Virus record (IMG/VR): IMGVR_UViG_2907408351_000002 | Direction: 5' to 3' (one strand) | Source of the DNA: a virus | Length of the DNA stretch: 64,000 bases | In this document: positions 1-64,000 of the stretch, one piece after another | How positions within the stretch are numbered: the stretch's first letter is position 1 | Layout: each line of letters begins with the position of its first letter | Notes under the pieces: generated by a model | Seen by the model: the letters and a program-made list of their open reading frames with translations, nothing else | What the model was told of the DNA's origin: nothing | Databases searched by the model: none | Made by a program: the position numbers and the translations under genes

Positions 1-1
1 T

Positions 2-412
2 AGTTGGGATTTAAACCAGAATGGAATTAAAATCCCACTCGATGTTCGAAAATTTTCGAATCTATGGGAACAAAAATATTATCTAAAATTATTGGATATC
101 AAAGAGAAGATAGCGAGACTTAAAAAGGAAAGGCCGGACGCACGTATTCGACGAAAGGTTATCCTTGATACGATGGCATTGAATCGAGAATATCATGAAT
201 ACCAAGATTGTGAAAGTGCATTAACGAGACTTCTTCAGGATATTCAGTCTGGACAGATTCAGGTCGTGAGTATGCTCTTGATTTCCATAAAATCCATCGT
301 CGGTGAAATGGTTATTGATTTAGAAGGATCTGGTTTAACAAAAGAAGAACGAATCGAACTCTTAGAAGAAGCATTAGAAATTGAAAAGCGAGAGGGAGGA
401 AAATGGAATTAA
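2..412 (+). CDS. Hypothetical protein, probably 5'-truncated (reading frame open from window edge to ATG at 92)
   Basis: ORF track 92..412; same frame has no stop between nt 2 and 92, so gene may start upstream of window. Confidence 0.35.
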   Translation, partial: SWDLNQNGIKIPLDVRKFSNLWEQKYYLKLLDIKEKIARLKKERPDARIRRKVILDTMALNREYHEYQDCESALTRLLQDIQSGQIQVVSMLLISIKSIVGEMVIDLEGSGLTKEERIELLEEALEIEKREGGKWN

Positions 413-613
413 CAAACCTCTATTATATTGATCCTGGTATAAAGAAAGTGGTCATTTTTTGTATTCTGAATTTTGAAATCTGTTATTATAAGCAATTCTA
501 TAATCTAAGACGCTGTTCTGATTCGCTCCTTATCTATGAATCGAGAAATTATTTTGAAGTAAAACACTATGCTGAAAATCAAGATTGTATTTTAGTGGGG
601 CCTTTTTACAAAT

Positions 614-1759
614 ATGGGACGTGAATTTCTAAAAACGGGTGGAAACACTTTCAAAGTCGAGATCGGTCCTTCAACTTTCAATCCAAATCCTCCAGACGAT
701 TTAATTCAAAGGCAAGGCGAACCGGTAATATGGTTGAGGTATTTTCCGAATCCAGACACGAACAGTCAGCAACTTATGGCGCTCCCTGGCAAGAATGGAA
801 CTATCTATCGGATTGATCAAACCTTTAGAGTTCCATTGGAGGATCTTCAAAATCAACAGTTTGATGGGAACGATCTTTACACTAGATACGGACCAATTTT
901 AAAAATTCGTAGGTTGTATGTGGTGCGCGCCGAAGAGGAAGGAGGAAACCTTGATTTAGAAATCGAAGAATTCGAAGGCAATAGGATAAGAATAGTTCCG
1001 AACAGGGAATTCGAATCCTATATGTTGGTGCGATGCGATTATGAAATTTCGGTAATCGATAAAGAAGAAATAATTTCAGTTGTTCAGAAGTTTGAAGGCG
1101 GAGTAGTAAATTTAGAACTTTTCCCACATAAATTAGTAACGAACGTTAAAGAAATTTGGCGTAAGAGGCCAACCGAAGATAAATTCTCCAAACTCTCTGA
1201 TTTCAAACACGACCTCGTAAACATATTTCTTAAAGATGTTTCTTCAATTGGATCTGTCTACGAAGTTAAGTTTGATTCTTTCTCTCCTATCAAAATTGGT
1301 TACAGAATGATAGAAGCGAAAGATCGGCGTTTAGGGAAATCCGGTATAGATTTGCAAATTGGCGACCTTGATGTCGTTGTGGGTTCAACGACAAACTTTG
1401 CAAAGGACGATTTGATTATCTTATTGAATTCTCTCATGACCGAGAAAGAAATTTGCAAAAGAAATGAAGAAGGTCTGTATCCAATAAAATACACACCAGT
1501 AAGAGAAATCTATGCAATCCATTCTCAGGATAAAGAATACACAAACTACTCCATTGAGAAATTTAGATTTTTGCGATTGAATGAGAAAACCCTTCCTAAT
1601 CAAATTTCAATCGTTTACGGATATAATCCGAAGTTCAAAATCTTGCCGTCTACTAAGCTATCTGCTCTTGCTGATAAAGTTCAGCCGCGAGAATGGGTTG
1701 CAAGATTGGAACCTGCACTTCTCGATCTTTCGGAAATAATCACCGTCATTTCGCGTTAA
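614..1759 (+). CDS. Hypothetical virion-module protein (381 aa)
   Basis: Long ORF, co-directional and tightly spaced with downstream structural genes; no motif recognised. Confidence 0.5.
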   Translation: MGREFLKTGGNTFKVEIGPSTFNPNPPDDLIQRQGEPVIWLRYFPNPDTNSQQLMALPGKNGTIYRIDQTFRVPLEDLQNQQFDGNDLYTRYGPILKIRRLYVVRAEEEGGNLDLEIEEFEGNRIRIVPNREFESYMLVRCDYEISVIDKEEIISVVQKFEGGVVNLELFPHKLVTNVKEIWRKRPTEDKFSKLSDFKHDLVNIFLKDVSSIGSVYEVKFDSFSPIKIGYRMIEAKDRRLGKSGIDLQIGDLDVVVGSTTNFAKDDLIILLNSLMTEKEICKRNEEGLYPIKYTPVREIYAIHSQDKEYTNYSIEKFRFLRLNEKTLPNQISIVYGYNPKFKILPSTKLSALADKVQPREWVARLEPALLDLSEIITVISR

Positions 1760-1763
1760 ATTA

Positions 1764-4040
1764 TTGCAATGTAAAAACAATCTTCGATTTGTCCCCCATC
1801 GTATGAATCAAGACGAGATAATCCAGAGTTTCTTAAAAGGGCGGAAATTTGAAGTTGGAAGGGAAAGCGTTAGGAAGGACGGAATTTACAGAAAGATTTC
1901 CGATTCAGGTGAAAAATCTAAACAGTGGAAGCTAATTCAAAAACATAACGAGGATAAAAAAAGATTCTCAAAAATATTAGAAGCGATAACGAACTTCTTC
2001 GGAGCTGATAAGAAGGACGCAAAGTTTATTCCGAAACGTGAATACGATTCCAATAAAATCGAAGATAAAGGAATCTCTATTCAAGAGTGGACAAGACATT
2101 TTACTAAATATTTTGAAAGTAAATCTCAAATCGATGCAAAATTTCATCAAGAAAAGAATGCAACTGAAACGAATTCGACTATTATCGAAAATAAGAATAA
2201 TTCAAATCAGGTAACAAATTTCACAACGAATATCACGAATCAAAATACAGGCAAACCTACATTCAAAAAATCAATTTTCAAAATACTTTACGACCTTTAT
2301 GGAGATGGAAATGGAAAATCAAATCGCGATAATGAATCGAATAATCGAGTCGAGTTATCAAATTCTACCGACAAGGGATCCGGAATGGGTCTATCAAAGC
2401 CTACTCGGGATGGCGAAAGCGGACAAATTAGAACCGACACCGGAAAATCTGCTCTCTTTGGCAGGAAATCTGGAAATGGATCTTCTTCAAGAGTTTCAAG
2501 TGACGAACGAATAACAAAAGAAGAATCGTTGGCGCTTTCCGTAGCGGACAAACTAAATACTTTTCGAGGCCTCTGGAGCAAGAAAAAACAAAACGAGATC
2601 AATTTAGAATGTAAGAAAATCCTTTCTACCACCCCACCTGAACAAATTACTTCAGAACAAAAAGAAATTTTAAGATTATACGAAGGTTCTGGAGGACAAA
2701 CGACAAATGCAGAAGTGGAGGCGAATAGAGGAATGCTATATCAATTCCTTACTCCAACAAAAGTCGTCGAGAAAATGCAGGATATACTTTCTCGCTATGT
2801 GAATGAGGGGGACAAGGGCATGGAACCTTCGGCTGGTATCGGCAGGTTTGCTGATGGCAAAGGAGGAAAATACAATTGGGATATGATGGAATATAACCCG
2901 GATGATAAAACAGCCTTTTCTATCGCAAAAATCTTAAATCCAGAAGCGATCGGAATTTTAACTTCGGATACAAAAAATAAAAAAGCAAAAGATCCTGAAC
3001 TTGGAAAGCAGGGACTTTCAAGGTTCACTGAAATTTCCCAGCAATTCAATTCAGCAAAACATCCTTGTAAGATTCTTATTGGGTCGGACGTAATCAAGGA
3101 AGGTGTTTCTTTGAATAACAATACAATTGCCGCGTATAATGCCTCGATAGATTGGAATCCAACTACAGAGGTTCAGAAAAGAGGTAGGCACCATCGACCG
3201 GGAAATTTACAAAAGAATGTTCAATGGATAGATATCTTGATGGAAGACTCTATTGATTCGAAACTCTATCAAAAGCAATCCGAAAAAATTTCTCGTATCA
3301 ATCAAATATTTGAAAAGAGTGGATCGGCAGCAATCGATGTTTCAGATATAAATCCGGAAGAATTGAAAACCGATATAATTCGAGATCCTAAAAGGAAGGC
3401 TCAATTTATTGTAAATGAAGAGGCTGCAAAAGTAAGGCAGGAAGCAAAGGAGCTCCAAGGAAAGTCTTTCACGCTTCAGGGTATAGTCGATGAAATTAGG
3501 GAACTTAGAAACACAGTCCAAAACGAAGAACGATGGTTAAGTGAAGAAAAAAAAGATCTAAAGGAAAATGTAGAAGAGTTTAACAAACTCAAAAAAAAAG
3601 GACGATCGGAAAGCTATGGACCACTGTCCGAATTCTCAATTAGCTATCAAAGAAAGAAAGTTCAAGACTTAGTTACAAGTCTTTCAATCAATAAAGCCAA
3701 GCTACAAAGAAATGAAGAGAACCTAGAAAGAAAAGGACTAAGTGATTTGGTTAAAGCCGAATCAGCGGCGAATAAACTTATGAGTGAGTCAGATAAACTA
3801 TCAGAAAAGGTCCGAGAAATACTCGGGAATAAGAAGGAAGAGTATATTTCAAAATTCACGAAGGAACTCGCGGAGAAGGAGAAGAACAAAGCGAAGGAAT
3901 CAATTGATTCGATTGTTTATAAGCATGTCCGCGAACTTTTATCCGTAGCAGGAATAAACGAGTTCCGTAAATCGCTTGCTTTGAATTCCGAAATCAGGAA
4001 TCGAATTACTCTAAAGCGATACTTGAAATCGGCATGTTAG
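1764..4040 (+). CDS. Large virion-module protein with N6-adenine MTase-like motifs (QFLTP / MEPSAGIGRF) and SNF2-type helicase C-terminal motifs V/VI (LIGSDVIKEGVSL / DWNPtteVQkrGRhHRpG); N/S/T-rich N-terminus, coiled-coil C-terminus
   Basis: Motifs read directly in translation (about nt 2715-2828 and 3073-3203). No Walker A/DEXH core between them. Confidence 0.6.
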   Translation: MQCKNNLRFVPHRMNQDEIIQSFLKGRKFEVGRESVRKDGIYRKISDSGEKSKQWKLIQKHNEDKKRFSKILEAITNFFGADKKDAKFIPKREYDSNKIEDKGISIQEWTRHFTKYFESKSQIDAKFHQEKNATETNSTIIENKNNSNQVTNFTTNITNQNTGKPTFKKSIFKILYDLYGDGNGKSNRDNESNNRVELSNSTDKGSGMGLSKPTRDGESGQIRTDTGKSALFGRKSGNGSSSRVSSDERITKEESLALSVADKLNTFRGLWSKKKQNEINLECKKILSTTPPEQITSEQKEILRLYEGSGGQTTNAEVEANRGMLYQFLTPTKVVEKMQDILSRYVNEGDKGMEPSAGIGRFADGKGGKYNWDMMEYNPDDKTAFSIAKILNPEAIGILTSDTKNKKAKDPELGKQGLSRFTEISQQFNSAKHPCKILIGSDVIKEGVSLNNNTIAAYNASIDWNPTTEVQKRGRHHRPGNLQKNVQWIDILMEDSIDSKLYQKQSEKISRINQIFEKSGSAAIDVSDINPEELKTDIIRDPKRKAQFIVNEEAAKVRQEAKELQGKSFTLQGIVDEIRELRNTVQNEERWLSEEKKDLKENVEEFNKLKKKGRSESYGPLSEFSISYQRKKVQDLVTSLSINKAKLQRNEENLERKGLSDLVKAESAANKLMSESDKLSEKVREILGNKKEEYISKFTKELAEKEKNKAKESIDSIVYKHVRELLSVAGINEFRKSLALNSEIRNRITLKRYLKSAC

Positions 4041-4076
4041 GAAATATTCTCTTGACTAAAATATTTAATAAAGGAT

Positions 4077-5039
4077 TTGTCCCAAGCCATGGCGAATAAT
4101 TGGAAAGGATTTCTTTTTGATAACCCAGATAGAGAAGCGAATCGCCATCTTTTGGAACGGTGTTTTACCGGGAAGGATGTCGCAACGATCGAGAACGGCC
4201 TTCCAGCGCAAGGTGGATGGGGAGCCGTAACGACACCCGATGAAATTCGTTATTCGTGGATGGTTGGAAATTCCCGTTTGATGTCCACGGATGGATCATA
4301 TATTACGAACGAAAATCTTCAAGGTTTGATCCACACTTTGACTTTAGCTTTATCGAATGAGCTCGAGCACGATATTTACCCACAAGTCTACCGTCATAGG
4401 CCGAAAGGAAACCTTCCTCGTAACATTGAGGACCACGCAAAATGGTTCGATGCGATCGATTTCAAAAATGAAGATGTTGGAAATAATTTCTTCGTTTCAT
4501 TGGGGAAAGTGCCTTTGATTAGAGTTTTACGATGGGAATTTGTGAATCCTGTATCCCGAAACTCTGACAATATTCCCGATGGTATGTCGATCGATCTTTT
4601 AAGCAAAGCGAGAATAAATTACGAGTCCGGGATTTTGAGATCAGTTGGGATGCTCGGGAATGGTTTCAATATTAACCCCAATGCCGCGATGAGGTCACAA
4701 AGAGTTTTTGCCGGTCTTCCACAAACAAGGGTTCCGACAGTCCATTACATTGATTTCATTTCAGGATACGATTCCGCAGCGCGAGTTCCCGCGGAATTGA
4801 GAGAAGTGATCGGAATTTTGGCGTGTTTAAGAGTGATGTCCGCACATGGTGAATCTAAAGCCGGCGCGATTGCATCCTACTCTGTGGGGGTCGGGCCGTT
4901 GCACGAATCCATATCCACAACTCAGTCAGCCACTTCATCGTTATTTGGAGCGCGGCAGCTTGAGCTTTACAACAGATTAAAAGCAATTGGTCCTGGACTT
5001 ATTGAAAGGTACAAACAAAAGCGCCTCGCAATTTTATAA
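4077..5039 (+). CDS. Hypothetical head-module protein (320 aa)
   Basis: ORF in structural operon; no motif recognised. Confidence 0.5.
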   Translation: MSQAMANNWKGFLFDNPDREANRHLLERCFTGKDVATIENGLPAQGGWGAVTTPDEIRYSWMVGNSRLMSTDGSYITNENLQGLIHTLTLALSNELEHDIYPQVYRHRPKGNLPRNIEDHAKWFDAIDFKNEDVGNNFFVSLGKVPLIRVLRWEFVNPVSRNSDNIPDGMSIDLLSKARINYESGILRSVGMLGNGFNINPNAAMRSQRVFAGLPQTRVPTVHYIDFISGYDSAARVPAELREVIGILACLRVMSAHGESKAGAIASYSVGVGPLHESISTTQSATSSLFGARQLELYNRLKAIGPGLIERYKQKRLAIL

Positions 5040-5051
5040 AAAAAGGAGAAC

Positions 5052-5078
5052 GGCTTATCGCCACACTGGCAATAAGCC
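5052..5078. promoter_or_regulatory. Hairpin GGCTTAT-CGCC-ACACT-GGCA-ATAAGCC after the 4077..5039 gene (no T-run)
   Basis: Inverted repeat read directly in sequence. Confidence 0.25.
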
Positions 5079-5089
5079 AAGAAATTTGA

Positions 5090-5497
5090 ATGGGTAGATC
5101 ATCGAGAGCATTTTCAAGACGTTTTGAAAAGAAACGTGTTCGAGAAATTTTAAACAAAGAATCATTCGAACTTTTAGGATTTTCGAAAAAGTTTTATGAT
5201 GAGAACATGAATCCGATTCAAAAATGGGTCGTACTAGCGCTCTTTAAAATGCGATTTCAAAAACTTTCTAAATTTGTACAATCCTTCGCGGGATTTACAA
5301 TTACACACGTTTCAAAAATTCCTCCAAAGATCGATATTTATTCTATGGGCACGTACGTCGGTGTCATCGGATATTTTCATTGGACAGGAAACCTTATCAT
5401 TGCTCGTATTCTAAGTTTAGGAAAGGATCCGGCTAAACTGATTGAATCGGCAAAGGTATTAGTTGCTTCAAATTATCGAGAATCTCTGAGTGAATGA
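5090..5497 (+). CDS. Questionable ORF (135 aa) overlapping an antisense ORF
   Basis: ORF track only; no RBS; overlaps 5433..5837 on minus strand. Confidence 0.2.
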   Translation: MGRSSRAFSRRFEKKRVREILNKESFELLGFSKKFYDENMNPIQKWVVLALFKMRFQKLSKFVQSFAGFTITHVSKIPPKIDIYSMGTYVGVIGYFHWTGNLIIARILSLGKDPAKLIESAKVLVASNYRESLSE

Positions 5498-5837
5498 TCC
5501 GAATACGATTGAAGAGCGCGTTTAATTCTGGTTTAGGCGCTTTCATCTTCTTTTGTTTTGGAGTCATGATATCGTATAGATTCCGGTGGTTTATGAATAT
5601 TGAATCTATCAGAGATAGCGTTAAATTTTTTTGTGCGTGAGTTAGGTAAGTAGGTTTTTGACGGATATCTTTTAGTTTTTTCATTTGGGAAGGATATATC
5701 GCAATCTTACCTTCCTCTTGAAGAACAAAGATCCGATCAATCGCCGCGTGAATAACTATAAATTCTGATTGAGGTATATTCGGTTGGTCCTGCATTTCTC
5801 TAGGAGAAAAACTTCTTAAGATTTTTTTGACAATCAT
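5433..5837 (-). CDS. Questionable antisense ORF (134 aa) inside head module gap, possible moron
   Basis: ORF track only; weak GGAAAT upstream of ATG. Confidence 0.25.
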   Translation of the reverse strand: MIVKKILRSFSPREMQDQPNIPQSEFIVIHAAIDRIFVLQEEGKIAIYPSQMKKLKDIRQKPTYLTHAQKNLTLSLIDSIFINHRNLYDIMTPKQKKMKAPKPELNALFNRIRIIHSEILDNLKQLIPLPIQSV

Positions 5838-5910
5838 TATTTTTTTTGTTGCATTTCCTATGAAGGATTCCTCTTGTCCGTCTCCAGTTATTTACATTGC
5901 GGAGAGATAA

Positions 5911-6708
5911 ATGAACCCGGACATTCGGCAAAGAATCCAATTCAATCAAAGCGAAATTTTAAAATCCGAAGTTCTTCTAACTTCATCCGAAAGAATTGGA
6001 CTCAACTTAATCACGGGAAGTAACCCTTTCTTTGCAAGGGAATCCGATACGGGAAGAATACTTTTTTGGGACGGTTGTCGCTGGGTGGATGTATTAAGCG
6101 ATCCGGGATTCTTAGGAGTAAACATTCTTCGATTGGCTTCGAATGTTTCCGATGGAGAAACGATTTCTATTGGCGGACTTACATTTCAATTTGATAGAGC
6201 TGCGGCGGGGGTCCCTGCCGGTAGAATCGGAATCACCTCACATTCAGACGACACACCGGTGAACGTTTCGACTTCGATTGTAGCGGCAATCAATTCTCAG
6301 AATCGGTCCGAAGTTTTGGCTATGAAAATGTCAAATAACGAAATTCTTACGATCAATAAAGACTTCGAATCGAATCCGTCCTTTGGATCAACCATGGCCG
6401 GTGCAAACAATCAGTGGGCATCACCGAATTCTATAGTAGGTGAAAAACCCGGAACGGTTCAATCGGGCTTTGTGAAAAGAATTCCAACCGCCGTGGAAGT
6501 GGCTCTCGGAAAAATTCGAGTAGTTTTTGATTTCCCACCGACTCTTCTGGAAATTCGCGTAGTTCTTTCCGCAAAACCGGGCGTTCAAGTCGCCTGGGAT
6601 GGGACGGTATCGGTATCAGGGAACATTCTTACACTCGATAACGCATCCGGTTCCACTCCGTTTTTGGCAACTCATACAATTACTCTTTGGGTAGGAAAGA
6701 GTGCGTAA
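5911..6708 (+). CDS. Hypothetical head-module protein (265 aa)
   Basis: First gene of translationally coupled run 5911-8311 (overlapping stops/starts). Confidence 0.5.
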   Translation: MNPDIRQRIQFNQSEILKSEVLLTSSERIGLNLITGSNPFFARESDTGRILFWDGCRWVDVLSDPGFLGVNILRLASNVSDGETISIGGLTFQFDRAAAGVPAGRIGITSHSDDTPVNVSTSIVAAINSQNRSEVLAMKMSNNEILTINKDFESNPSFGSTMAGANNQWASPNSIVGEKPGTVQSGFVKRIPTAVEVALGKIRVVFDFPPTLLEIRVVLSAKPGVQVAWDGTVSVSGNILTLDNASGSTPFLATHTITLWVGKSA

Positions 6709-7033
6709 AGTTTTCACCGCTCAAGATCTCGAACTTTCGCGGATCAATAACCACTTCACGATTCCTTTGGTTTCGGTAGATGAAGAAGGTAATCCGATAC
6801 CAAGTCCAAAAATTGTTCTTACAAATCCAGAACGAATTTTCGTGATTTTGGAAGTTAGAGCCGCGGGACCGTGGACTATTACATACCTGAATAACTCCGC
6901 AAAAGATGAAGAGCAAGAATACACAAGAAACGGAAACGGGAATGAACAATTTACCGTTCCGTTTTCCGTAGAAAAAGCAACCCTAACCGGAATTTCAGAA
7001 GTTTCCGGATATTTTATTCCCGTTTTCAAATGA
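6701..7033 (+). CDS. Hypothetical head-module protein (110 aa)
   Basis: 8-nt overlap with upstream gene, 4-nt overlap with downstream; antisense ORF 6721..7029 rejected. Confidence 0.45.
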   Translation: MRKVFTAQDLELSRINNHFTIPLVSVDEEGNPIPSPKIVLTNPERIFVILEVRAAGPWTITYLNNSAKDEEQEYTRNGNGNEQFTVPFSVEKATLTGISEVSGYFIPVFK

Positions 7034-7437
7034 ATCGCCTACGAGTAAAAATTGATATTTCTTTAGTCAATGAGAATGGAGGACTTACTCCTTTCCCAAC
7101 AAAATCGGTTGATTACGATTTTGCAGCGGGAAGTTTCGGAGATTTTTTTGATATCGATAACAATTCACGGGATACTCAAGTTTCTCCGATTCAAGTCGAT
7201 CTTTCTCGTTACAAAACAATCAACGCCGTTTTTCTCTTTGCAAATTATACGGATTCCGATCAGGAAAATGGAATCAAGGCCGGTGATCCCGCTAAAATTC
7301 AATTCCAATCAAAATTGAATGGGGATTGGAAGGAAGCGGAAGTCGTTGCATTGGGAGGATTTCAACCAGAGCAACTTTTAGTTAAGGCACTGGGGACGAG
7401 ACGAATCCGAGTCACAGAGGTAATATCAAGTGAGTGA
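7030..7437 (+). CDS. Hypothetical head-module protein (135 aa)
   Basis: Translational coupling in operon. Confidence 0.45.
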   Translation: MNRLRVKIDISLVNENGGLTPFPTKSVDYDFAAGSFGDFFDIDNNSRDTQVSPIQVDLSRYKTINAVFLFANYTDSDQENGIKAGDPAKIQFQSKLNGDWKEAEVVALGGFQPEQLLVKALGTRRIRVTEVISSE

Positions 7438-8311
7438 TTTCAAAAAAGTCAAAAGTCAACCCTTTCTCAAATCAGCACAAATTCAGGAAGTTGAGAGAGA
7501 AGGAAAGATGCTTAACGTCTTACTAAAAATCTCAAGCGAAACAAGGGATCGACAAGGTGATATGATTCTAAAAGGCGCGTGGGATCATCCAGATGATAAG
7601 GCATACTTTAAAAGTAAATCCTACATAGATTGGAATCATCTTTCTCATGTATTGACTTTTTCAAAATCCGATTCAGCAATCCATCGCGCCGAAATTGAAA
7701 AGGCGAGACAGGGCGCGGTTCTTGGTCGACCTAAAGGGGATTATTTTTGGGAGAACGACGGGCTCTATTGCCAAGCAAGACTCAATACGGAAAACGAATT
7801 TATTAAACCGTATGTTCCTTTGATAGAAGATGGCTTTGCGGGCCTTGAGGCTTCGGCTGCCGGTGGCTTTTATAAACCGACTCAGGAAACAATTTCTAAA
7901 TACGGTCCAAATACTTACGATCGAGCAAGAATCAGTCACATCGCAATTTGTCCACCCGGTCAGGCAGTAAATCCGGACACACAAATGGTCCTCATGAAAT
8001 CCGTACTCGCACAAACTTTCAATTCGGGAATCGCCGGGAGTAATCCTCCGGGTACTGAAATCGTAGTTGGAAAAATAGAAACCCTCCCTCCGATCCCTGA
8101 GAATGCCAATGAAGCAATTTTAGAATACATTCTTCAGTCTTGGGGATATCGAGATTACGTTTCTGATTCACTGATCAAATACATGGAAGCTGGTATTTTA
8201 AAACCGGAATTCGAAGCGATTCGAGATTTCATGATTAAATACGGACTCAACCCGCAGGAAGCCAGCGGACAAACCGTGAAACTTTTAGTTCATTTAGACC
8301 AAAAAGGTTAA
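7430..8311 (+). CDS. Putative prohead protease (assigned by position only: precedes scaffold-like and capsid-like genes)
   Basis: Synteny protease-scaffold-capsid; no catalytic motif confirmed by eye. Confidence 0.45.
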   Translation: MSDFKKVKSQPFLKSAQIQEVEREGKMLNVLLKISSETRDRQGDMILKGAWDHPDDKAYFKSKSYIDWNHLSHVLTFSKSDSAIHRAEIEKARQGAVLGRPKGDYFWENDGLYCQARLNTENEFIKPYVPLIEDGFAGLEASAAGGFYKPTQETISKYGPNTYDRARISHIAICPPGQAVNPDTQMVLMKSVLAQTFNSGIAGSNPPGTEIVVGKIETLPPIPENANEAILEYILQSWGYRDYVSDSLIKYMEAGILKPEFEAIRDFMIKYGLNPQEASGQTVKLLVHLDQKG

Positions 8312-8321
8312 GGAGAAATAA

Positions 8322-9047
8322 ATGAAAGATAAATACGAACAGTGGAAGAAAGGTTTCTTAAGCCCATTTATGAAATCGGAAACCACTCCTCCCGACAGTA
8401 CACCGCCTCCCGAAGCGAATGCGGCGGAAGAGCAGGAATCAGCGATCACTGACGAACTCATTTCGAAGTTGCAAGCTGCGATCGAGAAAGGCGAGGTAAA
8501 AGTCGAAGAAACCGCGATCAAAAAATGGTGCAAGGCGAACGGATTAGAGGAAGAAGATTCTCAAACCGTTTGGGATACGATTAAAGAAATCGTCGATGAG
8601 GAATCTTCCACTGGAACTGAACCGGACAAAACGATGGAAAAGGGAGGATTTGCTTCTTTGAAGTTACGAACTGAGTTTAAGGAATTCAGCAAATCTCTAA
8701 GTTCAATTTCGAAAAGGGACAAGGAACACAGCGCCGTCCTCGCACTCTTAATCCAAGACCTTCAAGCGTCGGATAAACAAATCACTGAGTTCAAAACTCA
8801 AATCGAATTTCTAAAGTCAGAAATTCAAAAAATCGGTGGAAACCCTAAGGATCCAAAAGATTCAAAAACTTCCATCGATCAGATTCCGGACGATCAACTT
8901 GGAACTCGGGATCAGATTGTAAAGAAACTGTTCAAGGGAGTTCAAGATAAAGCCTTAAACTTCGGTGACCTTCAGATATACAAATCACAAGGAACTCTCA
9001 CGGAACCTGCGAAATTATTTTTAAAATCTTCACAAGGAGGAAACTAG
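8322..9047 (+). CDS. Putative scaffolding protein (acidic, helical/coiled-coil, 241 aa)
   Basis: Composition (E/K/D-rich, heptad-like) and position immediately upstream of the capsid candidate. Confidence 0.45.
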   Translation: MKDKYEQWKKGFLSPFMKSETTPPDSTPPPEANAAEEQESAITDELISKLQAAIEKGEVKVEETAIKKWCKANGLEEEDSQTVWDTIKEIVDEESSTGTEPDKTMEKGGFASLKLRTEFKEFSKSLSSISKRDKEHSAVLALLIQDLQASDKQITEFKTQIEFLKSEIQKIGGNPKDPKDSKTSIDQIPDDQLGTRDQIVKKLFKGVQDKALNFGDLQIYKSQGTLTEPAKLFLKSSQGGN

Positions 9048-9050
9048 AAG

Positions 9051-10607
9051 ATGAAACTAAAAAATATTTGGCTAGTTTTAGCTTCGTTGGTTTTGTTGGT
9101 GGCCGGGAATCTTCTAGGTTCTGGAGATCCCTCTTACGTTATGATGGGTTTGGTCCCTGCAACGTTTACGGACATCAAACAATTAACAGAATTCGCTAAA
9201 ACTTTCAACGCGAATCCGGGTATCACGGATGTTGCGGCCCTTACAAATGGCCAAGCAACGACCATGCATTCTTTGGATGAGGAAATGGTCTTACTTGCTC
9301 AAGATAGCAACGAATACAATTTTCTCAACACGATGTATTACAAGGACACAAAATCCACCCTCAATATTTTCGGAAGAATTTTGGATTGGGGCGGAAACGG
9401 TGATTTCTCGTTTGTCGGGGAAGCGGATGACGCGGAATTCAAAGATGTAAGTATCGATAGAGTTGCGAAAATTATTTCCTATCTTGCAGAAGGATACGCT
9501 GTTTCTAAAGTTTTAGACATGTCGGATACCGGTTCCTTTGATCCGGAAGCGATCCAGGTCGAAGGTGCGATCAACCGAATCATGCAAACCCTGGCCTATG
9601 CCGCGTGGTACGGCAACAAATCCATCAATGGACTCGAATTTGACGGTTTCGTTACTGAACTCGTAAAGAGCGGACAGGTGTTCGATGCTGAAGGTGGATT
9701 TCCCGATCTAAAAAGTATCAAAGAATTGACAGTAAACATTCGGACGAATTACGGTTTTACAAACGAATTCTGGCTACATGATTCGGTTAAAAACGTATTA
9801 GACAATTATTATGTAGGAGCAAAGGAATTCATTGCCCAACCGTCAAACGGGAATCCATCTATTGGTTACAACATTCCGAGTTTAATCGGCGCGCCTTTGC
9901 GTAACAGTAAGCTAGATTTCAAAACTGATCTTTGGATCAACAGACACCTCGTTCCGCTTCCTACTTACAGAGCGTCGAATGGAGCTAAAACTCCTGGAAA
10001 AACGAACCCGAAAGCTCCGGATCAACCTACGGCAACTGCGGTCGTTTCCGGTGGTCCCATCTTTGGTTCAAAGTGGAAACCTGCTGATATCAAAGATTCT
10101 TCGAATTCTGATTCTGCAATCAGTTACAAGATTGTTGCATGTAATCGATTCGGAAGAAGTGCTGTGTCTGCAACTGTGACTACTCCAAGTCCTATGGTTA
10201 AAGGAAGATCTGTCGTTCTGACGATTACTCCCGCGGGTTCCGGTGAAACTGCCGACTTCTACCAAATTTTTAGAGAATCTCGTCCTGGAAATGGGGATTT
10301 TAAATTAACGGAACGAATTCCTAAGTCCGGAGGAACAACTACAGTTTATTCCGATGTAAACGAATGGATTCCTGGTTGTACGGAAGGTGTGATCGGTGAT
10401 TTTAACGCTCAGTCTCCGCTGAACCAAACTAGAACCTATCAGATGCTTCGGATGTTACCGATGCTTCAGACTAAATTTTCACCGAACGCAGTCTATCAAA
10501 GAAAGATGGCCGGTATGGTGGAATTTTACGGAGGATTGGCTGTCTTACAACCTAACCGCTTTTACGTAGTTAAGAATTTGCCTACTTCAATGTCCAGAGC
10601 AGCATAA
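9051..10607 (+). CDS. Putative major capsid protein with Ig-like insertion (518 aa)
   Basis: Position after scaffold; followed by strong rho-independent terminator; Ig/FN3-like beta-rich segment (…ISYKIVACNRFGRSAVSATVTT…). N-terminal hydrophobic stretch is atypical. Confidence 0.45.
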   Translation: MKLKNIWLVLASLVLLVAGNLLGSGDPSYVMMGLVPATFTDIKQLTEFAKTFNANPGITDVAALTNGQATTMHSLDEEMVLLAQDSNEYNFLNTMYYKDTKSTLNIFGRILDWGGNGDFSFVGEADDAEFKDVSIDRVAKIISYLAEGYAVSKVLDMSDTGSFDPEAIQVEGAINRIMQTLAYAAWYGNKSINGLEFDGFVTELVKSGQVFDAEGGFPDLKSIKELTVNIRTNYGFTNEFWLHDSVKNVLDNYYVGAKEFIAQPSNGNPSIGYNIPSLIGAPLRNSKLDFKTDLWINRHLVPLPTYRASNGAKTPGKTNPKAPDQPTATAVVSGGPIFGSKWKPADIKDSSNSDSAISYKIVACNRFGRSAVSATVTTPSPMVKGRSVVLTITPAGSGETADFYQIFRESRPGNGDFKLTERIPKSGGTTTVYSDVNEWIPGCTEGVIGDFNAQSPLNQTRTYQMLRMLPMLQTKFSPNAVYQRKMAGMVEFYGGLAVLQPNRFYVVKNLPTSMSRAA

Positions 10608-10631
10608 GAAGGCATTCAAAAATTAGAATTT

Positions 10632-10662
10632 AAAAAAGGGCAGGTTACTCTGCCCTTTTTTG
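10632..10662 (+). terminator. Rho-independent terminator (AAAAAAGGGCAG-gttact-CTGCCCTTTTTT)
   Basis: Perfect 6-bp GC stem, 6-nt loop, T6 run; A-run on 5' side makes it potentially bidirectional. Confidence 0.65.
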
Positions 10663-10673
10663 TATAAGGGATT

Positions 10674-12515
10674 ATGTTAATTTCAAACTCAGAAGGAAAA
10701 ACCGATATCGCCGCTCTTACGAACGGAGCCGCAATTACGAAGGATCCACTGTCGGTTCCGAAGAAGAAAAGTTTTCACGATACGTTCAAAGATTTCTTTA
10801 AAAAAAAGTATAAGAAGTCTGATGATAAGAAAACGATTTGTGTAGACTTCGACGGGGTTATCCATTCATATCAGAGCGGGTGGCTGGGTATTGATCAGAT
10901 CCCGGATCCACCGGTTGAGGGCGCGTTTGATTGGCTTCTCGAAATTTCGAACTTTTTCAATGTCATAATTTATTCTTCCCGGTGTTCGGACGCGAAAGGA
11001 ATCGATGCAATAAAAAGTTTTTTGAATACTCGCCAAGATGAATGGCGACAATCTAGATACGCGAGGAATCTCGGTGTCCCGAAAATGAGTAAATTTTCGG
11101 ATCTATTTCAGTATTCCGCGAATAAAATTCCAGCGCACTTATATTTAGATGATCGAGGAATTCAATTCCAAGGAGTTTTTCCGTCGACAGAAGAGTGTGA
11201 AAATTTTTGTTCTTGGGTAGATTCAAAAGAATTCAAGAAATCATCGTCTTCTTTAAAAATAAAAAAGGGGGATGTGAATTCTGATCCAACAGAAGCACAA
11301 AAGAAAGCCGGAAATTATAAAAAGAAACATCTAAAAATTCATGATCTTCCGATTACGATTGAGAATCCCGCGGGAAGCAGTCGGAAAGGTATCGACCCGG
11401 ATGGAAAATCTTGGGAAACAAAAATGAACCACCATTATGGTTATATAAAGGGTTCAAAGGGAAATGACGGAGACCACATAGACGTTTTTATCGGACCGAA
11501 TCCAAATTCGGAAATTGTTTTTGTAATCAATCAAGTGAATCCGAAAACAAAAGAGTTCGACGAACATAAAGTTATGCTCGGATTTGATTCGGACGAGGAC
11601 GCAAGGAACGGTTACCATTCTTGCTACGAAAAAGGTTGGAGTGGACTTGGAGACATGGTCTCCATGACGATCAACCAGTTTCAAAACTGGTTAGAAAATT
11701 CGGATACTCAAAAGGAAGTTGAAGAATTCTTTCATAAAGCACAAGCGGCGCAAGTTGGAGAAAGAAGAACTTGGAATGACGGTCTTCAACATGAAAAAAC
11801 TTCGAGTGGAGATTGGAAAGCGGTCGGGGCCGGAAAAGAATCTGCTCAAGCATATAAACCCACCGCAAAAGTTCCGACATCCGGGAGTTCCAAAACTCAT
11901 GCAGTCACCCACGAACAAAAGGCCGTCGAAGTTTTGGATCGTTGGAAAGAGTTTGAGCAGAAAGCAAAAGAAAGAAATAAAGAAAGAGTCGCTAGGACTC
12001 CTCCGGAAAAACGAGCGCAACTGAATGACGTAAAATACGCCGTTCCGGGCGATATCGTTCGAATCGAACGTCCAAACAGCGGAAAAATCAATCGTGGTCA
12101 TATCGCGGAAGTTATGGGAAAGGTTGATGATATGATCAAAATCAAACTTCCATCCGGAAGTGAATTTCTTTTTTCACCTCATGATTTGGCCTATGCGAAA
12201 TCATCCGGATCTCAACAGATCTTTTCATATCAGTTCTTAAAAAGTTCAAATTCGGAAAATCCAAACATTCACACTTTTTCCGACGGAAATACTTATCAGA
12301 AAGAAGGAAATGGTTGGCGTTTGATTTCATCAGAAGAAGAAAACGATTCATCTCCGGAGGAAGATAAAGAGTTCGTCGAAAAGGCAATGAAGGCTGGAGA
12401 AAAAGTTCCGGTTAAAGTACTTAAGAATTATCCGGAACTTTTAAAGCAATTTCCGGAATACGAAAATCGGGTCAAGTCCATCGAGGCTCTTTCAAGTAAA
12501 TTCCTGAAACAATGA
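10674..12515 (+). CDS. Three-part protein: N-terminal HAD-superfamily phosphatase (NT5C-like: VDFDGV…VIIYSS…K…YLDDRG), central inorganic-pyrophosphatase-like domain (HHYGYIKG…DGDHIDVFIG…FDEHKVMLGF), K/E-rich C-terminal region
   Basis: HAD motifs I-IV read in order; central block aligns by eye to family-I PPase core (E. coli YPCNYGYI…DGDPVDVLV…). Placement between capsid and neck genes. Confidence 0.55.
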   Translation: MLISNSEGKTDIAALTNGAAITKDPLSVPKKKSFHDTFKDFFKKKYKKSDDKKTICVDFDGVIHSYQSGWLGIDQIPDPPVEGAFDWLLEISNFFNVIIYSSRCSDAKGIDAIKSFLNTRQDEWRQSRYARNLGVPKMSKFSDLFQYSANKIPAHLYLDDRGIQFQGVFPSTEECENFCSWVDSKEFKKSSSSLKIKKGDVNSDPTEAQKKAGNYKKKHLKIHDLPITIENPAGSSRKGIDPDGKSWETKMNHHYGYIKGSKGNDGDHIDVFIGPNPNSEIVFVINQVNPKTKEFDEHKVMLGFDSDEDARNGYHSCYEKGWSGLGDMVSMTINQFQNWLENSDTQKEVEEFFHKAQAAQVGERRTWNDGLQHEKTSSGDWKAVGAGKESAQAYKPTAKVPTSGSSKTHAVTHEQKAVEVLDRWKEFEQKAKERNKERVARTPPEKRAQLNDVKYAVPGDIVRIERPNSGKINRGHIAEVMGKVDDMIKIKLPSGSEFLFSPHDLAYAKSSGSQQIFSYQFLKSSNSENPNIHTFSDGNTYQKEGNGWRLISSEEENDSSPEEDKEFVEKAMKAGEKVPVKVLKNYPELLKQFPEYENRVKSIEALSSKFLKQ

Positions 12516-13261
12516 GCGATTCTATTCTTTCCAAACTCAAATCGAAACCAAACATGTTTCCGCGGTTTTATGCGGTTCTCGGAGCCGCGGCAACTGATAT
12601 ACGAGACAAGTGGGAATTTTTGGCGGGAAAGCGCGCTGGGGTTTCAATCAAAAATGGCGGATTAGGTTGGTGGGGTCAACAGTATCTTGCAAACGGACAA
12701 ATCCAAATCAAACGATCCGGTTTGGGATACCAGATTTTTTATGATAGCAACAAGTCTTCGTATGATTTCGAAAAAGTAGCAGAAAGTGGTCGCGGTTCTT
12801 TTGATATCGCTTCCTACCTACTCTCGAATTCCAAGAAAGTAAGAATAAATGCAAGAGGAAAGAAATTTCTGATCATTCCGATGAAAGGAAAAGAAGAACA
12901 ATCCGCTTCCGCGGTGATGAAAATTCTTTCAACTTCCAAGGTAACCTCGCCAATGGGTGGGAAAGTAAAAAGGAATTCTTATTCGGTTGAAAAAATTGAA
13001 AATAAATCTCGTACAAACACTGTAAAATTTCAGCAGTTGAATGAACGAGGTGGAAGTTCCTCAAGTGTTAGTAAGATGGTGGTTTTAACAGAGGATTCGA
13101 ATTGGGAGCCCTATCCAGAAATAACAGGACAGAAATTTGTTCAAAGAATGCAGGAAGAAGCAGATAGGATTCTCAGAAGTCCTGAATTTTTAAAAAACCT
13201 TGCAGAGGCATTGACGTTTGACTTAAAAGAAATCTATTTAAAGAAGAAAAAAAAGAAATGA
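12512..13261 (+). CDS. Hypothetical neck/head-completion region protein (249 aa, ends in Lys6)
   Basis: 4-nt overlaps with neighbours. Confidence 0.5.
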   Translation: MSDSILSKLKSKPNMFPRFYAVLGAAATDIRDKWEFLAGKRAGVSIKNGGLGWWGQQYLANGQIQIKRSGLGYQIFYDSNKSSYDFEKVAESGRGSFDIASYLLSNSKKVRINARGKKFLIIPMKGKEEQSASAVMKILSTSKVTSPMGGKVKRNSYSVEKIENKSRTNTVKFQQLNERGGSSSSVSKMVVLTEDSNWEPYPEITGQKFVQRMQEEADRILRSPEFLKNLAEALTFDLKEIYLKKKKKK

Positions 13262-14034
13262 TACTTTGTCTTTATCAATGCGATCCGGAACAAAGGGTAA
13301 TCGAAGAGCTCGCAAAATTGTTAGAAGAAAGTGGTTTGGAAGACCGTTCCATAACTTCCAAAGAGATCGTTACCTTTGGGCATCCTTTATATACTTATGC
13401 GAGCGCCGGAGAAATAGCGAACGATAGTTTTTTCCCTAAGATAGGAGTTGAGTTTCAAAATGATGATATCTCATCAGACTTAGGAATGAACCTTCAATAT
13501 TCCGATTTCAATGAACAGATAAAGCGGAAATTGCGGTTTTATAGGGATCGGCATGAATCAGAATTCGAAAATCCGGATTTTGCTCAATTTGATAAAGTCC
13601 TAAATGAAAATTTCAAGACAGTAGAATATTACACTAGTCGGGTTGAATCGAATGTTTTGATCACGGGTTGGGGTGGAGGCGGTGTCGCAGGGAGACGAAC
13701 AAGTAACGATCTTTATAGAATCGTGACGGCCCTTCTCCCATTTCTTTTTACGAGAATTTATAAAAACTACCGCGTTACCGCGCGTATCGATGGAAGGCTA
13801 CAAGCTAATATCGAAGCGCCGGAGATTATGCGCGGCTGTTGGGGTTTTGAATTCTCGATAGTAATTTCGCAGTTAGTCCGAGTTTACAAATTCAGCAAGG
13901 AACCGTTTATCTCAAAAGCAGACGTATATTTCGATGGAAAAGATTCTGATGGTTCAACTTATCAGGCAGGAATAAAATTTCAGGCATTGCACGGAAAAAT
14001 TAAAAATTATTCTCCTGATCCTAAAAAAATCTGA
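13258..14034 (+). CDS. Hypothetical neck/tail-terminator region protein (258 aa)
   Basis: Operon position. Confidence 0.5.
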   Translation: MILCLYQCDPEQRVIEELAKLLEESGLEDRSITSKEIVTFGHPLYTYASAGEIANDSFFPKIGVEFQNDDISSDLGMNLQYSDFNEQIKRKLRFYRDRHESEFENPDFAQFDKVLNENFKTVEYYTSRVESNVLITGWGGGGVAGRRTSNDLYRIVTALLPFLFTRIYKNYRVTARIDGRLQANIEAPEIMRGCWGFEFSIVISQLVRVYKFSKEPFISKADVYFDGKDSDGSTYQAGIKFQALHGKIKNYSPDPKKI

Positions 14035-14059
14035 TTGATTTTTTCAAAGGATACTTCTC

Positions 14060-14341
14060 TTGTCCACATGCCATATGGCAGGCAATGAGAGCTCGACTCC
14101 TACCTCTTCAGAGAATAAAGAAAGTTTTTTAGAAAAGTTCATCACCGAAAAAGAGGAACTTTCGCGTTACTCGATGGCGCATACATTTCGTGTTTTTTGT
14201 ACTCAAAATTTCAAAAAATTTAACGAGTTGAAAACCGAGAATGATATCAAAAATGCCTTCGAACTTTTTTTTCATGGAAGAGAACCAAAAGAAGAATCGA
14301 AAGCACCTGCCACCTTAGAATCTAAAGGTGGTCTTAAGTAA
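14060..14341 (+). CDS. Hypothetical small protein (93 aa) upstream of sheath
   Basis: ORF; stop overlaps sheath start. Confidence 0.4.
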   Translation: MSTCHMAGNESSTPTSSENKESFLEKFITEKEELSRYSMAHTFRVFCTQNFKKFNELKTENDIKNAFELFFHGREPKEESKAPATLESKGGLK

Positions 14342-16149
14342 TGGGAACTTCGGGAAGTGTTTTTCAGGGAAGAGCGCTCGTAGCTCCTGGAGCTCGCGGT
14401 AAATTTCAAAGTATCGGAGCGAATCCCGGCGCCGGCGCGGATAAATTCACTTTAGTTCTCATCGGTAAAGCCGCGAACGGTGTTTATTTTAACGATTCGT
14501 CTTCTCCTTCGCTCCGAGATGATCAGCGGTACTATACAATTTCCGGCGGAGTAAACGGGTACAATCAGGCAAAAAGTATTTTAGGGAGTGGAGAATTACT
14601 TCAAGCAATCAAGTTCGCGACTTTTCCCTCGAGTGATGACAGCCTTGCTCAAGGCCCGCAACTTATCAAATTTCTGAACATCTGCCCAAATACAAAGGCT
14701 TTCAATGACTTCCCGTCTTTAAAGACCGGTCAAACGCATAAAATCTCTTTTCCAATTCCGGGCCCTAACGGGAAGAAGGTTCGGTTTTATAAGAACATCA
14801 CGGATAAGACAATTCAAATCGGTGATGACAAAGGAATTCTACAATCGAGAAAACTTGAGAAAGCCGTTTTCAACGTTTCTTATATTGGAAACGCTACGGC
14901 CGCGCTTTTGGAAATTGACGCAACAAATCTAAAAGTAACTTTAACCGGATCCACCGACAATTCCGCTTCGATTTCTATCAAATTCGCGGATTATCCAACG
15001 ATCGGTGAAGTAGTCGATCAGATCAATTCTCAAGTCGGATACGTGGCTTCGCTCATCGAATCTCCAGAATTTTTAGCTGCAAATCTTGATCATATCGAAG
15101 CGACCGATTCAAATTCAGTAAAGGCGCCAACGAATCAATTGATCTACGCGGATCTTTTTATGGAACAGAAATTCATAGAGGGAACCGGTTTCGGTGAAGT
15201 CGTTTTAGGACCGGTAAGGAAACCTTTCGCCGGTTCTACGATGTTTAAGTATCTTTCGCAAGGCGGAACGACCGGAACACCCGGATCCACCGATTTAAAA
15301 GATGCGATCACCTTCTCCAAAAAAATCTCTGGGTTATACCGAAACATTCTCTCTTCCACCCTTTCCGACAAAACGTATTTTAAACAAGTTTGTTTTGATA
15401 TGATCTCTCCGGATACCGGATTGGAAACAATCGGAGGTTGCGGAGCCGACGGAGTTTTAACAATTCCTCAGAGACAGGACGAAGGCAGAACGCTCGGAAC
15501 GTACTGGATGACTTACGGATTGGAATCGTTTCGAGATTTTGATATCAACGGGATAGAGCAAACTTTCCCTGGGTATTTTCTGGCCGTAATCGATAACGCA
15601 ATTTCCGCGGCGAATTCTCCAAGAATTTCTCCGACATGGAAGTCTTTGAATATTCTGAAAAGCGCGGAGTATATTTCGCGAGATTCCGCGGTACGGGACG
15701 CTTGTATCAAAGCCGGAACTTTGATTTTAGATCAAAAACCTTCCGACGATTCCTGGGTAATTTCAAGAAGTGTAACGACCGAACGAAAAGATGATTTGAT
15801 CTTAAATGAAAAATCATCCGTTGCAACCGCACTTACGATGGTTCGCGAGCTCCGGGTTGGCTTTAACGCGAAATTCATCGGACAAAGTATGGTCGATGAT
15901 TCCTCCCCTGTTTCGGGTGTTCGTGTTCCGGATGTTCTCAACTACATCGAAGGAAAACTCGAGTATTTTGTTCAACAAGGTTACATGATCGGTTCCGCGG
16001 CGCTCGGTGTCGAAGCATTCAAGAAGAATTTCTCTATTCAAGTCGATGGGGACACTTGGTCCTTCATGGACCTTGAAGGGAACGTTACTACACCTTTGAA
16101 TTTCATTTTCTATATTCTTTCCCTAAAACCATTGAGAGGTAAGGCATAA
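14341..16149 (+). CDS. Putative contractile tail sheath protein (602 aa)
   Basis: Size and conserved order sheath-tube-chaperone(frameshift)-tape measure. Confidence 0.5.
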   Translation: MGTSGSVFQGRALVAPGARGKFQSIGANPGAGADKFTLVLIGKAANGVYFNDSSSPSLRDDQRYYTISGGVNGYNQAKSILGSGELLQAIKFATFPSSDDSLAQGPQLIKFLNICPNTKAFNDFPSLKTGQTHKISFPIPGPNGKKVRFYKNITDKTIQIGDDKGILQSRKLEKAVFNVSYIGNATAALLEIDATNLKVTLTGSTDNSASISIKFADYPTIGEVVDQINSQVGYVASLIESPEFLAANLDHIEATDSNSVKAPTNQLIYADLFMEQKFIEGTGFGEVVLGPVRKPFAGSTMFKYLSQGGTTGTPGSTDLKDAITFSKKISGLYRNILSSTLSDKTYFKQVCFDMISPDTGLETIGGCGADGVLTIPQRQDEGRTLGTYWMTYGLESFRDFDINGIEQTFPGYFLAVIDNAISAANSPRISPTWKSLNILKSAEYISRDSAVRDACIKAGTLILDQKPSDDSWVISRSVTTERKDDLILNEKSSVATALTMVRELRVGFNAKFIGQSMVDDSSPVSGVRVPDVLNYIEGKLEYFVQQGYMIGSAALGVEAFKKNFSIQVDGDTWSFMDLEGNVTTPLNFIFYILSLKPLRGKA

Positions 16150-16150
16150 A

Positions 16151-16600
16151 ATGGCTGATCCGCAATTACCCGAAGATCTCCCGGATCCGTCGATCCTCGT
16201 CGGATCGAACGCTCAAGTATATATCGATGGGGTAATTGCCGCCTACATAAACGACGTCGATATCGATGAAAACTACAATCAGACGCCGTTTTATGCGTTG
16301 GGTGATTTTTTTCCGAAAACGACAAAACCTTTACGTTTTGAAGGCACTCTTACCGGAAAGATGTATATCGTCACCGACAATCAAGATCCGGGTGCAGTCA
16401 AAACTCTTCCCGATCTAAGCAATATCATTTCTCACAAAGGGAATCTGCTTGAGTTTAGAGAGAAAAGTACCGGAAAAAGAATCCTTCGCGCTCTGTGCAA
16501 GTTGGATACCCGTAAAACAGGACTCAGTACTGAAAACGGTTCCGCTTCCGATATTTCTATGAAAATTATCCGGATTCAAAAGAAAGAGGCTTATAACTGA
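16151..16600 (+). CDS. Putative tail tube protein (149 aa)
   Basis: Size/position after sheath. Confidence 0.5.
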   Translation: MADPQLPEDLPDPSILVGSNAQVYIDGVIAAYINDVDIDENYNQTPFYALGDFFPKTTKPLRFEGTLTGKMYIVTDNQDPGAVKTLPDLSNIISHKGNLLEFREKSTGKRILRALCKLDTRKTGLSTENGSASDISMKIIRIQKKEAYN

Positions 16601-17031
16601 TGGGACTTTTCCCGGGAGTTGAAAGAAGTTTTTCCTTTGAATTGGAAGGCAGCATTTTCGCGGGTAGTTTTCCGGTTAGGAAAGTTCGTCGGGATATCGA
16701 CGTTGAAGTTGCTCAAAGACTGAAATACGTTCCACTTAACTCGATTCCATCGGACACGTATTCATTAGAGCTGATGTGCGTTACTTTAAACAAAGTTTTT
16801 ACGACGAAACCAAAAGAACTTGAAGGTATCGATTTTGCAGATCTTCCCGACGATGAAATTATCTTGAAGATTTGGGAAAAATACAGAAAACTTGAGAAGG
16901 TCTACGAAGATCAGTTAAAAAAAAATAACCGACCCGATTTACCTAAGAGAACTGATTCGAACGAATCAAGTCTTCCTTTTAAACCTGTATCTACTACTAA
17001 ACTACCGGACGCTGCCGAGCGAGTGGACTAG
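16600..17031 (+). CDS. Putative tail assembly chaperone (143 aa), upstream partner of frameshifted product
   Basis: Position between tube and tape-measure genes; overlapped at 3' end by a start-less ORF in the +1 frame. Confidence 0.45.
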   Translation: MGLFPGVERSFSFELEGSIFAGSFPVRKVRRDIDVEVAQRLKYVPLNSIPSDTYSLELMCVTLNKVFTTKPKELEGIDFADLPDDEIILKIWEKYRKLEKVYEDQLKKNNRPDLPKRTDSNESSLPFKPVSTTKLPDAAERVD

Positions 17032-17284
17032 TTTAGAGGACATTGAGGATGAAGAAAAATTAGCGATTTTCTTCGCCGATTCCCTTCTCTCAAAATGGCT
17101 GAATAGATACAAAGGAACATTCGATATTCAATTGGAAATCGATTCCTTAAAATCAAAAAGTTATAAAGCATTTCTCGAGGTTTGGGAATTTGAAGAATAT
17201 CCACTAAGCCGAGCGAAGCAGTTAGGAGAAATTCGTAGACTCGATAAGATTGCAGAACTTGAGAAACTCAAAGAATTTGGATAA
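16919..17284 (+). CDS. Start-less +1-frame ORF overlapping chaperone 3' end; candidate programmed-frameshift extension (slippery A9 run 16917-16925)
   Basis: Frame open from stop at 16916-16918 to TAA at 17282-17284 with no ATG/GTG start in frame; A9 run at its 5' edge. Confidence 0.35.
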   Translation, partial: KKITDPIYLRELIRTNQVFLLNLYLLLNYRTLPSEWTSLEDIEDEEKLAIFFADSLLSKWLNRYKGTFDIQLEIDSLKSKSYKAFLEVWEFEEYPLSRAKQLGEIRRLDKIAELEKLKEFG

Positions 17285-17286
17285 CG

Positions 17287-18954
17287 ATGGCGAACGATAA
17301 AGTTGAAATCAATGTAGATTCTCTTGCAAAACGAATTTACGAAAAACTTGCTCCCGAATTAAGAAAAGAATTCGATCGCCGTAAAAACTCCCCAAACATA
17401 CCTTCTGCGTCCGACCCCAAACCTTCGAGCGGAAGCAAGGAAAGTAAGAAAAAAAAGAAGCCTGGATCAACCACCGAAGGCTACCAAACCGGTGATCACA
17501 CTGGAACAGGGGTTGAAACGGATCTAAACGAACTAAGATCGGGAAGATTTTCTGGAATTCTTTCGAGAAAAGTCGCATCCGCTAAGAAAATCAAAGACGC
17601 ATTCAAAGAATACCGTGAGAAGAAAAAGAAGAAAGACAAGGATGAAAATCTTCCCGGAATGCCCGATGCTTTCAATCCCACGGGTGGCGGCGGGAAATAT
17701 GATAAGCTCGTCGTTAGAGAAGCCAAGTTTGATAAAGTCATAGGCTTGACTGGAAATGGCGGGGGTGGCGGCGGAGGTCGCGTCTATGGTGGGAAATTTA
17801 CATTTCCGGAAAGGGAGCCGACAGGCGGAAATCAACCCGCACAAGGACAACCTACAGAAACAAAGTCTTCGCTACTCTCAAAAATTGGTTCAGCGATCGC
17901 GCCGGCTGCCTTTGGTGCCGGAGCCGTAGTCGGTGCCGCAACTTCCTTAATTTCCTCGATGGCCGGAATGCACCAACAATCCCTTCAATCACAGGATTCG
18001 AGTTTGGATGCAATGGGAGGTTACGTTGGCGGTGGTGGAGGACTGATAAAGAATGCAGAGTATGCGCAAATTGGAATTGCCCGTGCGAGAATACTAGGAG
18101 GGGAAGGAAGGGACCACATTAGTAGTAATGTCGTTTCTGATAAGAATAAATTGGCAATTCAATATGGATTGACTCAAGGAATTGGAGGATCACAGGGTTC
18201 GGAACTATTCGCAAAGATGAACAAATACGGTGGTTTTCGAGAGAGTAGCACTGAATTAAAAAAAATCATGTCCGATGGAATTCGTTCTGGTTTCTCAGGA
18301 TTAAGACAATCTGAGTTCTTGTCGAATATCTCGTCTGTTTCGGAAAATGCTTATAATTCCGGAATGGGACTTCAAAGTGCGGAAGATATCTCGAGGACAT
18401 TTTCAAATATTGCGAGTTCCGGAATACGTGATAACAGAGTGAATTCTGTATATCAAAATTTGAATGATAACGTTTCTAAAAAGGGAAATTTTATGAATTC
18501 GGTTTTGTTAAGCGAATACACGGCATCGGGTAAAAGTCCATTAGAAGCGATGTCTATGGCTGAACGCGGGATTTCGGATAAACAAAATGCCAATACATTG
18601 AACGGTTTCATGTCTTCATTAGGTTTAGAACCGGAAACTTTAGGTTTATTGCAAAACCAATTAGGAATCACTACTGCTACTGAATCTTATTCCATGGCAA
18701 AATCAGGAAAGAATTTATTTGATTTAGGTAAAAGTACAAACATTTCAAATGAGGGAGAGCAGGCAGTAGAAAAAGTTTCCTCAAGTGAAGGTCAAGTATT
18801 TAGAAGTCATGCAAACGCATTAGACTCTATGGCCGCGACAAGCGAGATGTTTATTAAGGCTAGTCAAATTCAGGAGAGAGTTTTTGATACTATAATAAAT
18901 ACCATCGGAAAAATGGATTCAGTGGTGAAAAAATTAGAAGGCTACTTCAAATGA
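17287..18954 (+). CDS. Putative tail tape measure protein (555 aa, Gly-rich, one hydrophobic segment)
   Basis: Position after chaperone pair; composition. Confidence 0.5.
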   Translation: MANDKVEINVDSLAKRIYEKLAPELRKEFDRRKNSPNIPSASDPKPSSGSKESKKKKKPGSTTEGYQTGDHTGTGVETDLNELRSGRFSGILSRKVASAKKIKDAFKEYREKKKKKDKDENLPGMPDAFNPTGGGGKYDKLVVREAKFDKVIGLTGNGGGGGGGRVYGGKFTFPEREPTGGNQPAQGQPTETKSSLLSKIGSAIAPAAFGAGAVVGAATSLISSMAGMHQQSLQSQDSSLDAMGGYVGGGGGLIKNAEYAQIGIARARILGGEGRDHISSNVVSDKNKLAIQYGLTQGIGGSQGSELFAKMNKYGGFRESSTELKKIMSDGIRSGFSGLRQSEFLSNISSVSENAYNSGMGLQSAEDISRTFSNIASSGIRDNRVNSVYQNLNDNVSKKGNFMNSVLLSEYTASGKSPLEAMSMAERGISDKQNANTLNGFMSSLGLEPETLGLLQNQLGITTATESYSMAKSGKNLFDLGKSTNISNEGEQAVEKVSSSEGQVFRSHANALDSMAATSEMFIKASQIQERVFDTIINTIGKMDSVVKKLEGYFK

Positions 18955-18955
18955 T

Positions 18956-20044
18956 TTACTTAATATACAACACAAGTCTCTTTTGTCCAACACTCAATCC
19001 AAAATCATTAATGTCTACTTGATCTATTTTTCCAGATACATCATAAACTTTACCAATTTTAATATTTCTTACTTCTTCTTTTGAATTAACCAACTTGATG
19101 ACTTCGACAACGCTTATTGCATTGTTTATTTTTTTTAATTCTTCCAAATTATTGTTCGGAAGAATTTGATCATATTCGATTAAATAATTGCCAGTATTTT
19201 TTCCAATACTCCATTTTCTTGTAGAGCCTTTTTCAGGAATCACCGTGTTCGCGCGCAAGTTAGAAAAAGATATATTTTCACCTTTTAATTTAACTTTCAA
19301 GGATGACATTTCTTTTTTAAACTCTTCTTTCTTTTCGGATACTGCAATTTCATTATCCTCTTTTAAAATTTTGTATTTCCATAAGGATTTGAATAGATTT
19401 AGAACTTTAATATACTCATCTTTCATCATCTCATCTAAGGATATTTTATTAATCGCCTCTTTGTATAATGACTCGTCCTCAATATAGACCGTTAAATAAG
19501 ATGGATTGTAATCAATAAAACCAATATAGCCTGCAATCGGAATATATCTTTCATTCCCTTGCTTTATTTTTTCTCTTTCTTCATAGGTAGTACAATTTCC
19601 ATTTTCTTCAGGCTTTGAAATTTTGATTATTTTTATGGCGTCTATTTTCTTATTGGAAACAAACTTTGGGAGTTTTTCATTTCCAAATTGAAATTCAGCA
19701 TAGTGAAGATGTGATTTTAAATTTTTGTTATGGATGTAGCGTTTCAGCGAATATTCGTCGCCATCCCCATTTTCCATTTTTCCAAGATCATCAATATTCA
19801 ATATTTCAATGGAATCGAGAGAGAGAAATTTTCCTTTCAATTTAGAATTTAGAGAAACAATTTTCATTTCTGAAGAATCCTTCATCAGAAAATTCAGGAG
19901 ATTCAGTGTATTAGAATATTCTGCTTCGCTTTGTCGCACAGGAGAGTTCTGTAATTTTTGGTTTAAATTTGAGTCAGAGTATAACCTTAAAGAAAATAAA
20001 AAACAAAAAGTTATTATTAAAAAATACTTCATGAATAGCTCCAA
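18956..20044 (-). CDS. AT-rich secreted/lipoprotein-like moron (362 aa; N-terminal signal MKYFLIITFCFLFS…) on opposite strand inside tail module
   Basis: Signal-peptide-like N-terminus, K/N/I-rich composition, markedly lower GC than neighbours. Confidence 0.55.
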   Translation of the reverse strand: MELFMKYFLIITFCFLFSLRLYSDSNLNQKLQNSPVRQSEAEYSNTLNLLNFLMKDSSEMKIVSLNSKLKGKFLSLDSIEILNIDDLGKMENGDGDEYSLKRYIHNKNLKSHLHYAEFQFGNEKLPKFVSNKKIDAIKIIKISKPEENGNCTTYEEREKIKQGNERYIPIAGYIGFIDYNPSYLTVYIEDESLYKEAINKISLDEMMKDEYIKVLNLFKSLWKYKILKEDNEIAVSEKKEEFKKEMSSLKVKLKGENISFSNLRANTVIPEKGSTRKWSIGKNTGNYLIEYDQILPNNNLEELKKINNAISVVEVIKLVNSKEEVRNIKIGKVYDVSGKIDQVDINDFGLSVGQKRLVLYIK

Positions 20045-20116
20045 ATAATCACGATTAAATTTTGGATTAAAGCAAAGTAAGTCAAGATTTAAAATACTTG
20101 ATTTCTTAGAAATTCT

Positions 20117-20878
20117 TTGAATTTGTCCAAAATCGGAATGGCGATTAAAAAGAAATTATTCGAATCTTTCACTCCTGCAAAGAAAATACAGTTTTCAGGA
20201 CAGGGGCCCTCGGCGCCGTCAATTTTTAATGGATTGGAGCTCGCCGAAATCACTAAGGTTTATTCCGGCCTTTTCAAGTATCGTTGCGATGTTAGGTTGT
20301 TTACCGGAGAAGAAAAAACAAAATTACGACTACCGGGTCCATTTTATGGGGAAATGGGATTTTTCTCCGGCCATAAAGATTCTTATCAAGAAGGACAACT
20401 TTGTCTTGTGGGATTTATCCAAAACAAAAGAGATAACCCGATCGTTCTAAAAATTTTTTCGTTTCCCGGTGGGATTAAAACTCAAACGAATCTAAAAGTA
20501 AATTTGGATTATGATCCGAAAGAAGTATCAACAGGGCATGAATCAGGACACAAAACGATTTGGGATGAAAATGTGCTCAAACACATCGATAAATTAAATC
20601 AAATTCGATTTAAAATCGATGTCTCAACTCCCCCAATTATCAATTCCCTCGAGAAAGCAACACAAGGGGAAACTTTAAAAGCAAAGTTGGAAGAACTCAT
20701 TGATATCGTAAAAGACATTTCAACCGGGATAGCGAATCTCACAGTTCAATGTAACGCACCAGGATCCGCATCTGACGTTCCTAACAATATCGCTAGTTTT
20801 AATTCAGCGGTTACTAAGCTGAACACCTTAAAATCAACTCTACCGAAAATTCTCTCCGAAGTTTTAAAACACTACTAA
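20117..20878 (+). CDS. Hypothetical tail/baseplate-region protein (253 aa)
   Basis: ORF; position. Confidence 0.45.
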   Translation: MNLSKIGMAIKKKLFESFTPAKKIQFSGQGPSAPSIFNGLELAEITKVYSGLFKYRCDVRLFTGEEKTKLRLPGPFYGEMGFFSGHKDSYQEGQLCLVGFIQNKRDNPIVLKIFSFPGGIKTQTNLKVNLDYDPKEVSTGHESGHKTIWDENVLKHIDKLNQIRFKIDVSTPPIINSLEKATQGETLKAKLEELIDIVKDISTGIANLTVQCNAPGSASDVPNNIASFNSAVTKLNTLKSTLPKILSEVLKHY

Positions 20879-20879
20879 T

Positions 20880-21269
20880 ATGGGAAGTATTTGGGATCAT
20901 TTTTCCGAAACTGAATCTGAACATGAAAATCATGTCTCAATCAAATTCGATTTTATTAAATCAAAAAATACAAATTCCTGCGAGTACTGTTCTTCCCATT
21001 GGGGAACGAAGGTTAGACTTTTTGCGAGTTATTCAGATTTCGAAAATTCTGAATTTTTTGGAGGTGATGATACTGTCATTCACGATCCGAATGGAGCGAA
21101 GATCGCGGGCTGGCCAGGAAAAAATAACGTAGGTAGAAATGCGAAGTCTTATTGGCTTTGTTGTCCAGTACATCCGAATTGTGGTTGCGAATTTAAAGAT
21201 TATAGGTTTGTTAGGTCCGAAGAAAAAATGGAGGAACTTGAGGACTGGTATTCTAAATTAGAATTCTAA
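20880..21269 (+). CDS. Cys/His-rich small protein (129 aa; C..C…CC.VHP.CGC), putative Zn-binding
   Basis: Cysteine spacing read in sequence. Confidence 0.45.
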   Translation: MGSIWDHFSETESEHENHVSIKFDFIKSKNTNSCEYCSSHWGTKVRLFASYSDFENSEFFGGDDTVIHDPNGAKIAGWPGKNNVGRNAKSYWLCCPVHPNCGCEFKDYRFVRSEEKMEELEDWYSKLEF

Positions 21270-22762
21270 ATTTCTTTATCCCAATTAGGATTGAGTTTTC
21301 TTTTTCCCCATTTTACTGAAATTGTTTGATCGGCAATGCCGGCGCCGGGAACCCATGTTACGTCTATCCCAGTTACATAGAATTTCGGATCATACATTTC
21401 CAATTCTTTATGAATTTCTTTACTTTGGATTTCGCCGTTCTTATTTACAACTTCCATAATCATTCCTTTGGAAATTTCTCTAAAATATCCACCTGAAAAA
21501 GATCCTGAAAATATTCTTTCTCCGGTCCCGAACGTGTTAAAGATCTTGGATTGAATCGAGTTTAATTTTTCTTTGAATACACTTTGCGATGCCGCGTCCT
21601 GAGATTCTTGCGGGAAACCAGTCCCATCAAGTACGATAGATAAAACTCTTTGCCCGAACTCTGCAAGTAAAGAAGGGCTATACGTGACTGGGTTTAGAGT
21701 AAGTCCAGTGATGTTATCGAAGATTCCAACGTTTATATGCACTCCGGAGAAAATATCGGCAGAGGATTCAGACAATCTGAAACCACTTATCAGCGATTGT
21801 TCAACTTCGGCCACAAGACCTTTGGGAACGATATCAGTGTCGAGATATTCAAAAGGAGTTTTCCGATATACGAGAGTGGCGAGTGGAAGATCCGGAGAGG
21901 AGATTTTTTCTTTTGTAAGTTTTTTTAGTAAGAAAGGCAATGTTTCGCTGATATAAAAATCCACTGCCTGATCATAATGAAAAAATAATTCGTAAAGTGG
22001 AGCCTTTGCGAGAGATTCCATCAATGACCAAATTGATAAAGAATTTCCAAACGTCTGTGAATTTATCCATTGGAGAGTATGAAGGAACGTTGTCGTATAA
22101 GGAAGCGAATCTAAACCTTTCGATGTCTCAACTAACTTAGAAAATAGATTTCCTCCATAACTTCCGTTCGAAAGTAGATGTTCAATCGCGGAATTTGCGA
22201 GAGACTTCAGCATTAAAGTCGGGCTTTTTGTTTCTTTGATCGCGTTTGAAATAACTTGTAATGCAATTTGTAATCTACTCGCAGGCGATTTTGAAGCGGA
22301 TTCCGCGGGCACAGACGCAGAAACAGGTTTCGCGTTATCGAAATCTATGAATAGAATTTGGGAACTGATCGCCTCTTCCAATCCTTCGCCGGAAATCCCG
22401 TATTCAGAATCACCTTTCGCACTCGCTTCATGATCACTTTCAGAAATGCGTCCCGCGAATTTGATCATTTCGTTTTCTGTAATTACGATGATTCTACCCG
22501 GACGAAAAAGTTCCCTCACACGAACACGCTGGTTATTGACTAAAATTTCATTTCGCGCACCTTTTGGAAGATCAATACGAAAAGACCCACCTTCAAGTCG
22601 ATCATTAAAATTGACTCTTTCAAGAAATTCCTTCGGAATCTCGATCGGTGATTTCAAAGCGAGAATTTCACCTGCGCTATATCTTTTCGAAACTGCAGCA
22701 GGATTATCCGGAAGAAACCCGAAAAGAAAAACTCTGAATGAAGGGCTGATTGCGTGTATCAT
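21266..22762 (-). CDS. Hypothetical tail/baseplate-associated protein (498 aa) on minus strand
   Basis: Long ORF; 1-nt overlap with upstream minus-strand gene. Confidence 0.5.
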   Translation of the reverse strand: MIHAISPSFRVFLFGFLPDNPAAVSKRYSAGEILALKSPIEIPKEFLERVNFNDRLEGGSFRIDLPKGARNEILVNNQRVRVRELFRPGRIIVITENEMIKFAGRISESDHEASAKGDSEYGISGEGLEEAISSQILFIDFDNAKPVSASVPAESASKSPASRLQIALQVISNAIKETKSPTLMLKSLANSAIEHLLSNGSYGGNLFSKLVETSKGLDSLPYTTTFLHTLQWINSQTFGNSLSIWSLMESLAKAPLYELFFHYDQAVDFYISETLPFLLKKLTKEKISSPDLPLATLVYRKTPFEYLDTDIVPKGLVAEVEQSLISGFRLSESSADIFSGVHINVGIFDNITGLTLNPVTYSPSLLAEFGQRVLSIVLDGTGFPQESQDAASQSVFKEKLNSIQSKIFNTFGTGERIFSGSFSGGYFREISKGMIMEVVNKNGEIQSKEIHKELEMYDPKFYVTGIDVTWVPGAGIADQTISVKWGKRKLNPNWDKEI

Positions 22763-24639
22763 TAAAAATTTCGCCTCCTTCTTAACTTAAAACTTTTGAA
22801 ATCTCCGATGGGATTGATTTGAACGACATACTCAATGGTATCTCCGTTGAATTCAAAAGATACAATCGACGCATCTTTCACACCTAAGTCGGATTGCATA
22901 TTTTGGAGAATCCGAGATGGAATTACGAGATTGAAAAGACTGTCCGGCGCGGACCCGGGTTCAACGTTTGCTCCGATTCCTGTATGAAATGGGATCTGAC
23001 CTGGAAGAATTCGAAGTTTATCCAAAGCACCATCGACTAGGCAATCAATTCCGGAAGTTAGCGCCAAATCCCCGGCCTCGACCTCAAAATCGTAATCATC
23101 GGAAAGAAGTACGTCTTCTCCAAAATACCATTTTTCCAAAATCTCTTGGGTTTTTTCCGGAGACAAATTTTCTAAAATTCTATGTTCTGTGATCACGCCT
23201 GTATCGATTTGGGAATATGATTTCTGAGACGGAACCCGAATCGATAAACCAATGATGTCGTCCCCTCTTCCAACAAGCAACATTCCGTTATCATTGATTA
23301 GGTTTTGAACCCGCTCGGGAGATCCGTAGTAAAGAGTTGCAATTATTTCCAAAGTCATTCCGGGTCTTACTACGATATACGTGAAACTTTGAGAAAGGTT
23401 TTGATTGTTCACGAGAATTAACGCGGCGCTTATATTTGCCAAAGCCATTTGAATATCAAGAACGGAATTTACTATCGGATCAGTTGCAAGTATGTATTCG
23501 GATTCCTTAACTTCATTTCCGGTAAAAATATTATTGTAAATGGAAACAGGAAGTTCACTTTGATTTATATCCTGCTGGGAAGAACCGGAAGTGATCGGTT
23601 TTTGCGGATTGTCCAACGCGCCCATCTCCGGAGTTACCGAATTCGGAAAATACAGTTGATTTAAGAGTTCATGAAATTGATTTGTTTTCTTCTTTAGCGG
23701 TCCCCCCGATTTTGCAATTTTCTTGATCGCATCCTTATTCGTAATTTCAAACTGTTTCAAATCCTTTTTCATTTCATCCGCGAGATTCGCAATGTCATTG
23801 TAAAGATCCGTTACTGAGGAAAGATATTGTAGCGGTCCGGATAGATCGGTTAGGATATTATCGAAAGCAAGGAGTGCGTTATTGATCAATGCTTTCGGAT
23901 CCGGAAGTGCCGGTCTTCGAAATGGCGCCCTCGCGGAACGATCCTCAATTCCAATTAGATTGAGTGACCAGAACCAAGTTAAAGGATCCTCTTTTGATTG
24001 GGAAATCTTGAATCCTCCTTTTTCAGAAAAAACAACTTCCCAATGAGCGTCTCGATCGTAATCGTGAAAAATCATCACGGTATCTTCAAAATTGAAGGGG
24101 GTATTTCCGGTCGCTTTCGCTTTTATATCCGCGGCATTTGGAAAAAAAGGTGAGAACGTCGGAACTCGGCTATCGGCTTTGTCTTCGTCTCTGATTTCGT
24201 GCATGAGATAGACTAAATCGAAAAAATCTAGATATCCTGCCTTCTTGATCGGATTCAATCCCTCGAGTTCTTGGAGAAGAGCGCTTCCGATCGCCGACGC
24301 GGCTCCCGATAAACTTCCGAATGCGCCGGCCGGTTTTCTTACGGGTGGACCTTCATACTGTTGCCAAATCTCTCCGGAAAGCGCAATATCGCAAATCGAG
24401 TTTCCGTTATCGACAACTTGAACACCTCCGAAAGTTGGCTTCACGGAAATGTTGTAATTATAAGAGTGTTCTTGTCTAGAAAGACCAAGAAGGAAAAAAT
24501 ATTCTCCAAAAGAAATTTCCAGTGCGCCAGGAGTCGAAAGACGTTTTTGAAATTCTAAACTGAAGGCGCCTGTCGCTTCAAACCCGCCGGTTCCTCTCGT
24601 AACGCTCGTTGCCAAAGATCCCATATTCGATGAGGACAA
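22762..24639 (-). CDS. Hypothetical tail/baseplate-hub candidate with LysM-like motif (YIVVRPGMTLEIIATLYYGSPERVQNLINDN), 625 aa
   Basis: LysM-like motif read in translation; located between tape measure and baseplate genes. Confidence 0.5.
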   Translation of the reverse strand: MSSSNMGSLATSVTRGTGGFEATGAFSLEFQKRLSTPGALEISFGEYFFLLGLSRQEHSYNYNISVKPTFGGVQVVDNGNSICDIALSGEIWQQYEGPPVRKPAGAFGSLSGAASAIGSALLQELEGLNPIKKAGYLDFFDLVYLMHEIRDEDKADSRVPTFSPFFPNAADIKAKATGNTPFNFEDTVMIFHDYDRDAHWEVVFSEKGGFKISQSKEDPLTWFWSLNLIGIEDRSARAPFRRPALPDPKALINNALLAFDNILTDLSGPLQYLSSVTDLYNDIANLADEMKKDLKQFEITNKDAIKKIAKSGGPLKKKTNQFHELLNQLYFPNSVTPEMGALDNPQKPITSGSSQQDINQSELPVSIYNNIFTGNEVKESEYILATDPIVNSVLDIQMALANISAALILVNNQNLSQSFTYIVVRPGMTLEIIATLYYGSPERVQNLINDNGMLLVGRGDDIIGLSIRVPSQKSYSQIDTGVITEHRILENLSPEKTQEILEKWYFGEDVLLSDDYDFEVEAGDLALTSGIDCLVDGALDKLRILPGQIPFHTGIGANVEPGSAPDSLFNLVIPSRILQNMQSDLGVKDASIVSFEFNGDTIEYVVQINPIGDFKSFKLRRRRNF

Positions 24640-24714
24640 AGCAATCTTTAGAATTTAAAAACAAGTCCTTTTTTAGTTGCATTTTTACTTAGGACAATCT
24701 TTTGTCCCTTCCCC

Positions 24715-25878
24715 GTGAGCGAGCCAAGTCCATACGTTCCAAGGACATTCTTAGGTTTTTTTTCTAACTTTGTAAGCTACGTGGTTGCTGCAAAAGTTAG
24801 GCTCACGAATTTCAAACCAGGTTCGAGAATCCGTACAATTCTCGAAGCAATCGCTGCGGTCTTATCCCGAATTGAATCCGAATTTTTTGCGGCCTATCTC
24901 TACGCGATTCGAACTTCAAGTTACGAATCATTCGGGTTTGGATTACTTGAGGGAAAAAAATCAACCGGTTTTATCCGCTTTGTAAAAACAGGACATACCT
25001 CTACATTCGCAATTCCAATCTTTACGATTTCCCTCTTTGGCCAAGACTACCAATCCGTTTCTCCATCGAGTATTTCTGTGGGGCAAACTTCCGTGGATAT
25101 CGATATCCGCGCATTAAATTCAGGATCGCAATACAATTTAGATCCACAAGGTATCGATACCAACTTTGGAAAAGGTGATGTTTTTCCAAGCGCGGACCCG
25201 AATGTAATTCTTGAATTCGATCGAATTTATAACCCCTTTTTAATCTCCGGCGGGACTGATCAAGAAACGGAAGAGGAAAGACTTATCCGTTGGCAGGAAT
25301 TTGTAAATAATCTTGGAAGATCTACGTTAGCCGGAATTCTTTCCGGCGTAAAATCGGTTTCAGGCGTAGTGGATTGCTATGTTACTGAAAATCTAAACCC
25401 AATTAACGGACAATCCGAAACCGGTTGGATCAATATCTACGTATCAGATGGAACGAGTAATACCGCTCCAACGATCATTCAAACTGTCACAGATAAGATA
25501 AAGGGAATTCTGGGAACCTCCGAATTCGGCTACAAAGCGGGCGGAACACGGTTATTTGTCGGAAACCTTCTGATTCAATCTATCTCTTTCCATTACGAGC
25601 TCGACGTTCTCATTTCAACGCAACTCTCTGATGCTCAATTCAAGGTCTTAGTCGAACAGGCGATTTCAAATTACGTTAACAAATTACGGAATGGAGAAGA
25701 CGTTATTTTCGATCGATTGAAGGGTGCGGGTATTAACGCTCATCCTGATATTCAAAGAATCCGCTTCGTAGGGATTTCAACAGATATCGTCGTTCCTTTA
25801 GGATCCGTTCCTAAAATTGGAGGAAACGGCGGCGGTTCTATTGTTTGCGATCTGATAAATAGGATCAACCAACCATGA
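24715..25878 (+). CDS. Baseplate J-like protein (P2 gpJ / Mu gp47 family)
   Basis: Motif …ISGGTDQETEEERLIRWQEF… matches the GGxDxExDExLRxR signature of baseplate J; followed by gpI-like and fibre genes. Confidence 0.6.
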   Translation: MSEPSPYVPRTFLGFFSNFVSYVVAAKVRLTNFKPGSRIRTILEAIAAVLSRIESEFFAAYLYAIRTSSYESFGFGLLEGKKSTGFIRFVKTGHTSTFAIPIFTISLFGQDYQSVSPSSISVGQTSVDIDIRALNSGSQYNLDPQGIDTNFGKGDVFPSADPNVILEFDRIYNPFLISGGTDQETEEERLIRWQEFVNNLGRSTLAGILSGVKSVSGVVDCYVTENLNPINGQSETGWINIYVSDGTSNTAPTIIQTVTDKIKGILGTSEFGYKAGGTRLFVGNLLIQSISFHYELDVLISTQLSDAQFKVLVEQAISNYVNKLRNGEDVIFDRLKGAGINAHPDIQRIRFVGISTDIVVPLGSVPKIGGNGGGSIVCDLINRINQP

Positions 25879-26516
25879 TCGCGAAGTATCTTTCTTTATT
25901 TAATCGATCAGGTGCAGTTTTCAAAGCGCTTTTTTTTGATCCGGAACGAATTGAAAAACCTCAGATTAAAAACATCAACGATATCAACAAAGGCGCCGTT
26001 TTCAATGCCCTTGAATGGCATTACAGATTCGTAAAACGACTCATCGAAGAATTTCCGCTTACGAATGCCTCCGGATTCCTCCTAAAAGCCTGGGGAACTT
26101 TCTTAGGTGTTCCGAATGATCAAGCTCTTCCGGATCCAGAATACAGAGCCAAGATTCTTTCAAAGATTCTCGCGATCGTGGGAACGCTTCCGGCGATAAA
26201 GAATTTGGTAAAGAATATTGATCGGGTTGAAGTTAAGGAAGCGCAAGACTTAGGATTCTTCCTCGATGTAGCCTACCTTGACACTCCGGTCTTAAAAAAC
26301 AGACCGTTCGGGTCCGTAATGACGCACCCAACGAATGCAATATACATAATTTTTAATACGATTTTCGATATAGATTCAGCGCTTTTAAGAACAATCTATC
26401 AGCTAAAGAGTGCCGGCATTGGAGTCTTTGCCGGCGTGATTACCGAATATCCTAAATTCGGATTTTTGTATTTAGATTATGGTTTTATCGATAAGGATTA
26501 TTCAGGAGTAAATTAA
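25875..26516 (+). CDS. Putative baseplate protein (P2 gpI / Mu gp48-like position)
   Basis: Synteny only. Confidence 0.4.
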   Translation: MIAKYLSLFNRSGAVFKALFFDPERIEKPQIKNINDINKGAVFNALEWHYRFVKRLIEEFPLTNASGFLLKAWGTFLGVPNDQALPDPEYRAKILSKILAIVGTLPAIKNLVKNIDRVEVKEAQDLGFFLDVAYLDTPVLKNRPFGSVMTHPTNAIYIIFNTIFDIDSALLRTIYQLKSAGIGVFAGVITEYPKFGFLYLDYGFIDKDYSGVN

Positions 26517-27838
26517 TGACCGTAGCTGCAATTCCCGCAAGTAATTCCGTTGCAAAGAGGACGCTCTACAATCCGAATCAGAGAGTGAACTCAAAGACAG
26601 TGGGTCCGATCCCAGGTTTAGAAGACGACATACTCGTCTATCCCAAAGCCATTGCGATGATTTTAAGAGAGCTCTACATGCTGGATCCGGGAGAGATTCA
26701 GTGGTTTGGATGTGATATACCTTCTTTCACAAATACGACAATCAGTACTTTAAAAGGAAGTTTACTCAAAGACGATGAACTCTATTTCTTAGAGGCACTT
26801 TCGTTGCAACCGACCAATCAGGCATTTTGGGGATTTTATGAAATTGAATTGGTTCAACAAGATTCGGATTTAGCGAACCTTCAATTTTTTGATGTTTCAA
26901 CGAACTCATCGTTTCAACAAAATGCGAATACTAGAAAATCCTATATCGTAAAAGTTTATGAAAACTATAATACCACCGCAGCCTTCCCCACACTTACTCC
27001 GGGAAGAATCAAGTGGTTCGAATATAAGAAGGATGCTGCGTTCGGAAATGTGATTTCCGTGAATAAGATTTCTAACTCAGTAAAAATTCCTAAAAACAAA
27101 AACGGAACTCTCATCACTCTCGAAGATAGTACTGCATTGCAAATTCCGATCGGTTCCGTGGTTGAAGATAACTTGGATCGACTGTCTTCTTCCCTCTTCA
27201 AAGACGCGAACGGTCAAGCAATTTCAAGAACATCTTTTTCAACTCTTTGGTCTGCGATCCGGAAAGCTGTGACAGGTATCAATCCGACTTCGGACAGAGT
27301 AATTGTTTCACAGAATTGCATCGAAGGGCAACTTGTAAAATTCTCTTTCACTGGCGGTGGGATTACGGCGCTTACCGAATACTATGTAAGGAACCCGACT
27401 GCTGCGGACTTTCAAGTTTCGACAACTCCTACCGGATCAATCATCGATCTCACTGCGAATCAATCCGGGGACGTCATTGTCAATGTTGAATACGGATTTG
27501 GAGACGGTTCAACCACTTTCAATTTGATGGATCGTGGAGGAGTTTTCGCGAGAGGATCTGGACTAAACGGAACAAGGGCGAAGGCCGCCGGTGGAAATTA
27601 TGATGGTGGCGCAGTCGGATTCAAAGGTCAGGACATGGGCCATAACCACGTACATACGATTCCAAACGTCGCGGAAAGTAGCGGTACGGCAAACTGGAAT
27701 TATGGATCAGGGACAATCGATTTCGTCACAAAAACCACGAGCTCACCGGCTGCGGTTGGCGGAACCGGGGCACCCCGGACCGGAAATGAGACTACCCCCG
27801 CCTGGGTTGCTGTAAGATATAAAGTGAGGGTCGCGTAA
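26516..27838 (+). CDS. Tail fibre protein with C-terminal phage tail-collar (Collar) domain
   Basis: C-terminus …GQDMGHNHVHTIPN…GNETTPAWVAVRYKVRVA matches Collar-domain pattern (HxH…ExRPxN…). Confidence 0.6.
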   Translation: MTVAAIPASNSVAKRTLYNPNQRVNSKTVGPIPGLEDDILVYPKAIAMILRELYMLDPGEIQWFGCDIPSFTNTTISTLKGSLLKDDELYFLEALSLQPTNQAFWGFYEIELVQQDSDLANLQFFDVSTNSSFQQNANTRKSYIVKVYENYNTTAAFPTLTPGRIKWFEYKKDAAFGNVISVNKISNSVKIPKNKNGTLITLEDSTALQIPIGSVVEDNLDRLSSSLFKDANGQAISRTSFSTLWSAIRKAVTGINPTSDRVIVSQNCIEGQLVKFSFTGGGITALTEYYVRNPTAADFQVSTTPTGSIIDLTANQSGDVIVNVEYGFGDGSTTFNLMDRGGVFARGSGLNGTRAKAAGGNYDGGAVGFKGQDMGHNHVHTIPNVAESSGTANWNYGSGTIDFVTKTTSSPAAVGGTGAPRTGNETTPAWVAVRYKVRVA

Positions 27839-28555
27839 ATGAATTACGTAATTGATAAACAAACGAAAGAAGTTCTGTGGATAAATACAGATCCAAAACA
27901 AATTTCCGGACCGGAAGTCTGGTTTGAATTCAATCCGAACAATCATCGTGTGGTTTATTCAGTAAATTATAATCCACAAAAAGGTGATATTTTCAATGCG
28001 GAAATTGTAGATGGAGTTGCTTCCGAGTTTCAGCCAAAATCTGTTTACGATAAAATTTCAGGAATCGAGCGATCACTTGAAGATTGGAACGATAAAATCA
28101 AATCTTCGGAAACTGAAATCCAACCTATCCCTTTTGAAAAATTTCAAAAATTCAACGGAACAACATGGGTTATTGATCAAGAAAGAAGGAGTGCTTATTT
28201 TTTAGAAATCAATTCTGCAATTTTTAATTCTAAAAAGGAAAGTTATAGGGGAACGGTAGAGTTCAAAAATACTATTTGGGATTCTGGAAAGATTTACCAC
28301 GATAATATAAACTCAGTTGTAAGTTTAGCTTCTAAAGGGAAGATTTCAGAAATTCCCCCTTGGAAAGATTCGAATAACGCCTTTTCAATTCTTACAATCG
28401 ACGATCTTCAATCACTAGCTGAATTGATTGAAATTGATTTATACAACGCCGGAATCGCACTCTATCAAAAAAAATGGGAAAACGAAAACACGATCAAAAG
28501 CCTTTCGCCAAGTGATTCGTTTGACCCAAATTCTGCGTGGGAAACAGATGTTTGA
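27839..28555 (+). CDS. Putative tail fibre assembly protein
   Basis: Position directly after fibre gene. Confidence 0.35.
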   Translation: MNYVIDKQTKEVLWINTDPKQISGPEVWFEFNPNNHRVVYSVNYNPQKGDIFNAEIVDGVASEFQPKSVYDKISGIERSLEDWNDKIKSSETEIQPIPFEKFQKFNGTTWVIDQERRSAYFLEINSAIFNSKKESYRGTVEFKNTIWDSGKIYHDNINSVVSLASKGKISEIPPWKDSNNAFSILTIDDLQSLAELIEIDLYNAGIALYQKKWENENTIKSLSPSDSFDPNSAWETDV

Positions 28556-29165
28556 AGATTTATTGAAAGCATTAGGATTAGGTGTATGTATCGGTGTTTA
28601 CACTTTCGTAAAACATTTGTACGACAAATGGGTTGAGAAGAAAGCGATCGAGAATAATAAAAAGAAATCTCTCGGTAAGATCGAACTAGTTTTGAATATC
28701 AATTCGATGGTACAAGACCGTCTCGCTTTACTTCGCGATCATTACTCAGCAAGTCGAGCCAAAGTTTTTCAGTTTCATAACGGTGAGTATTACCTTAACG
28801 GTGCCGGCGTCGAAAAGTTCTCAATGTCGCATATCTCCGTAAAACCGGGAATGGCCGTTCCGTATAACTTTGAAGAGTACTATACAAAAAAAGAGATTTC
28901 GATGTCTGTCGAACTCATTAAACCGATCTGTGACTCATCGTTTTATTATCTTAAAACAGATGATCTTCCGGAAACTTCGCGGTGGAGAAGAATTTTCCGT
29001 TTTAACGATATAAAGGCCCATCTATTCGCCAAAATCGATTATCAAGGATTTGCCGAAGGTTTTATTTCGATTTCGTGGCATGATGACCTTGAACACGATA
29101 CAGACCCAACTGAAATTATTCGCGCCGCGGAAGAAATCGGTTTACTTCTAAGGACAGACAAATGA
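28548..29165 (+). CDS. Membrane-anchored protein with Gly/Ala-rich weakly hydrophobic N-terminus (SAR-like), lysis-cassette candidate
   Basis: ATG at 28548 overlaps upstream stop (ATGTTTGA); N-terminus LLKALGLGVCIGVYTFV. Confidence 0.4.
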   Translation: MFEDLLKALGLGVCIGVYTFVKHLYDKWVEKKAIENNKKKSLGKIELVLNINSMVQDRLALLRDHYSASRAKVFQFHNGEYYLNGAGVEKFSMSHISVKPGMAVPYNFEEYYTKKEISMSVELIKPICDSSFYYLKTDDLPETSRWRRIFRFNDIKAHLFAKIDYQGFAEGFISISWHDDLEHDTDPTEIIRAAEEIGLLLRTDK

Positions 29166-29800
29166 CTCCGGCAAACGCTTTGAAAGGTGTTGAACAAAAC
29201 AGTAAGATCGCTCCGGTCTACTCGGTAGGATTCGGCTCCATGTGCGGTTACATCGCCGCGTGCGTTATCGGTTCTGCGGTCATCCCAAAAATGGCGAGTG
29301 TCGAATACATTCGCTGGTTTGTGGATTATATGGAGCCGAGATTCGGTGCGGCCGGAATCGGCGAAAAGATCCTTCAGAATTTAAAACTAAGAAGCATCGT
29401 CGATACATGGCGTCGTAATAAAGAATTTCGGCTCGGAAGATTTATGGAATGCTATGCCGAGGCTCTCAAAGAAATTCTGAAAGACAATACGATCGAAGTA
29501 AATTTAAGAATCAACGGAGATTGGACCGAAATCGACGACGCGCTTGAAAAAGGTTCTGCAGTTATGCTTGGAACCTCACTTACGAAAAGTGGCCATTTCA
29601 TTGTACTACGGAGAATCGTTTATATCAACGGAATCAAATACTACGAAGTTATCGATTCCTACGGAGACTGGACTACCGGTTACAAGAAAAAAGAAATCAA
29701 CAATCGGTATCTTGCCGAAGACCTCGTTTCTCACTGCGGAATTGATTCCAACAAAGGGATTCATGCGAATTTTATTTATCTCATTCAACTTGGAATTTAA
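29162..29800 (+). CDS. Putative endolysin-like protein with SAR-like N-terminus (…VGFGSMCGYIAACVIGSAVIP…)
   Basis: Position before holin; Cys/His residues compatible with peptidase but not confirmed. Confidence 0.35.
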   Translation: MTPANALKGVEQNSKIAPVYSVGFGSMCGYIAACVIGSAVIPKMASVEYIRWFVDYMEPRFGAAGIGEKILQNLKLRSIVDTWRRNKEFRLGRFMECYAEALKEILKDNTIEVNLRINGDWTEIDDALEKGSAVMLGTSLTKSGHFIVLRRIVYINGIKYYEVIDSYGDWTTGYKKKEINNRYLAEDLVSHCGIDSNKGIHANFIYLIQLGI

Positions 29801-29810
29801 GGAGAATTCT

Positions 29811-30083
29811 ATGAAAAAACAAATCAAGTACGTCGGGAGAATTGCCAAGGATGAATGTAAGAAAAAATCTTTTGCAATCTTCGTGGTCGCCTCTCTTATC
29901 GAGGCAGGTTTACAAGCAACCGGTAAAGCGTCGATGCTATCCTTTTTGGGTCAAAACATTACGTATTTCGGAGTCATTGGGATTTGCTCATTTACGGTTT
30001 ATATGAAAAAACCTCTTACCGAAGTAGTAAATTCTTTCCGGAGCGGAAAAACGAAAGTTGAGGCGGATCCAAATCATGAATAG
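29811..30083 (+). CDS. Holin-like small membrane protein (90 aa, two hydrophobic segments, charged C-terminus)
   Basis: ATG at 29811 preceded by GGAGAA; topology read from sequence. Confidence 0.4.
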   Translation: MKKQIKYVGRIAKDECKKKSFAIFVVASLIEAGLQATGKASMLSFLGQNITYFGVIGICSFTVYMKKPLTEVVNSFRSGKTKVEADPNHE

Positions 30084-30579
30084 AATCATTGCCTTTTTAA
30101 TTTTATTTTCCCTTATTACCTGTTGCGCGACAATTCGTCCGAATTTCGAAGAAGCAATTCAAAATTCTGAAAACGCTTCGAAGGAAGCTGCGGACCTCGC
30201 AAAAAAAGTCGATAACAAACCGATCTCAGAGATTACAGAAGAGGAAAAAGACAAACTTTCAAAAAAACTAAAAGAATTCTCTACCAAGTTTGCAAACAAC
30301 GCGGAAATGTTAAAAAAAAGCAAAGCATACGGAGACGAATGGAAGCAGAAAGCAGAGGATTATAGACCAGATGCTGAAACTTGGAGAACGATTAAGTTTT
30401 TCTTTTATGTTTTTCTAATTTTGTTCATAGCGGTAGCTTTAGCTATTTTAGGAATTCGTTTGTATCTAAAATATGGATCTCTTTCCGGTGTGGCGAATGT
30501 TGCGAATCTAATTTCTAAATCACCTGTGGATATTCCGTTTTTAACAAAACATGTTGAATCTAACGTTATCCCATTCTAA
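30076..30579 (+). CDS. Unimolecular-spanin-like protein: N-terminal lipoprotein signal (MNRIIAFLILFSLITC) plus C-terminal TM helix
   Basis: Lipobox-like LITC, coiled/charged middle, C-terminal FFFYVFLILFIAVALAILGI; last gene of late operon. Confidence 0.45.
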   Translation: MNRIIAFLILFSLITCCATIRPNFEEAIQNSENASKEAADLAKKVDNKPISEITEEEKDKLSKKLKEFSTKFANNAEMLKKSKAYGDEWKQKAEDYRPDAETWRTIKFFFYVFLILFIAVALAILGIRLYLKYGSLSGVANVANLISKSPVDIPFLTKHVESNVIPF

Positions 30580-30596
30580 AAGTATTTCCTATCTCT

Positions 30597-30628
30597 TCCT
30601 CGGGTCCAAAAGATCCGAGGAGTTTTTT
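30597..30628 (+). terminator. Rho-independent terminator (TCCTCGG-loop-CCGAGGA + T6) at end of late operon
   Basis: 7-bp stem, 11-nt loop, TTTTTT run; convergent junction with early region. Confidence 0.55.
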
Positions 30629-30914
30629 ATGGTTCTAATCTTTTCTTCAATTCAACGTAGTATTTTCGCATTCGTTCGGTCTTAATATATTGTGGAAGTT
30701 CTTCCCATCTCTTCGGTATTTTTCCTTTTCTTAGAAAATTCTCGCAATGAATGATCCACAAATTTTCTTGTCTTTGTATGTAATCATCATTTATTTTTTC
30801 ATCACCCATGATTGAAGATAATTTTTTGGAAAGGAACTTCGATCTTCGTTTTTTAGAATTCCAGAATCCTGCACATTCCCCATTCTTCTCCCAGAGAACA
30901 TACGAAAGCAACAT
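30627..30914 (-). CDS. Hypothetical protein (start uncertain)
   Basis: ORF track; overlaps upstream gene by 62 nt so true start may be internal. Confidence 0.3.
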   Translation of the reverse strand: MLLSYVLWEKNGECAGFWNSKKRRSKFLSKKLSSIMGDEKINDDYIQRQENLWIIHCENFLRKGKIPKRWEELPQYIKTERMRKYYVELKKRLEP

Positions 30915-31083
30915 AGATGAAAGCGATCATCACGAACGTTGCCGAAAAGATTCCCGTAAGAATCAGAGTATGACTTCTTCCCGGAACGATACCAATAGAA
31001 AGCATGATCACGATCTCAAGAATCCCGTAAGCGCCTGAACCGAGGAGCCAAAAGAAAAACATGATTAAAAGGATGCCGATCAT
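30853..31083 (-). CDS. Small two-TM membrane protein (76 aa), possible NfeD-like partner of SPFH protein
   Basis: Hydrophobic composition; proximity to band-7 gene. Confidence 0.4.
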   Translation of the reverse strand: MIGILLIMFFFWLLGSGAYGILEIVIMLSIGIVPGRSHTLILTGIFSATFVMIAFIYVAFVCSLGEEWGMCRILEF

Positions 31084-31316
31084 TTGGGCACCTCATTTTC
31101 CGTATCTAATTTAGATCGAACTTCCTTATGTTTTTCTGATCGTTCGCTTGCTTTACCCCACCGTTTCATAGTAAATCCTCGATTGTAATTTGAATCGGAA
31201 GGGTTCGTTATCTCGATCTTAATATCGAAGCAACCGCAAACATGAGTAGTTCCGGCATCGTCGTTTAGAGTCACACGCCTATGAGGAACTTCTTCGCTAT
31301 CGTAAATTATTTTCAT
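31080..31316 (-). CDS. Hypothetical small protein (78 aa)
   Basis: 4-nt coupled overlaps. Confidence 0.4.
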   Translation of the reverse strand: MKIIYDSEEVPHRRVTLNDDAGTTHVCGCFDIKIEITNPSDSNYNRGFTMKRWGKASERSEKHKEVRSKLDTENEVPK

Positions 31317-31555
31317 ACGAGTTTAAACCTTTCTTCGAGTCTACCGAGCAACTTATTGATTTCGAAGTGCCGCTGCGGAGTTCGATCGATCATCTCAATC
31401 AGATCCTCGATGAGATCGTTCTTGCCTTCGTCATACTCTCGGAAGTCTTCGTGATTCGGATCAATTCGAAAGTTAAGAATTTCTTCTTTGAGTGCGGCTT
31501 TGTATTGATCAAGTGTAAGACCTCGATCATAGATAGAAATTTGTTTACCTGGCAT
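31313..31555 (-). CDS. Hypothetical small protein (80 aa)
   Basis: 4-nt coupled overlap. Confidence 0.4.
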   Translation of the reverse strand: MPGKQISIYDRGLTLDQYKAALKEEILNFRIDPNHEDFREYDEGKNDLIEDLIEMIDRTPQRHFEINKLLGRLEERFKLV

Positions 31556-31594
31556 TTTAGCTCCTTAAAACCCGGATACTCTCCGGGCTTCATG

Positions 31595-32377
31595 TTATTT
31601 CAATTGAAAGAGGGTATTCGATCCGCTACTTAGATAGGTGTCGGGATATTTACCGTCCCATTTCTTAATTCGTTCCATCTCGACCATCATAGGTGTGATT
31701 TGTTGAGATTTAAGTCTTAACGCTTCCGCCTCAGCTCGGGCTTGTGCGATCTGTTGTTCGGCTTCAACTTTCACTTTTTCAAGTTCGTTTTTAGCTCGCA
31801 AAGCATCTTGTTCTGCTTTCTGCTTCAACTCAATCGATTCAGAAAATGTTTTAGAGAATTCAAAATCCTTCATGGACACTTCATCCACTAGGATATAGAA
31901 TTTTCCAAGTTTAGTTCTTAGTAGCTCGTGAATCTCTTTCGAGACTGTTTCTCTTTTAGTCACTAAGTCTGATGCAGTAAACTGTGCTGTTACGTGTTTC
32001 ATTGTTTCTAGAATCGCAGGAACAATAATTGTTTCTTCGAAATCCATTCCGACTTCTTGATACAATTTATTAACTTGGTTTGGCGACAAATGATAGGTTA
32101 AAGTAATTTTAGTATGAATTTCTTGCAAATCACTTGAGGGTGCTGCAGAATTCGCTTCTACTTTCTGAACTCTAACATCGATACTCGTGACTGATTGGAA
32201 AAAAGGAGTAATTAAATTTATTCCTTCTCCAAGAATTCTGTCCGAAACTGAACCTAGGTTTGTTACAACCCCTCGATGTCCGGTACTTACACACTTGATT
32301 GGATTGAAAATCAATACCAATATCACCACTAAACCCTTAAGCCAATGCTTTTTAGCCAAATTCAAATATTCTTCCAT
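31595..32377 (-). CDS. SPFH/band-7 (stomatin/prohibitin/HflK-like) membrane protein
   Basis: N-terminal TM then HRGVVTNLG…ITPFFQSVTSIDVRVQ… and long Ala/Glu/Gln coiled C-terminus typical of band-7 proteins. Confidence 0.8.
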   Translation of the reverse strand: MEEYLNLAKKHWLKGLVVILVLIFNPIKCVSTGHRGVVTNLGSVSDRILGEGINLITPFFQSVTSIDVRVQKVEANSAAPSSDLQEIHTKITLTYHLSPNQVNKLYQEVGMDFEETIIVPAILETMKHVTAQFTASDLVTKRETVSKEIHELLRTKLGKFYILVDEVSMKDFEFSKTFSESIELKQKAEQDALRAKNELEKVKVEAEQQIAQARAEAEALRLKSQQITPMMVEMERIKKWDGKYPDTYLSSGSNTLFQLK

Positions 32378-32404
32378 TTTAAATTTCTCCTTAAAAATGA
32401 ATGC

Positions 32405-33244
32405 TCAAAACAACTTCGGTTCGTTTTCTTCTAGTCTCGACACGCACAACGGATTCAGCCAGATCGCTTCGGTCCGCTCGCGGCGCTTATTGTCTCTCGT
32501 TGCCTTTTCTTTCCGGATCCAACCTTTCGTTTCTAACCGATTGGCGTAGAGGTCGGAAGGATAACCCGAAATGACCACCATACCTTTTAAGGAAACGATC
32601 AAGTTCAAAAGATTCTCGTGCTCGATCACAGATTTCATTTCGTGAGTGTAAAGATCTCCAGATCCGCGCACCGATCCGAGGTAAGGTGGATCAAGATAGA
32701 AAAGTGTATTTGGTGAATCGAGTTGATCGGCAATTTTTAGGAATGATTTGTTTTCGATCACAACTCCACGAAGTCGGGACGCCGCTTGATAGTAAGGCTG
32801 GATGTCTGACCATAATCGCGCTGGGATGTATCCTCCGGAGCGATCGAGATTTCCGTGGACTCGGAAGGAGCCGCGGGAAGATCGATTCTGCCCGATGTTC
32901 ATCCAGCATTTCGCACAAAACTTTAAAGCGCGGTCAATCGAGGTTTCTTCAGGTTTATTTTTGGATACCGCCCATTCATGTATTTCCCGGGAATACGGCG
33001 TCCACTTAATGCGGCGAATCAGCTCTTTAGCAGTATCGCGGTTTCCCAACATCGCCATGAAGTTGGTCACTTCAGAATCAAGATCAAAATAGTATTCCGC
33101 GCGCGCCGGTTCTTTTTGAAGCAGGACGTTCGCTGCTCCGCCAAAACCATCGACGTAAACGTCGTGAGTAGGGAAGTAGGATTGTATCCACGGCCCCAAG
33201 AGAAATTTTCCGCCATTGTATTTAAGAGGAGGACGTGTGATCAT
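32405..33244 (-). CDS. dam: DNA adenine methyltransferase (Dam / D12-class N6-MTase)
   Basis: N-terminal …YNGGKFLL…DGFGGAANV… (SAM binding) and …LFYLDPPY… catalytic motif. Confidence 0.8.
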   Translation of the reverse strand: MITRPPLKYNGGKFLLGPWIQSYFPTHDVYVDGFGGAANVLLQKEPARAEYYFDLDSEVTNFMAMLGNRDTAKELIRRIKWTPYSREIHEWAVSKNKPEETSIDRALKFCAKCWMNIGQNRSSRGSFRVHGNLDRSGGYIPARLWSDIQPYYQAASRLRGVVIENKSFLKIADQLDSPNTLFYLDPPYLGSVRGSGDLYTHEMKSVIEHENLLNLIVSLKGMVVISGYPSDLYANRLETKGWIRKEKATRDNKRRERTEAIWLNPLCVSRLEENEPKLF

Positions 33245-34050
33245 GCAATTTCCCTCTGCCCTTTTTCGATATCTTCTATCATAGCCAAAACACGGGAGAT
33301 GTTGCTTTGTGTGTCTTTAAATTTTTCGATCAGAGTTTGCGGAATGAGCTCGTTTATTAAATCGATTTTCTTTTGGACTTCCCATTTTGAGAGGTAGGGT
33401 CTCGTTGCATCAATCCCAAGGTTCTCTAAAAAGATCTTAATTTCCTCATAGGTCTTAATTCTCTTTTCGAGAGTTTCATTCTGCTCCGCAACTTTCCAAA
33501 TCCTTTCTTCTACTTTCTTACGTATTTTCCCGCTTAACGCGCGTCCGAAATTTCGATCCTCCTCCTGAGTTTCCAACCAATTTAAAAGACGTTCTTTCGC
33601 ATTCGCCTTCCAGTAGTTTGTATATTGTTTGTCGATTCGCCACATAAGAACATATCGAAAGATCTCTTCAGGAATTGATTGTGTTCTATAAACGGATTTT
33701 TTTCGGATAAAGAGACGAGTCCCGTTCTTTGAGGTTTCGTAAAGACCCGCTTCTTCCGGAAGTTCCTTCGGGTTGATCAATCCAGGCGGAGTAACGAAAT
33801 AAAAATGATTACAGTAAATGAGATATGATCTCCATTTTTCATCCTGAAGAAAATCAGATCTCGATACTTTGATTTCATAGGCGGTTACCGCATCTTTCGA
33901 CCAGGATTTCGGCATTGACCACCCATCCATTCGGAAGTGATGAGAACCCATCGATGGGCCAGTCTTACACTCCGGTAAATAGATATCGTTGGCGTGCTTT
34001 ACTTTCAATAGTTCGCTGATCATGTGAGCTGTAATTTTTGGATCTTTCAT
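33241..34050 (-). CDS. PD-(D/E)XK-like nuclease-fold protein (…RMDGW…AYEIKVSRSD…) with coiled-coil C-terminus
   Basis: D…ExK arrangement read in sequence; start set at ATG 34050 (ATGA overlap with upstream gene) rather than ORF-track 34107. Confidence 0.45.
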   Translation of the reverse strand: MKDPKITAHMISELLKVKHANDIYLPECKTGPSMGSHHFRMDGWSMPKSWSKDAVTAYEIKVSRSDFLQDEKWRSYLIYCNHFYFVTPPGLINPKELPEEAGLYETSKNGTRLFIRKKSVYRTQSIPEEIFRYVLMWRIDKQYTNYWKANAKERLLNWLETQEEDRNFGRALSGKIRKKVEERIWKVAEQNETLEKRIKTYEEIKIFLENLGIDATRPYLSKWEVQKKIDLINELIPQTLIEKFKDTQSNISRVLAMIEDIEKGQREIA

Positions 34051-34325
34051 TTCTGATTCCTCTCTTCTAATCCGGCATTCCGAAGTGCAACGTAGATAAT
34101 ATCCCAAACCCCGCGGAGTTTCCGGTGAATTCCTTCCGCTCTACTCGACTTCCAAACCTTTTTCGGATTAAAATCCTCGCTCTGCATAAACTTCGCATCG
34201 TAGGAACCATAGGCGCCTTTCGTTGCCTCGGTTGTCTTCCGATCATTCGCAATGTATGCGCAAGAGTGTTCTCTTTTTTTAGTCTCGTCGCCATTCGGCC
34301 AGATTTCAACTTTTACTACGATCAT
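34047..34325 (-). CDS. Hypothetical small protein (92 aa)
   Basis: Coupled overlaps both sides. Confidence 0.4.
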   Translation of the reverse strand: MIVVKVEIWPNGDETKKREHSCAYIANDRKTTEATKGAYGSYDAKFMQSEDFNPKKVWKSSRAEGIHRKLRGVWDIIYVALRNAGLEERNQK

Positions 34326-34786
34326 CCTTCACATCCTTTCCCGATTTGGCCGTGGTTATTCAGATCAACAAACTTTGTCCAATGAACCCACCCTTTCTCC
34401 GGACAATGGAATCCCCAGCCCCTAATCGCGGGTCCGGTTATAAAGATCGTCACCGCTGATTGATTTGTAACTTCAATACGATGAGCAAATTTTGAAGAAC
34501 GAAATCTAAACCCAGAGCCGGTGATCCGCTTTTTCTTATGAATTCCCCCTTCCTGGATCGTATGCTCAATGTATTCACCTTCGAGCAATATCGAGAGAGA
34601 AACCCACGGATGGTCATGCAACGCGCGATCATCATCACTCTTTAGAAATCGGTGAAGATAGACGTTGAAGAGTCGGTTCCTTGGAATCAAATACCACCTT
34701 TGCAAATATGGGTCGGCGGGATCACCAATGACAACGTCCGGATTTCGGGATTCTATGATTCTTTTTGCGATTTGTAGGATTCTCAT
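34322..34786 (-). CDS. Hypothetical protein with His/Asp cluster (LHDHPW … FAHRIEV), possible metal-binding
   Basis: Motif read in translation only. Confidence 0.4.
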   Translation of the reverse strand: MRILQIAKRIIESRNPDVVIGDPADPYLQRWYLIPRNRLFNVYLHRFLKSDDDRALHDHPWVSLSILLEGEYIEHTIQEGGIHKKKRITGSGFRFRSSKFAHRIEVTNQSAVTIFITGPAIRGWGFHCPEKGWVHWTKFVDLNNHGQIGKGCEG

Positions 34787-35100
34787 TTTTTCTTCCCTTT
34801 TAATTTTATAATGAATCTTTTCTTACAGGAAGAACAGATGATAACCTTTGCACCTTTCCTTTTCTGTATGAACTTCCCACCACAATCACAGCTTCGTGTC
34901 TCGATAACTGAGTTCACCATTTCATTCATCTGTTCTCGACCTTTTTCCATTTTCCTTTTTTTAATTTCGGGGTGGAGCTCATGAAGAACTCTCTTATATT
35001 CGGAAGAGATACTTTTATTTTCGTGATGAAGTCCGTCGCCTATCATGTCACCAAGTTTGATCAGACGATTACTGAGATATTCTCGACTAATATCTTGCAT
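34783..35100 (-). CDS. Small Zn-ribbon protein (CDCGGK…CSSCKKRF)
   Basis: Cys pairs. Confidence 0.4.
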   Translation of the reverse strand: MQDISREYLSNRLIKLGDMIGDGLHHENKSISSEYKRVLHELHPEIKKRKMEKGREQMNEMVNSVIETRSCDCGGKFIQKRKGAKVIICSSCKKRFIIKLKGKKK

Positions 35101-35606
35101 TAGTTTTCTTTCCTCTCGTGCTTAAGATTATTATGAACCGTGAAACCTTCTTTCTCGAAACAACTTGTGAGGCCGTGATCAATCAATAACTCTACTTGGC
35201 GGGTCCAGTCCTTTTGAATTAAGTCGTAACTATTTCGGAGATCTGTTAATTCGGTTTCTAAAGAGAGAACCTTCTGCTCCAATTCTGCTCTAATTTCGTG
35301 AGGACTTTTTCCTGTATTCTTAACGAGAATTAGAGAGAGAGTTCTTCCGGATAAATCGTTTAGATCGAGTTGTAAGTAATTTTGAATATTCTCGTTATTA
35401 TGAAGAACGTTCTGCATCGTTTCGGCGAAGAACTTCATAAAATTCAAAATCTTCTTCGCGCTAGGCACGTCCTTATCGAAATCGAAGAGCATTTCATTCC
35501 CCGACATGGTGAAACTTATACCTTTTAAAATTTCTTCTTCAAGATATTGCTCTGTTTGAGTCGCTTTAGTTTTACGCGAGATGAGTTCTGTAATAAATTT
35601 CTTCAT
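35100..35606 (-). CDS. Hypothetical protein (start moved to ATG 35606, ATGA overlap with upstream stop)
   Basis: ORF-track start 35675 would overlap Gp37/Gp68 gene by 73 nt. Confidence 0.4.
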   Translation of the reverse strand: MKKFITELISRKTKATQTEQYLEEEILKGISFTMSGNEMLFDFDKDVPSAKKILNFMKFFAETMQNVLHNNENIQNYLQLDLNDLSGRTLSLILVKNTGKSPHEIRAELEQKVLSLETELTDLRNSYDLIQKDWTRQVELLIDHGLTSCFEKEGFTVHNNLKHERKEN

Positions 35607-36625
35607 ACTCTTCCCTTCGGGAATTGCTTCCACTCGACTCCATCGAGCATCGCACCACTTTCTTTTTTCCCGCAACGCAAGGAAACATTGCCGTCATTCC
35701 AATCATGGAACTTTCCTCGTTGATACATCGCTTTTCTGCCTTCTTCAGATTTCGATTGTTCCAATGGAGTAGAGGCACCGCCAATCCACTCCCCCCACTG
35801 TTTAAAGAAAAATGGAACATCCGCGTCAATGCACTGATCGCGTAAATTGCATATCCAATCTGGGTGGACTGGTCGTGCGTGTGGACCTGATTCTCCACCA
35901 ACAACTACCCAATCGAGTTTGTTTCCAGTTCGTGAGTATTCTCCTTCATAACCAATGTAAATATCCCCTGTAAGGGAATTGATGAGTGTCCCATCTTCAA
36001 GTTCTACTTCTTCCAGATTGACGTATTCCAAAAGAGGCTCTTTCGAAATGAAACGGATGAAAGCTGGAGTTTCCAACAATTTCGGGATACGATCGTTAGC
36101 TGTTTTTTGGTTTTCGGCGGATACTCCAAGCCAAACGTTTGGAAGTGGCCATTCAACAGAACCATTCCAGTTATCCTTCATCCATTCAGGGGGCATCTTG
36201 ACATTCTTATTTTGAAAGTTCATCTCCACAAAAGTGTGTGCCGCCTCTCCAATTTCTGACGCGCGAAATTCTCTTTTCATATAATCGAGCATTCTTTCCG
36301 AACGTTTTGTGAGAATTTGGAATGTATGTTGAGGGTTCAATGCTATGACACCAAACACTCTGTCGATGAAGGAGTCAGGAACATCCTTATGAAAAAGATC
36401 GCTCATCGAATTCACAAAAATCTTTGACGGCTTTCTAATACTAAATGGATCCTTCAGCTTTTTATATTTGAATTCTACTTTGGAAAAATCTCGAATCGCC
36501 CACTCTCCAAACTTTCTTTTACTCAAAGTCTCTGCGTAACAGTTCTTGCAACCCGCGGAAACTTTCGTGCATCCGGTTACCGGATTCCAAGTGTGGTCCG
36601 TCCATTCTATCTTAGAGTCTTTCAT
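35603..36625 (-). CDS. Phage Gp37/Gp68 family protein (DUF5131)
   Basis: Characteristic N-terminus M..KIEWTDHTWNPVTGCTKVSAGCKNCYAE. Confidence 0.7.
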   Translation of the reverse strand: MKDSKIEWTDHTWNPVTGCTKVSAGCKNCYAETLSKRKFGEWAIRDFSKVEFKYKKLKDPFSIRKPSKIFVNSMSDLFHKDVPDSFIDRVFGVIALNPQHTFQILTKRSERMLDYMKREFRASEIGEAAHTFVEMNFQNKNVKMPPEWMKDNWNGSVEWPLPNVWLGVSAENQKTANDRIPKLLETPAFIRFISKEPLLEYVNLEEVELEDGTLINSLTGDIYIGYEGEYSRTGNKLDWVVVGGESGPHARPVHPDWICNLRDQCIDADVPFFFKQWGEWIGGASTPLEQSKSEEGRKAMYQRGKFHDWNDGNVSLRCGKKESGAMLDGVEWKQFPKGRV

Positions 36626-37359
36626 TCAGATTTCCTAATGTTATTCAAGATATTCCATGCAAGTCTAACCACTGCTGGAACCTGTCCGTCTCCAATCGCT
36701 TCGGTGCGGTCCACCCGATAGGCCATCCCATTTCCGCTTCCAGCATTTCTGCGGACGGACTCCATCCACCGCTTAGAGTAAGTGCGAGATTCTTCACGGG
36801 TTCGCTGTATCGGTTCGGCGCCTTGCCGAAACCCCATCCCGCTTTCCCCATCGATTTTCGTGGAGTGGGCAACAATCCAAATTCTTTCCCGAATTTGTGG
36901 AGCTCCGGCTTCTTCCGCTGATAGCACTCCGCATTCCGCATCGAAATCCACCGAGGCCAAATCCCCGAGTACTCTATCGAGTCCACGCCTGGTAAGCATT
37001 GGGGAATTTTCCACGAAGACGAAACGGGGTCGAACTTCGCAAATGATTCGGAACATTTCGTGCCAAAGTCCTGAAAATTCTCCGTCGATTCCGGCTCCCT
37101 TGCCTGCCACTGAGATGTCCTGACACGGGAAACCTCCCGAAACCACGTCAACAAATCCACGCCACGGGAATCCGTTGAAGGAACAAACATCGTCCCAAAC
37201 GGGAAACGGTGAAAAGTGTCCTTCAGTTTGTCGCTGGAGGAGTCGTCGAGCGCGATAGGAATTGATTTCCACGGCGCAAACTGTTCTCCAACCAAGGAGC
37301 TTCCCTCCAAGTATTCCTCCACCAGCGCCTGCGAAAAGTGCCAACTCACGCAACCGCAC
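36622..37359 (-). CDS. Compact DNA cytosine-5 methyltransferase (245 aa)
   Basis: Motif I LFAGAGG, IV GGFPCQDIS, VI FVFVENSP, VIII QIRERIW, X-like GDGQVPAVV; minimal target-recognition region. Confidence 0.75.
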   Translation of the reverse strand: MRLRELALFAGAGGGILGGKLLGWRTVCAVEINSYRARRLLQRQTEGHFSPFPVWDDVCSFNGFPWRGFVDVVSGGFPCQDISVAGKGAGIDGEFSGLWHEMFRIICEVRPRFVFVENSPMLTRRGLDRVLGDLASVDFDAECGVLSAEEAGAPQIRERIWIVAHSTKIDGESGMGFRQGAEPIQRTREESRTYSKRWMESVRRNAGSGNGMAYRVDRTEAIGDGQVPAVVRLAWNILNNIRKSE

Positions 37360-37651
37360 TCTCCTTTCTGTTTATGGAGTCCGGAAAGAAAGCATGCTTA
37401 TCCTTGATTCCACAATTTACGCAGATGAAGTCTACGATCCAACCGCGAAGTCCATCGGTTAAATATTCCTTTTTGAATTTTCCAATTCTATGATAACGAT
37501 GATCTGCAAACGCAGGAGATTTGCATTCTCGAACATTCTTAATTTTAGTTGGAGCGTCATAACCAAAGTCAGGATTCAACTTTTGTAAGGATGTTAACGA
37601 ATCGATTTGAAATGATATTTCCATTTTTATGGTCTTCCAGTTCCTTCGCAT
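37346..37651 (-). CDS. Hypothetical small protein
   Basis: ORF track. Confidence 0.3.
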   Translation of the reverse strand: MRRNWKTIKMEISFQIDSLTSLQKLNPDFGYDAPTKIKNVRECKSPAFADHRYHRIGKFKKEYLTDGLRGWIVDFICVNCGIKDKHAFFPDSINRKESAVA

Positions 37652-37956
37652 TTACTACATTCAACATTCTTAACTCCCTCTTCGACGCTCCAACTTTTAA
37701 AAACTTTTCCGGCTCCGAAGCAGTTTGAGCAACTGCCCTCCTCCAATTCGTATAAATCTCTCTCCTCTTTCAATTCCGCGGTGGAAATTACTATTGTTTT
37801 ATGTGGCTTAGTCCATGTTCTCATTCCATTGAGGTGTTCTGAAGCAATACCTCCTTTAATAATGAACCCACCATCGATAGCCTCGTTTGAAAACCATGCC
37901 CATTCTTTTGGTAGATTATACTTTCTTTGAGCTATCCTGTTATAAAAATCTTCCAT
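37627..37956 (-). CDS. Small Zn-finger protein (CSNCFGAGK…CSKCEGTG)
   Basis: Cys pairs. Confidence 0.4.
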   Translation of the reverse strand: MEDFYNRIAQRKYNLPKEWAWFSNEAIDGGFIIKGGIASEHLNGMRTWTKPHKTIVISTAELKEERDLYELEEGSCSNCFGAGKVFKSWSVEEGVKNVECSKCEGTGRP

Positions 37957-37965
37957 AGAATCTCC

Positions 37966-38175
37966 TTAAATTTGTTTCCCTTGAGCCATACGCTCAATTT
38001 TATTTAACGCCATCACTTCATTCAATTTCAAAATTCGATCATCTTCGGCATCAATCATTTCTACGAATTTTACCAAAAGATCCGAATGATAAACTTCCAA
38101 TTCATCTTCACAAAGACTTTTGATTCTAATTAGAACTAACGGTAGTTTATCCAATTCCACTTCAGTCATTTCCAT
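37966..38175 (-). CDS. Small acidic protein (69 aa)
   Basis: ORF track. Confidence 0.3.
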   Translation of the reverse strand: MEMTEVELDKLPLVLIRIKSLCEDELEVYHSDLLVKFVEMIDAEDDRILKLNEVMALNKIERMAQGKQI

Positions 38176-38362
38176 AATATTTTGAATGTAGCATTACGAT
38201 ACAAAGGAGCCCGATCCCAATTGGAAGTGAAAAATGTTCAGGGAACCATAACGTATTAATTATATCTATAGTGTTGGATTTTCCCAATAACCCTTGAAAG
38301 ATGAACCCTATACCTACAAAAAATATAATTCCGTTATCAAAGCCCTCTTTAAAATTGTTCAC
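38162..38362 (-). CDS. Small membrane protein (66 aa)
   Basis: ORF track; hydrophobic. Confidence 0.3.
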   Translation of the reverse strand: MNNFKEGFDNGIIFFVGIGFIFQGLLGKSNTIDIINTLWFPEHFSLPIGIGLLCIVMLHSKYYGND

Positions 38363-38592
38363 AACCGTTCTCCTCGAAAGATTTCAAAGAAACATCCAGT
38401 CATCGGTTTCTTGAGTCCTCTTTCCAAAATGTTCTCTTTACCTATGTAAATTGGATTTGGATTTTCAATCGGTGCCCTACTTAAAGTTTTAGAAAACAAA
38501 TCGACCAAAGCAAGGAAACACATGACAATCACGAGAACTAAAATAGTATCCCGTAAAACAAGTAACGTCTCTTTGCTTTGATCCATTTCCAT
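38359..38592 (-). CDS. Small membrane protein (77 aa)
   Basis: ORF track. Confidence 0.3.
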   Translation of the reverse strand: MEMDQSKETLLVLRDTILVLVIVMCFLALVDLFSKTLSRAPIENPNPIYIGKENILERGLKKPMTGCFFEIFRGERL

Positions 38593-38593
38593 T

Positions 38594-38770
38594 TTAAATT
38601 CCGGAAGAAGTTGCCCTAAAGACTTTTAGTTTTGATTTACCATCCGTTAAAGCGTCTTCTTTAATACATTTTACTTTGTAAGACTTTCCTAATTTAGATA
38701 TAATTTCCGTTTCCTCACCCTCTTTCATACCTGAAAGAATTTGTTGTGCATTCTGAATTTTGTTGCTCAT
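38594..38770 (-). CDS. Unlisted small ORF (58 aa, MSNKIQNAQQILSGMKEGEETEII…), below ORF-track cutoff
   Basis: Hand translation; AGAGGAAG 12 nt upstream of ATG on minus strand. Confidence 0.3.
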   Translation of the reverse strand: MSNKIQNAQQILSGMKEGEETEIISKLGKSYKVKCIKEDALTDGKSKLKVFRATSSGI

Positions 38771-38774
38771 ACTT

Positions 38775-38990
38775 TTAGGCTTCCTCTTGCTTATCTGAAT
38801 AATTCACTTTTCGATTCAATTTTTTTGCAATTTCGTGACTGATTCCGGTAATTTTGCAAACCTGCTTGATGCCGTATCCACGGTAAAACAGATATGAGGC
38901 CCGATCCTCTGGAGAGGTGGGAATATTATTATCTTCCTTATCCATTCTTTCTATTACCTTCATTGTATTTTTATATTCAGTTTCTTTCAT
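38775..38990 (-). CDS. Small HTH protein (71 aa)
   Basis: …IKQVCKITGISHEIAKKLNRKV… helix-turn-helix-like. Confidence 0.4.
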   Translation of the reverse strand: MKETEYKNTMKVIERMDKEDNNIPTSPEDRASYLFYRGYGIKQVCKITGISHEIAKKLNRKVNYSDKQEEA

Positions 38991-38996
38991 TTTTAA

Positions 38997-39587
38997 TTAT
39001 ACTGCGCTGAACAATTGGCGGTCTTCAGCTTTGACTATAAATTCTATTCTAATTTTTCTATAACATTCTTCCGCAAAATATTTTCTTGCGACCATACTTA
39101 CTGACTCGGGCAAAGGACTTAGAATTTGAATCAAATCCTTTTCAACCTTGATCTCGACCTTTTCTAAAAGTTTATTACTTGAAGGGGTTAATCTTTCTTT
39201 TGCCCAATTCAAAAATCCTAGCCAAGTGGGTTCTTTAATTGTCGCTAAAGATGCGAGTTTGTTTTCTGAATTTATAAATGGAAGCGAGGTAAAATCAGGA
39301 ACAAAAAGTAAATCAGTCGGAATCGTTACGACATAAATATTTGATCTTCTATTTCCTCTCCGTTGTTTTATGAGCCATCCCCGCTTCACGAGTTTATTCG
39401 TAAGTTGAGAAATCCTCCTCGGTTTCAATCTTCCACCTAATCTCCTGGAAATCGTATTTAAAGTTGGCCAACAATTTGCATTATGACCCTGAAAAGACCA
39501 AAGTACTATCCAAACAATCGCTTCTGAATACGGTAGATTTAAAAGAGCCGACAAAGGGGCGAATTCGAAATCTTTCTTCTTTTTCAT
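38997..39587 (-). CDS. Putative replication protein (phage replisome-organiser-like winged-helix N-terminus)
   Basis: …CWPTLNTISRRLGGRLKPRRISQLTNKLVKRGWLI… resembles replisome organiser N-domain; start moved to ATG 39587 (ATGA overlap). Confidence 0.4.
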   Translation of the reverse strand: MKKKKDFEFAPLSALLNLPYSEAIVWIVLWSFQGHNANCWPTLNTISRRLGGRLKPRRISQLTNKLVKRGWLIKQRRGNRRSNIYVVTIPTDLLFVPDFTSLPFINSENKLASLATIKEPTWLGFLNWAKERLTPSSNKLLEKVEIKVEKDLIQILSPLPESVSMVARKYFAEECYRKIRIEFIVKAEDRQLFSAV

Positions 39588-40018
39588 TCTGCCTTTTCGC
39601 CACCCTGGCAATTAGCCAAAAATTCATCTGGAGTTGTTAAATAAATCAGTCTTTCTGCTTGTTCATGTAGGTTTCGATCTCTCAACCATTCAAGTCTCGC
39701 GTCGACGCTCGTATTTTCGTCGTATCCTCCTTTACCTGTATGGAGTGAAGCATTGAGACAAAACATATTTAAAGGGTCCCAAGGCACGTATTTTGTATAT
39801 CTTGTTCTTCTTCCGAGGAGATGACAGACAACGAAATTATTTGAACCTGTTACAAGACACCTTTGGTCCATCTTTCTTCTCTTATTCATTCCATCCTTCA
39901 TACGTTTGGCTGCCTTTGTTGGCTCTTTTGTGCGTCGAGATTCTTGGTAGCGCTTCGCAGATTCCCTTCGTTTATTTTCCCAACGTAACATTCTTTCGTA
40001 TTGAGTCTCACGATTCAA
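39584..40018 (-). CDS. HNH-endonuclease-like protein
   Basis: …CLVTGS…VVCHLLGRR…DPLN…CLNASLH… Cys/His/Asn pattern. Confidence 0.35.
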   Translation of the reverse strand: MNRETQYERMLRWENKRRESAKRYQESRRTKEPTKAAKRMKDGMNKRRKMDQRCLVTGSNNFVVCHLLGRRTRYTKYVPWDPLNMFCLNASLHTGKGGYDENTSVDARLEWLRDRNLHEQAERLIYLTTPDEFLANCQGGEKAE

Positions 40019-40971
40019 ACTTCACCCGCCAACCCATCCATGCAATACGGGCAAGACACAGGGAAGCCGCCCAAATTTTCAGGTAGGGGATCTCCATGTA
40101 AGTCGACGAATATTTCAGTAGTCCCCTTGCAATGAACACATTGACCAGCCTTATCGACACACCAAGTCCGCAATTTTCTCATCGCTTCTTTGTATTCAGT
40201 CCAGGCTTTTAAAAAGTCACTCCCCGGTCTGAACATATAAGATTCTAAACTCTCGGAAAACTCACTAGAGATGTCTAAATGTTTTGCGATCGCATCCGAT
40301 AAAGGCCCCTTCCAAGGGGTGGAAGGGGGACTTGGTGAATTCCTGTTTGAACTTTCAGAAACTTTTTTATAAAGTTTATTTCCGCCAGTCGGAACTTTTG
40401 GTAATCGTTTACCTTCTTTTTCTAATTTTACACGCGACAGTGATTTCGTTCCGGCTTTCACTTTATTAAATTCCTTTGGATCGCTGTTTTTTAATTTAGC
40501 GGCTTCATTGACGTACTTTGAATTCGTTCCCATCAAGTCCGCGGCGATCTGGGCGGATCGTCCTTGGACGCTTGAATCCACATTCCCTTTTTCGGAACTA
40601 TCCTGATTTTTTAGATTCTGAATGCTTCTTTGTTTACTTGCCATTTCAAGCAACGGCAAATACTCGGTTGCAATCGCGGCTCTTTGTGAAGCATTCAGAT
40701 TTCGTCTGAAGTTAGAACGCATCGTATAATTTAATGCTTCGAGTTCGCTACCTTTGAAAGATTCATACTTAGCTTGCTTATTTGTCTCTTTTGCAGCTTT
40801 GTATCGATGCCATCCATCTAATATTTTGGATTCATAAAGAATAACTGGTTTTGTTTCATCATAACCATTCTTTTCCATATCTCCAAGGAGCAAGGCAAAC
40901 TCATCTGCTTGCATTTCCGGATAAAGATTGAAGGGATGTTTTTCTCTTAGTAATTGTGTCTGGTTTTCCAT
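40015..40971 (-). CDS. ParB/Srx-like nuclease-domain protein with C-terminal Zn-ribbon
   Basis: …ILDGWHRYKAAKE… ParB N-domain motif; C-terminal CVHCKG…CPYC. Confidence 0.65.
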   Translation of the reverse strand: MENQTQLLREKHPFNLYPEMQADEFALLLGDMEKNGYDETKPVILYESKILDGWHRYKAAKETNKQAKYESFKGSELEALNYTMRSNFRRNLNASQRAAIATEYLPLLEMASKQRSIQNLKNQDSSEKGNVDSSVQGRSAQIAADLMGTNSKYVNEAAKLKNSDPKEFNKVKAGTKSLSRVKLEKEGKRLPKVPTGGNKLYKKVSESSNRNSPSPPSTPWKGPLSDAIAKHLDISSEFSESLESYMFRPGSDFLKAWTEYKEAMRKLRTWCVDKAGQCVHCKGTTEIFVDLHGDPLPENLGGFPVSCPYCMDGLAGEV

Positions 40972-40990
40972 GCGAATTTTCTCTATATTA

Positions 40991-41269
40991 CTAAATCAAG
41001 AATCTGGAAAGAGGCTTTCCATATCTTATTTTTTTACGCAAATGGTCAGAAACGTCTGACTCAAGCATTTCATTCTCTAATTTATTCTCAGCGAGGAATA
41101 AACCTTCTAATAGACTTCGAGCAATTATCTTTATGTAATTCCCTTGATCTGGACTAAGTGAGTCTGTTCTAATAGAATGACCCATTAGCACGTTCAAAGT
41201 AACGTAACCTTCGAGTTTACTTTTTTCATCCACATCCGATTCTAACAATTCTCCAATTATTTCCATCAA
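40991..41269 (-). CDS. Small acidic protein (92 aa)
   Basis: ORF track. Confidence 0.35.
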   Translation of the reverse strand: MMEIIGELLESDVDEKSKLEGYVTLNVLMGHSIRTDSLSPDQGNYIKIIARSLLEGLFLAENKLENEMLESDVSDHLRKKIRYGKPLSRFLI

Positions 41270-41379
41270 AACTCCTTTATAAAGTATTCCGCGAGAGCCA
41301 TAATTTCACCTTTGAAATTATGCAAGGTCAAAATCATCAAACCCTTTCCCCAGTGGAGCTCTCGCGAGATACTCTACTC

Positions 41380-41634
41380 CTAATTCTTTTTAAAATAATG
41401 ATCAAAACACGAAAACATCATAGGCGGATTCTTTGAACCGACCTTGAGACCATCTAAGTAGATACTTACATGAACAGGATCTTTTACGCACATTACCCTT
41501 TCATCATTCTTTCTGAAACACACTTGATCTCGTATATATGCAACTGTTCCGTTCGGATAATGATACTTATTTGGAACAACTGATTCGATGAAACCATTCT
41601 CTATAAGTAATTTCTTAATTACATCATCGTTCAT
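41380..41634 (-). CDS. Hypothetical small protein (84 aa)
   Basis: ORF track. Confidence 0.35.
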   Translation of the reverse strand: MNDDVIKKLLIENGFIESVVPNKYHYPNGTVAYIRDQVCFRKNDERVMCVKDPVHVSIYLDGLKVGSKNPPMMFSCFDHYFKKN

Positions 41635-41969
41635 TTTTGTCCCTGATTTTTGTTAATATGTCTCATTGGTTTATAAAAAAAAGAATCCGCGGGTCTGCTT
41701 TTGGAATCCTCAAGGTATGAATTCGCCGCTTTCAGAGCCGACAGTTCACGTCTTTTTAAAACCTGATTTTTTACATTAGCTTTGAATTCTTCAAACCACC
41801 TCGAAGGGAGGATTTCCGAATCAGTGCAATTGACCCACTGGGCAAAGTAAAAGATACCAATGGCGATGATGAAAAGCATTCCGAAAATTACATTCATAGA
41901 ACTACACCCCACCCTATGATCAGGAACGTAACGAGATAACCACATGTGACGACGGGTCTGATGGGCCAT
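41631..41969 (-). CDS. Small membrane protein (112 aa)
   Basis: Hydrophobic segment IFGMLFIIAIGIFYFAQW. Confidence 0.35.
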   Translation of the reverse strand: MAHQTRRHMWLSRYVPDHRVGCSSMNVIFGMLFIIAIGIFYFAQWVNCTDSEILPSRWFEEFKANVKNQVLKRRELSALKAANSYLEDSKSRPADSFFYKPMRHINKNQGQK

Positions 41970-42048
41970 TCGGTTTTGGAATCATACCCATGTCTCAGAA
42001 TCGCGATCCGTTTCCGGAAACGAAAAGTGCACAACTTGCGTTCGATGT

Positions 42049-42333
42049 TCATTTTGCTTTCCTTCCTCCATTGTGCTTTATTCCATTCTTTTTAATCGAA
42101 AGTTTGATTCGTTTCGATTCGCAATGCCGGCATATGTTTAAGAAAAATTTCTGTTTCCATTTTACCGGAAACATCCAAAGTTCCTTTGTCGCTTCACATA
42201 CATCGCATCGTCTCACGGTGTGAATGAGCTCCTTACCGAATTCTTTTACCATCCTCTCGTAAGCTCTTCGGAGACGAACATTATCCCGGCCGCCTGCGTT
42301 CTGGAAGGAAACCTTTCCTTTAAACGACTTCAT
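42049..42333 (-). CDS. Small Zn-ribbon protein (start uncertain; ORF-track start 42432 overlaps sbcC-like gene)
   Basis: CDVCE…CRHCE motif. Confidence 0.3.
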   Translation of the reverse strand: MKSFKGKVSFQNAGGRDNVRLRRAYERMVKEFGKELIHTVRRCDVCEATKELWMFPVKWKQKFFLNICRHCESKRIKLSIKKNGIKHNGGRKAK

Positions 42334-44704
42334 AGTCCACCTCAAGCAACTCATCCTCGGCCTCAAATTCTTCGGACCCAAAGGATAGATCGTAAATTTT
42401 TCCATTTTTAACTTCAAAAATTCGATCCGCAAGTTCTTGAATCGCCTTCTTGTGAGTAATAAAAATCACTTGTTTGAATCGACCTTCTTCAATCGCTCGA
42501 TCTAGCATTTTTTGGTATTGGAAAACGGTATCGGAATCTAATCCTCCGTCGGATTCATCCCGAAGCAGCGTTTGAATATCCGCTCCAAATTTGTTCCGTT
42601 TATATACCGCCACTCCTAATGAAATCGCTTCATTGAGAATGTTCCCTTCTCCGCCAGATTTATTTTTAATTAAGGATTCGATACCGGTCCGGTTATCCAA
42701 TACTGTAACTGAAAAATCCTCTTTAGAATTCCCGGTCGCGTTTTCTCTTAAAGTATTGATTTTGATTTGAAATACTCCGGGGAAAGATTCCGCGAGAATC
42801 GAATTGATTGCCGAAGATATTTCGGGACCGGCAGCGTCGACCATCAAGGCGCGGGCTCCTTTTGGACCAAGTGCCTCACAAATGGATCGCAATTTTCCGA
42901 GTTGGGTTTCTTTTGAAATTCTTTCTTCATTGAGATCTGAAACTCTTTTCTCATTTTTTAATGCGATTTCTAGTTTAGCAGAATGAGAACCGATTTCCTT
43001 TTCTATCTCAGATTTAGATTCCTGCAACGGCGTGAGAAGTTCTTCGGAATCTTTGAGTTCTTTTTCCGCATTTGTGATTGCTGTCTCCTCGTCCGATTTC
43101 GCGTTTATAAGAATTTCGGTTTCTGATTTGAGAATATCTTTTCTAGAATTTGATTCTTTTAGTTGCTGGATGCTTTTTTTGTAGTCCTCAATTTTTTCTT
43201 CCGCGGTTTCTAAATATGGAATCAATTTTACCAAATCAGTATGTGTGGAATCTTTCAACTTTGCTTGAAGCGATTCCAATTCTTTTTCTAAATCAGAGTA
43301 GGTGCTTTTCGCGAGCAGAAATTCCGGAATTGATTTAAGATTAAGAAGTTCATCTTCGATCTGTTTGATCTCCGATTTTCGAATCGAAATGAATTCCTCA
43401 TCGATCTTAATATCCGAGATTTGATTTTCGAGCTCTTCTAATTTTGTTAAAAGCGGAGGGAGTTCCGCTTGAGACACCCTTGCATCTTTAAGTAGCGGGC
43501 AGGCTTCCGGGAGATCAATACCTTCGATAATTTTCCCGCGGCAAGGGACTTCGCTAAGAAGCCTTGTTTTTGATTGAGTTTCCTTGATTTTAGAAGCAAG
43601 ACCGGCTTTTTCTACCTGTAGTTTTGTTCTTATCTCAGATTGAATTTTGTTTTCTTTCTCTTGAGGAGAAATTTCATTTTCAAGTTTTGTTTTTTTTGAT
43701 GAGAGCTCATTTTCTTTTTCTTCTACAAACTTTTCCTGATCTTCAAGACTTTTCTTTGCTCGCTCTTTTTTAGGAAGTATTTCTCTCTCCTTCTTTTCCC
43801 ATTCCTTTTGATTCAACTCTGCTTCTCTGATTTCTCTGGATCGAGCAAGCAGTTGAGTTTTATTTGCTTCAATTTTTTTCTCGAATCCTTCGATTGAAGA
43901 AACGTCTGAAGCAATTTCTTTCCGAATCGCTTCCAGTTTGTCCTTTAATTCGGATATGTCTTTGAAATTTGCTCTTAGGTCCGCTAACCTTTGTCTTTTC
44001 TCATTCGAATCTTGAGTTACCTTTTCGATTTCCTTTATCTTTGCGTTTAAGATTTCTTGTTTCGTATCCAATTCTTTTCGGAGATCAACGGATGATTCGG
44101 AATTGGAAATCATTTGAATACCAGACTTTATTCCTTCTAATTCCTTAGATACTTTTGTTCGCTTCGTATCAAAGAATGAAAATTGTTTGTCGTATTCACT
44201 AAAATTTAGAAGGTCATCGAAAAGTTCGCGAACATCTTTTTGGTCTAACCCAGTAAGTCTACCTTTTCCGGTTTGGGCATGGTAGATTGCGGATAAAAAC
44301 ACTCTTTCGGTGATTTTTGTTACTTCAAAGAGTTTATCGTTGAAGTCCTTTATTTTTCCTTCTGAAACCGCTTTCCCATCAATATAGAGATACGGTATTT
44401 GTTTTCTGGATACCGGATCGATTAGTCGTTTAGCGTGGATCGTGTGGCCGTTCATCGAAACTGTCGATTCGACAAATGAATCACGAGCGATAAAACAATC
44501 GTAAATCGCGCCTTCATCCCGGCCGGAAGCGGATTCGCGCAGGGGAGTTTTCCCAAACCAGGACATGAAGAGCGTATCCATCAATGAGGATTTTCCCGCA
44601 CCGGTTCTTCCTACGATCGCGATTTTCTTAAGATTAGGGATTCTAAAATCAGTTTCTTCAGGGAAAGCAATCATCCCCTTTGTTTTTAGTGCTTCGATGA
44701 TCAT
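42320..44704 (-). CDS. sbcC: SbcC/Rad50-like ATPase (794 aa)
   Basis: Walker A IVGRTGAGKSSL, long coiled-coil, C-terminal signature KSGGEGN and D-loop LLRDESDGGLD. Confidence 0.75.
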   Translation of the reverse strand: MIIEALKTKGMIAFPEETDFRIPNLKKIAIVGRTGAGKSSLMDTLFMSWFGKTPLRESASGRDEGAIYDCFIARDSFVESTVSMNGHTIHAKRLIDPVSRKQIPYLYIDGKAVSEGKIKDFNDKLFEVTKITERVFLSAIYHAQTGKGRLTGLDQKDVRELFDDLLNFSEYDKQFSFFDTKRTKVSKELEGIKSGIQMISNSESSVDLRKELDTKQEILNAKIKEIEKVTQDSNEKRQRLADLRANFKDISELKDKLEAIRKEIASDVSSIEGFEKKIEANKTQLLARSREIREAELNQKEWEKKEREILPKKERAKKSLEDQEKFVEEKENELSSKKTKLENEISPQEKENKIQSEIRTKLQVEKAGLASKIKETQSKTRLLSEVPCRGKIIEGIDLPEACPLLKDARVSQAELPPLLTKLEELENQISDIKIDEEFISIRKSEIKQIEDELLNLKSIPEFLLAKSTYSDLEKELESLQAKLKDSTHTDLVKLIPYLETAEEKIEDYKKSIQQLKESNSRKDILKSETEILINAKSDEETAITNAEKELKDSEELLTPLQESKSEIEKEIGSHSAKLEIALKNEKRVSDLNEERISKETQLGKLRSICEALGPKGARALMVDAAGPEISSAINSILAESFPGVFQIKINTLRENATGNSKEDFSVTVLDNRTGIESLIKNKSGGEGNILNEAISLGVAVYKRNKFGADIQTLLRDESDGGLDSDTVFQYQKMLDRAIEEGRFKQVIFITHKKAIQELADRIFEVKNGKIYDLSFGSEEFEAEDELLEVDYEVV

Positions 44705-45879
44705 AAAACGCTTTCCTCTATTCTCAACCCTTCAGTCATTTCAAAATACCCCATCCGATATTCTTCCAATAACCCATGGATCTCACTTTCTGGTTTATTT
44801 TTTGCCCGGAAATATACGATAACTCCGTCTTCAATAGACTCGACGGATCCGATTTCTTCCGACCGAACCGCGACAGTTGAAATGGTGTTCCTTTCAGGTT
44901 TCAACTCTGTTGCATTGGGGAAAAATGATTCGAGTTTTTTCGGAACTGAATGAGAAAGCGATTCCGGAACATCAAGACGTATCCGGATCTTTCCTTTGAA
45001 TTCCGACGGTTCCAGAATTTTTCCGGATTCCTTATCGATAAGGTTTTCACCATCCCAGTTGAGGTTCACGGTTCGCATCGGGGCCGGATTCAGGGAAATG
45101 AAATCAGGTTCTAGTCGCCAAGATCCTTCTTCGATTTCCCAAATAAGAATCCCTTTATCGTCTTCCGCCTCTCCCCAGGTTTGTCGGGTCGTTGATCCAG
45201 AATACCAAATCCATTTACCGATCTTCTGGCAAAAATGATAGTGTCCACCAACCACCGGACAACCGAATGAATCCAGGATCGTCTGAGGAAGAAACATACC
45301 ATTGTTTCTGGGGATTCTCTTGTTATCTAGTACTGCACCTGAAACTGTCCCGTGGAATAAAACCAGAGAGGGTCCGGAATAGTTTCGAATTTTTTGAAAC
45401 CAATCTTCAAGTAAATCTACGATCAGGTTGTTTCCCTTTGAATGGAAATCCTCAATCGATTGATTTTGGAGCGCGAGCGCTCCGGCGCCGAAATGCGGAA
45501 GCGCGAAGACCTGAATTCTTTCAAGCGAATCCGGAAGAACTATGTGACCCGGCTTATCAAATTCGTAACAAAGAGGATTCAGTTTATCCTTGAACGATCT
45601 TAAATCCTTTGGTTTGTCGTGATTTCCTCGTAGGATAATTGTCGTGATTCCCGCACTATGAAGGGTATCGAGGAAGATTCTGAAAACAAGCCTTTGCTCA
45701 GGGTCGGAAACATCCTCGAAGATATCCCCGTTGACACAAACGATCTTGCACCCTTTTTCGATAAAGATACCGGCGGCTTTCATCAGAGCCACCGCCTCTT
45801 CCGTACCTTCGCCACCGCGGAGATGAATGTCTGCTATTTGTCCTACGATCATTGCTTTCTCGCTCCGAGTTCTTTCCAT
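44701..45879 (-). CDS. sbcD: SbcD/Mre11-like nuclease (calcineurin-like phosphoesterase)
   Basis: Motifs DIHLRGG, VCVNGDIFED, LRGNHD. Confidence 0.8.
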   Translation of the reverse strand: MERTRSEKAMIVGQIADIHLRGGEGTEEAVALMKAAGIFIEKGCKIVCVNGDIFEDVSDPEQRLVFRIFLDTLHSAGITTIILRGNHDKPKDLRSFKDKLNPLCYEFDKPGHIVLPDSLERIQVFALPHFGAGALALQNQSIEDFHSKGNNLIVDLLEDWFQKIRNYSGPSLVLFHGTVSGAVLDNKRIPRNNGMFLPQTILDSFGCPVVGGHYHFCQKIGKWIWYSGSTTRQTWGEAEDDKGILIWEIEEGSWRLEPDFISLNPAPMRTVNLNWDGENLIDKESGKILEPSEFKGKIRIRLDVPESLSHSVPKKLESFFPNATELKPERNTISTVAVRSEEIGSVESIEDGVIVYFRAKNKPESEIHGLLEEYRMGYFEMTEGLRIEESVL

Positions 45880-46712
45880 TTTCTTCCCAAAATTGCGCGG
45901 AGACCTTCGAACGTAACCTGATCAAAATCTTTTTGCGAGAACGTCGAGGATAGAGACTGGACGTCTTCTTGAGTTTTGCAGTTTTCCAATTTCTCAAGAA
46001 TCGATTCCTGAGATGGCCCGAGATTGATTGACTTAGTATTTTCTCCATAAAGCGCATCTGCCGCGGCAGTCGCGGAACCGGTCACTGTTTTATCCACCGG
46101 AGCTCCTTCCGCAAAAACAGGTTTGAGACATACCCACATTTTCAATGCTTGGGATTTTAGCATTTGAGTTGGTAAGTTAAGCAGATACTTTATCGCGTTC
46201 CGTTGCGCTTTCTTGTCAACACTCTCGTTTAGATGGGCTTGCTGCTTACCATGTTTAGTCATCATGGGTAACGCTTTAGGAATCGGTGGAGTGTTTATTT
46301 TTACTCCATTGGGTAGAATCATGGAAGCAACGTAGGTTATTTCTAAGTGTTTTAATCCATTGATTTCTATCTCTTCCCTTCCAACTCTTTCCAATTTTAT
46401 TCCTGTCGCTTGACCTAATGAAATAATTTTTTCGACTTTCAACATCGCATGATCTTTTGCTATGCCAATTTCTAATCCAGTTACTTCGTCATAGACATCA
46501 TTTTCGGAGACTTCTATGATTTGTGGCACGAGAGAAACACCGGCCGGTAAATGACTCATCAAAAATTCTGAGAACAATACTACGTTATAATCCTCCGGTG
46601 GAAATAATGTTCTCAACGCGGCCAGTTTATCTTTGTGATTGTTTTTGTAAGCCATCGGGTTAATGGCACCGTTCGCCAAAACGAGATCTGAAATTTTATC
46701 TGTAACACTCAT
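45849..46712 (-). CDS. Hypothetical early protein (287 aa), possible recombination partner of SbcCD-like pair
   Basis: Position only. Confidence 0.45.
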   Translation of the reverse strand: MSVTDKISDLVLANGAINPMAYKNNHKDKLAALRTLFPPEDYNVVLFSEFLMSHLPAGVSLVPQIIEVSENDVYDEVTGLEIGIAKDHAMLKVEKIISLGQATGIKLERVGREEIEINGLKHLEITYVASMILPNGVKINTPPIPKALPMMTKHGKQQAHLNESVDKKAQRNAIKYLLNLPTQMLKSQALKMWVCLKPVFAEGAPVDKTVTGSATAAADALYGENTKSINLGPSQESILEKLENCKTQEDVQSLSSTFSQKDFDQVTFEGLRAILGRKWKELGARKQ

Positions 46713-46713
46713 C

Positions 46714-47004
46714 TTATGCCTCCACCGTAAAATTGTAAGAAGACCTGATATCGGAAATCTTTGCTTTCAAATCCAAGACTTCTTTTTTTAATTTCCGATT
46801 CTCATTGAGGATCTCGCGGAAACGATTCCAGAGATTTCGGAGAACTCCGATTGATCTGATTGGTTTCATAGCATTTCGATTCAGTTTTTTTAAGGACTTC
46901 CGAATTTCAGGAGTCGATTCCGCTTCGGTAAATTCCGGAAAATCCAAAGGATTACGATTGAGCATCAATTTTCGGAGTGGTTTCATTTGCAGATCTGCAT
47001 TCAT
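46714..47004 (-). CDS. Hypothetical small protein (start moved to ATG 47004, ATGA overlap)
   Basis: Coupling logic. Confidence 0.35.
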   Translation of the reverse strand: MNADLQMKPLRKLMLNRNPLDFPEFTEAESTPEIRKSLKKLNRNAMKPIRSIGVLRNLWNRFREILNENRKLKKEVLDLKAKISDIRSSYNFTVEA

Positions 47005-47279
47005 AGTACTACGCCCTTCTCTTCTAAATATTTTAGAAGCCCGCTCATCCCGTATCCAAGTTCCGCGATTATTTTTACGCAATCTTCCGGGGATTCAACG
47101 TGATCTACAAGATTCTCATAAAGGTCCGATATCGAGAATATCCGAACATGGCAATCACCCTCTACTGCTCTGGCGAAGGCTTCAGAAAATGAAATGTCGC
47201 TAAAATCGGAAGCCGATCCGGTTACAGGAAATTTTCTTAATTCATCTCCTGCGCTTATTGTCCTAAAATTTTGGTTCAT
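47001..47279 (-). CDS. Hypothetical small protein (start at ATG 47279 preceded by AGGAGA)
   Basis: RBS on minus strand; ORF-track start 47336 lacks one. Confidence 0.4.
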   Translation of the reverse strand: MNQNFRTISAGDELRKFPVTGSASDFSDISFSEAFARAVEGDCHVRIFSISDLYENLVDHVESPEDCVKIIAELGYGMSGLLKYLEEKGVVL

Positions 47280-47441
47280 GGTTTTCTCCTTTACTTTTTT
47301 TCTAAAACTCAGGCTCATGATCCAAAAGGGCATCATGGCCTTTTCTCCAGCCTCGTTTCCGTTCCAGCGGGAACGGGGCTTCTTTATTTTGCGACCTTAC
47401 TTGATTGATAAAATATCTCAAACGGTCACATTGCTTTTTTT

Positions 47442-47864
47442 CTATGCTGTTAGCTTTGATATTCTCATTTCAGATTTTATAAGATTCCTAACGAAAGATG
47501 ACATTCCTTCCTTTGTTTTTGCTCCTTGTTCTTCTACAAACTCACGTTCTTCTTTCGTAAGGAGAACAAGAACCTGCTCGGAATAATATGAATTCACGTC
47601 CGATCGTTTTTTATAAATGCTATATCCCTTTCGATTCAAGAACTTGTATTCAGCTCTGCTTAAAGGCTCTTTTCCGATTTTTTCCGACAAATAATTCATT
47701 CGTGTTGTTACTCTAAGTTTCTTAAGATCCGAAACCTTGAATCCATGTTCAGAGTATTTTTTTATTAGTTTTGTTTCAGATTGATTGGTAATCTTTGCAA
47801 TTTCTCGTAACGTATTTCCCTCGACGTACATCCGCAAAAGTTCTTGTATTTCGATCTTTTCCAT
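47442..47864 (-). CDS. HTH DNA-binding protein (140 aa), early regulator candidate
   Basis: N-terminal …GNTLREIAKITNQSETKLIKKY…. Confidence 0.45.
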   Translation of the reverse strand: MEKIEIQELLRMYVEGNTLREIAKITNQSETKLIKKYSEHGFKVSDLKKLRVTTRMNYLSEKIGKEPLSRAEYKFLNRKGYSIYKKRSDVNSYYSEQVLVLLTKEEREFVEEQGAKTKEGMSSFVRNLIKSEMRISKLTA

Positions 47865-47877
47865 TGGATTTACTTTT

Positions 47878-48129
47878 TCAAGATGCTCTTTTATACTTGC
47901 TCGGCGTCCGGCCGTGATTTATCCCGAGATCCTTCAAATATTGAAGCACCTGATCGTTGTTAGATCTTCCTTTGATAGTATGCCGCACCGTGTCGTAGGA
48001 AACGCCCGCGATTCGAAGTTTTAAATCCATATAACCCAAACCCAGGACTTTAAGTTTTTCATCAATTTCTTCTGGCGACATAACTCCCTTCGGCCATTTT
48101 CCTTGTTGCAATTTATTACCTTTCATCAA
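47878..48129 (-). CDS. Cro-like HTH regulator (83 aa), first gene of leftward early operon
   Basis: HTH …AGVSYDTVRHTIKGRS…; divergent from CI-like gene across operator region. Confidence 0.45.
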   Translation of the reverse strand: MMKGNKLQQGKWPKGVMSPEEIDEKLKVLGLGYMDLKLRIAGVSYDTVRHTIKGRSNNDQVLQYLKDLGINHGRTPSKYKRAS

Positions 48130-48174
48130 TCGTTCCTTCTACAATGTCGTCGGTGTCGGCGTCAGAAATACACT

Positions 48175-48191
48175 GGTTTACAATGTAAACC
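48175..48191. promoter_or_regulatory. Operator O1: perfect palindrome GGTTTACA-A-TGTAAACC
   Basis: Read directly; lies in 83-bp divergent intergenic region. Confidence 0.5.
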
Positions 48192-48206
48192 TAGTCAAGC
48201 ATAAAA

Positions 48207-48220
48207 TTTACATTGTCAAC
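48207..48220. promoter_or_regulatory. Operator O2-like imperfect copy TTTACATTGTCAAC overlapping the CI-like start codon
   Basis: Shares TTTACA…TG half-sites with O1. Confidence 0.35.
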
Positions 48221-48611
48221 AGATAAATTTAAAGATTCAAAATACAGAATTCAAGAGATTTTGGACTCAAGCGGATTGGCGAAAAACGAATTCGCTGATC
48301 GGCTCGGGATCACGAAGGGTCAAGTATCTCATCTCTTATCCGGAGCGAGGAAACCTTCTCTAACGTTATCTAAACTTATAAAGTTTGAATTTGGATATTT
48401 AGAAGAGTGGACTTTTAAAGGAGAAGGTCCGATGAAATACTCTCCTCCTGGAAAGGAAGAGATGTTTAGGAAAATGGAAGAAGAAGAAAACTTTCAAAGA
48501 AAAATTAGAAATACAGAGGGAGCTCGGGAATTCGTGATGGAATATTTCGAACTGACCCCTGAGAGTCGTTCGATTTTTCTCAACTTAATGCGAAATCGAA
48601 TGAAAAATTAA
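48213..48611 (+). CDS. CI-like repressor (HTH_XRE family, no S24 peptidase domain), TTG start
   Basis: …LAKNEFADRLGITKGQVSHLLSG… HTH; divergent to Cro-like. Confidence 0.5.
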   Translation: MSTDKFKDSKYRIQEILDSSGLAKNEFADRLGITKGQVSHLLSGARKPSLTLSKLIKFEFGYLEEWTFKGEGPMKYSPPGKEEMFRKMEEEENFQRKIRNTEGAREFVMEYFELTPESRSIFLNLMRNRMKN

Positions 48612-48629
48612 TAAGAAATTTTTTACCTT

Positions 48630-49532
48630 TTACTTCAATCGATGTTTAAATTTATCGTATAGTTTTTTTGATCTTGCCCTGACATTCATATTTAAAGATT
48701 CACTTAAATAATTATTCTCTAGAAGTATTCCCGCGGTTACCGCAATCTTGCTTTCTGCTAACTTTAGATTATACCCTGCCGGATCCAATACGTTATACAG
48801 CGTCATCATTATACTAGAAGAATACCGAGACAAAATCGGAGTGCGCTCCCCCTCTAGAATTCTTTCTCGAATTTCAAACGTATCGTAATGAAGTACTGCA
48901 ACCGCCCAAAATAAAAAGAAAGGGATGAATCCGAACGCCGACTTTGAAGCCCAAAAATATCCGAAAAGAGGCATTATCCAAACACAAAAAATTGTGAATA
49001 ATAAAGCCATGATGGTTCCTGCTGAAAGAAGGAATGCCCGTATCCGTAAGTCACCGGAAAATCGAAACACCGACCTAACTAAGACTGCACAAGAAAAAGA
49101 GATATATGTGAATTCATAAAGGATTATTGCGTGATAATTTATCGTAGGCCGATATGTGAATCGTTCTGGATCTTTTATTTCTACTGCATTACACAGAAAC
49201 ACTGAGCCTATCATATAAATGAAGCCAAATAAATGTATTTGAGAAATCGTCGAACCGATCTTTAGCTCCGGGCGAAAAATCAAACGAACTATTTGGAAGA
49301 GTGAATGCGGTACAAATAAGATTGGAATCAACGTCCAGTTTAACGCAAGTTCGCGGAGAAATTCTGGTAAGAGAATACGAAATCCGTGACAGAACATCCA
49401 AACTGACAAAGCCAAGGATAATTGGAAAAAATGCTTTTGAGCAATCTTTCCTGACCCTACATTCCGAACATAAAAACCTAAAAGAACAATGAACAACCCA
49501 ACCGAAACGCTAAATATGTTTGTTACTTGCAT
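48630..49532 (-). CDS. Polytopic membrane protein (~8 TM, 300 aa); exosortase-like or sensor/transporter candidate
   Basis: Eight hydrophobic segments; SCAVLVRS motif; last gene of cargo operon. Confidence 0.5.
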   Translation of the reverse strand: MQVTNIFSVSVGLFIVLLGFYVRNVGSGKIAQKHFFQLSLALSVWMFCHGFRILLPEFLRELALNWTLIPILFVPHSLFQIVRLIFRPELKIGSTISQIHLFGFIYMIGSVFLCNAVEIKDPERFTYRPTINYHAIILYEFTYISFSCAVLVRSVFRFSGDLRIRAFLLSAGTIMALLFTIFCVWIMPLFGYFWASKSAFGFIPFFLFWAVAVLHYDTFEIRERILEGERTPILSRYSSSIMMTLYNVLDPAGYNLKLAESKIAVTAGILLENNYLSESLNMNVRARSKKLYDKFKHRLK

Positions 49533-49562
49533 GAAAAATGTATACTCAATACTGCATAAATA

Positions 49563-50186
49563 CTACATTTTCGAGGCAATTTTTTGTAAACATTCTTTTT
49601 CCAACTCGATCACATGGAATTTAGATAGTTTGCCGTTCAAATAAAATCCCGGAAAATAAAGTAAATCCGGATATCTCTCGGAATGAACGGCGCCTTCACT
49701 CAAATAGAGCTTTTCTATTCCTTTCAAATTTGGGTTGTACATTCCGTAGACAACGTCGTATCCCTTTTCATAACAGTGCTTCGCAACGGTTCTAAATGTT
49801 TTTTTTGCGGCCATCCACCCCGTTCGACTCAACTCAAATGCGACTGCGTTCCAATCTGCGACGTTCTCCGAAAGAACCGCGTAACGTATCGGTTTTTCCA
49901 AGGTCTTATCCAGAACTGCAACCTCCAGAGGTAGAAAATTTTCCGGCTGTTTCTCTACGACCCTCATTGCGGATAAGATCCTTCCCTCCTCCTCAGCGAA
50001 AAACCATGTCGACCAGTCATCGTAATCTATGTTTTTCCAACGAGAAGAAGAATAGCCTGCCTCAGAAAATATACGATTTACGAAAGCCTTTATACGCGGG
50101 ATGTCCTCGCTATCCCCGGATACGATTTTCACGGGAATTTGAGTTCTTGATTTTCGAACGGAATACTCGAGAGGATTTACGGACAT
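49563..50186 (-). CDS. LuxI/FeeM-like N-acyl synthase (autoinducer-synthase fold) candidate
   Basis: R-IF…GY, NIDYDD, EGRILSAMRVV, FELSRTGW align by eye to LuxI blocks R..VF..LGW, E.D.YD, G.v.GC.RLLP, WELSRF. Confidence 0.5.
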   Translation of the reverse strand: MSVNPLEYSVRKSRTQIPVKIVSGDSEDIPRIKAFVNRIFSEAGYSSSRWKNIDYDDWSTWFFAEEEGRILSAMRVVEKQPENFLPLEVAVLDKTLEKPIRYAVLSENVADWNAVAFELSRTGWMAAKKTFRTVAKHCYEKGYDVVYGMYNPNLKGIEKLYLSEGAVHSERYPDLLYFPGFYLNGKLSKFHVIELEKECLQKIASKM

Positions 50187-50316
50187 AATTTTATTATGTC
50201 ACATAAATTCGTTGGAATTATCAATTAGAATATTACGGAATTCGGATGTTTGTGTGATTTTTCGTTAAGGTCTTAAAGAACGGATCCGGTTTCTTCGCTT
50301 CAATCGTCTGGAGAAT

Positions 50317-50640
50317 TCAGAATCCTTCCAATATGGATTTCAAGATTGGGGTTCGATTTAATTTTCGTAGCAAATCCGTATCGCGGTCAAGTTGGGAAAT
50401 TTTTTCAGCCAACGGAATTTCGTCTTTAGGTCCGAGACCGCGGGAAAGCCAAAGATATTCTACTTTGAAAACTTCCGAAAGTTTAAGAAGAGCTGCTTCT
50501 GAAAGTTCCACCCTTTCACCAGCAAACAAAGCTTTGATAGTTGCGAATGGAACTCTGGACTGCTTCGAGATCGCTTTTGGACGCAAACCGGATTCTTTAA
50601 TGACCGTAAGGAGTCTTTCAAGCATTTCTGTGGTGATCAT
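50317..50640 (-). CDS. XRE-type HTH regulator (107 aa)
   Basis: …LRPKAISKQSRVPFATIKALFAG…. Confidence 0.5.
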   Translation of the reverse strand: MITTEMLERLLTVIKESGLRPKAISKQSRVPFATIKALFAGERVELSEAALLKLSEVFKVEYLWLSRGLGPKDEIPLAEKISQLDRDTDLLRKLNRTPILKSILEGF

Positions 50641-50667
50641 AATGGATATCTCTAAATTTAAGAAGTG

Positions 50668-51027
50668 CTATTGACTATTCTGATTAGCCTCATTGTTATC
50701 AACAGAATGCTCATTCATTTTTATGTTCGATGCCGAATTTCTGGAAGAAGTAATTTTCGCTGAGTCAAAGTCTTCAATTTTCGATTTCAAAGGTGGAAAA
50801 ATCGTTCGTATAAAATACAGATCTGAAATGGCTCCGAATGAAAACTGAGTTATTTTTTTTGATTTAAGTCCCTGGCCCCGTATCCAATAAGTAGCGAAGC
50901 CAGTTTCTATAGAAGCTAACTTTCCGAGATCTTCTGGTATATTTGTAATCTCGTAAGGAGCTTCCCAATCGATTGAATAGCCTTTCTCAATTACTATCTT
51001 TAAAACTTTCTCTAAAGAATAGGCCAT
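50668..51027 (-). CDS. Hypothetical protein (119 aa)
   Basis: ORF track; operon position. Confidence 0.4.
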   Translation of the reverse strand: MAYSLEKVLKIVIEKGYSIDWEAPYEITNIPEDLGKLASIETGFATYWIRGQGLKSKKITQFSFGAISDLYFIRTIFPPLKSKIEDFDSAKITSSRNSASNIKMNEHSVDNNEANQNSQ

Positions 51028-51036
51028 ACTTTAATT

Positions 51037-51702
51037 TTACTGAGCAAGGGCTCCAATTCGAATATCTGGCTGTTGCTCCGTCCATTCTTCCTGGCCACCT
51101 TCCAATCCGTTCCGGAGTTCAGTGATTGTTCTATTTTGTTCCTCAATCTGCTTGATCTTTGCATCCAGTTCTTTCAGAATATTTCTAATCAATTCATGTT
51201 GCTGATCAATGGTAGCGTCCTTTTGGCTCGTGACCTTTTCATGGTGATTCTTTGAAACCACTTCTAAGCCGACATTCGGTTGGACGATTTTCGACCCAAG
51301 TTCCTTCAGTTCTGCCTTCGTAGTTTTTGAATTAAAGGATTTTTCAACAAATTCCAAGTTAGCTCTGAACTTTTCGGCAAGATAACGGCGGACTCGTCCC
51401 CACAATTCTTCATTTTCGGTCGTCTCCAAAGTTTCTAATAAAAATTCTTTTCCTTCCTTCTTGATCGTAGAAAGGAAATAATCGTGCATAAGATTGATTA
51501 ACCCGACTACGGCTGATTGTGGCTCATGGCTTTCGAATGCCTGTGAATATTCCAAGCAGGTAGCCAAAAAGGATTCTTGCCCTTTATCATTTTCGTAGCT
51601 TTCAACCACGATATGAATAAGTGGAAAATTTACGATGATCGATGTTGATCTATGTTTAGCGGATAGGACTATTCGAAAATAATCTTGGATAACAGTTTCC
51701 AT
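51037..51702 (-). CDS. Hypothetical protein (221 aa), first gene of cargo operon
   Basis: ORF track. Confidence 0.45.
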   Translation of the reverse strand: METVIQDYFRIVLSAKHRSTSIIVNFPLIHIVVESYENDKGQESFLATCLEYSQAFESHEPQSAVVGLINLMHDYFLSTIKKEGKEFLLETLETTENEELWGRVRRYLAEKFRANLEFVEKSFNSKTTKAELKELGSKIVQPNVGLEVVSKNHHEKVTSQKDATIDQQHELIRNILKELDAKIKQIEEQNRTITELRNGLEGGQEEWTEQQPDIRIGALAQ

Positions 51703-51990
51703 TTTTTTCCTCAGCCTTTTCAGGGCCTTCTATCATATTCGACCAATCCGAGTCACTCCTGGATTCAAAATTGTCGAATTTACGTTTCCAAATGGGTCTT
51801 CTGGGATCTAATCGAGACTCCACGTTTTTTGCAACCATTATTATACTGGGTTAAATCTTCAAAAGCATCCAAAAGGCCGGACTACCAAACAATGAAGATC
51901 ATTTCAAGACCCGATTCTGCCTGAATCACCTCTTTTGAATTTCCAATTTTTTCCAATAATTCTTATCATCTTCAAAATTCCGCTTTCGTA

Positions 51991-52010
51991 AAATTCGAGA
52001 TTTCGAATTT
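51991..52010. promoter_or_regulatory. Inverted repeat AAATTCGA-GATT-TCGAATTT upstream of parA (operator/centromere-like); further TCGAATTT half-sites at 51774-51781 and ~51975
   Basis: Read directly. Confidence 0.45.
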
Positions 52011-52019
52011 CTAAAACTA

Positions 52020-52760
52020 ATGAAAATTGTCGCAATTTGCTCGGGCAAAGGTGGCGTCGGAAAAACAACGACGACGATCTATCTTGGTCAATCCCTCGCT
52101 TATTTAGGGTTCCGCGTCCTCCTAATTGACTTTGATTTTAACTCAAATTTGAGTAAGTTTTTCTTCAAACTCTTCAAAGACGTCGTGAACGAATCGGAAG
52201 GAAAAAATTCGTATAAAGCACTAGTCGATGGTTGCGATTTTGAACCTCATATCTACAAAACCGGAACGAAAATAGATTTCATTTCGACAATCGAGCGTTT
52301 GAAAAAAATTGACTTTGAATTCTATGATGACCCAGGGTTTAAATCACTGTTTGGAAGAGAGCTCCGAAAATTGGATTACGATTTCGTTCTAATCGATCTT
52401 CATAACGTTGTGAACGTGGTGTTGGACGCTGCGGTATTTAATGCGGATCAAATTGTTTCTCCAATGGAATACGGAGATTGGAGCCAGGATGGAACCGCAA
52501 AAATCTTAAAGCTCCATCGCGAAAATGAAATATTACAGAAAAGAAAAATCCCACTAAGAGTCGTACCTTCTCGGGTAACAAAAAAAAAGGCGGAGAAAAT
52601 CATTTCCCTCGGTGCGCAGGTCGGTCTGACTGTCAGCGGGTGCGTAAATATCAATGATGATGTCGTGCTCACGAGCTCAAACCTTGGCGAGCTATTGAAG
52701 CCCGATGTTCATGCCGCATTTGCGCGTTTCCTTGAGCTTGCGAAGGAGGTTTCAATTTGA
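52020..52760 (+). CDS. parA: ParA partition ATPase (small type-Ib-like)
   Basis: Deviant Walker A KGGVGKTT at N-terminus, 246 aa. Confidence 0.85.
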   Translation: MKIVAICSGKGGVGKTTTTIYLGQSLAYLGFRVLLIDFDFNSNLSKFFFKLFKDVVNESEGKNSYKALVDGCDFEPHIYKTGTKIDFISTIERLKKIDFEFYDDPGFKSLFGRELRKLDYDFVLIDLHNVVNVVLDAAVFNADQIVSPMEYGDWSQDGTAKILKLHRENEILQKRKIPLRVVPSRVTKKKAEKIISLGAQVGLTVSGCVNINDDVVLTSSNLGELLKPDVHAAFARFLELAKEVSI

Positions 52761-53377
52761 GTACTCCTGAAAAAAAACCCACTAAACAAGAACGTGTCGA
52801 CGCCGAGCTCGTGAAGACATTTTCGGCAAATAACGAGAAACTTCCTGCAATGAGTTCATCAGATGAGGATCCGGCGCTTACGAGACTGAAGGAAGCATAC
52901 GCATCTGTAATTTCTGCTCAAAAAAGAACCATTAAAGTTGCTATCGAATTCGGGGCAATTTTATACGAGGTGAAGCAACAGCTTAACCACGGTGACTGGT
53001 CTAAGTATATTGAGGACAACTATAACTTCCTAAAGTTTGGAACACGTGTCGCGAGTTCTTACATGAGAATTTACGACTATCGGGATCGGGTTGGAGAATG
53101 CAGAAGTATTAGAGAAGCGGATACTCTTATTCAGAGCATCATCGCTGGTGAACTTCCAGGTCCTACCGAAAAAGAAATCAACCCACCTCCCAAAAAAATT
53201 ACTCCTGAAGCCATCCTTATATTGAGAAAGCGCTTAAAAAAGGAAGGCAAAAGTTCCCTTAAAAAAAGGGAGATTTCTGAGCTAAAAAAATATCTCGATG
53301 ATATTATTAACTCGAAGACTCAGAAGTTCAATGATTCGATAAAACCGATCCAAGAAGAAAGGGATTTGCTTGAGTAG
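52757..53377 (+). CDS. Putative partition adaptor / centromere-binding protein (ParB-function, not ParB-fold)
   Basis: 4-nt overlap with parA; basic C-terminus. Confidence 0.45.
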   Translation: MSTPEKKPTKQERVDAELVKTFSANNEKLPAMSSSDEDPALTRLKEAYASVISAQKRTIKVAIEFGAILYEVKQQLNHGDWSKYIEDNYNFLKFGTRVASSYMRIYDYRDRVGECRSIREADTLIQSIIAGELPGPTEKEINPPPKKITPEAILILRKRLKKEGKSSLKKREISELKKYLDDIINSKTQKFNDSIKPIQEERDLLE

Positions 53378-53387
53378 GCAAATCGGA

Positions 53388-53411
53388 AGCGCGCTTCCGA
53401 TTTGAGAGGCC
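53388..53411. promoter_or_regulatory. Perfect 24-bp palindrome AAATCGGAAGCG|CGCTTCCGATTT followed by T7 run (terminator and/or protein-binding site)
   Basis: Read directly. Confidence 0.45.
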
Positions 53412-53439
53412 TGATTTTTTTATTCAGATGGCAAAAAAT

Positions 53440-53826
53440 GTGTACCCAAAATCGTACACGGGTTTTAGAGTACCGAGAGAAAGGAAGGCGCCCGCCTAAA
53501 CCTTTTCTGTTTCGATGCCTGCGGCGGAGGTGAGAGTCCACGCAGGTTTTTCTCCCGCCTAAAGCACGTTCCAAGAGACATAAATTTTTATGAGACATAG
53601 TATTATTATGCTTGACTGTTTTTTCAAAAATCCCGCTAGTCTGTACCCGTTTAGTCGACATAGCTAAACAACGGCCACTCTCACAATTCGGCCGAATGAA
53701 ACAGAAAAGGGAACCATACTTTCGGCTCCACGCTCGATCTATGCTTCTCGATTCCAAAGAGTAGGGTAGTCCATCTGCCGTGCCGCACCCGATTTATGTC
53801 CGGCGCCTCAGAAAAGGAAAAGGATC
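53440..53826. other. Origin-like non-coding region upstream of rep: direct repeats CCCGCCTAAA (53499-53508, 53562-53571), palindromes GTGTAC…GTACAC (53447-53466) and ATTCGGCCGAAT (53694-53705), AT-rich block 53590-53640
   Basis: Repeats read directly; GC-richer than flanks; overlapping minus-strand ORF 53320..53757 looks non-coding (Arg/Cys-rich). Confidence 0.4.
53526..53559 (+). terminator. Hairpin CCTGCG-17 nt-CGCAGG + T5
   Basis: Read directly. Confidence 0.45.
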
Positions 53827-54528
53827 ATGAAAGAATTGATCTATGGCGAGTTCATACCTCGCACTATAATCAACACCAAACTTGGCAGAGGAATGCGTGA
53901 CGTCCTCGCAAAAATTACGCTCCTCGATATCAACGGACGCATCGAAGGTCGCGGTGGATGCTACGCAGGGAATGAATACTTGGGTCAGGTTTTAGGAATG
54001 GCGACGACGACCATAGCAAAATATATTTCTCGCCTACGAAAAGCTGGTTACATAAATCAAGTTTCTTTCAACGGAAGGATTCGAGTAATTCAATCAAGTT
54101 TTCATGACGCCGTTATATTCGAAAGAGCTCAGTATCAAATATCCAAAACCGCCGTTCAAAACGATCCTAGTCAGAATAGTACGGATGGTAAGGGCAGGGG
54201 GGTACGAGATTCCAAATCTGCCAAAGATAAACGTTCCGCTCCTGTACGTACTAAAGAAGAGAGAGCAAAAACAGTAAATCTACCGGGTGCTGATAAATTG
54301 AAACCGACTTGGAGCGATTTCCAGCCTTGGTATAAGGATCGCTTAACAAAATCAAGTATAGATATTTTAGATAATCTTCAATTTGAATTCGTACATGATA
54401 AATTGATAATTTTGTGTGGAGTTCCGAATTCATTAAAAATGATTATCGAGAAATTCTTCACTGAAGAAGTCGTCACTCCAATTCAGGTTGTATTTCGCGA
54501 ACAGCATAAGGAGAGAACGGCCGCATGA
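53827..54528 (+). CDS. Putative replication initiator (winged-helix)
   Basis: …LGQVLGMATTTIAKYISRLRKAGYINQV… HTH; position next to parAB and iteron-like repeats. Confidence 0.4.
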   Translation: MKELIYGEFIPRTIINTKLGRGMRDVLAKITLLDINGRIEGRGGCYAGNEYLGQVLGMATTTIAKYISRLRKAGYINQVSFNGRIRVIQSSFHDAVIFERAQYQISKTAVQNDPSQNSTDGKGRGVRDSKSAKDKRSAPVRTKEERAKTVNLPGADKLKPTWSDFQPWYKDRLTKSSIDILDNLQFEFVHDKLIILCGVPNSLKMIIEKFFTEEVVTPIQVVFREQHKERTAA

Positions 54529-54612
54529 TTACTGTCGCATTAACGAGTAGTTTTTTAAAAGGAACAAAAGAGTAAAATTGACTTTCTTTTATAGGTATAC
54601 TAATGTGTAGTT

Positions 54613-55065
54613 GTGGCGATTTCAGAGATAGAAATTCTAAAACCAAAATTTACGCCTGGAAACGAATACCCGTTCCTTGAAGGAATAAGCGCGGGCTTCT
54701 CATCTCCGGCGGAAGAGTATTTAGAAAACGTTCTCGATTTGACAGAAGCGGTCGTGAAAAATCCGAATTCAACTTTTTTCGGACGGGTCCGTGGAAACTC
54801 GATGATCGGCGCGATGATTGCGGAAGGGGACATCCTCGTCATAGACAAATCTGTTCGACCGATTGATGGAGACCCGGTGGTTTGTTCGATTGATGGGGCC
54901 TTTCTCTTGAAGTTTCTTAAAATAGAAAAAAGTGAAGGGTGGCTGATACCGGCAAATCCCGAATACAAGCCGATTCGAGTCACGAAGGAGAATGATTTCC
55001 AGATTTGGGGGACCGTCATGTGGATAACACACAGGGCCAGAAATGTACGCGCTTATCGACTGTAA
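54613..55065 (+). CDS. umuD: UmuD-like S24 peptidase (LexA C-terminal domain family), GTG start
   Basis: Ala-Gly cleavage site (GISAGF), GNSM active-site Ser, downstream Lys (FLLKFLK). Confidence 0.8.
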
Positions 55066-56305
55066 TTCCTTCTACGTTTCTTGTGAGCGTATTTTTAGAC
55101 CGGATCTTCAAAAAAAACCGGTTGTCGTTCTTTCGAACAATGACGGGTGCGTTGTATCGCGGAGCCAGGAAGCAAAAGACCTCGGGGTAAAAATGGGAGA
55201 AGCGGTTTTTCTCCGAAAGGAATATTTCACGGAAAACCGGATCGAAATGTTTTCTTCCAATTATACTCTATACGGAGATATTTCCAGAAGAGTAATGAAT
55301 CTTCTTTCCGATTTCTCTCCGGAAATGGAAATCTATTCCATCGATGAGGCATTCCTGGGATTTTCCGGCATCGCAGAGGAAAGCCATCCGGGAATCGCGA
55401 GACGAATCAAGGAAACGATTCCGAGAAACACCGGAATTCCTGTGAGCGTCGGCATGGGACCAACTCGGACGCTTGCGAAACTCGCGAACCATATCGCGAA
55501 GAAGCGAAAAGAATATAACGGAGTCTATATCATAAAAAACGAAAGCGTCAGAGAAGAAGCGCTCCGGATGGTATCGATCGGGGACGTTTGGGGAGTCGGC
55601 CCGAGTTACCGGAAGAAACTTGAAAAGGTAGGGATCGAAACCGCATATGATTTTTCCCGGATGAATGTCCACTGGGTTCGGAAAAACTTAACGGTCGTCG
55701 GTGCGCGGATGAATTACGAACTCCGAGGAATTCCCTGTTCTGGTCTCGTTCCTCCGGACGCGGAAAAAAAATCGATTTCGATCGCCCGGTCTTTCGGAGA
55801 GATGCAGGAAGATTTCGATTCAATGGCCGCGGCAGTTGCTACTTTTGCGAGCCGTGCCGCCTACAAACTCCGGAGGCAAAAAAGTTTTGCGAATATGGTT
55901 CTCGTTTTTATTCATACAAACCCGCACAGGCAAGATCTGGAGCAATATGCCCGGAACATCGTTGTCCGACTCCCGGTTGCTTCGGATTCCACCTTTGAGA
56001 TTGTTCGCTACGCACTCGCCGGACTTCGGCAGATATACAAACCAGGATTCAAATATAAAAAAGCCGGGATCGTTTTGGACGGAATTGTTTCGGGAACCGG
56101 AATTCAGCCGGGACTTTTTGATTGCGTCGATCGTCCACGGGATGCGAAAATCATGGAAGTCATAGACTCGATGAATTCGAAATTCGGTAAGGAGCGGATC
56201 CGTCTCGCTGTTACCGCCCAAAAAGACTCTTGGAAACTTAGACAGGAACACCATTCCCCGAACTATACGACTGACTGGAAGGAGATAATCAATGTGCTTT
56301 CATAA
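55043..56305 (+). CDS. umuC: UmuC-like Y-family DNA polymerase
   Basis: N-terminus [15 protein letters not shown]… and …SIDEAFLG… catalytic motifs. Confidence 0.9.
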
Positions 56306-57026
56306 CTCGATGTCAGCGGACGCGATGAGTCTGAAGAAGAGATACAACGCCGAGCTGATTCATCCGGAAAAATTCCAGCCAATATACCACGAAAACGCTT
56401 TCCAACATCGCCCGCGCCCTATTATCACCGGAGACAACCCGAAGTTTATTCAAAATTTCGTTTGGGGCCTAATTCCTTCCTGGACAAAGACGGAAGTTTC
56501 CGCAAAGGAAATTCAAGAATATACTCCGAACGCTAGATCAGAATCGGTTTTTGAAAAGCCGTCATTTCGTGGTGTGATCAGGTCTAAGCGTTGTCTCATA
56601 CCATCGACTGGTTTTTTTGAATGGCAGGACTTCAAGGGAAAGAAATACCCCTATTTCATTTTTCTGAAAGACCAGGAGATCTTTTCTTTTGCAGGTATTT
56701 GGGATTCTTGGAAGAATCCAGCATCGAAAGAAACAATATACTCATTCTCCATTTTAACAACGGACGCGAATAAATTCATGTCCCGGATCCATAATTCTAA
56801 AAAAAGGATGCCGTTGATACTTCCGAAGAAAGAGGAGGGGGCTTGGATAAATCCGGATCTGAAAGATGAAAAAGAAATTCGAAAATTGTTTAAGATTTTC
56901 CCAGAAGAAAAAATGGAAGCCTACACAATCTCAAAGTTGATAACATCGAGAAAAGAAAACTCAAATACTTTGGAAGTAAATTTAGAGTTCAGTTATCCGG
57001 AGTTGACCGAAGAGAATTTATTTTAA
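56292..57026 (+). CDS. yedK: SRAP/YedK-family abasic-site processing protein
   Basis: Cys2 start (MC…), [37 protein letters not shown] align to E. coli YedK blocks. Confidence 0.85.
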
Positions 57027-57041
57027 AAAAAAGAAGGTGCT

Positions 57042-57632
57042 ATGTTTGATTGCGATTGTTTGTTCGATTGGAAGGAAGTTTACTCATTGTTAAAAGATTT
57101 CTTGGCATTCATTTTAGGAGTCTATACAGTTTGTATCGCGAAGGAAGGTTTGAAAACATGGAAGGAGCAAATTCGAGGAGGGAATAATTATCAGCTCGCG
57201 AAAAGAATACTTATTAAGTTAAATAAATTGCGAAATGAATTGAGAAAATTAAGGTCTCCAATTCGGTTTGCAAAATATAACGAATTTCTTATTGGGGCTC
57301 CTGACGAATTTAAAGAAACAATAAAAGAGGAATGGAGAGGCGTATCAAATTCGTATGCAGAATTAGAATTCGATATTTATGAAGCAGGAATAGTTTTTGG
57401 AGAAGAATTTAAGGAAAAATTTAAACCAGTAATGGCTTATATAATTAATATTGAAGGAGAATTAAATCTATTTTTATCTGAAGCCATAACAAAAGGAGAT
57501 TCTCAAAGGTTAGGATCGGAAATTTTTGGATCGCCTACTTTGGCAGGGGTGGAATCAGATCATGATGCTAAATTCAAAGAATTAATTCAATCCGTCGAAA
57601 ATATATTAAGAAAGCATATTTCAATTTCATAA
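57042..57632 (+). CDS. Hypothetical protein (196 aa)
   Basis: ORF track. Confidence 0.4.
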   Translation: MFDCDCLFDWKEVYSLLKDFLAFILGVYTVCIAKEGLKTWKEQIRGGNNYQLAKRILIKLNKLRNELRKLRSPIRFAKYNEFLIGAPDEFKETIKEEWRGVSNSYAELEFDIYEAGIVFGEEFKEKFKPVMAYIINIEGELNLFLSEAITKGDSQRLGSEIFGSPTLAGVESDHDAKFKELIQSVENILRKHISIS

Positions 57633-57731
57633 AGAAGCAATATACAAAATGTGAAAGATGTGTCATTCGCTCAACTTACATCAAAAAAATTACTCCATTG
57701 AACGCACCTAATTGATTTTTCTTGAACAAAG

Positions 57732-57805
57732 TGCCTTGTATGTCGCCAATTGAATTCCGGATTTCTTATAGAGAAAACTTTTAAATCAAGCAAGCTGCCT
57801 TGTAT
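57732..57805. repeat. Direct repeats TGCCTTGTAT x2 (57732-57741, 57796-57805) in 370-bp non-coding region upstream of lipoprotein genes
   Basis: Read directly. Confidence 0.35.
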
Positions 57806-58004
57806 AGAGGTAAAACGACGTATGTCAAAAAGTGGCAAGTCAACTACAGGGCTTTATCAATTTGATCGGGGTTGTTGCCTGAATAAATCCGTTCCTATAT
57901 GAAAAATTAGATAAAATCGTAAATTAAAACTTTTGAATCATAAACGTCGAAAAATGTGTAAGTGCAACTTGACATAAGCAATTCTATGGGAAGATTGGCT
58001 AAAT

Positions 58005-59267
58005 ATGTCAAAAATAGGATCAATTTGCGTCTCTTTGGGGCTCTTAACTCATTTAAGTTGTAGCAAAGTTTCTAATCCAAGTAATTTACTTTGGCTTTCG
58101 GCAATTGGATTAAATCCAAATTTTGCAAATGTAATAAATGGTTCTGGGAGCGGCCCGGATTTTAATATAACGTCCTCACCTGAAACTCGATTCCAAATTA
58201 ACCCCGAAGTTGTAGAAAATTTAGGATTCCTTTTCAATAATGATCCCCATTTTCCTGAACTAAGAAAAATTCAAGATTTTTCAATCGTCTCCTTAGATCC
58301 ACTTATAAGAGATCCACTGTCACGTCCGACCGATGTAAATTTATTTATACTTGATTCAACAAAAGGGAATATTATTTATTCAAAAAATCCTGGGAAGATT
58401 TCTTACTTCCAAGATTCCTCGCTTACAAATTATTCCTCAATTCTTGTTCTCCCCTCTGGGAAAATCCTTTTGGTATCGAAAACTGGATTTTTAAATACCT
58501 GTTTTCAATATACCGCCGTCGGGTCTGTCGTGAAAACACCATCGTGCAATGATTCAACGATTCAGGTTTCGAAGTTGTTTAACTTTAAAACAGAAAAAGG
58601 GGAGATTCTTTTTAGGGCTCCTTCCGGATCTCTTAAAATCTTCTCAGTTGAAAATCAATCGATAAGTGAGATATCCATAAATCCGACGCCTATTGGAATC
58701 ATTGATGTTTCGTATTCTTCAAATCAAAAATCCCTCGTAGTCTCGGAAAATGTAGGTAAGCGAATTTCAGTTTATAAGGAAAATCAGAACGGTTCGTTTA
58801 TTTTAGAAAATAAAATCGAATCTTTCTCGTTTACAAATACTTTAGGAAAATCGTATAAAGCACCTTACATAAGTAGTGTTGCGGTTAACAAGGATGGGGT
58901 CATATACGCATTGAGCAACGTTGAGGATGCCGTTTACACTATAGATCCTTATCTAAAAATTGTAAACGTGTTCGAGGACACATTGCAGTTCCGACCATTT
59001 AGAAAAATGATGGAACCGCTACGGATAAGGATTTCATCCGGAAATGAAGATCTGTATGTTCAGACAAAAAATGAAATCTCTGTTCTTAGGGATGTTGAAG
59101 TAAATAAGAGTTCCGATTTTCAGTGGTCGCTACCAATTAATCAGGATAGTTTAAAGCAAGCAGTCATCGAATCCCTAAAACAATCGAACTACAATTTAAA
59201 CAAAAGTATTTTTGATCAGCCCGCGGTAAAGGCGGTGCTGGATTCATATAGGAATTTGGCTCAATGA
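58005..59267 (+). CDS. Lipoprotein (signal …LGLLTHLSC; 420 aa)
   Basis: Lipobox-like LSC after hydrophobic stretch. Confidence 0.55.
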   Translation: MSKIGSICVSLGLLTHLSCSKVSNPSNLLWLSAIGLNPNFANVINGSGSGPDFNITSSPETRFQINPEVVENLGFLFNNDPHFPELRKIQDFSIVSLDPLIRDPLSRPTDVNLFILDSTKGNIIYSKNPGKISYFQDSSLTNYSSILVLPSGKILLVSKTGFLNTCFQYTAVGSVVKTPSCNDSTIQVSKLFNFKTEKGEILFRAPSGSLKIFSVENQSISEISINPTPIGIIDVSYSSNQKSLVVSENVGKRISVYKENQNGSFILENKIESFSFTNTLGKSYKAPYISSVAVNKDGVIYALSNVEDAVYTIDPYLKIVNVFEDTLQFRPFRKMMEPLRIRISSGNEDLYVQTKNEISVLRDVEVNKSSDFQWSLPINQDSLKQAVIESLKQSNYNLNKSIFDQPAVKAVLDSYRNLAQ

Positions 59268-60298
59268 AATTATCTTCAAAATATATTTTACTTTTTGTTT
59301 TGTTTACTTCCTCTTTTGCTTCGTATTTTCGATGCGGCGATAAAGAAGTTCTCTTCGTCGCGATCGGGATTTGCACGTATTGGGATACTTCAAAATTCGG
59401 ACCAAAACCTGTTTATTGTGACTATCTTCCTGATCCTAGTAAGATTCCTCCTCCGGGTCCGGGAGTAGGGAAATGTGTGAGTTGCGATTCTGGATACACT
59501 GTCGGTTACTGCGCAGATGGATTGTATTGGCAATCCGATGTGAATGGTAAAAAATGCGGACGGGACGCCGGACTATTCGGCGGGCAGACAGGTTGCGCGA
59601 CCGCCGATCGGTGTTATGGAGTTGGAGGAACTCCGATTCAAACTTTTTATTCGGGATTTATTTCTACTGGCGAGGAGCCTTTGCCTCCGAACGTATTATC
59701 GATCTCGCCTTCGAATGGTTCTACGATCTATCCAAATACAACTGTCACCGTTCAAACTTCAAAATCAATCGAAGGGAGTTCAATAAATCTTTCTGGATCA
59801 GTCGGAGATTTTATCGGAAGCAATTTCGTTATAAAGCGAAAAGATATCTACAATGATCAAATTGTTTTTCAATTGGATCAGAATGTTCCGAAAGGAGCTC
59901 ACAAGGCTCTCGTTGTAAAAGGTAAAGATGTTGATGGACAGGATCTACAGATTAATTTGAATTACTCAATCTTATCGAATGGTCAATCGGCAAGTTTGAG
60001 TTCTACGACTTGTCAGCCTGAATGTTTAGTTCGATGGATTTTCGATTCGTATGTGATTCCATTTCAAGCACAAGGCGGATTTCCCCCTTACACTTGGTAT
60101 ATGAATGGACAGACTCCGCCGGGCGCGGCCATGTCTTCGGACGGGGTGCTGAGTGGCCCTCCAACCGGGAACTTTCTCGGAAAATACTATTTCGTAGTTA
60201 CAGTCGTCGATTCAAACAATTCGGTCGCAAATTTTTCAGTCTCAATAAATTCTTTTGATTTGGGCGCCGCTTGCTTTTTTTCTGGAATATGTTGGTAG
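59264..60298 (+). CDS. Secreted Cys-rich protein with Ig-like (Big) and putative-Ig (He_PIG-like) domains; adhesin-like
   Basis: Signal peptide; …QTPPGAAMSSDGVLSGPPTGNFLGKYYFVVTVVDSNNS… matches the putative-Ig domain pattern. Confidence 0.55.
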   Translation: MKLSSKYILLFVLFTSSFASYFRCGDKEVLFVAIGICTYWDTSKFGPKPVYCDYLPDPSKIPPPGPGVGKCVSCDSGYTVGYCADGLYWQSDVNGKKCGRDAGLFGGQTGCATADRCYGVGGTPIQTFYSGFISTGEEPLPPNVLSISPSNGSTIYPNTTVTVQTSKSIEGSSINLSGSVGDFIGSNFVIKRKDIYNDQIVFQLDQNVPKGAHKALVVKGKDVDGQDLQINLNYSILSNGQSASLSSTTCQPECLVRWIFDSYVIPFQAQGGFPPYTWYMNGQTPPGAAMSSDGVLSGPPTGNFLGKYYFVVTVVDSNNSVANFSVSINSFDLGAACFFSGICW

Positions 60299-60306
60299 GA
60301 AATTAT

Positions 60307-60819
60307 ATGAAAAACCTTTTTTTGAAAATTACGCTTTTACTTTGTATTTCACTTCTCATTCCGACTTGCAAACGAGATCACAAGGAAGACGATCAAAACG
60401 ATCCAATTTCATCCTCAATTCTTTACGGTGCATTCGTAAGAATGGATACTTTGCTGAGAGTAGAAAATTTAACTTCAGCGCCTGTGGCTGTAAAAATATA
60501 CGATAACTCAACTTGTAACGCGAGCTCAACTGCAGTAAATTCTGGAATGCCTTCGTTTTATGATTTCGGAACGTTAGCTGCAAATTCGAAATCAAATTTT
60601 TACCCACTTCCTTTCAGTTCCAATCTCCAATACAATGAAGTCACGATGTACGTTCAGTTCACCGGGCCATGTAATTTCCCACTTCCGAACAAACTGAAAG
60701 CCGGTTCCCTTTCAAATTTAAGAGGGTATCTGCTGCAGATAAAGCCTGCGACCGGAGGAAGCGCGAATTATTTGGATATCGAGGAAAGGAACGGAATATT
60801 CGCCTATCCGCCGCTGTAA
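60307..60819 (+). CDS. Lipoprotein (MKNLFLKITLLLCISLLIPTC…), 170 aa
   Basis: Start moved to ATG 60307 with signal peptide. Confidence 0.5.
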   Translation: MKNLFLKITLLLCISLLIPTCKRDHKEDDQNDPISSSILYGAFVRMDTLLRVENLTSAPVAVKIYDNSTCNASSTAVNSGMPSFYDFGTLAANSKSNFYPLPFSSNLQYNEVTMYVQFTGPCNFPLPNKLKAGSLSNLRGYLLQIKPATGGSANYLDIEERNGIFAYPPL

Positions 60820-60885
60820 TCGTTTACTTTAAAACCGGTAGGAACCGGTTCTAAAAATTCTCGACATAAAGTTAAATACCCGGAT

Positions 60886-61752
60886 TTGTCTCTTATGCCT
60901 AAAATCCGCTATTCTAACGTGGAAGATATTCCACTCGATAAACTTGTAATTCATAAAGACAACTTTATGCGGGATGTTCCCGACGATGAACAAAAGGCAT
61001 TTGAAAAACAAATTGCCGAGCAGGGCGTCGAAATTCCGATTTATATTACCAAAGAACCGGATAAGAACGGAAATTACGAAATTTTAAACGGAGCGCGCCG
61101 GTTCCGTGCATCGAAGAAAGCAAAGTTTCCATCGATTCCCTGTAAAAGAGTTCTTACTGAACTTTCGGATTGGGTTCGTGCAAGAGTCATGGTTGCTGGG
61201 AATGATTGGGCGAAAAATTATTCTCCCGAAAATCGGAAACAAGTCATTCAAATTTGGTTTAAAGAAATCGAAATCCTCCAAGACGAAAGAGGAGGGGCCT
61301 TCGGAAATCAGTATTCAAATGTTCGGGAATACAAAACTCCCCTCCGTCTTAGAATTCACGAGTTATTTGGTTGGCCTTTGCGTACTGTTGATCGGGATCT
61401 TTCGGAAATTCGTAAAGAAATTATTTCCACAAAGAAGAAGCCGATGAAGGATCTCCCAGATCTCCTTGACGGAGAGAAGTTGTATTTCAACAACCGAGTT
61501 TCAGATTGGTGGTCGTCCGAACTTCAAAAGAAACAACTTCTTCAAGAACTCAAGAAAGAAGAGGATGCGGTCAAAAAAAGGATCTTAAAGATATCTGATA
61601 TGCAAAAAAAATACATACGAGATTTTAAAAAAGTCGGTGGTCTGCAAACTTATATCCGTCTCGCGATAAAAAAGGATCCGGTCCTGAAGAAAATTAAGGG
61701 ACTCAAAGAATTCGTCGAAGAAGAAATTAAAAAAGAAAAGAAATCGAAATAA
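60886..61752 (+). CDS. ParB/Srx-like nuclease-domain protein upstream of terminase
   Basis: …ILNGARRFRASKKA… ParB N-domain box. Confidence 0.6.
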   Translation: MSLMPKIRYSNVEDIPLDKLVIHKDNFMRDVPDDEQKAFEKQIAEQGVEIPIYITKEPDKNGNYEILNGARRFRASKKAKFPSIPCKRVLTELSDWVRARVMVAGNDWAKNYSPENRKQVIQIWFKEIEILQDERGGAFGNQYSNVREYKTPLRLRIHELFGWPLRTVDRDLSEIRKEIISTKKKPMKDLPDLLDGEKLYFNNRVSDWWSSELQKKQLLQELKKEEDAVKKRILKISDMQKKYIRDFKKVGGLQTYIRLAIKKDPVLKKIKGLKEFVEEEIKKEKKSK

Positions 61753-61829
61753 GTGCGAAAGTATCATCTACTTTTCGGATTCATTTAGGAATTGACTTTT
61801 AGAAAATCCCGAAACTTTGTCCCCGCCTT

Positions 61830-62396
61830 GTGGAGAAAAAACAAGCCAAAAGGGGACAAAGTGGCAAAACCGCTCCGAAGAAGAAATCATCTTCTCAAAA
61901 GGGTCGGAATACACCCAAGGTATTCGACCCACCTTACGAAAACCCCTATAAGAATGTAGATCCGGATCAGTTCAAAGCGATTCTTTTGCTTTTGGACGGC
62001 CAGACAATCGCTCAAACGGCGAAAGTCTTGGGCGTTGCCGACTCTACCATTAAGCGTTGGCTGTATTCGGATGAGGCCGTCGCTTTGCGCTTTCGAGAAG
62101 CATACGAAAAAGAAGCGTCACGCCGAATTGACGCAATGCGAATGAACGCGGACTCGATCGCGTTTGATCTTTATGGGATTTTGAAAGAATGGATTGCGGA
62201 ACTTAAAAAAAGAAAAGGGAAGGTAAGCCCAAAAGAAATCCAGCAAGTCCTTTCTCATTTATCGACTTCGAAATACATCCTGAAGAATAAAACAGAGGCC
62301 GAATCTGAATCAGCGAGAAAGAAACTTCTCTCCGGACTCGAAGCCTATCTTGAGGAGAAAATCCTTGAGACCGTTTCCGGAGGAGCGGGGGAGTGA
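61830..62396 (+). CDS. terS: Terminase small subunit (HTH), GTG start
   Basis: …IAQTAKVLGVADSTIKRWL… HTH; stop overlaps terL start (GTGA). Confidence 0.6.
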   Translation: MEKKQAKRGQSGKTAPKKKSSSQKGRNTPKVFDPPYENPYKNVDPDQFKAILLLLDGQTIAQTAKVLGVADSTIKRWLYSDEAVALRFREAYEKEASRRIDAMRMNADSIAFDLYGILKEWIAELKKRKGKVSPKEIQQVLSHLSTSKYILKNKTEAESESARKKLLSGLEAYLEEKILETVSGGAGE

Positions 62397-64000
62397 AGAT
62401 CGATCTTTCGGAGATCCTAAAAGGAACTCCTTATGAAAACGTAGACCCCTCAATCCTTGGCGAAGCGGTCCGTAACGTTTCCGAAAGACTCAAATCGAAA
62501 GTAGTTGGAGCGAATCGCGAGAAGAATATCTGCCGAAAGCGTGCTACCGGTAAACGAGGCTCATATCTTTTCTTCTGCAGGCATTATTTCCCACATTATT
62601 TTTCAATTCCTTTCGGTGAACAACAGATGGAACTCATCCATCTTATTCAATCATATCGATCTACGCGGAACAAAGACGGAAGTAAAAACAGGAAACCGGT
62701 TCGCTCCTTAGTTGCGCTTTCCCGCGGATTCGGTAAGTCGACGATTCTGACATTGTGCGGAGTCCTTTGGCTTCTTTTGACCGGAACATGGAAATTCCCT
62801 ATTTTGATATCCTCCACCTTAAATCAGGCGAAAGAATTCTTACGGAAGATCCAGGAGGAAATAGAGGACAATGCAGCTCTCTCGAAAGATTTTCCCGAAC
62901 TACTTCCGAAGAAAGATATTAAGGGCCAAAATGTTTCGTGGTCGGATTTTGATTTGGTTTTTATGGGAGGATTCCGGGTTATCGCGAAAGGGTGGGGGAA
63001 CGCGATCCGCGGGAAACGTCATAAGAACTTCCGGCCGGATGCGCTTCTCATGGATGATCCGGACGAAGAGAAAGATGTAGAGAGCGAATCGACGATGCGT
63101 CGGAAATACCGTTGGTTGGAACGGGCCGCTCTTAAACTCGGAACCGTATGGGGTATCGATGCGATTCTTTCCTATACGACGATCGCGCCGAATTGCGTAG
63201 GGGAATACGTTTTTAATTCCGAACGTTACAAAGAATGGATTAGGAAGAAATACCAAGCCTTGGTTACGGACCCAGACGGGACCGAGCGATCATCGTGGCC
63301 GGCCGGAGCTCCGCTTGATTTACTCCAGAAAGAACGAGACGAAGATCCAATTACATTCGCGCAAGAAAGACAGAACGATCCTCTTCCTGAAGTCGGCCAG
63401 AAATTCAAAGGGCTTATTCAAACTTGGAAATTCGAACGACCCGAATCATTTGCTGGTTGGCAGTTGGCTTTGGCTCTTGACTTATCTCTCGGTAAAACAG
63501 AGCGATCGGATTTCTCTGCAATCGTCGGCCTCGGACTTTCACCTTTAGGAAAATTCTACGAACTTTATTCTGATATTCAGAGAAGGCGTCCTGATCAGAT
63601 CCAGAAAGACTTTATTCAGGCTTTACAGGCGTTTCCCTGGGACATCGCGGGAATAGAGACCAACGGAGGCCAAGAACACTTTCTGGATGGCTTTAAAACG
63701 CGTCTGGAAGACTGGAATGAACTTTGCTCTTTAGAAAGTAGTGAACTTGGTTTAACTCTCGCGAATAAAATCATTGTTCCGGTTATTGGAATTGAAAATG
63801 GCGGAGATAAGATTCGGCGCATTGAAGGAGCACTTCAAGTTCCGATTGCTACCGGACAACTCTTGCTTAGAGAAGACTCGAAAATTCTTAGAGAGCAATT
63901 TGAGGAATTCCCTTTTAAAAAGAAAGACGGACCTGACGCGACTGAAATGGCTCATCGATTGATTGTTGAAAGACTTGGAAGTTCAATTTCATTTCTTTCT
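62393..64000 (+). CDS. terL: Terminase large subunit, 3'-partial (runs off window; absent from ORF track)
   Basis: Hand translation from GTG 62393: Walker A LSRGFGKST, Walker B LLMDDPD, nuclease-domain Asp motifs (LALDLSLGK…SDFSAIVG; KKKDGPDATE); 536 codons without stop. Confidence 0.85.
   Translation, partial: MKIDLSEILKGTPYENVDPSILGEAVRNVSERLKSKVVGANREKNICRKRATGKRGSYLFFCRHYFPHYFSIPFGEQQMELIHLIQSYRSTRNKDGSKNRKPVRSLVALSRGFGKSTILTLCGVLWLLLTGTWKFPILISSTLNQAKEFLRKIQEEIEDNAALSKDFPELLPKKDIKGQNVSWSDFDLVFMGGFRVIAKGWGNAIRGKRHKNFRPDALLMDDPDEEKDVESESTMRRKYRWLERAALKLGTVWGIDAILSYTTIAPNCVGEYVFNSERYKEWIRKKYQALVTDPDGTERSSWPAGAPLDLLQKERDEDPITFAQERQNDPLPEVGQKFKGLIQTWKFERPESFAGWQLALALDLSLGKTERSDFSAIVGLGLSPLGKFYELYSDIQRRRPDQIQKDFIQALQAFPWDIAGIETNGGQEHFLDGFKTRLEDWNELCSLESSELGLTLANKIIVPVIGIENGGDKIRRIEGALQVPIATGQLLLREDSKILREQFEEFPFKKKDGPDATEMAHRLIVERLGSSISFLS

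Follow-up and report, generated by a model that had tools for sequence, protein, structure and literature searches.

DarB of phage P1 (YP_006479.1; 2,255 aa) is a virion-packaged antirestriction MTase-helicase, and both its packaging and its function against EcoK and EcoB have been shown experimentally (PMC9024508; PMC5512222). In P1, darB is a non-structural accessory gene, and the N-terminal 30 aa of its product are enough for capsid targeting (PMC9024508). Iyer et al. 2017 (PMC5512222) described the “DNA methylase-helicase dyad” of polyvalent proteins, whose giant homologues in phages and mobile elements number in the hundreds. Among these proteins is gp15 of Leptospira phage LE1 (YP_009860154.1), which is 1,971 aa long and annotated as “restriction endonuclease subunit M / putative methylase”.

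The window analysed here, the whole 64,000-nt stretch of DNA, is an LE1-like Leptospira phage-plasmid (Saintgironsvirus-like). LE1-specific PHROGs were found along the window, together with a ParB gene (60886-61752), and LE1 was the only phage matched in a protein-level search of the phage collection; a megablast of window positions 1-9000 against the phage collection gave no match. A related L. ainazelensis contig is circular, with a size of 72.8 kb. The gene of interest lies, as originally predicted, in the late/virion module, between the LE1 gp14 homologue (phrog_3738) and phrog_772 and 5 kb upstream of the major head gene (9051-10607), with the sheath gene (14341-16149) and baseplate genes located downstream; this gene order is the same as that of LE1 gp14-gp16. 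Scanning for promoters and terminators yielded signals at background level.

The maximal ORF (1764..4040, + strand) comprises 758 aa when counted from a TTG. The true start is likely the ATG at 1803, giving 745 aa, since this start matches both the database protein P0001/WP_100787434.1 and the conserved MNQxEII start of the relatives; the TTG at 1764 would add 13 unconserved codons. The whole gene then spans 1803..4040 on the + strand (745 aa plus stop; ~85 kDa) and codes for a DarB-like MTase-SNF2 polyvalent protein with an internal deletion. Its product has exactly the sequence of WP_100787434.1, a “helicase-related protein” of Leptospira adleri, and the identical 745-aa protein is present under two GenBank accessions (PJZ51639.1 and PJZ61945.1). 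In our reading, which we consider very probable, what remains here is a deletion allele, now catalytically dead, of a DarB-like adenine-MTase/SNF2-translocase polyvalent protein of the virion module, and the database label would have to be corrected to that of a dead allele of a DarB-like antirestriction gene.

Membership in this family was evident from several searches. The protein matched phrog_1685 with an E value of 3e-114 over two stretches of the 2,278-position profile, and BLASTP against LE1 gp15 returned three collinear blocks (E 1e-86, 1e-57, and 2e-30). Among 1.84 billion representatives, 933 matches at E<1e-3 were obtained, mostly giant proteins of 1,500-4,800 aa, and both sides of the deletion junction described below showed 76-84% identity to fragments of full-length orthologues. 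This collinear, significant similarity establishes common descent with the DarB-like dyad proteins. An unrelated structural protein resembling these enzymes in a few motifs by chance could account for the lack of any Pfam MTase domain in the window protein, but this explanation is refuted by the homology results and its probability is negligible.

Full-length orthologues were found in several LE1-like elements. Besides LE1 gp15, they include a 1,731-aa protein of L. ainazelensis (contig_0027), reconstructed from the circular contig, intact orthologues of 1,728-1,745 aa at four IMG/VR loci (L006-L009), and the products of two PLSDB plasmids, pLiSL40 of L. interrogans and pLiSL21 of L. kirschneri. 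The full-length proteins contain Eco57I/N6_Mtase, SNF2-rel_dom, and Helicase_C domains, and NPPY, GLGKT, DEAH, and SATP are present in all of them and absent from the window protein. Two proteins initially considered as recurrent short forms, P0013 (805 aa) and P0067 (803 aa), were rejected as contig-truncated fragments with no start Met. Loci L007-L010, which appeared as short forms in the IMG/VR table (query residues 267-745 in 1.5 kb), were likewise discarded as a reporting artefact, because reading of the loci revealed full-length genes in L007-L009 (1,728-1,745 aa) and a different kind of disruption in L010.

The 745-aa protein can be divided into regions that follow the order of the family. 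The N-terminal region (aa 1-120; 1803..2162, + strand) is conserved in LE1-like orthologues and 76% identical to that of the relative P0003, and the N-terminal BLASTP block aligns query residues 19-250 with LE1 8-238 (E 2e-30). The predicted N/S/T-rich stretch is real: it corresponds to a low-complexity linker (aa 121-245; 2163..2537, + strand) with 49% N+S+T+G, which has no AF2 structure (pLDDT about 25). Next comes a helical domain (aa 258-312; 2574..2738, + strand) containing the conserved EGSGG motif at aa 294-298, located between predicted helices and kept in all relatives; motif and position match the published LPD36 (GxG[GAS] between helices), by description only (PMC5512222). The MTase remnant (aa 313-381; 2739..2945, + strand; 57% identity to LE1 489-611, E 1e-57) consists of the TP-motif helix YQFLTP (aa 313-318; nt 2739-2756, + strand), SAM motif I MEPSAGIGRF (aa 340-349; nt 2820-2849, + strand), and the strand and helix after it. 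The remnant stops short of motif III/IV (NPPY) and all that follows, whereas the relatives run on past this point into GNPPYG and the Eco57I Pfam domain.

The remnant of the SNF2 C-terminal (RecA2) lobe (aa 383-480; 2949..3242, + strand), delimited by Helicase_C and an ISWI alignment, starts after the first strand and helix, and the entire N-terminal ATPase lobe is missing. The Pfam Helicase_C match (E 1e-6, above the gathering score; aa 423-480 of the 758-aa ORF) covers profile positions 56-110, so that only motif V, LIGSDVIKEGVSL (aa 425-437; nt 3075-3113, + strand), and motif VI, DWNPTTEVQKRGRHHRPG (aa 450-467; nt 3150-3203, + strand), remain. The start of motif V lies 85 aa after that of motif I, the spacing given in the original prediction. 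The post-helicase C-terminal region (3243..4037, + strand) is conserved throughout the giant-protein family: residues 411-751 match positions 1446-1783 of phrog_1685, and many representatives match up to aa ~750. The tail, anticipated to be a coiled coil, consists of three long predicted helices (aa 529-695). In an AF2 model of poor overall quality (mean pLDDT 40, from a 3-sequence alignment), no other part reaches pLDDT values of 55-90, and the fused centre is uninformative.

A motif scan of the whole 745 aa revealed no [NDS]PP[YFW], DEAH, or SATP, and the sole G.GK[ST] match was GNGKS, within the low-complexity stretch and outside any P-loop context. The predicted absence of NPPY and of an ATPase core was thus confirmed, and Walker A is missing as well. 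The protein retains FLTP and EPSAGIG of an adenine MTase and lacks NPP(Y/F); it has neither the Eco57I or N6_Mtase match above gathering nor the NPPY expected of an active gamma-class N6-adenine MTase. Similarly, GLGKT, DEAH, and SATP of a complete SWI2/SNF2 ATPase are absent, and only motifs V and VI are kept.

Comparison with the L. ainazelensis orthologue revealed the origin of this architecture: 986 codons (2,958 bp) were excised in one piece and in frame, corresponding to residues 381-1366 of that orthologue and roughly to LE1 612-1597. In blastn, window positions 1-2942 correspond to 4184-7125 of the L. ainazelensis contig and positions 2943-9000 to 10084-16143, with only one gap, whose length of 2,958 nt is divisible by 3. 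The junction, CCAGAAGCG (2940..2948, + strand; blastn breakpoints 2942/2943), encodes P-E-A. The same breakpoint was recovered against L006, L007, and L011; the HSP ends overlap by 10-12 nt at the junction in the comparisons with L007 and L011. Three-way alignments showed short similar sequences (CCAGA.. / GCGA) at both parental sites, the sequence common to both amounting to at most about 8 nt. The two remnants are therefore the product of one deletion event and not of gradual decay.

The approximately 2,958 bp (986 codons) were probably taken out, with the frame kept, in one event of illegitimate recombination or slippage involving a pair of short, similar stretches (left, ...AAT CCA nnn GCG AAT...; right, ...CCA GAR GAT GCG ATC GG...). 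Such a microhomology mechanism is deduced from relatives that are ~80% identical. The deletion left the initial third of the MTase Rossmann fold (TP helix, motif I, and the strand and helix after it) joined to strand 2 of the SNF2 C-lobe; it eliminated MTase motifs III-VIII with NPPY, the region between the domains, the whole ATP-binding lobe (GLGKT, DEAH, SATP), and motif IV. The accessory nature of the gene would have made the deletion tolerable. As a separate observation, the two folds meet at topologically matching places (strand-helix-loop | strand): the MTase part breaks off at the boundary of a strand-helix unit, where strand 2 of the SNF2 C-lobe takes over.

The same junction data bear on whether the real gene might be full length, with about 3 kb collapsed or skipped during sequencing or assembly. 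Only short-read draft assemblies are known for the element, and the related Logan contig L003 has a probable assembly frameshift. Nevertheless, the identical protein occurs under both GenBank accessions, the homology between the parental sites is far below any assembler k-mer, the reading frame is exactly preserved, and no copy or fragment of the deleted segment was found elsewhere in the 64-kb window; the accessions and the short junction homology in particular make an artefact highly improbable. A frameshift that conceals a complete enzyme is also excluded: the ORF directly adjoins its neighbouring genes, and the 2,958 bp are missing.

Other LE1-like elements have also lost the integrity of this gene. 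In L010, the N-terminal ~790 codons are replaced by foreign DNA, and in L011 the gene carries a frameshift, so that, including the window, three independent disruptions occur among about a dozen elements. This suggests that phage-plasmids maintained as plasmids frequently shed this accessory gene, which is costly at 5 kb. The window allele neatly illustrates what proteins of this type can do without.

The original prediction had proposed a decayed or repurposed MTase-helicase. Decay is borne out by the collinearity with full-length MTase-SNF2 orthologues; repurposing is not. According to the latter, the deletion product would be kept by selection for a non-enzymatic role, for instance as an internal head/ejection protein, as a scaffold formed by the N-terminal targeting part and the C-terminal helices, or as a DNA binder through RecA2. 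The in-frame deletion, which leaves a 745-codon ORF intact, and the retention of both family-conserved termini fit this proposal, although one in three deletions would be in frame by chance. The retained parts do not show acceleration: at otherwise invariant sites, the remnant has 1 private change per half versus 5-8 and 2-4 in intact relatives, and its terminal branches are the shortest, while those of the flanking genes are ordinary. The deletion is thus either recent or followed by continued constraint on the remnant, and the rate data would fit a recent deletion and continued selection on a new role equally well. Against a selected role, the junction peptide pattern had 0 matches in IMG/VR and JGI metagenomes, two protein searches, which through a limited word index gave only 3 and 2 matches and in the second case missed even the identical protein, retrieved no other short homologue, and the apparent short forms were the contig-truncated P0013 and P0067. 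Moreover, the full-length gene is intact in nine related elements, and the two relatives that disrupt it do so quite differently, which points to dispensability rather than to a specific new architecture. Repurposing is consequently considered improbable. That the short allele is catalytically inert yet maintained by selection, and not simply debris, has nothing positive in its favour, and we regard this as quite improbable; if true, it could persist as internal head/ejection cargo or, alternatively, be favoured because a host defence senses the active DarB-like enzyme.

Under the preferred reading of a catalytically dead allele, the loss of the catalytic motifs predicts a protein unable to methylate or translocate DNA, and with it the antirestriction activity proposed for the DarB-like family would be gone. 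The remnant, with its N-terminus and helical C-terminus kept, may still be made and perhaps packaged as inert cargo. The allele is a natural mini-version that could tell which parts of a DarB-like protein are needed for capsid incorporation. The locus represents ordinary gene decay in a Leptospira phage-plasmid and not a new kind of system.

Like LE1 gp15, the window gene is flanked in the virion module by the homologues of gp14 and gp16, and it shares with gp15 and the other orthologues, in collinear order, the N-terminus, the pre-MTase helices, motif I, motifs V/VI, and the helical C-terminus. Identity amounts to 37-57% with LE1 and 74-86% with closer relatives. What distinguishes the window from all full-length orthologues is the loss of ~986 codons encoding the NPPY half of the MTase, the linker, and the SNF2 ATPase lobe. 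LE1 also has an extra segment of ~250 aa (aa 239-488); this gap in the alignment is not window-specific, because the whole adleri/ainazelensis/interrogans clade is without the segment. With the MTase-SWI2/SNF2 dyad (PMC5512222; phrog_1685), the window protein shares the succession of a putatively LPD36-like GxGG, a TP-helix adenine MTase, and SNF2. However, the dyad comprises by definition two active enzymatic domains, and in the window both are truncated and non-functional.

The relationship to P1 DarB is more distant. In tblastn, LE1 gp15 aligned with P1 darB at 25% identity over LE1 482-1494 (E 1e-17), and the window remnant gave two collinear HSPs, DarB residues 90-125 to residues 314-349 of the window protein (E 0.002) and 1457-1649 to its residues 405-598 (E 7e-6), the C-terminal region of the window protein aligning with DarB 1515-1649. 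On these alignments, the LE1-like family is a distant homologue of P1 DarB, in agreement with the predicted DarB-type ancestry. Domain order agrees between the two proteins (TP helix, motif I, SNF2 motifs V/VI, helical region), and both darB and the LE1-like gene are close to head genes in their respective phages. However, identity is only 22-25%, about 1,330 aa of DarB separate the two aligned pieces versus about 55 in the window protein, and DarB is without the 255-aa N-terminal extension. By analogy with the N-terminal 30 aa of DarB, aa 1-120 are a candidate capsid-targeting part, and the full-length Leptospira protein may be packaged and injected as P1 DarB is, an analogy founded on this 22-25% identity and on gene context.

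The maximal open reading frame at 1764-4040 on the plus strand encodes 758 aa when counted from a TTG codon. A protein identical to that of the window, annotated as "helicase-related protein [Leptospira adleri]" (WP_100787434.1, 745 aa), starts at the ATG at 1803, and the MNQxEII start at this position is common to all relatives; the gene was therefore taken as 1803-4040. All four methyltransferase (MTase) and SNF2 motifs quoted in the original prediction were found in the 745-aa protein: YQFLTP (aa 313-318), MEPSAGIGRF (aa 340-349), LIGSDVIKEGVSL (aa 425-437) and DWNPTTEVQKRGRHHRPG (aa 450-467). The N/S/T-rich N-terminal stretch that it described corresponds to aa 121-245, with 49% N/S/T/G. 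Also as predicted, no NPPY-type motif, DEAH or SATP was detected in the window protein, and a search for G.GK[ST] returned a sole match, GNGKS, within a low-complexity stretch. The AF2 model was poor, and confident at aa 529-695 alone, where three long helices are predicted.

Pfam recognized only the second half of Helicase_C in this protein (E 1e-6, exceeding the gathering score), and PHROGs assigned it to phrog_1685 (E 3e-114) through two separated stretches of the 2,278-position profile. An exhaustive HMMER search retrieved 933 relatives, most of them of 1,500-4,800 aa and matching in two stretches. Within the annotated phage collection, Leptospira phage LE1 was the only phage with a relative, the 1,971-aa gp15, whose gene order is that of the window (gp14 homologue upstream, gp16 homologue downstream). 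BLASTP aligned the window protein with LE1 gp15 in three collinear blocks: aa 19-250 with LE1 8-238, aa 271-393 with LE1 489-611 (57% identity, E 1e-57), and aa 388-749 with LE1 1595-1952 (45%, E 1e-86). LE1 gp15 carries an Eco57I-type MTase domain at aa 624-715, SNF2-rel_dom at aa 1132-1300, and Helicase_C at aa 1629-1687; thus, the segment of LE1 gp15 that the window lacks is precisely the one containing the catalytic half of the MTase and the ATPase lobe. The Helicase_C, phrog_1685 and collinear LE1 gp15 matches rule out that the motifs are chance matches.

The window protein retains the conserved N-terminal region, the low-complexity linker, an EGSGG-bearing helical domain that fits the published LPD36 description, and the MTase TP helix, motif I, and next strand and helix; 3' of the junction, the SNF2 C-lobe is kept from the second strand on (motifs V and VI), and the conserved post-helicase helical region is kept as well. 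As to whether homologues retain the ATPase and NPPY motifs, a check proposed with the original prediction, NPPY, GLGKT, DEAH, and SATP were present in every full-length relative, and none of them in the window protein. Gamma-class adenine MTases need motif IV (NPPY) to methylate, and SF2/SNF2 ATPases need the Walker A/B lobe to hydrolyse ATP; judging from its sequence, the window protein is predicted to do neither.

A genome scan placed the closest full-length relative in L. ainazelensis 201903071, split over both ends of a 72,776-bp contig (NZ_JAFFPT010000021.1). Since these ends overlap by exactly 77 nt, the replicon is circular, and joining them yielded an intact 1,731-aa gene; the NCBI entry (P0002) is only a 447-aa 'partial' protein because the gene spans artificial contig ends. 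At the DNA level, window 1-2942 aligned with positions 4184-7125 of the joined L. ainazelensis sequence (79.6% identity), and window 2943-9000 with positions 10084-16143 (82.5% identity). The sole difference over these 9 kb was an in-frame gap of 2,958 nt (986 codons), and the breakpoint was identical against three IMG/VR relatives. The junction reads AAATCCAGAAGCGATCGG in the window; in relatives, the left parental site reads AAATCCAnnnGCGAAT and the right one (T/C)CCAGA(A/G)GATGCGATCGG. The deletion would have brought together short, similar stretches of 4-8 nt (CCAGA.. and GCGA). Such stretches are characteristic of slippage or illegitimate recombination, a probable origin as read from the relatives' sites and not from the true ancestor. 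Neither tblastn nor blastn located the missing segment in any other part of the window.

The gap at LE1 239-488 is not part of the window-specific deletion, since the adleri/ainazelensis/interrogans clade, to which the window belongs, lacks this segment throughout. In LE1 gp15 (locus L001, ~9720-10470), it comprises ~250 aa that separate the low-complexity linker from the LPD36-like domain, and its counterpart in P0004, a close LE1 relative, ~160 aa. LE1 242-342 matches Vibrio phage 137E35-1 (tblastn, 35% identity, E 3e-12), and this match suggests that the segment is a separate mobile module. Two inverted-repeat pairs were also observed, at window 1562-1581/2918-2937 (20 nt, 90% complementarity) and 1626-1642/2953-2969 (17 nt, 88% complementarity). 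Each pair has an arm in the gene upstream, and the partner arms flank the deletion junction on either side, an arrangement that does not match a single inverted segment; in AT-rich DNA, these pairs may be fortuitous.

The gene was intact, at about 1,700-1,970 aa, in nine elements: LE1, that encoding P0004, L. ainazelensis, four IMG/VR contigs (L006, L007, L008, and L009), and the plasmids pLiSL40 and pLiSL21. The short allele was seen only in L. adleri, where it carries two GenBank protein accessions, which argues against its being an artefact created by the assembler. A back-translated pattern of the junction peptide KILNPEAIGIL gave no match in IMG/VR or JGI metagenomes. Other candidate short forms were rejected: the database proteins P0013 and P0067 are fragments ended by contig ends, and P0003 reflects a frameshift in Logan contig DRR536392_1333 (L003), where the MTase goes on in another frame. 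This frameshift, at ~1690 after ...IVPQSF, splits the gene and is probably an assembly error, since the near-identical L007 is continuous at the same place.

Independent damage was found in two further IMG/VR contigs, with the N-terminal ~790 codons swapped for 1.65 kb of unrelated DNA in L010 and the C-terminal ~200 codons cut off by a frameshift in L011; it thus seems that this group can do without the DarB-like gene. The replacement in L010 (IMGVR_UViG_2706794491_000005) lies at 2446-4099 and corresponds to L007 1706-4099, the two elements being 99% identical. The insert contains a 303-aa ORF with no Pfam match and a 107-aa ORF on the other strand, whose HRALFDV motif is reminiscent of a DEDD-exonuclease C-terminus; the site may be one where cassettes are exchanged frequently. 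The L011 frameshift (IMGVR_UViG_2519899799_000003, ~9530-9590, at ...IIRDPKEK) leaves the DNA full length, with the C-terminal codons in another frame, and may mark a true pseudogene or stem from a sequencing error in a homopolymer.

Rate tests gave no sign of decay in the remnant. Among positions where all other taxa are invariant, one private change was counted in each half of the window protein, compared with 5-8 (N part) and 2-4 (C part) in intact relatives, and its NJ terminal branches (0.103 and 0.045) were the shortest of five taxa, being ordinary in five flanking genes. These results fit a recent deletion and continuing constraint on the retained parts equally well.

The window is an LE1-like myovirus-type phage-plasmid, with genes for the major head protein (9051-10607), tail sheath (14341-16149), baseplate (22762-25878), tail fibre (26516-27838), DNA polymerase (55043-56305), and ParB (60886-61752); circular LE1-like prophages are widespread in Leptospira (PMC4758666). 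Its early/replication region includes a minus-strand pair of SbcC-like (794 aa) and SbcD-like (392 aa) genes at 42320-45879. A second polyvalent-type virion protein of 613 aa (10674-12515, plus strand) adjoins the major head gene; its aa 207-341 match the InPase domain PF18823 (E 4e-58). It shares 95% identity over aa 200-613 with its 471-aa L. ainazelensis homologue, neighbouring genes sharing only ~80%. Residues 44-199 form an insert of ~155 aa that the homologue lacks; the insert gives a phrog_1238 match and contains the HAD-like motif 'DFDGVIHSY'. Thus, one cargo protein lost domains and its neighbour gained one.

The gene was correctly read in the original prediction as a decayed MTase-helicase: it is explained as an accessory DarB-like gene that a single in-frame deletion has shortened, an ordinary outcome for a phage-plasmid. 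There is a small residual possibility that the inert short form is kept as virion cargo. The 933-relative family corresponds to what Iyer et al. (PMC5512222) described among polyvalent proteins as the "DNA methylase-helicase dyad", with DarB as archetype; the family is already known, and the window allele is a degenerate new member. LE1 gp15 matched P1 darB by tblastn over LE1 482-1494 (25% identity, E 1e-17), as well as many phage genes annotated "DarB-like antirestriction". The window protein aligned collinearly with P1 DarB at aa 314-349 (TP helix and motif I; DarB 90-125, E 0.002) and aa 405-598 (motifs V/VI and helical region; DarB 1457-1649, E 7e-6). Together with dyad family membership, these alignments support the proposed "DarB-like vestige". 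P1 DarB, of ~250 kDa, is packaged in the head and counters EcoK/EcoB, its N-terminal 30 residues being enough for capsid targeting (PMC9024508); by analogy, the Leptospira proteins might be packaged and have an antirestriction role.

Follow-up and report, generated by a model that had tools for sequence, protein, structure and literature searches.

The tail gene cluster of the prophage studied here very probably contains a programmed recoding site, located at a run of nine adenines between the tail tube gene and the gene for a long glycine-rich protein. From this single coding region, two proteins with their first 108 residues in common would be produced: a short one (G, 143 aa) and an extended one (G-T, 227–228 aa), the C-terminal 119 residues of the latter coming from the +1 frame, which is open as far as the start of the putative tape-measure gene. 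The reading towards which we lean as a whole is that the two products are tail assembly chaperones, and that the change of frame is brought about by slippage of RNA polymerase on the run. The analysis covered a window of 64,000 nucleotides (the whole stretch taken from the IMG/VR record IMGVR_UViG_2907408351_000002), the source of which is an LE1-like Leptospira plasmid-prophage, a myovirus. Few recoding events are as conserved as the G/GT frameshift, which is regarded as a −1 event of the ribosome. In this locus an equivalent logic would rest on another device, namely a strictly conserved homopolymer of nine bases from which the +1 frame is entered.

Locus layout and reading frames

The features of the locus are listed in Table 1. 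Their order (sheath, tube, G/T and long Gly-rich protein) is the same in LE1, in the plasmids and in the loci L031 and L033. The tube gene additionally has a weak match to the Pfam family DUF2001 'phage tail tube' (E 0.0027, short of the curated cut-off), and its stop codon overlaps the start of G in the sequence ATGA. A weak match to the tail-tube family PF26461 was found for a distant relative at the equivalent position, just upstream of G. The proteins of the locus are 95% identical to those of a contig from Leptospira ainazelensis. Homologues of G were found (P0001–P0006), and G shares 96% identity with a 129-aa protein from L. adleri, from which it differs essentially only in the called start. 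G itself consists of a conserved N-terminal domain (residues 1–108) followed by a tail of 35 residues in frame 0, and the family it matches, phrog_27449, has 144 positions. The 555-aa protein encoded downstream, the ATG of which lies 2 nt past the stop of T, matches a family with no annotated function (phrog_3763). Its position after G/T and its length suggest that it is the tape measure: with 0.15 nm per residue, 555 residues predict a tail of about 83 nm, and the tail of LE1 is 75–115 nm long (LE3/LE4 paper).

Table 1 Features of the G/T locus, with positions in the 64,000-nt window.
Feature	Position	Strand	Basis or remark
Tail sheath gene (602 aa)	14341..16149	+	phrog_279 'tail sheath', E 2.6e-71
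Tail tube gene (149 aa)	16151..16600	+	phrog_3776, E 1.5e-52
G, frame-0 ORF (143 aa)	16600..17031	+	phrog_27449, E 2.5e-68
TAA in the +1 frame, 5' limit of the +1 ORF	16916..16918	+	three-frame translation
A9 run, proposed slip site	16917..16925	+	TTA AAA AAA AAT in frame 0
T extension, +1 frame (119 codons)	16925..17284	+	ATA ACC GAC ... TAA, without a start of its own
TAA in the −1 frame, directly 3' of the run	16926..16928	+	three-frame translation
Candidate tape-measure gene (555 aa, Gly-rich)	17287..18954	+	phrog_3763, E 1e-124

The run comprises exactly nine A's (...GAT CAG TTA AAA AAA AAT AAC CGA...). Because of the TAA at its 5' edge in the +1 frame, the change of frame cannot precede it. 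The +1 frame opens inside the run, at 16919, and remains open for 122 codons, until the TAA at 17282–17284. The coordinates given in a preliminary description for the run, for the 143-aa ORF and for the +1 ORF (16919–17284) were derived again and all agree. With off-frame stops at a density of 5.6% in the window, the probability of a stretch of 119 open codons in the +1 frame is about 1e-3.

Past the run, sites which vary among relatives are most frequent at the third codon position of the +1 frame. For codon positions 1/2/3, there are 45/33/80 of them out of 119 in the group of the window, 14/10/54 out of 116 in the LE1 group and 52/33/83 out of 120 in the CZ214 group. Upstream of the run, an equivalent third-position pattern is given by frame 0. 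For the LE1 and CZ214 groups, the first 105 nt past the run suffice to show the +1-frame pattern clearly. These counts indicate purifying selection on the +1 frame, beginning at the run. In the overlap, it is the third position of frame 0 which is the least variable, so there is no sign of a separate amino-acid constraint on the frame-0 tail. Despite its lack of a frame-0 codon signature, this tail is long: in 40 clusters it extends over 33–105 codons past the K-K (median 72), where chance predicts about 18. Either a compositionally constrained, disordered tail of G is selected, or ribosomes in frame 0 are kept translating towards the tape-measure start.

The predicted fusion has 227 or 228 residues, depending on how the frames are joined. 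A model of 227 aa, in which frame 0 through ...QLKK is joined to ITDPIYL... in the +1 frame, matches phrog_21489 at positions 1–224 of 226 (E 3e-100), with no gap at the junction. In one relative, the IMG/VR draft L004, the run has eight A's and the two frames are merged into an uninterrupted ORF of 226 aa.

Conservation of the nine-base run

Exactly nine A's are present at the junction in 29 of the 30 related loci, the remaining locus having eight. The two-frame arrangement, which the preliminary description had taken to be a conserved one, is indeed kept along with the run in those 29. The Leptospira-type loci amount to 24: LE1 (a Sanger-era record), CZ214, 18 IMG/VR prophages, one GTDB genome and three closed plasmids. 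They fall into three subfamilies, with only 23–42% identity in the fused protein, and 23 of the 24 loci carry nine A's, the one with eight being L004. For the six distant members, the DNA of which was obtained by single-protein contig look-ups, the count is exactly nine in every case (6/6). The G+C content of the DNA carrying the nine-base run in relatives ranges from 31 to 66%. Loci within one subfamily are not independent, and the set corresponds to about ten independent DNA lineages, in addition to 40 protein clusters.

The context of the run in the distant loci is TTA AAA AAA AAT in contigs of 66%, 54% and 51% GC, and GGA AAA AAA AAT and ATA AAA AAA AAT also occur. The codon usage of the two most GC-rich of these contigs does not favour such a sequence: TTA accounts for 2 of 67 Leu codons in the 66% GC contig and for 0 of 26 in the 54% GC contig, and AAA is no commoner than AAG in either, yet both use TTA AAA AAA AAT at the junction. 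In L025 the run reads GAG GAA AAA AAA AGA and begins at codon position 2, one base earlier, still with nine A's. Across the loci compared, the length of the run is thus conserved and its codon phase is not.

The same boundary is visible at the protein level. An exhaustive phmmer search (1.84 billion representatives) gave 43 cluster representatives, and in nearly all of them the homology to the frame-0 query stops at residues 105–113, i.e. at the K-K junction. In 40 representatives, the junction is LKKN (36), GKKN (2), IKKN (1) or EKKR (1), and all four types can be encoded by a run of nine A's. In all six distant loci, the T domain is encoded in the +1 frame and extends as far as the next gene, and its motif LL(N/D)LYL..(E)F.ILP is kept in all lineages. 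In total, all 30 run-bearing loci have the extension in the +1 frame, and so do L027–L029, two distant lineages (L027/L028 and L029) in which T is kept in that frame without any A-run. A stop codon in the −1 frame directly past the run is found in 23 of the 24 Leptospira-type loci. It is absent from most of the distant members and was for this reason dropped as a conserved feature.

Runs of nine A's or T's are rare in the window, with 3 observed against 20.4 ± 6.0 expected from dinucleotide-preserving shuffles, an approximately 7-fold depletion which is as expected if such runs are generally harmful. The one at the G/T junction is the only homopolymer of at least 8 bases that is common to all loci in flanks of about 6 kb. 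It is also the only one kept among the eight coding homopolymers of at least 8 bases in the window that can be aligned to LE1 (1/8). By comparison, the LKKI of the tape-measure protein is encoded by TTA AAA AAA ATC in the window and by TTA AAG AAA ATC in LE1, so that the amino acids are the same and the run is broken. The conservation at the junction is decisive evidence against a chance arrangement. Other, non-conserved runs of nine or ten A's sit within ordinary genes of the window and of LE1. A second candidate site, eight A's at 28467–28474 in the overlap of the ORFs 27839..28555 and 28428..29165, was considered and found to be ordinary, because the ATG of the downstream gene at 28548 overlaps the upstream stop (as read by eye).

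A putative pair of tail assembly chaperones

The matches of the window's G among the PHROGs are all to families of unannotated function, and in Pfam it matches no family. When the N-terminal domains of the distant relatives were compared with the same collection, 13 of 30 matched phrog_1038 and 4 of 30 matched phrog_25000, both of which are annotated as 'tail assembly chaperone'. Neither the window proteins nor the 30 relatives matched a Pfam chaperone family, and a PDB profile search with the alignment of the fused protein gave no significant match (E 0.3 or worse). The AlphaFold2 single-sequence model of the fused protein has a pLDDT of 36 and is unusable. Taken together, the synteny and the matches of the relatives suggest that G and G-T are a tail assembly chaperone pair of the G/GT type. 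The preliminary description had proposed recoding of this type at the run, into the +1 frame, with slippage during transcription named as an alternative mechanism, and the proposal is supported by the gene order, by the conservation of the nine A's and by the chaperone annotation of the families matched by relatives.

Chaperones of the lambda gpG/gpGT type are reportedly made by programmed frameshifting (Xu, Hendrix and Duda, 2004), and their counterpart in myoviruses is the P2 pair E/E+E'. The locus resembles lambda G/GT in that a pair of overlapping ORFs lies between the tube or major-tail gene and the tape-measure gene, the second ORF lacks a start, a short and a C-terminally extended product would have the N-terminal domain in common, and the arrangement is kept despite low sequence similarity. 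It differs in that the extension is read in the +1 frame rather than the −1 frame, the latter being closed by the TAA directly past the run, and in that a homopolymer of 9 nt takes the place of an X XXY YYZ heptamer. Furthermore, the site is at the 5' edge of a long overlap, with 35–105 codons of frame-0 tail, and not near the stop of G, the window protein has no Pfam tail-chaperone match, and the mechanism may be transcriptional. If the analogy with lambda gpG and gpGT holds, coating of the tape-measure protein would be the role of the shared N-terminal domain, and the tube protein would be recruited through the T domain, in line with the binding roles of G and G-T in lambda (PMC5009743).

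Candidate mechanisms of the frame change

Slippage of RNA polymerase is the mechanism that we favour, with some reserve. While the T9 template tract is being copied, the rA:dT hybrid of about 9 bp could realign without mismatch, and a mixed population of mRNAs would result, each of them translated normally. An mRNA with nine A's would yield G, and one with eight or eleven would yield G-T, with the junction ...QLKK-ITDP or ...QLKKK-ITDP, respectively. With ten A's, or after a −1 ribosomal slip, translation would end at the adjacent TAA and give a truncated product of 109 aa. Slippage of RNA polymerase in vivo is highly efficient on runs of nine A's or T's, the hybrid being 9–10 bp long, and a run of nine A/T is exploited by dnaX of Thermus (PMC5009743). 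In E. coli cassettes, frameshifting amounts to 10% for A7, 40% for A9 and 63% for A11 (PMC3711429). Two length variants are likewise obtained from tssM1 of C. rodentium (A11), the transcripts of which contain 10–15 A's and for which the ratio of the variants matters, and from tssM3 of Y. pseudotuberculosis (A9), with 15–25% frameshifting (PMC4256274).

Several properties of the site are in favour of the polymerase. The run has approximately the length of the RNA–DNA hybrid, and nine bases are kept irrespective of codon phase and GC content, as a polymerase site predicts. It is also not accompanied by a conserved RNA structure, a Shine–Dalgarno-like sequence or a slow codon. From −30 to +100 around the run, RNAalifold gave 0 conserved pairs, hairpins in the window sequence alone (z = −2.1) not being conserved, and a search of Rfam gave no match at the run. 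No conserved Shine–Dalgarno-like sequence was seen in the flanks of the run in relatives, the upstream bases of which vary by lineage. In frame 0, the A site would hold an Asn codon that is in common use, with 134 occurrences of AAT and 96 of AAC in the structural genes of the window.

Other considerations speak against slippage of the polymerase. In reported cases, slippage at A-runs mostly lengthens the run, and one extra A leads here into the closed −1 frame, whereas G-T would need the rarer +2 or −1 events. The non-conserved runs of nine or ten A's in ordinary genes indicate that such a run is not catastrophically slippery in the host, and the lineages without a run (L027/L028 and L029) must use a different mechanism, at least there. 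A P-site slip of tRNA-Lys is sterically possible in both codon phases and likewise becomes commoner with the length of the run, so the conservation of length is suggestive and not decisive. To our knowledge, the RNA polymerase of Leptospira has never been tested for slippage. Whether the whole family, in LE1-like plasmid-prophages and in uncultured relatives of 31–66% GC alike, uses programmed slippage of the polymerase, with the length of the run rather than the codon context setting the ratio of G to G-T, and with the frame-0 tail and the T domain dual-coded over 100–315 nt, seems to us an evenly balanced matter; it would then be the first transcriptional case of G/GT.

Ribosomal frameshifting on a homogeneous mRNA with nine A's is possible but less probable. 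The peptidyl-tRNA-Lys would slip from AAA to AAA in the P site, or the ribosome would slide over a short distance, a +1 slip giving LKK-ITDP and a −2 slip LKKK-ITDP. Perfect re-pairing is available in both of the observed phases, with AAA followed by A in every locus, and tRNA-Lys on A-runs is a classic shifty pair. The G/GT recoding of other phages is ribosomal (PMC5009743), and about 13% of the annotated chaperone frameshifts in SEA-PHAGES (350/2718) are 'forward' (PMC10274946). T also remains in the +1 frame in the two lineages without a run, and an efficiency of a few per cent would suffice. What this explanation accounts for less well is the extent of the conservation: AAA-A would be enough for a +1 slip in the P site, but the conservation extends to all nine A's and takes in the third base of the Leu, Gly, Ile or Glu codon that comes before, even at 54–66% GC. 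The Asn codon in the A site is neither a stop nor rare, in contrast to the slow codon of the prfB, antizyme or PSA type, and the site has no conserved Shine–Dalgarno-like sequence or downstream structure by which a slip could be assisted. As for sliding, in a pure E. coli system it is weak at A9 and A10, and robust only at A11 (PMC4363877).

Phase variation at the DNA level is very unlikely. In this case, replication slippage would interconvert genomes with nine A's (G only) and with eight (G-T only), and a mixture of the two would supply both proteins. The IMG/VR draft with eight A's and a fused ORF is of the kind required, and homopolymers are hot spots of replication slippage (PMC3711429). 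However, 29 of the 30 assemblies have nine A's, and the single instance of eight, in a draft genome, may reflect an error in sequencing the homopolymer. The rates of replication slippage are moreover far below the per-cent level required for the ratio of G to GT within one burst.

More improbable still is that no recoding takes place and that T is a separate protein with an internal start in the +1 frame. Existing annotations do present it in this manner: LE1 has the overlapping genes gp32 and gp33, the latter in the +1 frame from a TTG, and other pieces are annotated in CZ214 and the RefSeq plasmids, including CDSs of 90 aa in the plasmids. Among the distant lineages, L029 has a T-like ORF with an ATG of its own just past the stop of G, and in L032 an ATG directly follows the run. 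In the window, on the other hand, the first ATG, GTG or TTG of the +1 frame is a TTG at 17132, 70 codons past the run, and no conserved start codon in this frame was found among the relatives. Candidate starts vary by lineage and lie 3' of conserved residues (ITDP.YL, LLNLYL), the run itself marks the onset of both the protein conservation and the coding signature, and the fused model matches its 226-position family across the junction. The preliminary description had noted that the second ORF has no start, and had named a genuine start codon in related genomes as an observation that would speak against recoding; the first point is confirmed and the second was looked for as described. From the +1-frame codon signature and the lack of a conserved start, independent initiation, sequencing error and decay into a pseudogene are all rejected for the lineage of the window. 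An artefact or a decaying gene, for which the only argument is that homopolymers are error-prone in some sequencing chemistries (an error in the run had also been named in the preliminary description), is refuted by the comparative data: nine A's and the two-frame layout recur across assemblies that were produced independently and with different methods (LE1 by Sanger sequencing, three closed plasmids, prophages from IMG/VR and metagenome contigs of distant members), and the layout is kept, with both frames intact, in lineages only 23–42% identical in protein.

If the site does act through the polymerase, its closest parallels are dnaX of T. thermophilus, with A9, tssM1, tssM3 and mxiE of Shigella, a case of programmed transcriptional slippage on T9. 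With these it has in common a homopolymer of hybrid length, two length variants and no conserved accessory RNA element. The case of C. rodentium tssM1 can be likened to G/G-T in further respects: the gene is part of a machine resembling a phage tail, the +1 frame is required, and the ratio of the variants matters. Unlike in those genes, slippage is here a proposal, the gene is that of a phage tail chaperone, and the run is kept throughout a protein family that spans 31–66% GC. The translational rule for tail chaperones would thereby gain a transcriptional counterpart, in parallel with dnaX, for which the ribosome is used in E. coli and the polymerase in Thermus. Chaperone extensions in the +1 frame are already known. 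The 'forward' (+1/−2) chaperone frameshifts annotated in actinobacteriophages (SEA-PHAGES, PRFect data set) similarly have the extension in the +1 frame. The motifs searched for at such sites are runs of 3–4 identical bases together with a favourable +1-frame A-site codon, unlike the invariant nine A's and the common frame-0 Asn codon found here. In the literature searched, we found neither a published case of transcriptional slippage in a tail chaperone nor a description of an invariant run of nine A's at the 5' edge of a long chaperone overlap, and the LE3/LE4 paper makes no mention of a frameshift.

The site also has consequences for annotation. No frameshift is annotated in the LE1, CZ214 and RefSeq plasmid records inspected, and the current annotations of LE1 and of the LE1-like Leptospira plasmids split or truncate the gene, which would be easier to annotate with the nine-A rule. 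A site of this kind may escape predictors which look for short forward motifs together with an A-site codon that is favourable in the +1 frame. Both LE1 and L. biflexa can be cultured, so the mechanism is open to direct testing.

Frame-0 end of G and the N-terminal domain

Downstream of the K-K junction, the frame-0 tail of G (16926-17031 in the window) is at least 33 codons long throughout 40 protein clusters (frame-0 tails of the homologous proteins P0001-P0046), with lengths that range from 33 to 105 codons and fall into two size classes. This is far longer than the approximately 18 codons expected from the density of off-frame stops. Where the tail overlaps T, the substitution patterns track the +1 frame only. 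The long tail may reflect dual coding, or else a requirement that frame 0 stay open.

The CZ214-type subfamily (related loci L002 2899-3537, L013-L021 and L024) has a frame-0 ORF that extends about 105 codons past the run, for a total length of 212-217 aa. Because of this extension, the database entries for these loci consist of a long “G”, and the T frame is missed entirely. PHROG 4951 (214 positions) appears to have been built from such frame-0 readings. At the other end of the protein, the N-domain of the chaperone is tandemly duplicated in two family members, P0017 (locus L033, 2001-2807) and P0028; both are 267-268 aa long and carry the duplicated domains upstream of the same LKKN/A9 junction.

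Relatives departing from A9 at the junction

Locus L004 (IMGVR_UViG_2537561531_000006, 3315-3322) is the only relative with A8 in place of A9, which results in one fused ORF of 226 aa. Either this is a natural variant producing only G-T, or the homopolymer was miscalled in what is a draft genome.

Within the same chaperone family, the run is lost from two distant lineages, represented by L027 (1734-2400) with L028 and by L029 (1040-1751), and the T domain is still in the +1 frame in both. L027 reads ATT CGA AAA TGT where the run was lost, while the T-like ORF of L029, which also lacks the run, has its own ATG 11 nt past the G stop. The mechanism in these lineages must therefore be a different or an additional one.

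Other A-runs in the window and in LE1

Long A-runs are also found inside ordinary ORFs of both the window and the related phage LE1, as listed in the table below.

A9 and A10 runs located inside ordinary ORFs
Run	Sequence	Position	ORF
A9	window	3591-3599	1764..4040
A9	window	52580-52588	52020..52760
A10	LE1	29961-29970	gp26
A9	LE1	31676-31684	gp27

No LE1 counterpart alignable to the two listed window runs was found, and the presumed gp27 counterpart in the window (12512..13261) has no run of at least 8 A at the matching offset, a position that was estimated rather than aligned. Should A9 be slippery in Leptospira, some truncated product would be made from the genes carrying these runs. Over the whole window, A9/T9 runs are under-represented by a factor of approximately 7: shuffles that preserve dinucleotides contain 20.4 ± 6.0 such runs, whereas the window has 3, each of them an A-run on the + strand.

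Two ORFs in a +1 frame relation, 27839..28555 and 28428..29165, share a stretch that contains an A8 run at 28467-28474. This run was considered as a second recoding site and thought unlikely: with an ATG at 28548 overlapping the stop of the upstream ORF, the region has the look of an ordinary overlap between genes.

A reverse-strand ORF after the tape-measure candidate

An ORF of 362 aa is encoded on the - strand at 18956-20044, between the tape-measure candidate and the gene that follows on the + strand, 20117..20878. Its hydrophobic N-terminus is signal-peptide-like (MKYFLIITFCFLFSLRLYS), and the ORF may be a moron. The equivalent spot in LE1 likewise holds reverse-strand genes, gp35 and gp36.

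Follow-up and report, generated by a model that had tools for sequence, protein, structure and literature searches.

A putative N-acyl synthase of the GNAT fold, a seven-helix membrane protein (7TM protein) with a sensor-type domain and a CI-like repressor make up a self-contained sensory cassette of three genes, modular and mobile within Leptospira, where it is widespread but unstudied. We found the cassette in a 64-kb viral sequence (IMG/VR IMGVR_UViG_2907408351_000002), hereafter the window, the whole of which is an LE1-like phage-plasmid of Leptospira adleri. The window combines tailed-phage structural genes with plasmid partition and replication genes: it encodes tail sheath, baseplate and fibre PHROGs and a major head protein 69.6% identical to its LE1 counterpart, together with ParA, a DUF3102 protein in the ParB position and a Rep-like protein.

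The synthase and 7TM genes lie in a string of five minus-strand ORFs, all at the coordinates reported in an earlier note on this sequence. The string begins 317 nt from the divergent parA gene (52020-52760) and stops 18 nt short of a convergent 132-aa HTH gene (48213-48611), in agreement with that note's description of genes divergent from parA that end beside a CI-like gene. The note also treated the string as an operon; its ORFs are indeed co-directional, but a 130-nt gap between a 107-aa HTH gene and the synthase gene means that one operon spanning all five genes cannot be taken as established. Predicted promoters and terminators were no more numerous than expected from shuffled sequence, so we make no promoter claims. 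Searches of positions 47000-53500 against plasmids and phages (megablast) and of positions 46000-54000 against Rfam returned no match. Two co-directional minus-strand genes of unknown function, encoding proteins of 119 aa (50668-51027; phrog_24157) and 221 aa (51037-51702; phrog_16723), have homologues only in the syntenic plasmid L006, and are element backbone outside the conserved cassette.

Across Leptospira, all 28 distinct pairs have the synthase gene immediately upstream of the 7TM gene, even where identity drops to 25%, and the arrangement is identical in nine of nine IMG/VR loci. A CI-like HTH gene of the LE1 gp79 type directly adjoins 26 of the 28 pairs, and we therefore count it as part of the cassette. 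Half of the cassettes have this HTH gene immediately upstream of the GNAT gene, and the other half have it convergent and downstream of the 7TM gene; in 12 cassettes the three genes run in one direction, in the order HTH, synthase, 7TM, with a Cro-position gene divergent from them. Two 7TM-HTH units (L031 and L033) are without a synthase. Both pathogenic and intermediate Leptospira carry the cassette, often in multiple copies: it is found on 101 plasmids, in five prophage records (LE1-like prophages) and at many chromosomal sites, where only the cassette is retained. The earlier note had regarded these genes as cargo next to the lysogeny switch; with this spread, and with the CI-like gene as a near-constant third member, that description does not hold. 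The synthase and the 7TM protein co-diverge (r=0.92). Linkage of the 7TM protein to the HTH protein has adjacency and a distance correlation as its basis: HTH distances follow the C-terminal tail of the 7TM protein best (r=0.81, Spearman only 0.42), a relationship that is suggestive only, since near-identical pairs dominate the Pearson value.

The enzyme (207 aa; 49563..50186, minus strand) belongs to the LBL_2463 family (NCBIfam NF047533; 259.3 bits against a cut-off of 110, profile positions 2-177 of 177). Structure prediction gave a confident GNAT fold, with the AHL synthases TofI and LasI and the N-acyl-amino-acid synthase FeeM (2g0b) as its top structural matches; the protein shares the alpha/beta GNAT-derived fold of solved AHL synthases. 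The LuxI/FeeM-like assignment of the earlier note is borne out at this level, and neither a tRNA-acetylating GNAT toxin nor an unrelated fold emerged as the best match. Profile comparisons also supported a remote likeness, though not membership of either Pfam family. Alignment of the enzyme family with a four-sequence LuxI profile (hhalign) gave 84% probability over 132 columns, compared to 33% over 55 columns for a canonical GNAT control. Pfam Autoind_synth (PF00765) did not match the 207-aa protein at E<=1 and matched one of 47 wider-family members (E 0.026), so the hhalign result indicates a remote LuxI relationship and not family membership. FeeM (PF21926) was the only Pfam family matched recurrently, by 14 of the 47 members (best E 3.9e-4; 14.7 bits and E 0.028 for the window protein), in every case under the 27-bit gathering cut-off. 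None of the 47 matched the canonical Acetyltransf_1 family, two weakly matched Acetyltransf_5, and a sequence and profile search of the PDB with the enzyme gave no meaningful match. The acetyl-CoA-binding Q/RxxGxG/A (pyrophosphate) motif is absent from the enzyme, and the LuxI-family synthases TofI, LasI, EsaI and BjaI likewise have no CoA P-loop motif.

We identified 36 invariant residues across 24 aligned Leptospira homologues of the enzyme, which implies that it is active. Among the LuxI catalytic and SAM-binding residues that we compared (R23, F27, W33, D45, D48, R70, E101, S103 and R104, in native LasI numbering), only D48, R70 and R104 have conserved counterparts, aligned by hhalign with D56, R75 and R101 of the enzyme. 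The N-terminal SAM-binding block (R23/F27/W33) was not aligned and has no conserved counterparts, and the residues opposite E101 and S103 are variable. Three LuxI sequence blocks had been proposed in the earlier note; residues of the first two are conserved in the family (G44-Y45 and Y55-D56-x-W58), but the third, FELSRTGW, is present in only two of the 24 homologues (the window protein and P0002). Conservation within it is limited to F117 (invariant) and G123 (at least 90%), and hhalign places the LuxI ELSRF block on R101-Y102 instead. The enzyme would most likely N-acylate a small amine or amino acid, with acyl-ACP or acyl-CoA as the donor.

The 7TM protein (300 aa; 48630..49532, minus strand) belongs to the LIC10906 family (NCBIfam NF047679; 330.9 bits against a cut-off of 200) and contains a HisKA_7TM sensor-type domain (PF16927; 30.6 bits against a cut-off of 28.6, profile positions 5-222 of 224) followed by a cytoplasmic three-helix tail of ~75 aa. 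The predicted structure has seven transmembrane helices plus the three cytoplasmic ones, not the eight transmembrane helices first counted. A positive-inside reading of this model suggests a receptor-like topology, with the N-terminus outside and the C-terminus inside. The protein has no HisKA (DHp) or HATPase_c domain detectable with Pfam, and is thus not a histidine kinase. Protein searches with the 300-aa query and with a profile recovered only seven close homologues. Across 32 homologues the 7TM family has no conserved cysteine or histidine, and neither a Cys/His/Glu nor a Cys/Arg/His catalytic set; we rejected an assignment as a CPBP/PAQR-type membrane hydrolase.

Relatives outside Leptospira tie both proteins to two-component signaling. 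In three of eight non-Leptospira contexts, the metagenomic contigs L046, L048 and L053, a synthase homologue (22-30% identical) is immediately upstream of a HisKA_7TM-HisKA-HATPase kinase of 677-694 aa, and response regulators are encoded next to the pair; a further context is cut at a contig end, bringing 7TM partners to four of eight. Our Leptospira 7TM HMM matches the full-length kinases of all three loci, and in L053 an HTH_3-HisKA fusion adjoins the synthase-kinase pair. A synthase followed by a sensor kinase is also the gene order of LuxM-LuxN and CqsA-CqsS. A metagenome scan with the distant subgroup yielded four loci, one without a 7TM partner; one of the four proved to be an unrelated Rv0428c-type GNAT and was rejected.

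The third cassette member in the window is the 132-aa XRE HTH protein (CI132; 48213..48611, plus strand; HTH_3 28.4 bits), which matches phrog_2328, "transcriptional repressor" (E 2e-11), and is homologous to LE1 gp79 (28% identity, E 6e-12). Divergent from it, in the Cro position, is a gene for an 83-aa protein (p83; 47878..48129, minus strand; phrog_7494), the first of a leftward early operon with RecT-like, SbcD-like and SbcC-like genes downstream; at 11 loci the cassette has a p83 homologue beside it. The divergent p83/CI132 promoter region contains an operator-like perfect palindrome, GTTTACAATGTAAAC (48175-48191), and an operator-like second copy, TTTACATTGTCAAC (48207-48220). Allowing zero or one mismatch, this palindrome occurs in the 64-kb window only at 48175-48220, and neither the region upstream of the synthase gene nor that near parA has the motif; other cassettes have their own, different paired palindromes upstream of their HTH genes. 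Judged by its XRE HTH, its divergence from the early operon, its operator repeats and its homology to phage repressors, CI132 is probably a CI/ImmR-type repressor. A second, shorter HTH protein (107 aa; 50317..50640, minus strand) is encoded upstream of, and co-directional with, the synthase gene. It had been called an XRE regulator; its HTH_3 score falls short (19.6 bits against 23), but jackhmmer and PHROGs cluster it with the CI-like HTH family (phrog_8, E 5e-7), and it is 49% identical to the upstream HTH of L006.

CI132 also invites comparison with the ImmR/ImmA-type pair gp79/gp81 of LE1. Like gp79, CI132 has no S24 autocleavage domain. Between the CI gene and parA, LE1 encodes the Peptidase_M78 (ImmA/IrrE-type) protein gp81, and the corresponding slot of the window is occupied by the GNAT and 7TM genes; we found no M78 protease or ImmA-like ORF in the window. 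Speculatively, the two genes might functionally replace ImmA.

We tentatively propose that the cassette encodes a synthase and its cognate sensor with output through the repressor, a reading that we consider plausible but short of probable. The GNAT-fold enzyme, of LuxI/FeeM structural type, would make a lipophilic acyl compound, and the 7TM protein would sense this compound within the membrane. As a homologue of a histidine-kinase input domain that has lost its kinase and kept only a short cytoplasmic helical tail, the 7TM protein would pass its state through that tail to the CI-like repressor by protein-protein contact, and the repressor would act via its own palindromic operators. With its repressor in the CI position, divergent from the early (recombination/replication) operon, and its place in the LE1 protease slot, the cassette would be an input device for lysis-lysogeny (or maintenance). 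The earlier note's proposal of a signaling module thus gains from the invariant synthase-7TM pair and from the role of the 7TM domain as kinase input in distant relatives.

Some observations fit this scheme less well. Private channels might predict that the enzyme diversifies as much as the sensor and HTH protein, and the enzyme is more conserved (mean identity 48%, versus 35% and 28%). The synthase-less 7TM-HTH units, and the 7TM partner in only half of the non-Leptospira contexts, also count against it. So, on the enzyme side, do the subthreshold FeeM and Autoind_synth scores, the lack of a PDB sequence match, and the missing counterparts of the LuxI SAM-binding block and of E101/S103.

An explanation that we regard as fairly unlikely is that the genes are a lysogen-expressed accessory (moron) at the immunity region, comparable to lambda cI-rexA-rexB: the enzyme and membrane protein would provide superinfection exclusion, abortive infection or another host benefit, and the neighboring CI-like repressor would drive their expression. 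As in lambda, a repressor gene stands beside genes for a cytoplasmic and a polytopic membrane protein, co-directional in half of the cassettes, and the 12 cassettes divergent from a Cro-position gene resemble the PRM operon. The cassette also occupies a variable slot beside the CI gene of LE1-like elements, is multi-copy and fast-diverging on plasmids and prophages, and stands alone at chromosomal sites, as immunity regions do in decayed prophages. Unlike RexA and RexB, however, with which there is no sequence or fold kinship, the membrane protein corresponds to the sensor domain of a histidine kinase, and the likeness of the enzyme is to synthases of small molecules; in distant relatives the membrane domain is part of ordinary two-component systems without phage context, and PADLOC matched neither protein. 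The fold, the strict linkage and the co-divergence with the 7TM protein (r=0.92) would suit a protein acyltransferase that modifies the 7TM sensor or the CI-like repressor by acylation of a lysine or the N-terminus, with no diffusible signal, and pairing with full-length kinases fits an accessory sensor modifier just as well. We nevertheless consider this unlikely: the CoA-binding motif is missing, FeeM and not Acetyltransf_1 is matched in the wider family, and the nearest structures are small-molecule acyl synthases.

The N-acyltransferases that act in aminolipid synthesis are relatives of FeeM-like enzymes, so the enzyme might N-acylate a membrane lipid head group or precursor (OlsB-/GlsB-like), with the 7TM protein as a membrane partner or flippase, leading to envelope remodeling (lysogenic conversion). 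The weak Acetyltransf_5 matches of two members and the altered expression of a chromosomal pair in the host-adapted state (PMC8638967) are in line with this. It remains quite unlikely, because the partner is a sensor-type 7TM domain with no conserved catalytic residues, rather than a PlsC-type O-acyltransferase or known flippase, and relatives are linked to kinases and response regulators. A type II toxin-antitoxin system, with an XRE-HTH antitoxin, an aminoacyl-tRNA-acetylating GNAT toxin and an accessory 7TM protein, would explain why half of the cassettes have the HTH gene just upstream of the GNAT gene, and why plasmids carry several copies. Such a system is very unlikely given the absent CoA-binding motif and Acetyltransf_1 match, the convergent, downstream HTH gene in the other half, and an invariant partner that is the 7TM gene and not the HTH gene. 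We also rejected membership of the TacT/AtaT/KacT-type toxins, which are defined by a Q/RxxGxG/A site, an Acetyltransf_1-type profile and an adjacent RHH/DUF1778 antitoxin. The alternative offered in the earlier note, an exosortase (8-TM) with an exosortase-associated N-acyl amino-acid synthase, resembles our data only in broad outline, as a polytopic membrane protein beside a FeeM-like enzyme. It is almost certainly wrong: we found no Pfam or NCBIfam match at E<=1 to exosortase (TIGR02602/PF09721) or to the TIGR03694 acyltransferase, and the membrane protein has seven helices with a HisKA_7TM match and no conserved Cys/Arg/His set.

The proposed synthase-sensor-repressor cassette would work like LuxM-LuxN, AinS-AinR and CqsA-CqsS, in which a synthase gene is directly upstream of a polytopic membrane sensor gene; in distant relatives of the cassette, that sensor takes the form of a full-length histidine kinase, and response regulators are encoded nearby. 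The comparison is functional only, as neither the synthase nor the sensor family is related to theirs, and the Leptospira sensor has no kinase and is linked to a CI-type repressor as output. The cassette differs from LuxI systems in having a 7TM sensor in place of a LuxR-type receptor, and from FeeM systems in that neither an ACP (FeeL-like) gene nor any other fee-cluster gene is adjacent. Like arbitrium AimP/AimR, VP882 VqmA-phi, ARM81ld LuxR and phiCDHM1 agr, it places signaling genes beside the lysis-lysogeny regulator of a temperate element, and several phage communication or eavesdropping elements are also phage-plasmids. Those systems rely on peptide signals, or respond to host autoinducers with a receptor alone; the cassette, which also occurs outside phage genomes, joins the repressor to a 7TM sensor and a putative synthase of an acyl compound.

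It is doubtful, but would be of consequence, that these genes form a complete and undescribed circuit, in which a FeeM/LuxI-like synthase, an N-acyl signal, a kinase-less 7TM receptor and a CI-type repressor allow elements to "vote" by acyl signal. If so, voting on lysis-lysogeny or plasmid maintenance would be a lipid-signal counterpart of arbitrium, with many parallel channels in Leptospira, and the first acyl-type signal system carried whole on a temperate phage-plasmid. It would also give the HisKA_7TM sensor domain a ligand and a function, and provide a handle on how the many plasmids and prophages of pathogenic Leptospira genomes are induced and maintained. We know of no quorum-sensing or phage-communication system in Leptospira. 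In the literature that we searched, mentions of the LBL_2463 and LIC10906 families were confined to expression tables. One of these, for the in-host (DMC) PerRA/PerRB regulon of L. interrogans, lists both members of the chromosomal pair LIC10905/LIC10906, with fold-regulation values of 19.5 and 3.6 (PMC8638967), suggesting a possible link to infection.

The interval that the earlier note had described as an operon divergent from parA contains five minus-strand ORFs, all reading in one direction: genes for a 300-aa membrane protein (48630-49532), a 207-aa enzyme that we term the synthase (49563-50186), a 107-aa HTH protein (50317-50640), and proteins of 119 aa (50668-51027) and 221 aa (51037-51702). 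This string is bounded on the right by the divergent parA (52020-52760; AAA_31/CbiA) and on the left by the convergent gene for CI132, a 132-aa CI-like XRE HTH protein (48213-48611; HTH_3, 28.4 bits), which ends 18 nt from the 300-aa gene. An NCBI protein 99% identical to the window synthase (P0001) identifies the window as a Leptospira adleri contig. That record begins 16 codons downstream (191 aa), and the 207-aa start (MSVNPLE) agrees with the conserved MSxxLE N-termini of homologues. Because the window encodes a major head protein 69.6% identical to its counterpart in Leptospira phage LE1, together with tail sheath, baseplate and fibre PHROGs and with ParA, a DUF3102 protein in the ParB position and a Rep-like protein (52020-54528), it is an LE1-like phage-plasmid. 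Amid its plus-strand tail genes, the lowest-GC kilobase (18956-20044; GC 0.29 versus ~0.41 elsewhere) contains a minus-strand ORF of 362 aa that matches nothing in Pfam and is possibly a moron.

In NCBIfam, the synthase scores 259 bits (cut-off 110) as a full-length member of NF047533, "LBL_2463 family protein", and in PHROGs it is assigned to phrog_10106; a profile search of 1.84 billion representatives returned just 48 relatives. Its proposed likeness to LuxI and FeeM was upheld in part. FeeM is the sole Pfam match and is sub-threshold (14.7 bits, E 0.028; cut-off 27), but comparison of the 47-sequence family profile with a small LuxI profile, made of sequences taken from PDB alignments, revealed a remote resemblance (hhalign; 84% probability over 132 columns, versus 33% over 55 columns for a RimI-type canonical GNAT control). 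Among the 47 aligned family members, 14 show weak FeeM matches (best E 3.9e-4), two match Acetyltransf_5, one matches Autoind_synth, and none matches canonical Acetyltransf_1. None of the 24 Leptospira members has the Q/RxxGxG/A acetyl-CoA motif. An AlphaFold model of the synthase is confident (pLDDT 89), and in Foldseek it falls among GNATs generally. From sequence and structure together, we therefore conclude that the synthase has a GNAT fold and is structurally an enzyme of the LuxI/FeeM type, although it lies outside both Pfam families. Two of the three LuxI sequence blocks proposed earlier are conserved (G44-Y45 and Y55-D56-x-W58), but "FELSR" is not. LuxI D48, R70 and R104 (native LasI numbering) align by hhalign to D56, R75 and R101; only R75 and E88 are invariant across the wide family, and the catalytic Glu and Ser of LuxI have no conserved counterparts.

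The 300-aa protein scores 331 bits as a member of NCBIfam NF047679, "LIC10906 family membrane protein", and exceeds the Pfam cut-off (30.6 vs 28.6 bits) for HisKA_7TM, the domain that forms the N-terminal 7TM region in histidine kinases. Its model (pLDDT 75) shows seven TM helices rather than the eight counted in the earlier note, a short periplasmic hairpin (residues 117-129), and three cytoplasmic helices (residues 233-299). Conservation across 32 homologues (20-65% identity) falls on Gly, Pro and aromatic residues, R52, D217 and D250, and does not include a Cys/His/Glu catalytic set. The alternative first offered for this locus, an exosortase with its associated N-acyl synthase, is rejected as having a negligible chance of being correct: neither the 300-aa nor the 207-aa protein matches an exosortase or TIGR03694 profile at E<=1 in Pfam and NCBIfam, and the membrane protein has seven TM helices, not eight.

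We compared loci drawn from a scan of species-representative genomes, exact-protein look-ups, plasmids, phages and IMG/VR. The synthase gene is followed directly, on its own strand, by the 7TM gene in all 28 non-identical Leptospira pairs, and the pairing is kept in a 25%-identical L. broomii paralogue and in nine of nine viral contigs. A ~130-aa XRE HTH gene of one family directly adjoins 26 of the 28 pairs, upstream and co-directional in 12, downstream and convergent in 12, and on both sides in two (the window and the syntenic plasmid L006). One member of this family is LE1 gp79, which carries a CI repressor annotation (E 6e-12 to CI132; up to 5e-17 to other cassette HTHs). The "CI-like" gene, earlier taken as a separate neighbor of the operon, is indeed adjacent but is part of a three-gene cassette with the synthase and the 7TM protein.

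In pathogenic and intermediate Leptospira alike, the cassette is carried by chromosomes, plasmids and phage-plasmids. It occurs at 167 places on 101 Leptospira plasmids and in 5 LE1-like prophage records, and several species have 3-4 sites per genome; it is absent from phage LE1. Within ±8 kb, most other loci have only the cassette in common with the window, the related plasmids L006 and L007 being exceptions. A homologue of the 83-aa gene in the Cro position accompanies 11 loci, and a umuDC-SRAP block beside the cassette is also common to the window and a few other loci. In the window this block (54613-57026) encodes a umuD-like Peptidase_S24 protein (150 aa), a umuC-like IMS Y-family polymerase (420 aa) and SRAP, an SOS-response-associated peptidase (244 aa); it directly adjoins the cassette in three chromosomal or other loci (L010, L017, L025). 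On the L. interrogans chromosome (L001 1-12630; LIC10905/LIC10906), the cassette lies between large RHS/YD-repeat toxin-like genes (TEN_YD-shell, SpvB), with an AraC-type regulator divergent from the cassette HTH. We found no functional study of the LBL_2463 or LIC10906 family in the literature searched. The PerRA/PerRB DMC regulon table includes LIC10905 and LIC10906, with fold-regulation values of 19.5 and 3.6 (PMC8638967), and LIMLP_04325 is up-regulated in single mutants of perRA and of perRB (bioRxiv 10.1101/2020.11.06.371039) and flanks a peroxide-responsive non-coding RNA (PMC7567364).

In unrelated metagenomic contigs, synthase homologues at 22-30% identity lie directly 5' of full-length 7TM histidine kinases. 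The gene order is response regulator, synthase and HisKA_7TM-HisKA-HATPase kinase (691 aa) in L046; synthase, HisKA_7TM-GAF-HisKA-HATPase kinase (677 aa) and response regulator in L048; and an HTH_3-HisKA fusion and response regulator, then synthase and 7TM kinase (694 aa), in L053. L049 begins alike, its downstream gene being broken by the contig end. An HMM of the Leptospira 7TM family matches all three full-length kinases at their N-termini (E 5e-16 to 6e-10) and, marginally, the truncated L049 ORF (E 7e-4); four other non-Leptospira synthase contexts lack a 7TM partner. From the pairing of distant synthases with full-length 7TM kinases we conclude that the synthase-7TM association is older than the Leptospira cassette, and that signal input is a true role of the 7TM domain. 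LuxM-LuxN and CqsA-CqsS, known pairs of autoinducer synthase and sensor kinase, have the same gene order, a parallel only in how such loci may work. The L053 fusion (1189-1872; 227 aa, XRE HTH_3 plus a HisKA DHp domain) is divergent from the synthase and 7TM-kinase pair, and may, as a "Rosetta stone", hint at communication between CI-like HTH proteins and the kinase dimerisation domain. Another distant homologue, P0065 on a GC-rich 855-kb contig (L032 1-10684), has no 7TM partner and neighbors a 2OG-Fe(II) oxygenase, an amine oxidase, a carbamoyltransferase and an SxtJ-like gene, in what looks like a small-molecule biosynthetic neighborhood.

In LE1, the slot between the CI gene gp79 and parA holds gp80 (394 aa, no Pfam match) and gp81, a Peptidase_M78 ImmA/IrrE-type protein (L035 7826-9541 covers both genes). 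LE1 gp79 and gp81 resemble an ImmR/ImmA switch, and in the window the cassette fills the corresponding slot, which contains the 7TM gene, the synthase, the 107-aa HTH and two further genes. The window has no ImmA-like ORF, and Pfam detects no S24 autocleavage domain in CI132. The CI132 gene faces the 83-aa gene (47878-48129, minus strand), head of a leftward early operon that encodes an LE1 gp76 homologue (RecT-like position), an SbcD-like metallophosphoesterase and an SbcC-like ATPase. This position suggests that the cassette is an input to the CI132 switch. Every cassette has its own paired palindromes just 5' of its HTH gene; the window pair, GTTTACAATGTAAAC and a second copy (48175-48220), has no other close match across the 64 kb. 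The early genes of 140 aa and 111 aa flank a strong terminator-like hairpin (47349-47380, plus strand; 14-bp stem, 8 GC pairs, T-rich tail).

In pairwise comparisons, synthases are on average 48% identical, 7TM proteins 35% and HTHs 28%. Distances among synthases correlate with those among 7TM proteins (r=0.92), and HTH distances track the 7TM cytoplasmic tail best (r=0.81, with a Spearman coefficient of only 0.42).

The cassette, the folds and the homologies are solid. The description that suits the cassette best is a putative synthase-sensor circuit, in which the receptor is a 7TM protein lacking a kinase and the repressor is of CI type. For the acyl chemistry and the coupling to the repressor, we infer a tentative joint reading that we hold at somewhat below even probability: the enzyme would produce a small N-acylated molecule, to be sensed by the 7TM protein, and the cytoplasmic tail of this kinase-less sensor would control the CI-type repressor. 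The original observation is confirmed in part. The signalling module first proposed for this locus is partly supported, by the synthase-7TM linkage and the kinase partners, and is now much more sharply defined; its synthase lies outside the LuxI/FeeM Pfam families. Several observations count against our favored reading: the synthase fails family thresholds and does not conserve counterparts of the LuxI Glu and Ser, it is more conserved than the 7TM sensor, and some 7TM-HTH units (L031, L033) have no synthase.

Of the rival readings, a repressor-linked lysogen accessory of the rexAB kind is unlikely but the most probable, and acylation of a protein, either the sensor or the repressor, is slightly less probable again. 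We consider aminolipid or envelope modification improbable and an XRE-GNAT toxin-antitoxin pair more doubtful still. One locus with synthase-free units, the LE1-like prophage LbrZ_5399 (KF114879; L031 5200-12600), carries three tandem units of a 7TM gene and a convergent HTH: two synthase paralogues precede the 7TM gene in unit 1, no synthase lies directly before it in unit 2, and a TPR protein takes the place of the synthase in unit 3.

Follow-up and report, generated by a model that had tools for sequence, protein, structure and literature searches.

What do the three overlapping genes at 54613–57026 of this viral genome encode, and what controls their expression? We examined them in the window, the whole 64-kb stretch (64,000 nucleotides) analysed here, which is part of the 68.9-kb (68,871-bp) contig of IMG/VR record IMGVR_UViG_2907408351_000002. 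Our analysis suggests, with a probability of roughly 0.7, that about 54574–57027 forms a self-contained accessory operon of an LE1-like phage-plasmid, which would provide the host with an inducible Pol V-type polymerase together with an abasic-site shield.

The cassette comprises three plus-strand genes in the open reading frame list: a umuD-like gene (54613–55065) with a GTG start and a product of 150 aa, a umuC-like gene (55043–56305) with an ATG start and a product of 420 aa, and an SRAP gene (56292–57026) with an ATG start and a 244-aa product beginning with Met-Cys. The TAA stops of umuD and umuC are read at 55063–55065 and 56303–56305, so that the umuD/umuC and umuC/SRAP overlaps amount to 23 and 14 nt, respectively; the span and the overlaps agree with the first-pass annotation. 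A Shine-Dalgarno sequence, AGGAG (56280–56284, plus strand), can also be read within the terminal part of umuC and precedes the ATG of the SRAP gene by 7 nt; from this motif and the overlaps, translational coupling of the three genes is a reasonable inference. The identities first assigned to the products, an S24 UmuD-like protein, a Y-family polymerase and an SRAP protein, are borne out by Pfam and NCBIfam matches. Loss of catalytic residues was looked for on alignment, and the UmuD dyad, the UmuC D/DE triad and the SRAP C2/E/H set are all intact. In a phmmer search of the 64-kb window, none of the three proteins (S24, Y-family, SRAP) had a further paralogue. The cassette thus looks intact and functional.

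The UmuD-like protein matches Peptidase_S24 (PF00717) in Pfam at 7.7e-28 with the whole model covered, and phrog_811 ‘UmuD-like’ at 1.6e-41. Alignment to E. coli UmuD confirms the proposed AG cleavage site and Ser/Lys dyad: the predicted site A27-G28 aligns with C24-G25, and the residues S63 and K100 align with S60 and K97, respectively. By its fold, dyad and (Cys/Ala)-Gly site, the protein appears to be of the UmuD kind, with self-cleavage predicted. Self-cleaving repressors of the S24 family are a typical feature of temperate phages, and the protein has a weaker match to phrog_4 ‘transcriptional repressor’ (2.5e-22), both of which would suit a cI/LexA-like, damage-sensing repressor that steers prophage induction and is no Pol V subunit. 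We consider such a role very improbable, since the protein is only 150 aa long and lacks a DNA-binding domain, its S24 match beginning at residue 20 behind a short, full-length N-terminal arm that bears the cleavage site. Furthermore, it passes the cut-off of the NCBIfam UmuD model (134.4 versus 110 bits) and fails that of the LexA model (72.2 versus 110.95), and umuD overlaps umuC in every relative.

The 420-aa polymerase is UmuC-like but is not a curated UmuC equivalog. It matches IMS (1e-38), IMS_C (1.4e-18) and DUF4113 (1.8e-18) in Pfam, as well as phrog_1268 (2.4e-148). The NCBIfam UmuC model is aligned over positions 1–418 of 422 at 392.1 bits, below its cut-off of 431, and the next model, DinB/Pol IV, reaches 173.7 bits; because of the score under the UmuC cut-off, PGAP names the relatives ‘Y-family DNA polymerase’. 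Within the palm domain, the catalytic Asp/Asp-Glu triad and the steric-gate Tyr are present, with D6, Y11, D101 and E102 aligning with D7, Y12, D105 and E106 of Dpo4, which supports the initial description of a Y-family polymerase with a D/E triad. The little finger and the UmuC-type C-terminal DUF4113 domain are also present, and a pattern match at residue 355, QPGLF, marks a putative clamp-binding-like motif.

The third protein matches SRAP (PF02586) in Pfam at 1.1e-55 over residues 1–218 and phrog_1599 at 7.7e-60. It begins with MCFHNS, and in an alignment of 47 sequences, composed of the window protein and 46 related SRAPs, the position of the Cys2 nucleophile is occupied by Cys throughout (47/47), as first proposed. 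The residues C2, N80, E110, H167 and R172 are each conserved in 46–47 of the 47 sequences (N80, 47/47; E110, 46/47; H167, 47/47), and N80, E110 and H167 align with their HMCES equivalents; the corresponding residues are N75/E105/H160 in YedK and N96/E127/H210 in HMCES. The name yedK given in the first-pass annotation does not hold, as the protein reaches only 42.7 bits against a cut-off of 349 for the NCBIfam YedK model (PRK09951) and is no YedK orthologue; ‘SRAP family’ is the fitting label. The nearest solved structure is PDB 2F20 (4.6e-60), which shares its N-terminus with the window protein, and both belong to a ‘MCFHNS...’ subfamily of which 2F20 is the solved representative. A displaced catalytic His, considered from the comparison of IDNTKH in 2F20 with IHNSKK here, was rejected because the IH histidine is invariant in the 47 SRAPs. 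The window protein shares with E. coli YedK and human HMCES the fold family and the Cys2, Asn, Glu and His active site, and differs from them in having three extra residues between its catalytic His and the RMP motif (IHNSKKRMP versus IH-DRRP/IHHRMP).

The conserved cross-linking active site bears on what SRAP does in this operon. Its main role might be that of a gatekeeper or physical regulatory subunit in a UmuC–SRAP complex and not that of an independent abasic-site shield. [quoted passage not shown] We judge this unlikely as the main function: conservation of the whole active site argues for retained chemistry, and the canonical small subunit, UmuD, is present too. The subunit and shield roles are, in any case, not mutually exclusive.

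The genes around the cassette point to an LE1-like Leptospira phage-plasmid as its carrier. The major head protein (phrog_752) shares 69.6% identity with its phage LE1 counterpart; genes for a tail sheath, a baseplate wedge and a tail fibre were found on the element, and a portal gene lies on the same contig. Directly upstream of the cassette, a plasmid maintenance block (52020–54528) contains, all on the plus strand, ParA (52020–52760; ParA families in Pfam), a DUF3102 ParB-like protein (52757–53377) and Rep (53827–54528), which carries HTH_36 and matches the phrog_2880 replication initiation protein at 2.4e-70. The phage-plasmid setting proposed at first sight is therefore supported, virion genes occurring together with Rep and ParA on one replicon. 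At the nucleotide level, blastn homology to the L. ainazelensis cassette covers exactly 54574–57027 at 82% identity, starting 4 nt upstream of the −35 hexamer, and the flanking Rep gene and downstream ORF differ; these limits suggest that the cassette is a discrete module. An orphan ORF of 196 aa (57042–57632, plus strand) starts 15 nt past the SRAP gene behind a GAAGGTG ribosome-binding site, and no plus-strand terminator is predicted between the two, so it is possibly co-transcribed with SRAP. It has no Pfam, PHROG or PADLOC match, is missing at all related loci and, judged by this comparison, is outside the conserved module.

Specific promoter features are found immediately upstream of umuD. 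On the plus strand, a −35 hexamer, TTGACT (54578–54583), of which TTGAC is invariant in 9/9 aligned Leptospira cassettes, is followed after 17 nt by a −10 hexamer, TAATGT (54601–54606), read from the sequence 6 nt before the GTG. The latter is weak, matching TATAAT at only 3 of 6 positions, and for this reason is not listed by a consensus promoter scan. The same spacing (−35, 17 nt, −10, 6 nt, start) occurs in the L. interrogans and L. noguchii cassettes, with TAAATT/TAGATT as −10 and then ATG, and the leaderless geometry is kept in 9/9 Leptospira cassettes, which suggests a leaderless transcript. Only some bacteria translate leaderless mRNAs efficiently from GUG. In L. interrogans, about 440 genes have a 5′UTR shorter than 10 nt (PMC5243855).

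The first-pass annotation had seen no recognisable LexA box upstream. Scanning the region it had pointed to (54529–54612) for a LexA motif, we found a predicted LexA1-type SOS box, GTATACTAATGTGTAG (54595–54610), an imperfect dyad that takes in the −10 hexamer and stops 2 nt short of the GTG. It has one mismatch, at position 1 (G for C), to CTnnACnnnnGTnnAG, the 16-nt LexA1 consensus obtained by ChIP-seq in L. interrogans (PMC4756842). At the orthologous position, the consensus is matched without mismatch in three more distant cassettes (Leptospira sp. WS92.C1, L. kmetyi, L. sanjuanensis), with one mismatch in two others and with two in one more. An exact match to CTnnACnnnnGTnnAG is expected about once per 84 kb, yet it stands at −18 to −3 in three lineages. 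Within the 64-kb window, 6 one-mismatch sites were found against 11.8 expected by chance. The other five (38436, 39730, 46217, 49694 and 60525) all lie within ORFs, as inspected for 38436 and taken from ORF coordinates for the rest, and this placing together with the count below chance led us to dismiss them. The site at 54595–54610 is also the only one in the window within two mismatches of CTATAC-N4-GTATAG, a comparison of light weight since this half-site was derived from recA and recN snippets (PMC3789691) after the window site had been seen. With mismatches allowed, neither the older leptospiral motif TTTG-N5-CAAA nor the LexA2 motif TTGTA-N10-TACAA was found in 54400–54640, and the same holds for the E. 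coli CTGT-N8-ACAG and Gram-positive GAAC-N4-GTTC motifs.

The conserved block of 14–16 nt at the predicted box might instead represent the core promoter and start, or the operator of a regulator of the element itself, such as the HTH_3 protein at 48213–48611, with the genes then expressed constitutively or through the lysis–lysogeny circuit of the phage-plasmid. The block does hold the −10 and the likely start site and abuts the start codon, so promoter function alone could explain part of its conservation; the window copy is mismatched at one consensus position, and umuD is in many relatives closely preceded by an HTH_3 gene and a HisKA_7TM gene. Moreover, the L. interrogans and L. noguchii cassettes retain the promoter geometry with no LexA1 box at the −10, indicating that LexA control is not universal for the module; they have two-mismatch sites only, over the −35, and these were not counted as evidence because such sites occur by chance at about 2.4–2.9 per kb. 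Against this, conservation reaches past the −10 by 5–6 nt on its upstream side and by 4 nt on its downstream side, in contrast to the variable remainder of the spacer and the variable first codons. In addition, the dyad symmetry is 5/6, the experimentally derived LexA1 consensus is matched exactly in three lineages, and the prior chance that an 84-nt region contains such a site is about 0.02–0.03 with one mismatch and about 0.001 with none. We therefore regard expression free of host LexA as rather unlikely and favor host LexA1 control, under which the operon is probably DNA-damage-inducible.

Megablast of 54300–57300 against PLSDB plasmids returned nothing, and the sole outcome of sensitive blastn against phages was a umuC-like stretch of 130 nt in an Enterobacter phage; in view of this lack of near-identical records in the two collections, relatives were sought at the protein level. 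The genes umuD, umuC and SRAP occur in the same order in every Leptospira relative retrieved, down to 56–61% UmuC identity, and all the Leptospira UmuC relatives found are on plasmids or contigs of 47–87 kb. Outside Leptospira, the triad is common in Bacteroidota, and SRAP lies directly downstream in about half of the 79 nearest UmuC loci (mostly Bacteroidota; FCB). Retention of order and overlaps across diverged lineages points to selection on the triad. The cassette is missing from phage LE1, and the two plasmids with the head proteins most similar to that of the window (86.9% identity) are not among the top UmuC matches, from which we conclude that the element can do without it. A passenger that is inert or in decay might show such a distribution, and yet three intact frames with conserved catalytic residues, in an order and with overlaps retained down to 56–61% UmuC identity, make decay hardly credible. 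As a doubtful but possible extension, Leptospira may lack a chromosomal Pol V and acquire inducible SOS mutagenesis and an SRAP shield only from phage-plasmids and plasmids, as a Bacteroidota-like cassette placed under a host LexA1 operator, with the L. interrogans-type lineage having escaped LexA1 control.

These observations can be assembled into a working model, in which repression and induction draw on sequence and comparative data, and the UmuD, polymerase and SRAP steps draw on characterised E. coli and human homologues. In the undamaged cell, host LexA1 would occupy the dyad at 54595–54610 and, as the dyad covers the −10 and the likely transcription start, keep the operon off. Upon DNA damage, active RecA would promote self-cleavage of LexA1, and transcription from or next to the GTG would yield a leaderless umuD–umuC–SRAP mRNA, whose 23- and 14-nt overlaps and internal AGGAG would couple synthesis of the three products. 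By analogy, UmuD would be cut on RecA filaments at Ala27-Gly28 by its own Ser63/Lys100 to give UmuD′, and a UmuD′ dimer with UmuC and RecA-ATP would constitute the active polymerase, with catalysis by D6/D101/E102. The polymerase, tethered to the clamp via QPGLF, would bypass lesions at the price of mutations, and SRAP would shield abasic sites, so that they neither break nor undergo uncontrolled mutagenic bypass. The element would presumably gain by surviving and replicating in damaged hosts, under conditions that also induce prophages.

Mobile elements that carry an error-prone bypass polymerase are a classic source of stress-induced mutation. In published SOS studies of L. interrogans, Pol IV is the sole inducible bypass polymerase named (PMC3789691, PMC4756842). 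The main additions made here are the predicted SOS box and the occurrence of Leptospira Pol V, among the relatives retrieved, only on extrachromosomal elements. If Pol V depends on carriage of such elements, the plasmids present would influence tolerance of UV and oxidative stress, as well as mutation supply, in environmental and pathogenic leptospires. If a chromosomal Pol V is indeed lacking, gain or loss of an element would switch the damage-induced mutability of a strain on or off, and SRAP would tune the hand-over of abasic sites to the polymerase. The compact umuD–umuC–SRAP operon also offers a convenient natural system in which to set the SRAP cross-link against a Pol V-type polymerase at abasic sites.

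Our comparison with known systems reveals that the likeness to E. coli Pol V (umuDC) extends to UmuD, with its self-cleavage at a (C/A)-G site and its Ser/Lys dyad, to the D/DE triad and UmuC-type C-terminus of the polymerase, to the overlap between the genes and to a promoter with a LexA operator, the self-cleavage and the operator being predictions for the window cassette. By comparison, E. coli umuDC is chromosomal, has a leadered mRNA and contains no SRAP in the operon, yedK being located elsewhere; the E. coli LexA box CTGT-N8-ACAG is missing upstream of the window cassette. Pol V homologues on mobile elements include mucAB (pKM101), impAB, rumAB (R391) and P1 humD, error-prone bypass genes being cargo on plasmids, ICEs and temperate phages, and P1 is likewise a phage-plasmid; to our knowledge, none of these has SRAP in its operon. 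The N-terminal arm is missing from P1 HumD, a pre-processed UmuD′; the window UmuD-like protein, by contrast, is full-length and falls under the HumD model cut-off (54.8 versus 120). The phage collection also holds phage-borne UmuC and UmuD.

The umuD–umuC–SRAP arrangement itself is already known and is no new kind of system. The conserved SRAP–UmuCD gene neighbourhood, from which SRAP takes its name, was described by Aravind, Anand and Iyer in 2013 (PMC3765255). The Bacillus prophage SPbeta resembles the window element in carrying an SRAP, yoqW (PMC3765255; 35.7% identical to the window SRAP), and a Y-family module, uvrX/yolD, but its accessory subunit is YolD (PMC12926913) instead of UmuD, and it has no three-gene overlapping operon. 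Bacteroidota umuD–umuC–SRAP operons share the architecture, but their genes usually lie 9–20 nt apart without overlapping, mostly on large contigs or chromosomes as opposed to a phage-plasmid. Among the systems compared, the L. interrogans and L. noguchii plasmid cassettes (pLiSL27, NZ_CP092668.1; p1_LIP1611024, NZ_CP091949.1), already annotated in RefSeq (PGAP), match the window cassette in gene content and order, in the 14-nt umuC/SRAP overlap and in the promoter geometry beginning with TTGACT, with a umuD/umuC overlap of 17–23 nt, and they likewise reside on plasmids with a phage capsid gene. They differ from the window cassette in their ATG start and the missing LexA1 box at the −10, with identities of 57% for UmuC, about 50% for SRAP and 50–54% for UmuD, and their plasmids represent a different leptophage lineage, the head protein being about 30% identical.

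The cassette comprises three ORFs on the plus strand, called and read from the sequence at the positions reported by the first-pass annotation: a umuD-like ORF with a GTG start (54613–55065, 150 aa), a umuC-like ORF (55043–56305, 420 aa) and an SRAP ORF (56292–57026, 244 aa). Because the stop codons of the first two lie at 55063–65 and 56303–05, the umuD-like and umuC-like genes overlap by 23 nt and the umuC-like and SRAP genes by 14 nt, also as reported. Ahead of umuC stands a weak AGGG; SRAP has a consensus AGGAG, 7 nt 5' of its ATG. The umuD-like product matches Pfam Peptidase_S24 (7.7e-28) and passes the NCBIfam UmuD cut-off (134, cut-off 110), scoring under the NCBIfam LexA cut-off and the HumD cut-off. 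The umuC-like product contains IMS (1e-38), IMS_C (1.4e-18) and DUF4113 (1.8e-18) domains of Pfam; it matches NCBIfam UmuC over its full length at 392 bits, short of the curated cut-off of 431, and scores 174 or less against the Pol IV models. Judged by these scores, the polymerase is clearly nearer to UmuC than to any Pol IV model. The third product matches Pfam SRAP across residues 1–218 (1.1e-55), and the label yedK given to its gene earlier is dropped, orthology with YedK being ruled out by an NCBIfam score of 42.7 vs a cut-off of 349. All three proteins belong to existing PHROGs families.

Alignment to PDB 8GMT and 1UMU places Ala27–Gly28 of the UmuD-like protein at the E. coli UmuD cleavage site Cys24–Gly25, and its Ser63 and Lys100 at E. 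coli Ser60 and Lys97. Residues D6, Y11, D101 and E102 of the UmuC-like protein align with D7, Y12, D105 and E106 of Dpo4, and a clamp-binding-like QPGLF is found at residue 355. The SRAP protein begins with Met-Cys and shares the N-terminus MCFHNSMSA with its closest solved relative, 2F20 (4.6e-60); N80, E110 and H167 align with HMCES, with a three-residue insertion ahead of the RMP motif. When the window protein is aligned with 46 SRAPs from related loci, all 47 sequences share C2, N80, H167 and R172, and 46 of them have E110. Loss of catalytic residues, the objection that the first-pass annotation had raised against its own reading, thus falls away, since all those of UmuD, UmuC and SRAP are retained on alignment.

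The window takes in 64 kb of an assembly contig (run ERR3047368) that is 68,871 bp long. Its virion genes specify a tail sheath, a baseplate wedge, tail fibres and a major head protein that shares 69.6% identity with its counterpart in Leptospira phage LE1; the portal gene lies just outside the window on the same contig. Immediately 5' of the cassette are genes for ParA, a ParB-like protein (DUF3102) and a replication initiator (phrog_2880, 2.4e-70). The phage-plasmid setting proposed earlier is borne out, and the designation LE1-like phage-plasmid is therefore justified from gene content. The cassette is optional cargo of this element, because no Leptospira phage record, LE1 included, occurs among UmuC matches in the phage collection, and the two plasmids whose head proteins come closest (86.9%) are missing from the top-ranked plasmids with UmuC.

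A tblastn search against plasmids revealed the triad on a dozen or more plasmids of L. interrogans and L. noguchii (UmuC ~57% and SRAP ~50% identical to the window), where PGAP names the genes umuD, Y-family DNA polymerase and SOS response-associated peptidase; on several of them a divergent leptophage capsid gene is present as well. In a large protein database, UmuC relatives occur in L. stimsonii (92%), L. ainazelensis (89%), Leptospira sp. FAT2, sp. WS92.C1 (labelled plasmid), L. kmetyi and L. sanjuanensis (58–61%), the longest UmuC-carrying contig being 47–87 kb for each, and the same three genes stand in the same order in 5/5 Leptospira relatives looked up. The nearest non-Leptospira UmuCs, ~50% identical, are overwhelmingly from Bacteroidota and allied phyla; about half of 79 such loci have an SRAP of the MCFH type within ~130 nt downstream of umuC, nearly all of these with UmuD upstream. 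When the window is compared by blastn with the L. ainazelensis contig, homology spans exactly 54574–57027 (82%) between unrelated flanks (Rep genes upstream, ORFs downstream) and resumes near 57685, so cassette and promoter together behave as one discrete unit.

The 84-nt region upstream contains a -35 element TTGACT (54578–83) and, after a 17-nt spacer, a -10 element TAATGT (54601–06), with the GTG 6 nt on. The first-pass annotation had seen no recognisable LexA box here and suggested a motif search; scanning the window with up to one mismatch to the L. interrogans ChIP-seq consensus CTnnACnnnnGTnnAG (PMC4756842) revealed a candidate LexA1 box, GTATACTAATGTGTAG (54595–54610), over the -10, one mismatch from that consensus. 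One-mismatch sites number 6 in the window vs 11.8 expected by chance, and the prior chance of one within 84 nt is ~0.02–0.03. Comparison across relatives is the stronger test. L. stimsonii and L. ainazelensis carry GTAAACTAATGTGTAG at this very offset (-18 to -3 relative to the start codon). In Leptospira sp. WS92.C1, L. kmetyi and L. sanjuanensis the corresponding sequence is CTAAACTAATGTGTAG, a 5/6 dyad that matches the consensus exactly; by chance, roughly one exact match would be expected in every 84 kb of such DNA. The FAT2 box has 2 mismatches. In alignment A1 of these upstream regions, the block TAAACTAATGTGTA is conserved as an island: the 12–13 nt separating it from the -35 vary, as do the codons that immediately follow GTG, and the sequence upstream of the -35 differs throughout between the two groups. 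L. interrogans and L. noguchii promoters keep this geometry (TTGACT, 17 nt, TAAATT or TAGATT, 6 nt, ATG) but lack a LexA1 box at the -10. Their -35 region reads TTTGACTAACGTAAAT or ATTGACTAACGTAGAA (L. interrogans locus L002, 7541–7556; L. noguchii locus L003, 7553–7568), with the AC-N4-GT core, 2 outer mismatches and statistically chance-level similarity; it could be a relic or a weak operator. Older or foreign SOS-box models found no site at the cassette promoter.

The start codon lies 6 nt past the -10 and no Shine-Dalgarno precedes the first gene in 9/9 cassettes, so the mRNA is probably leaderless. Leaderless mRNAs are common in Leptospira (~440 genes with a 5'UTR <10 nt; PMC5243855). By analogy with the literature on E. 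coli Pol V, YedK and HMCES, from which we infer LexA binding, induction, transcription start, UmuD cleavage and both enzymatic activities, host LexA1 would occlude the -10 and start site and repress the promoter. Damage-activated RecA would trigger LexA1 cleavage and production of a leaderless tricistronic mRNA; UmuD would self-cleave at A27–G28, and the UmuD' dimer with UmuC and RecA-ATP would perform mutagenic lesion bypass at the clamp. SRAP would act as an abasic-site shield, and may restrain, co-operate with or bind the polymerase (cf. PMC12926913).

Directly 3' of SRAP, a slot holds different cargo in each relative: an orphan 196-aa ORF lacking a family match in the window (57042–57632), a HigB/HigA-like toxin-antitoxin pair in L. 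stimsonii (L084, 6087–7178), an AcrVA2-like protein in FAT2 (L086, 6353–7363) and WS92.C1 (L088, 6385–9329), followed in the latter by a Type ISP restriction enzyme, and other cargo in L. kmetyi (L090, 6295–7431). It looks like a hotspot of defence and anti-defence genes. A trio of HTH_3 regulator (+), HisKA_7TM membrane protein (-) and ~207-aa protein (-) immediately precedes umuD in the interrogans (L002, 5387–7354), noguchii (L003, 4893–7376), kmetyi (L090, 1439–3390) and sanjuanensis (L091, 1363–3301) elements; in the window (48213–50186), ~4.4 kb including the ParA/ParB-like/Rep block separates it from umuD. This linkage suggests either that the neighbourhood is ancestral and shared or that the genes are connected in regulation. 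The 450 nt that separate the ParB-like gene from rep contain a perfect 26-nt palindrome, CAAATCGGAAGCG/CGCTTCCGATTTG (53379–53404), which begins 2 nt past the ParB-like stop and overlaps a terminator-like hairpin called at 53393–53410; it is a candidate parS/centromere site or terminator.

Elsewhere in the window, a 204-aa Rep-like protein (38997–39611, -; HTH_36 3.9e-09) shows 35% identity over its C-terminal 72 residues to the Rep of 53827–54528 (E 2e-12); it may serve as a second initiator, for replication or for lytic replication. At 42320–45879 (-), a 794-aa protein weakly matching the SMC-like LmuB and JetC ATPases adjoins a 392-aa calcineurin-like phosphoesterase, and the pair looks like an SbcC/SbcD-type nuclease. 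A minus-strand cluster of DNA-modification and repair-type genes (32405–37359) encodes a D12 N6-adenine methyltransferase (32405–33244), an MmcB-like protein (33241–34107), DUF5131 (35603–36625) and a truncated-looking C5 cytosine methyltransferase (36622–37359; model positions 4–169 of 324); as no partner restriction enzyme was seen, its methylases may be orphan and anti-restriction. In the virion region, a 613-aa protein (10674–12515, +), a very strong match to phrog_23773 (871 bits), contains a central ~150-aa domain also present in giant phage proteins that carry DarB-like antirestriction, minor head or endolysin annotations, and may be an injected or head-associated enzyme.

Homologues of umuDC on plasmids, ICEs and phages are textbook cases, and the phage collection holds many phage-borne UmuC copies. 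The SRAP–UmuCD neighbourhood is one of three contexts behind the SRAP name, and SPbeta is among the temperate phages in which SRAP has been noted (PMC3765255). Leptospira plasmid copies of the triad are already annotated in RefSeq, and our literature search found no paper discussing them. As compared with these known systems, the new details are the conserved LexA1 box, a start that is probably leaderless, and the observation that Pol V plus this SRAP type appear restricted to extrachromosomal elements in Leptospira.
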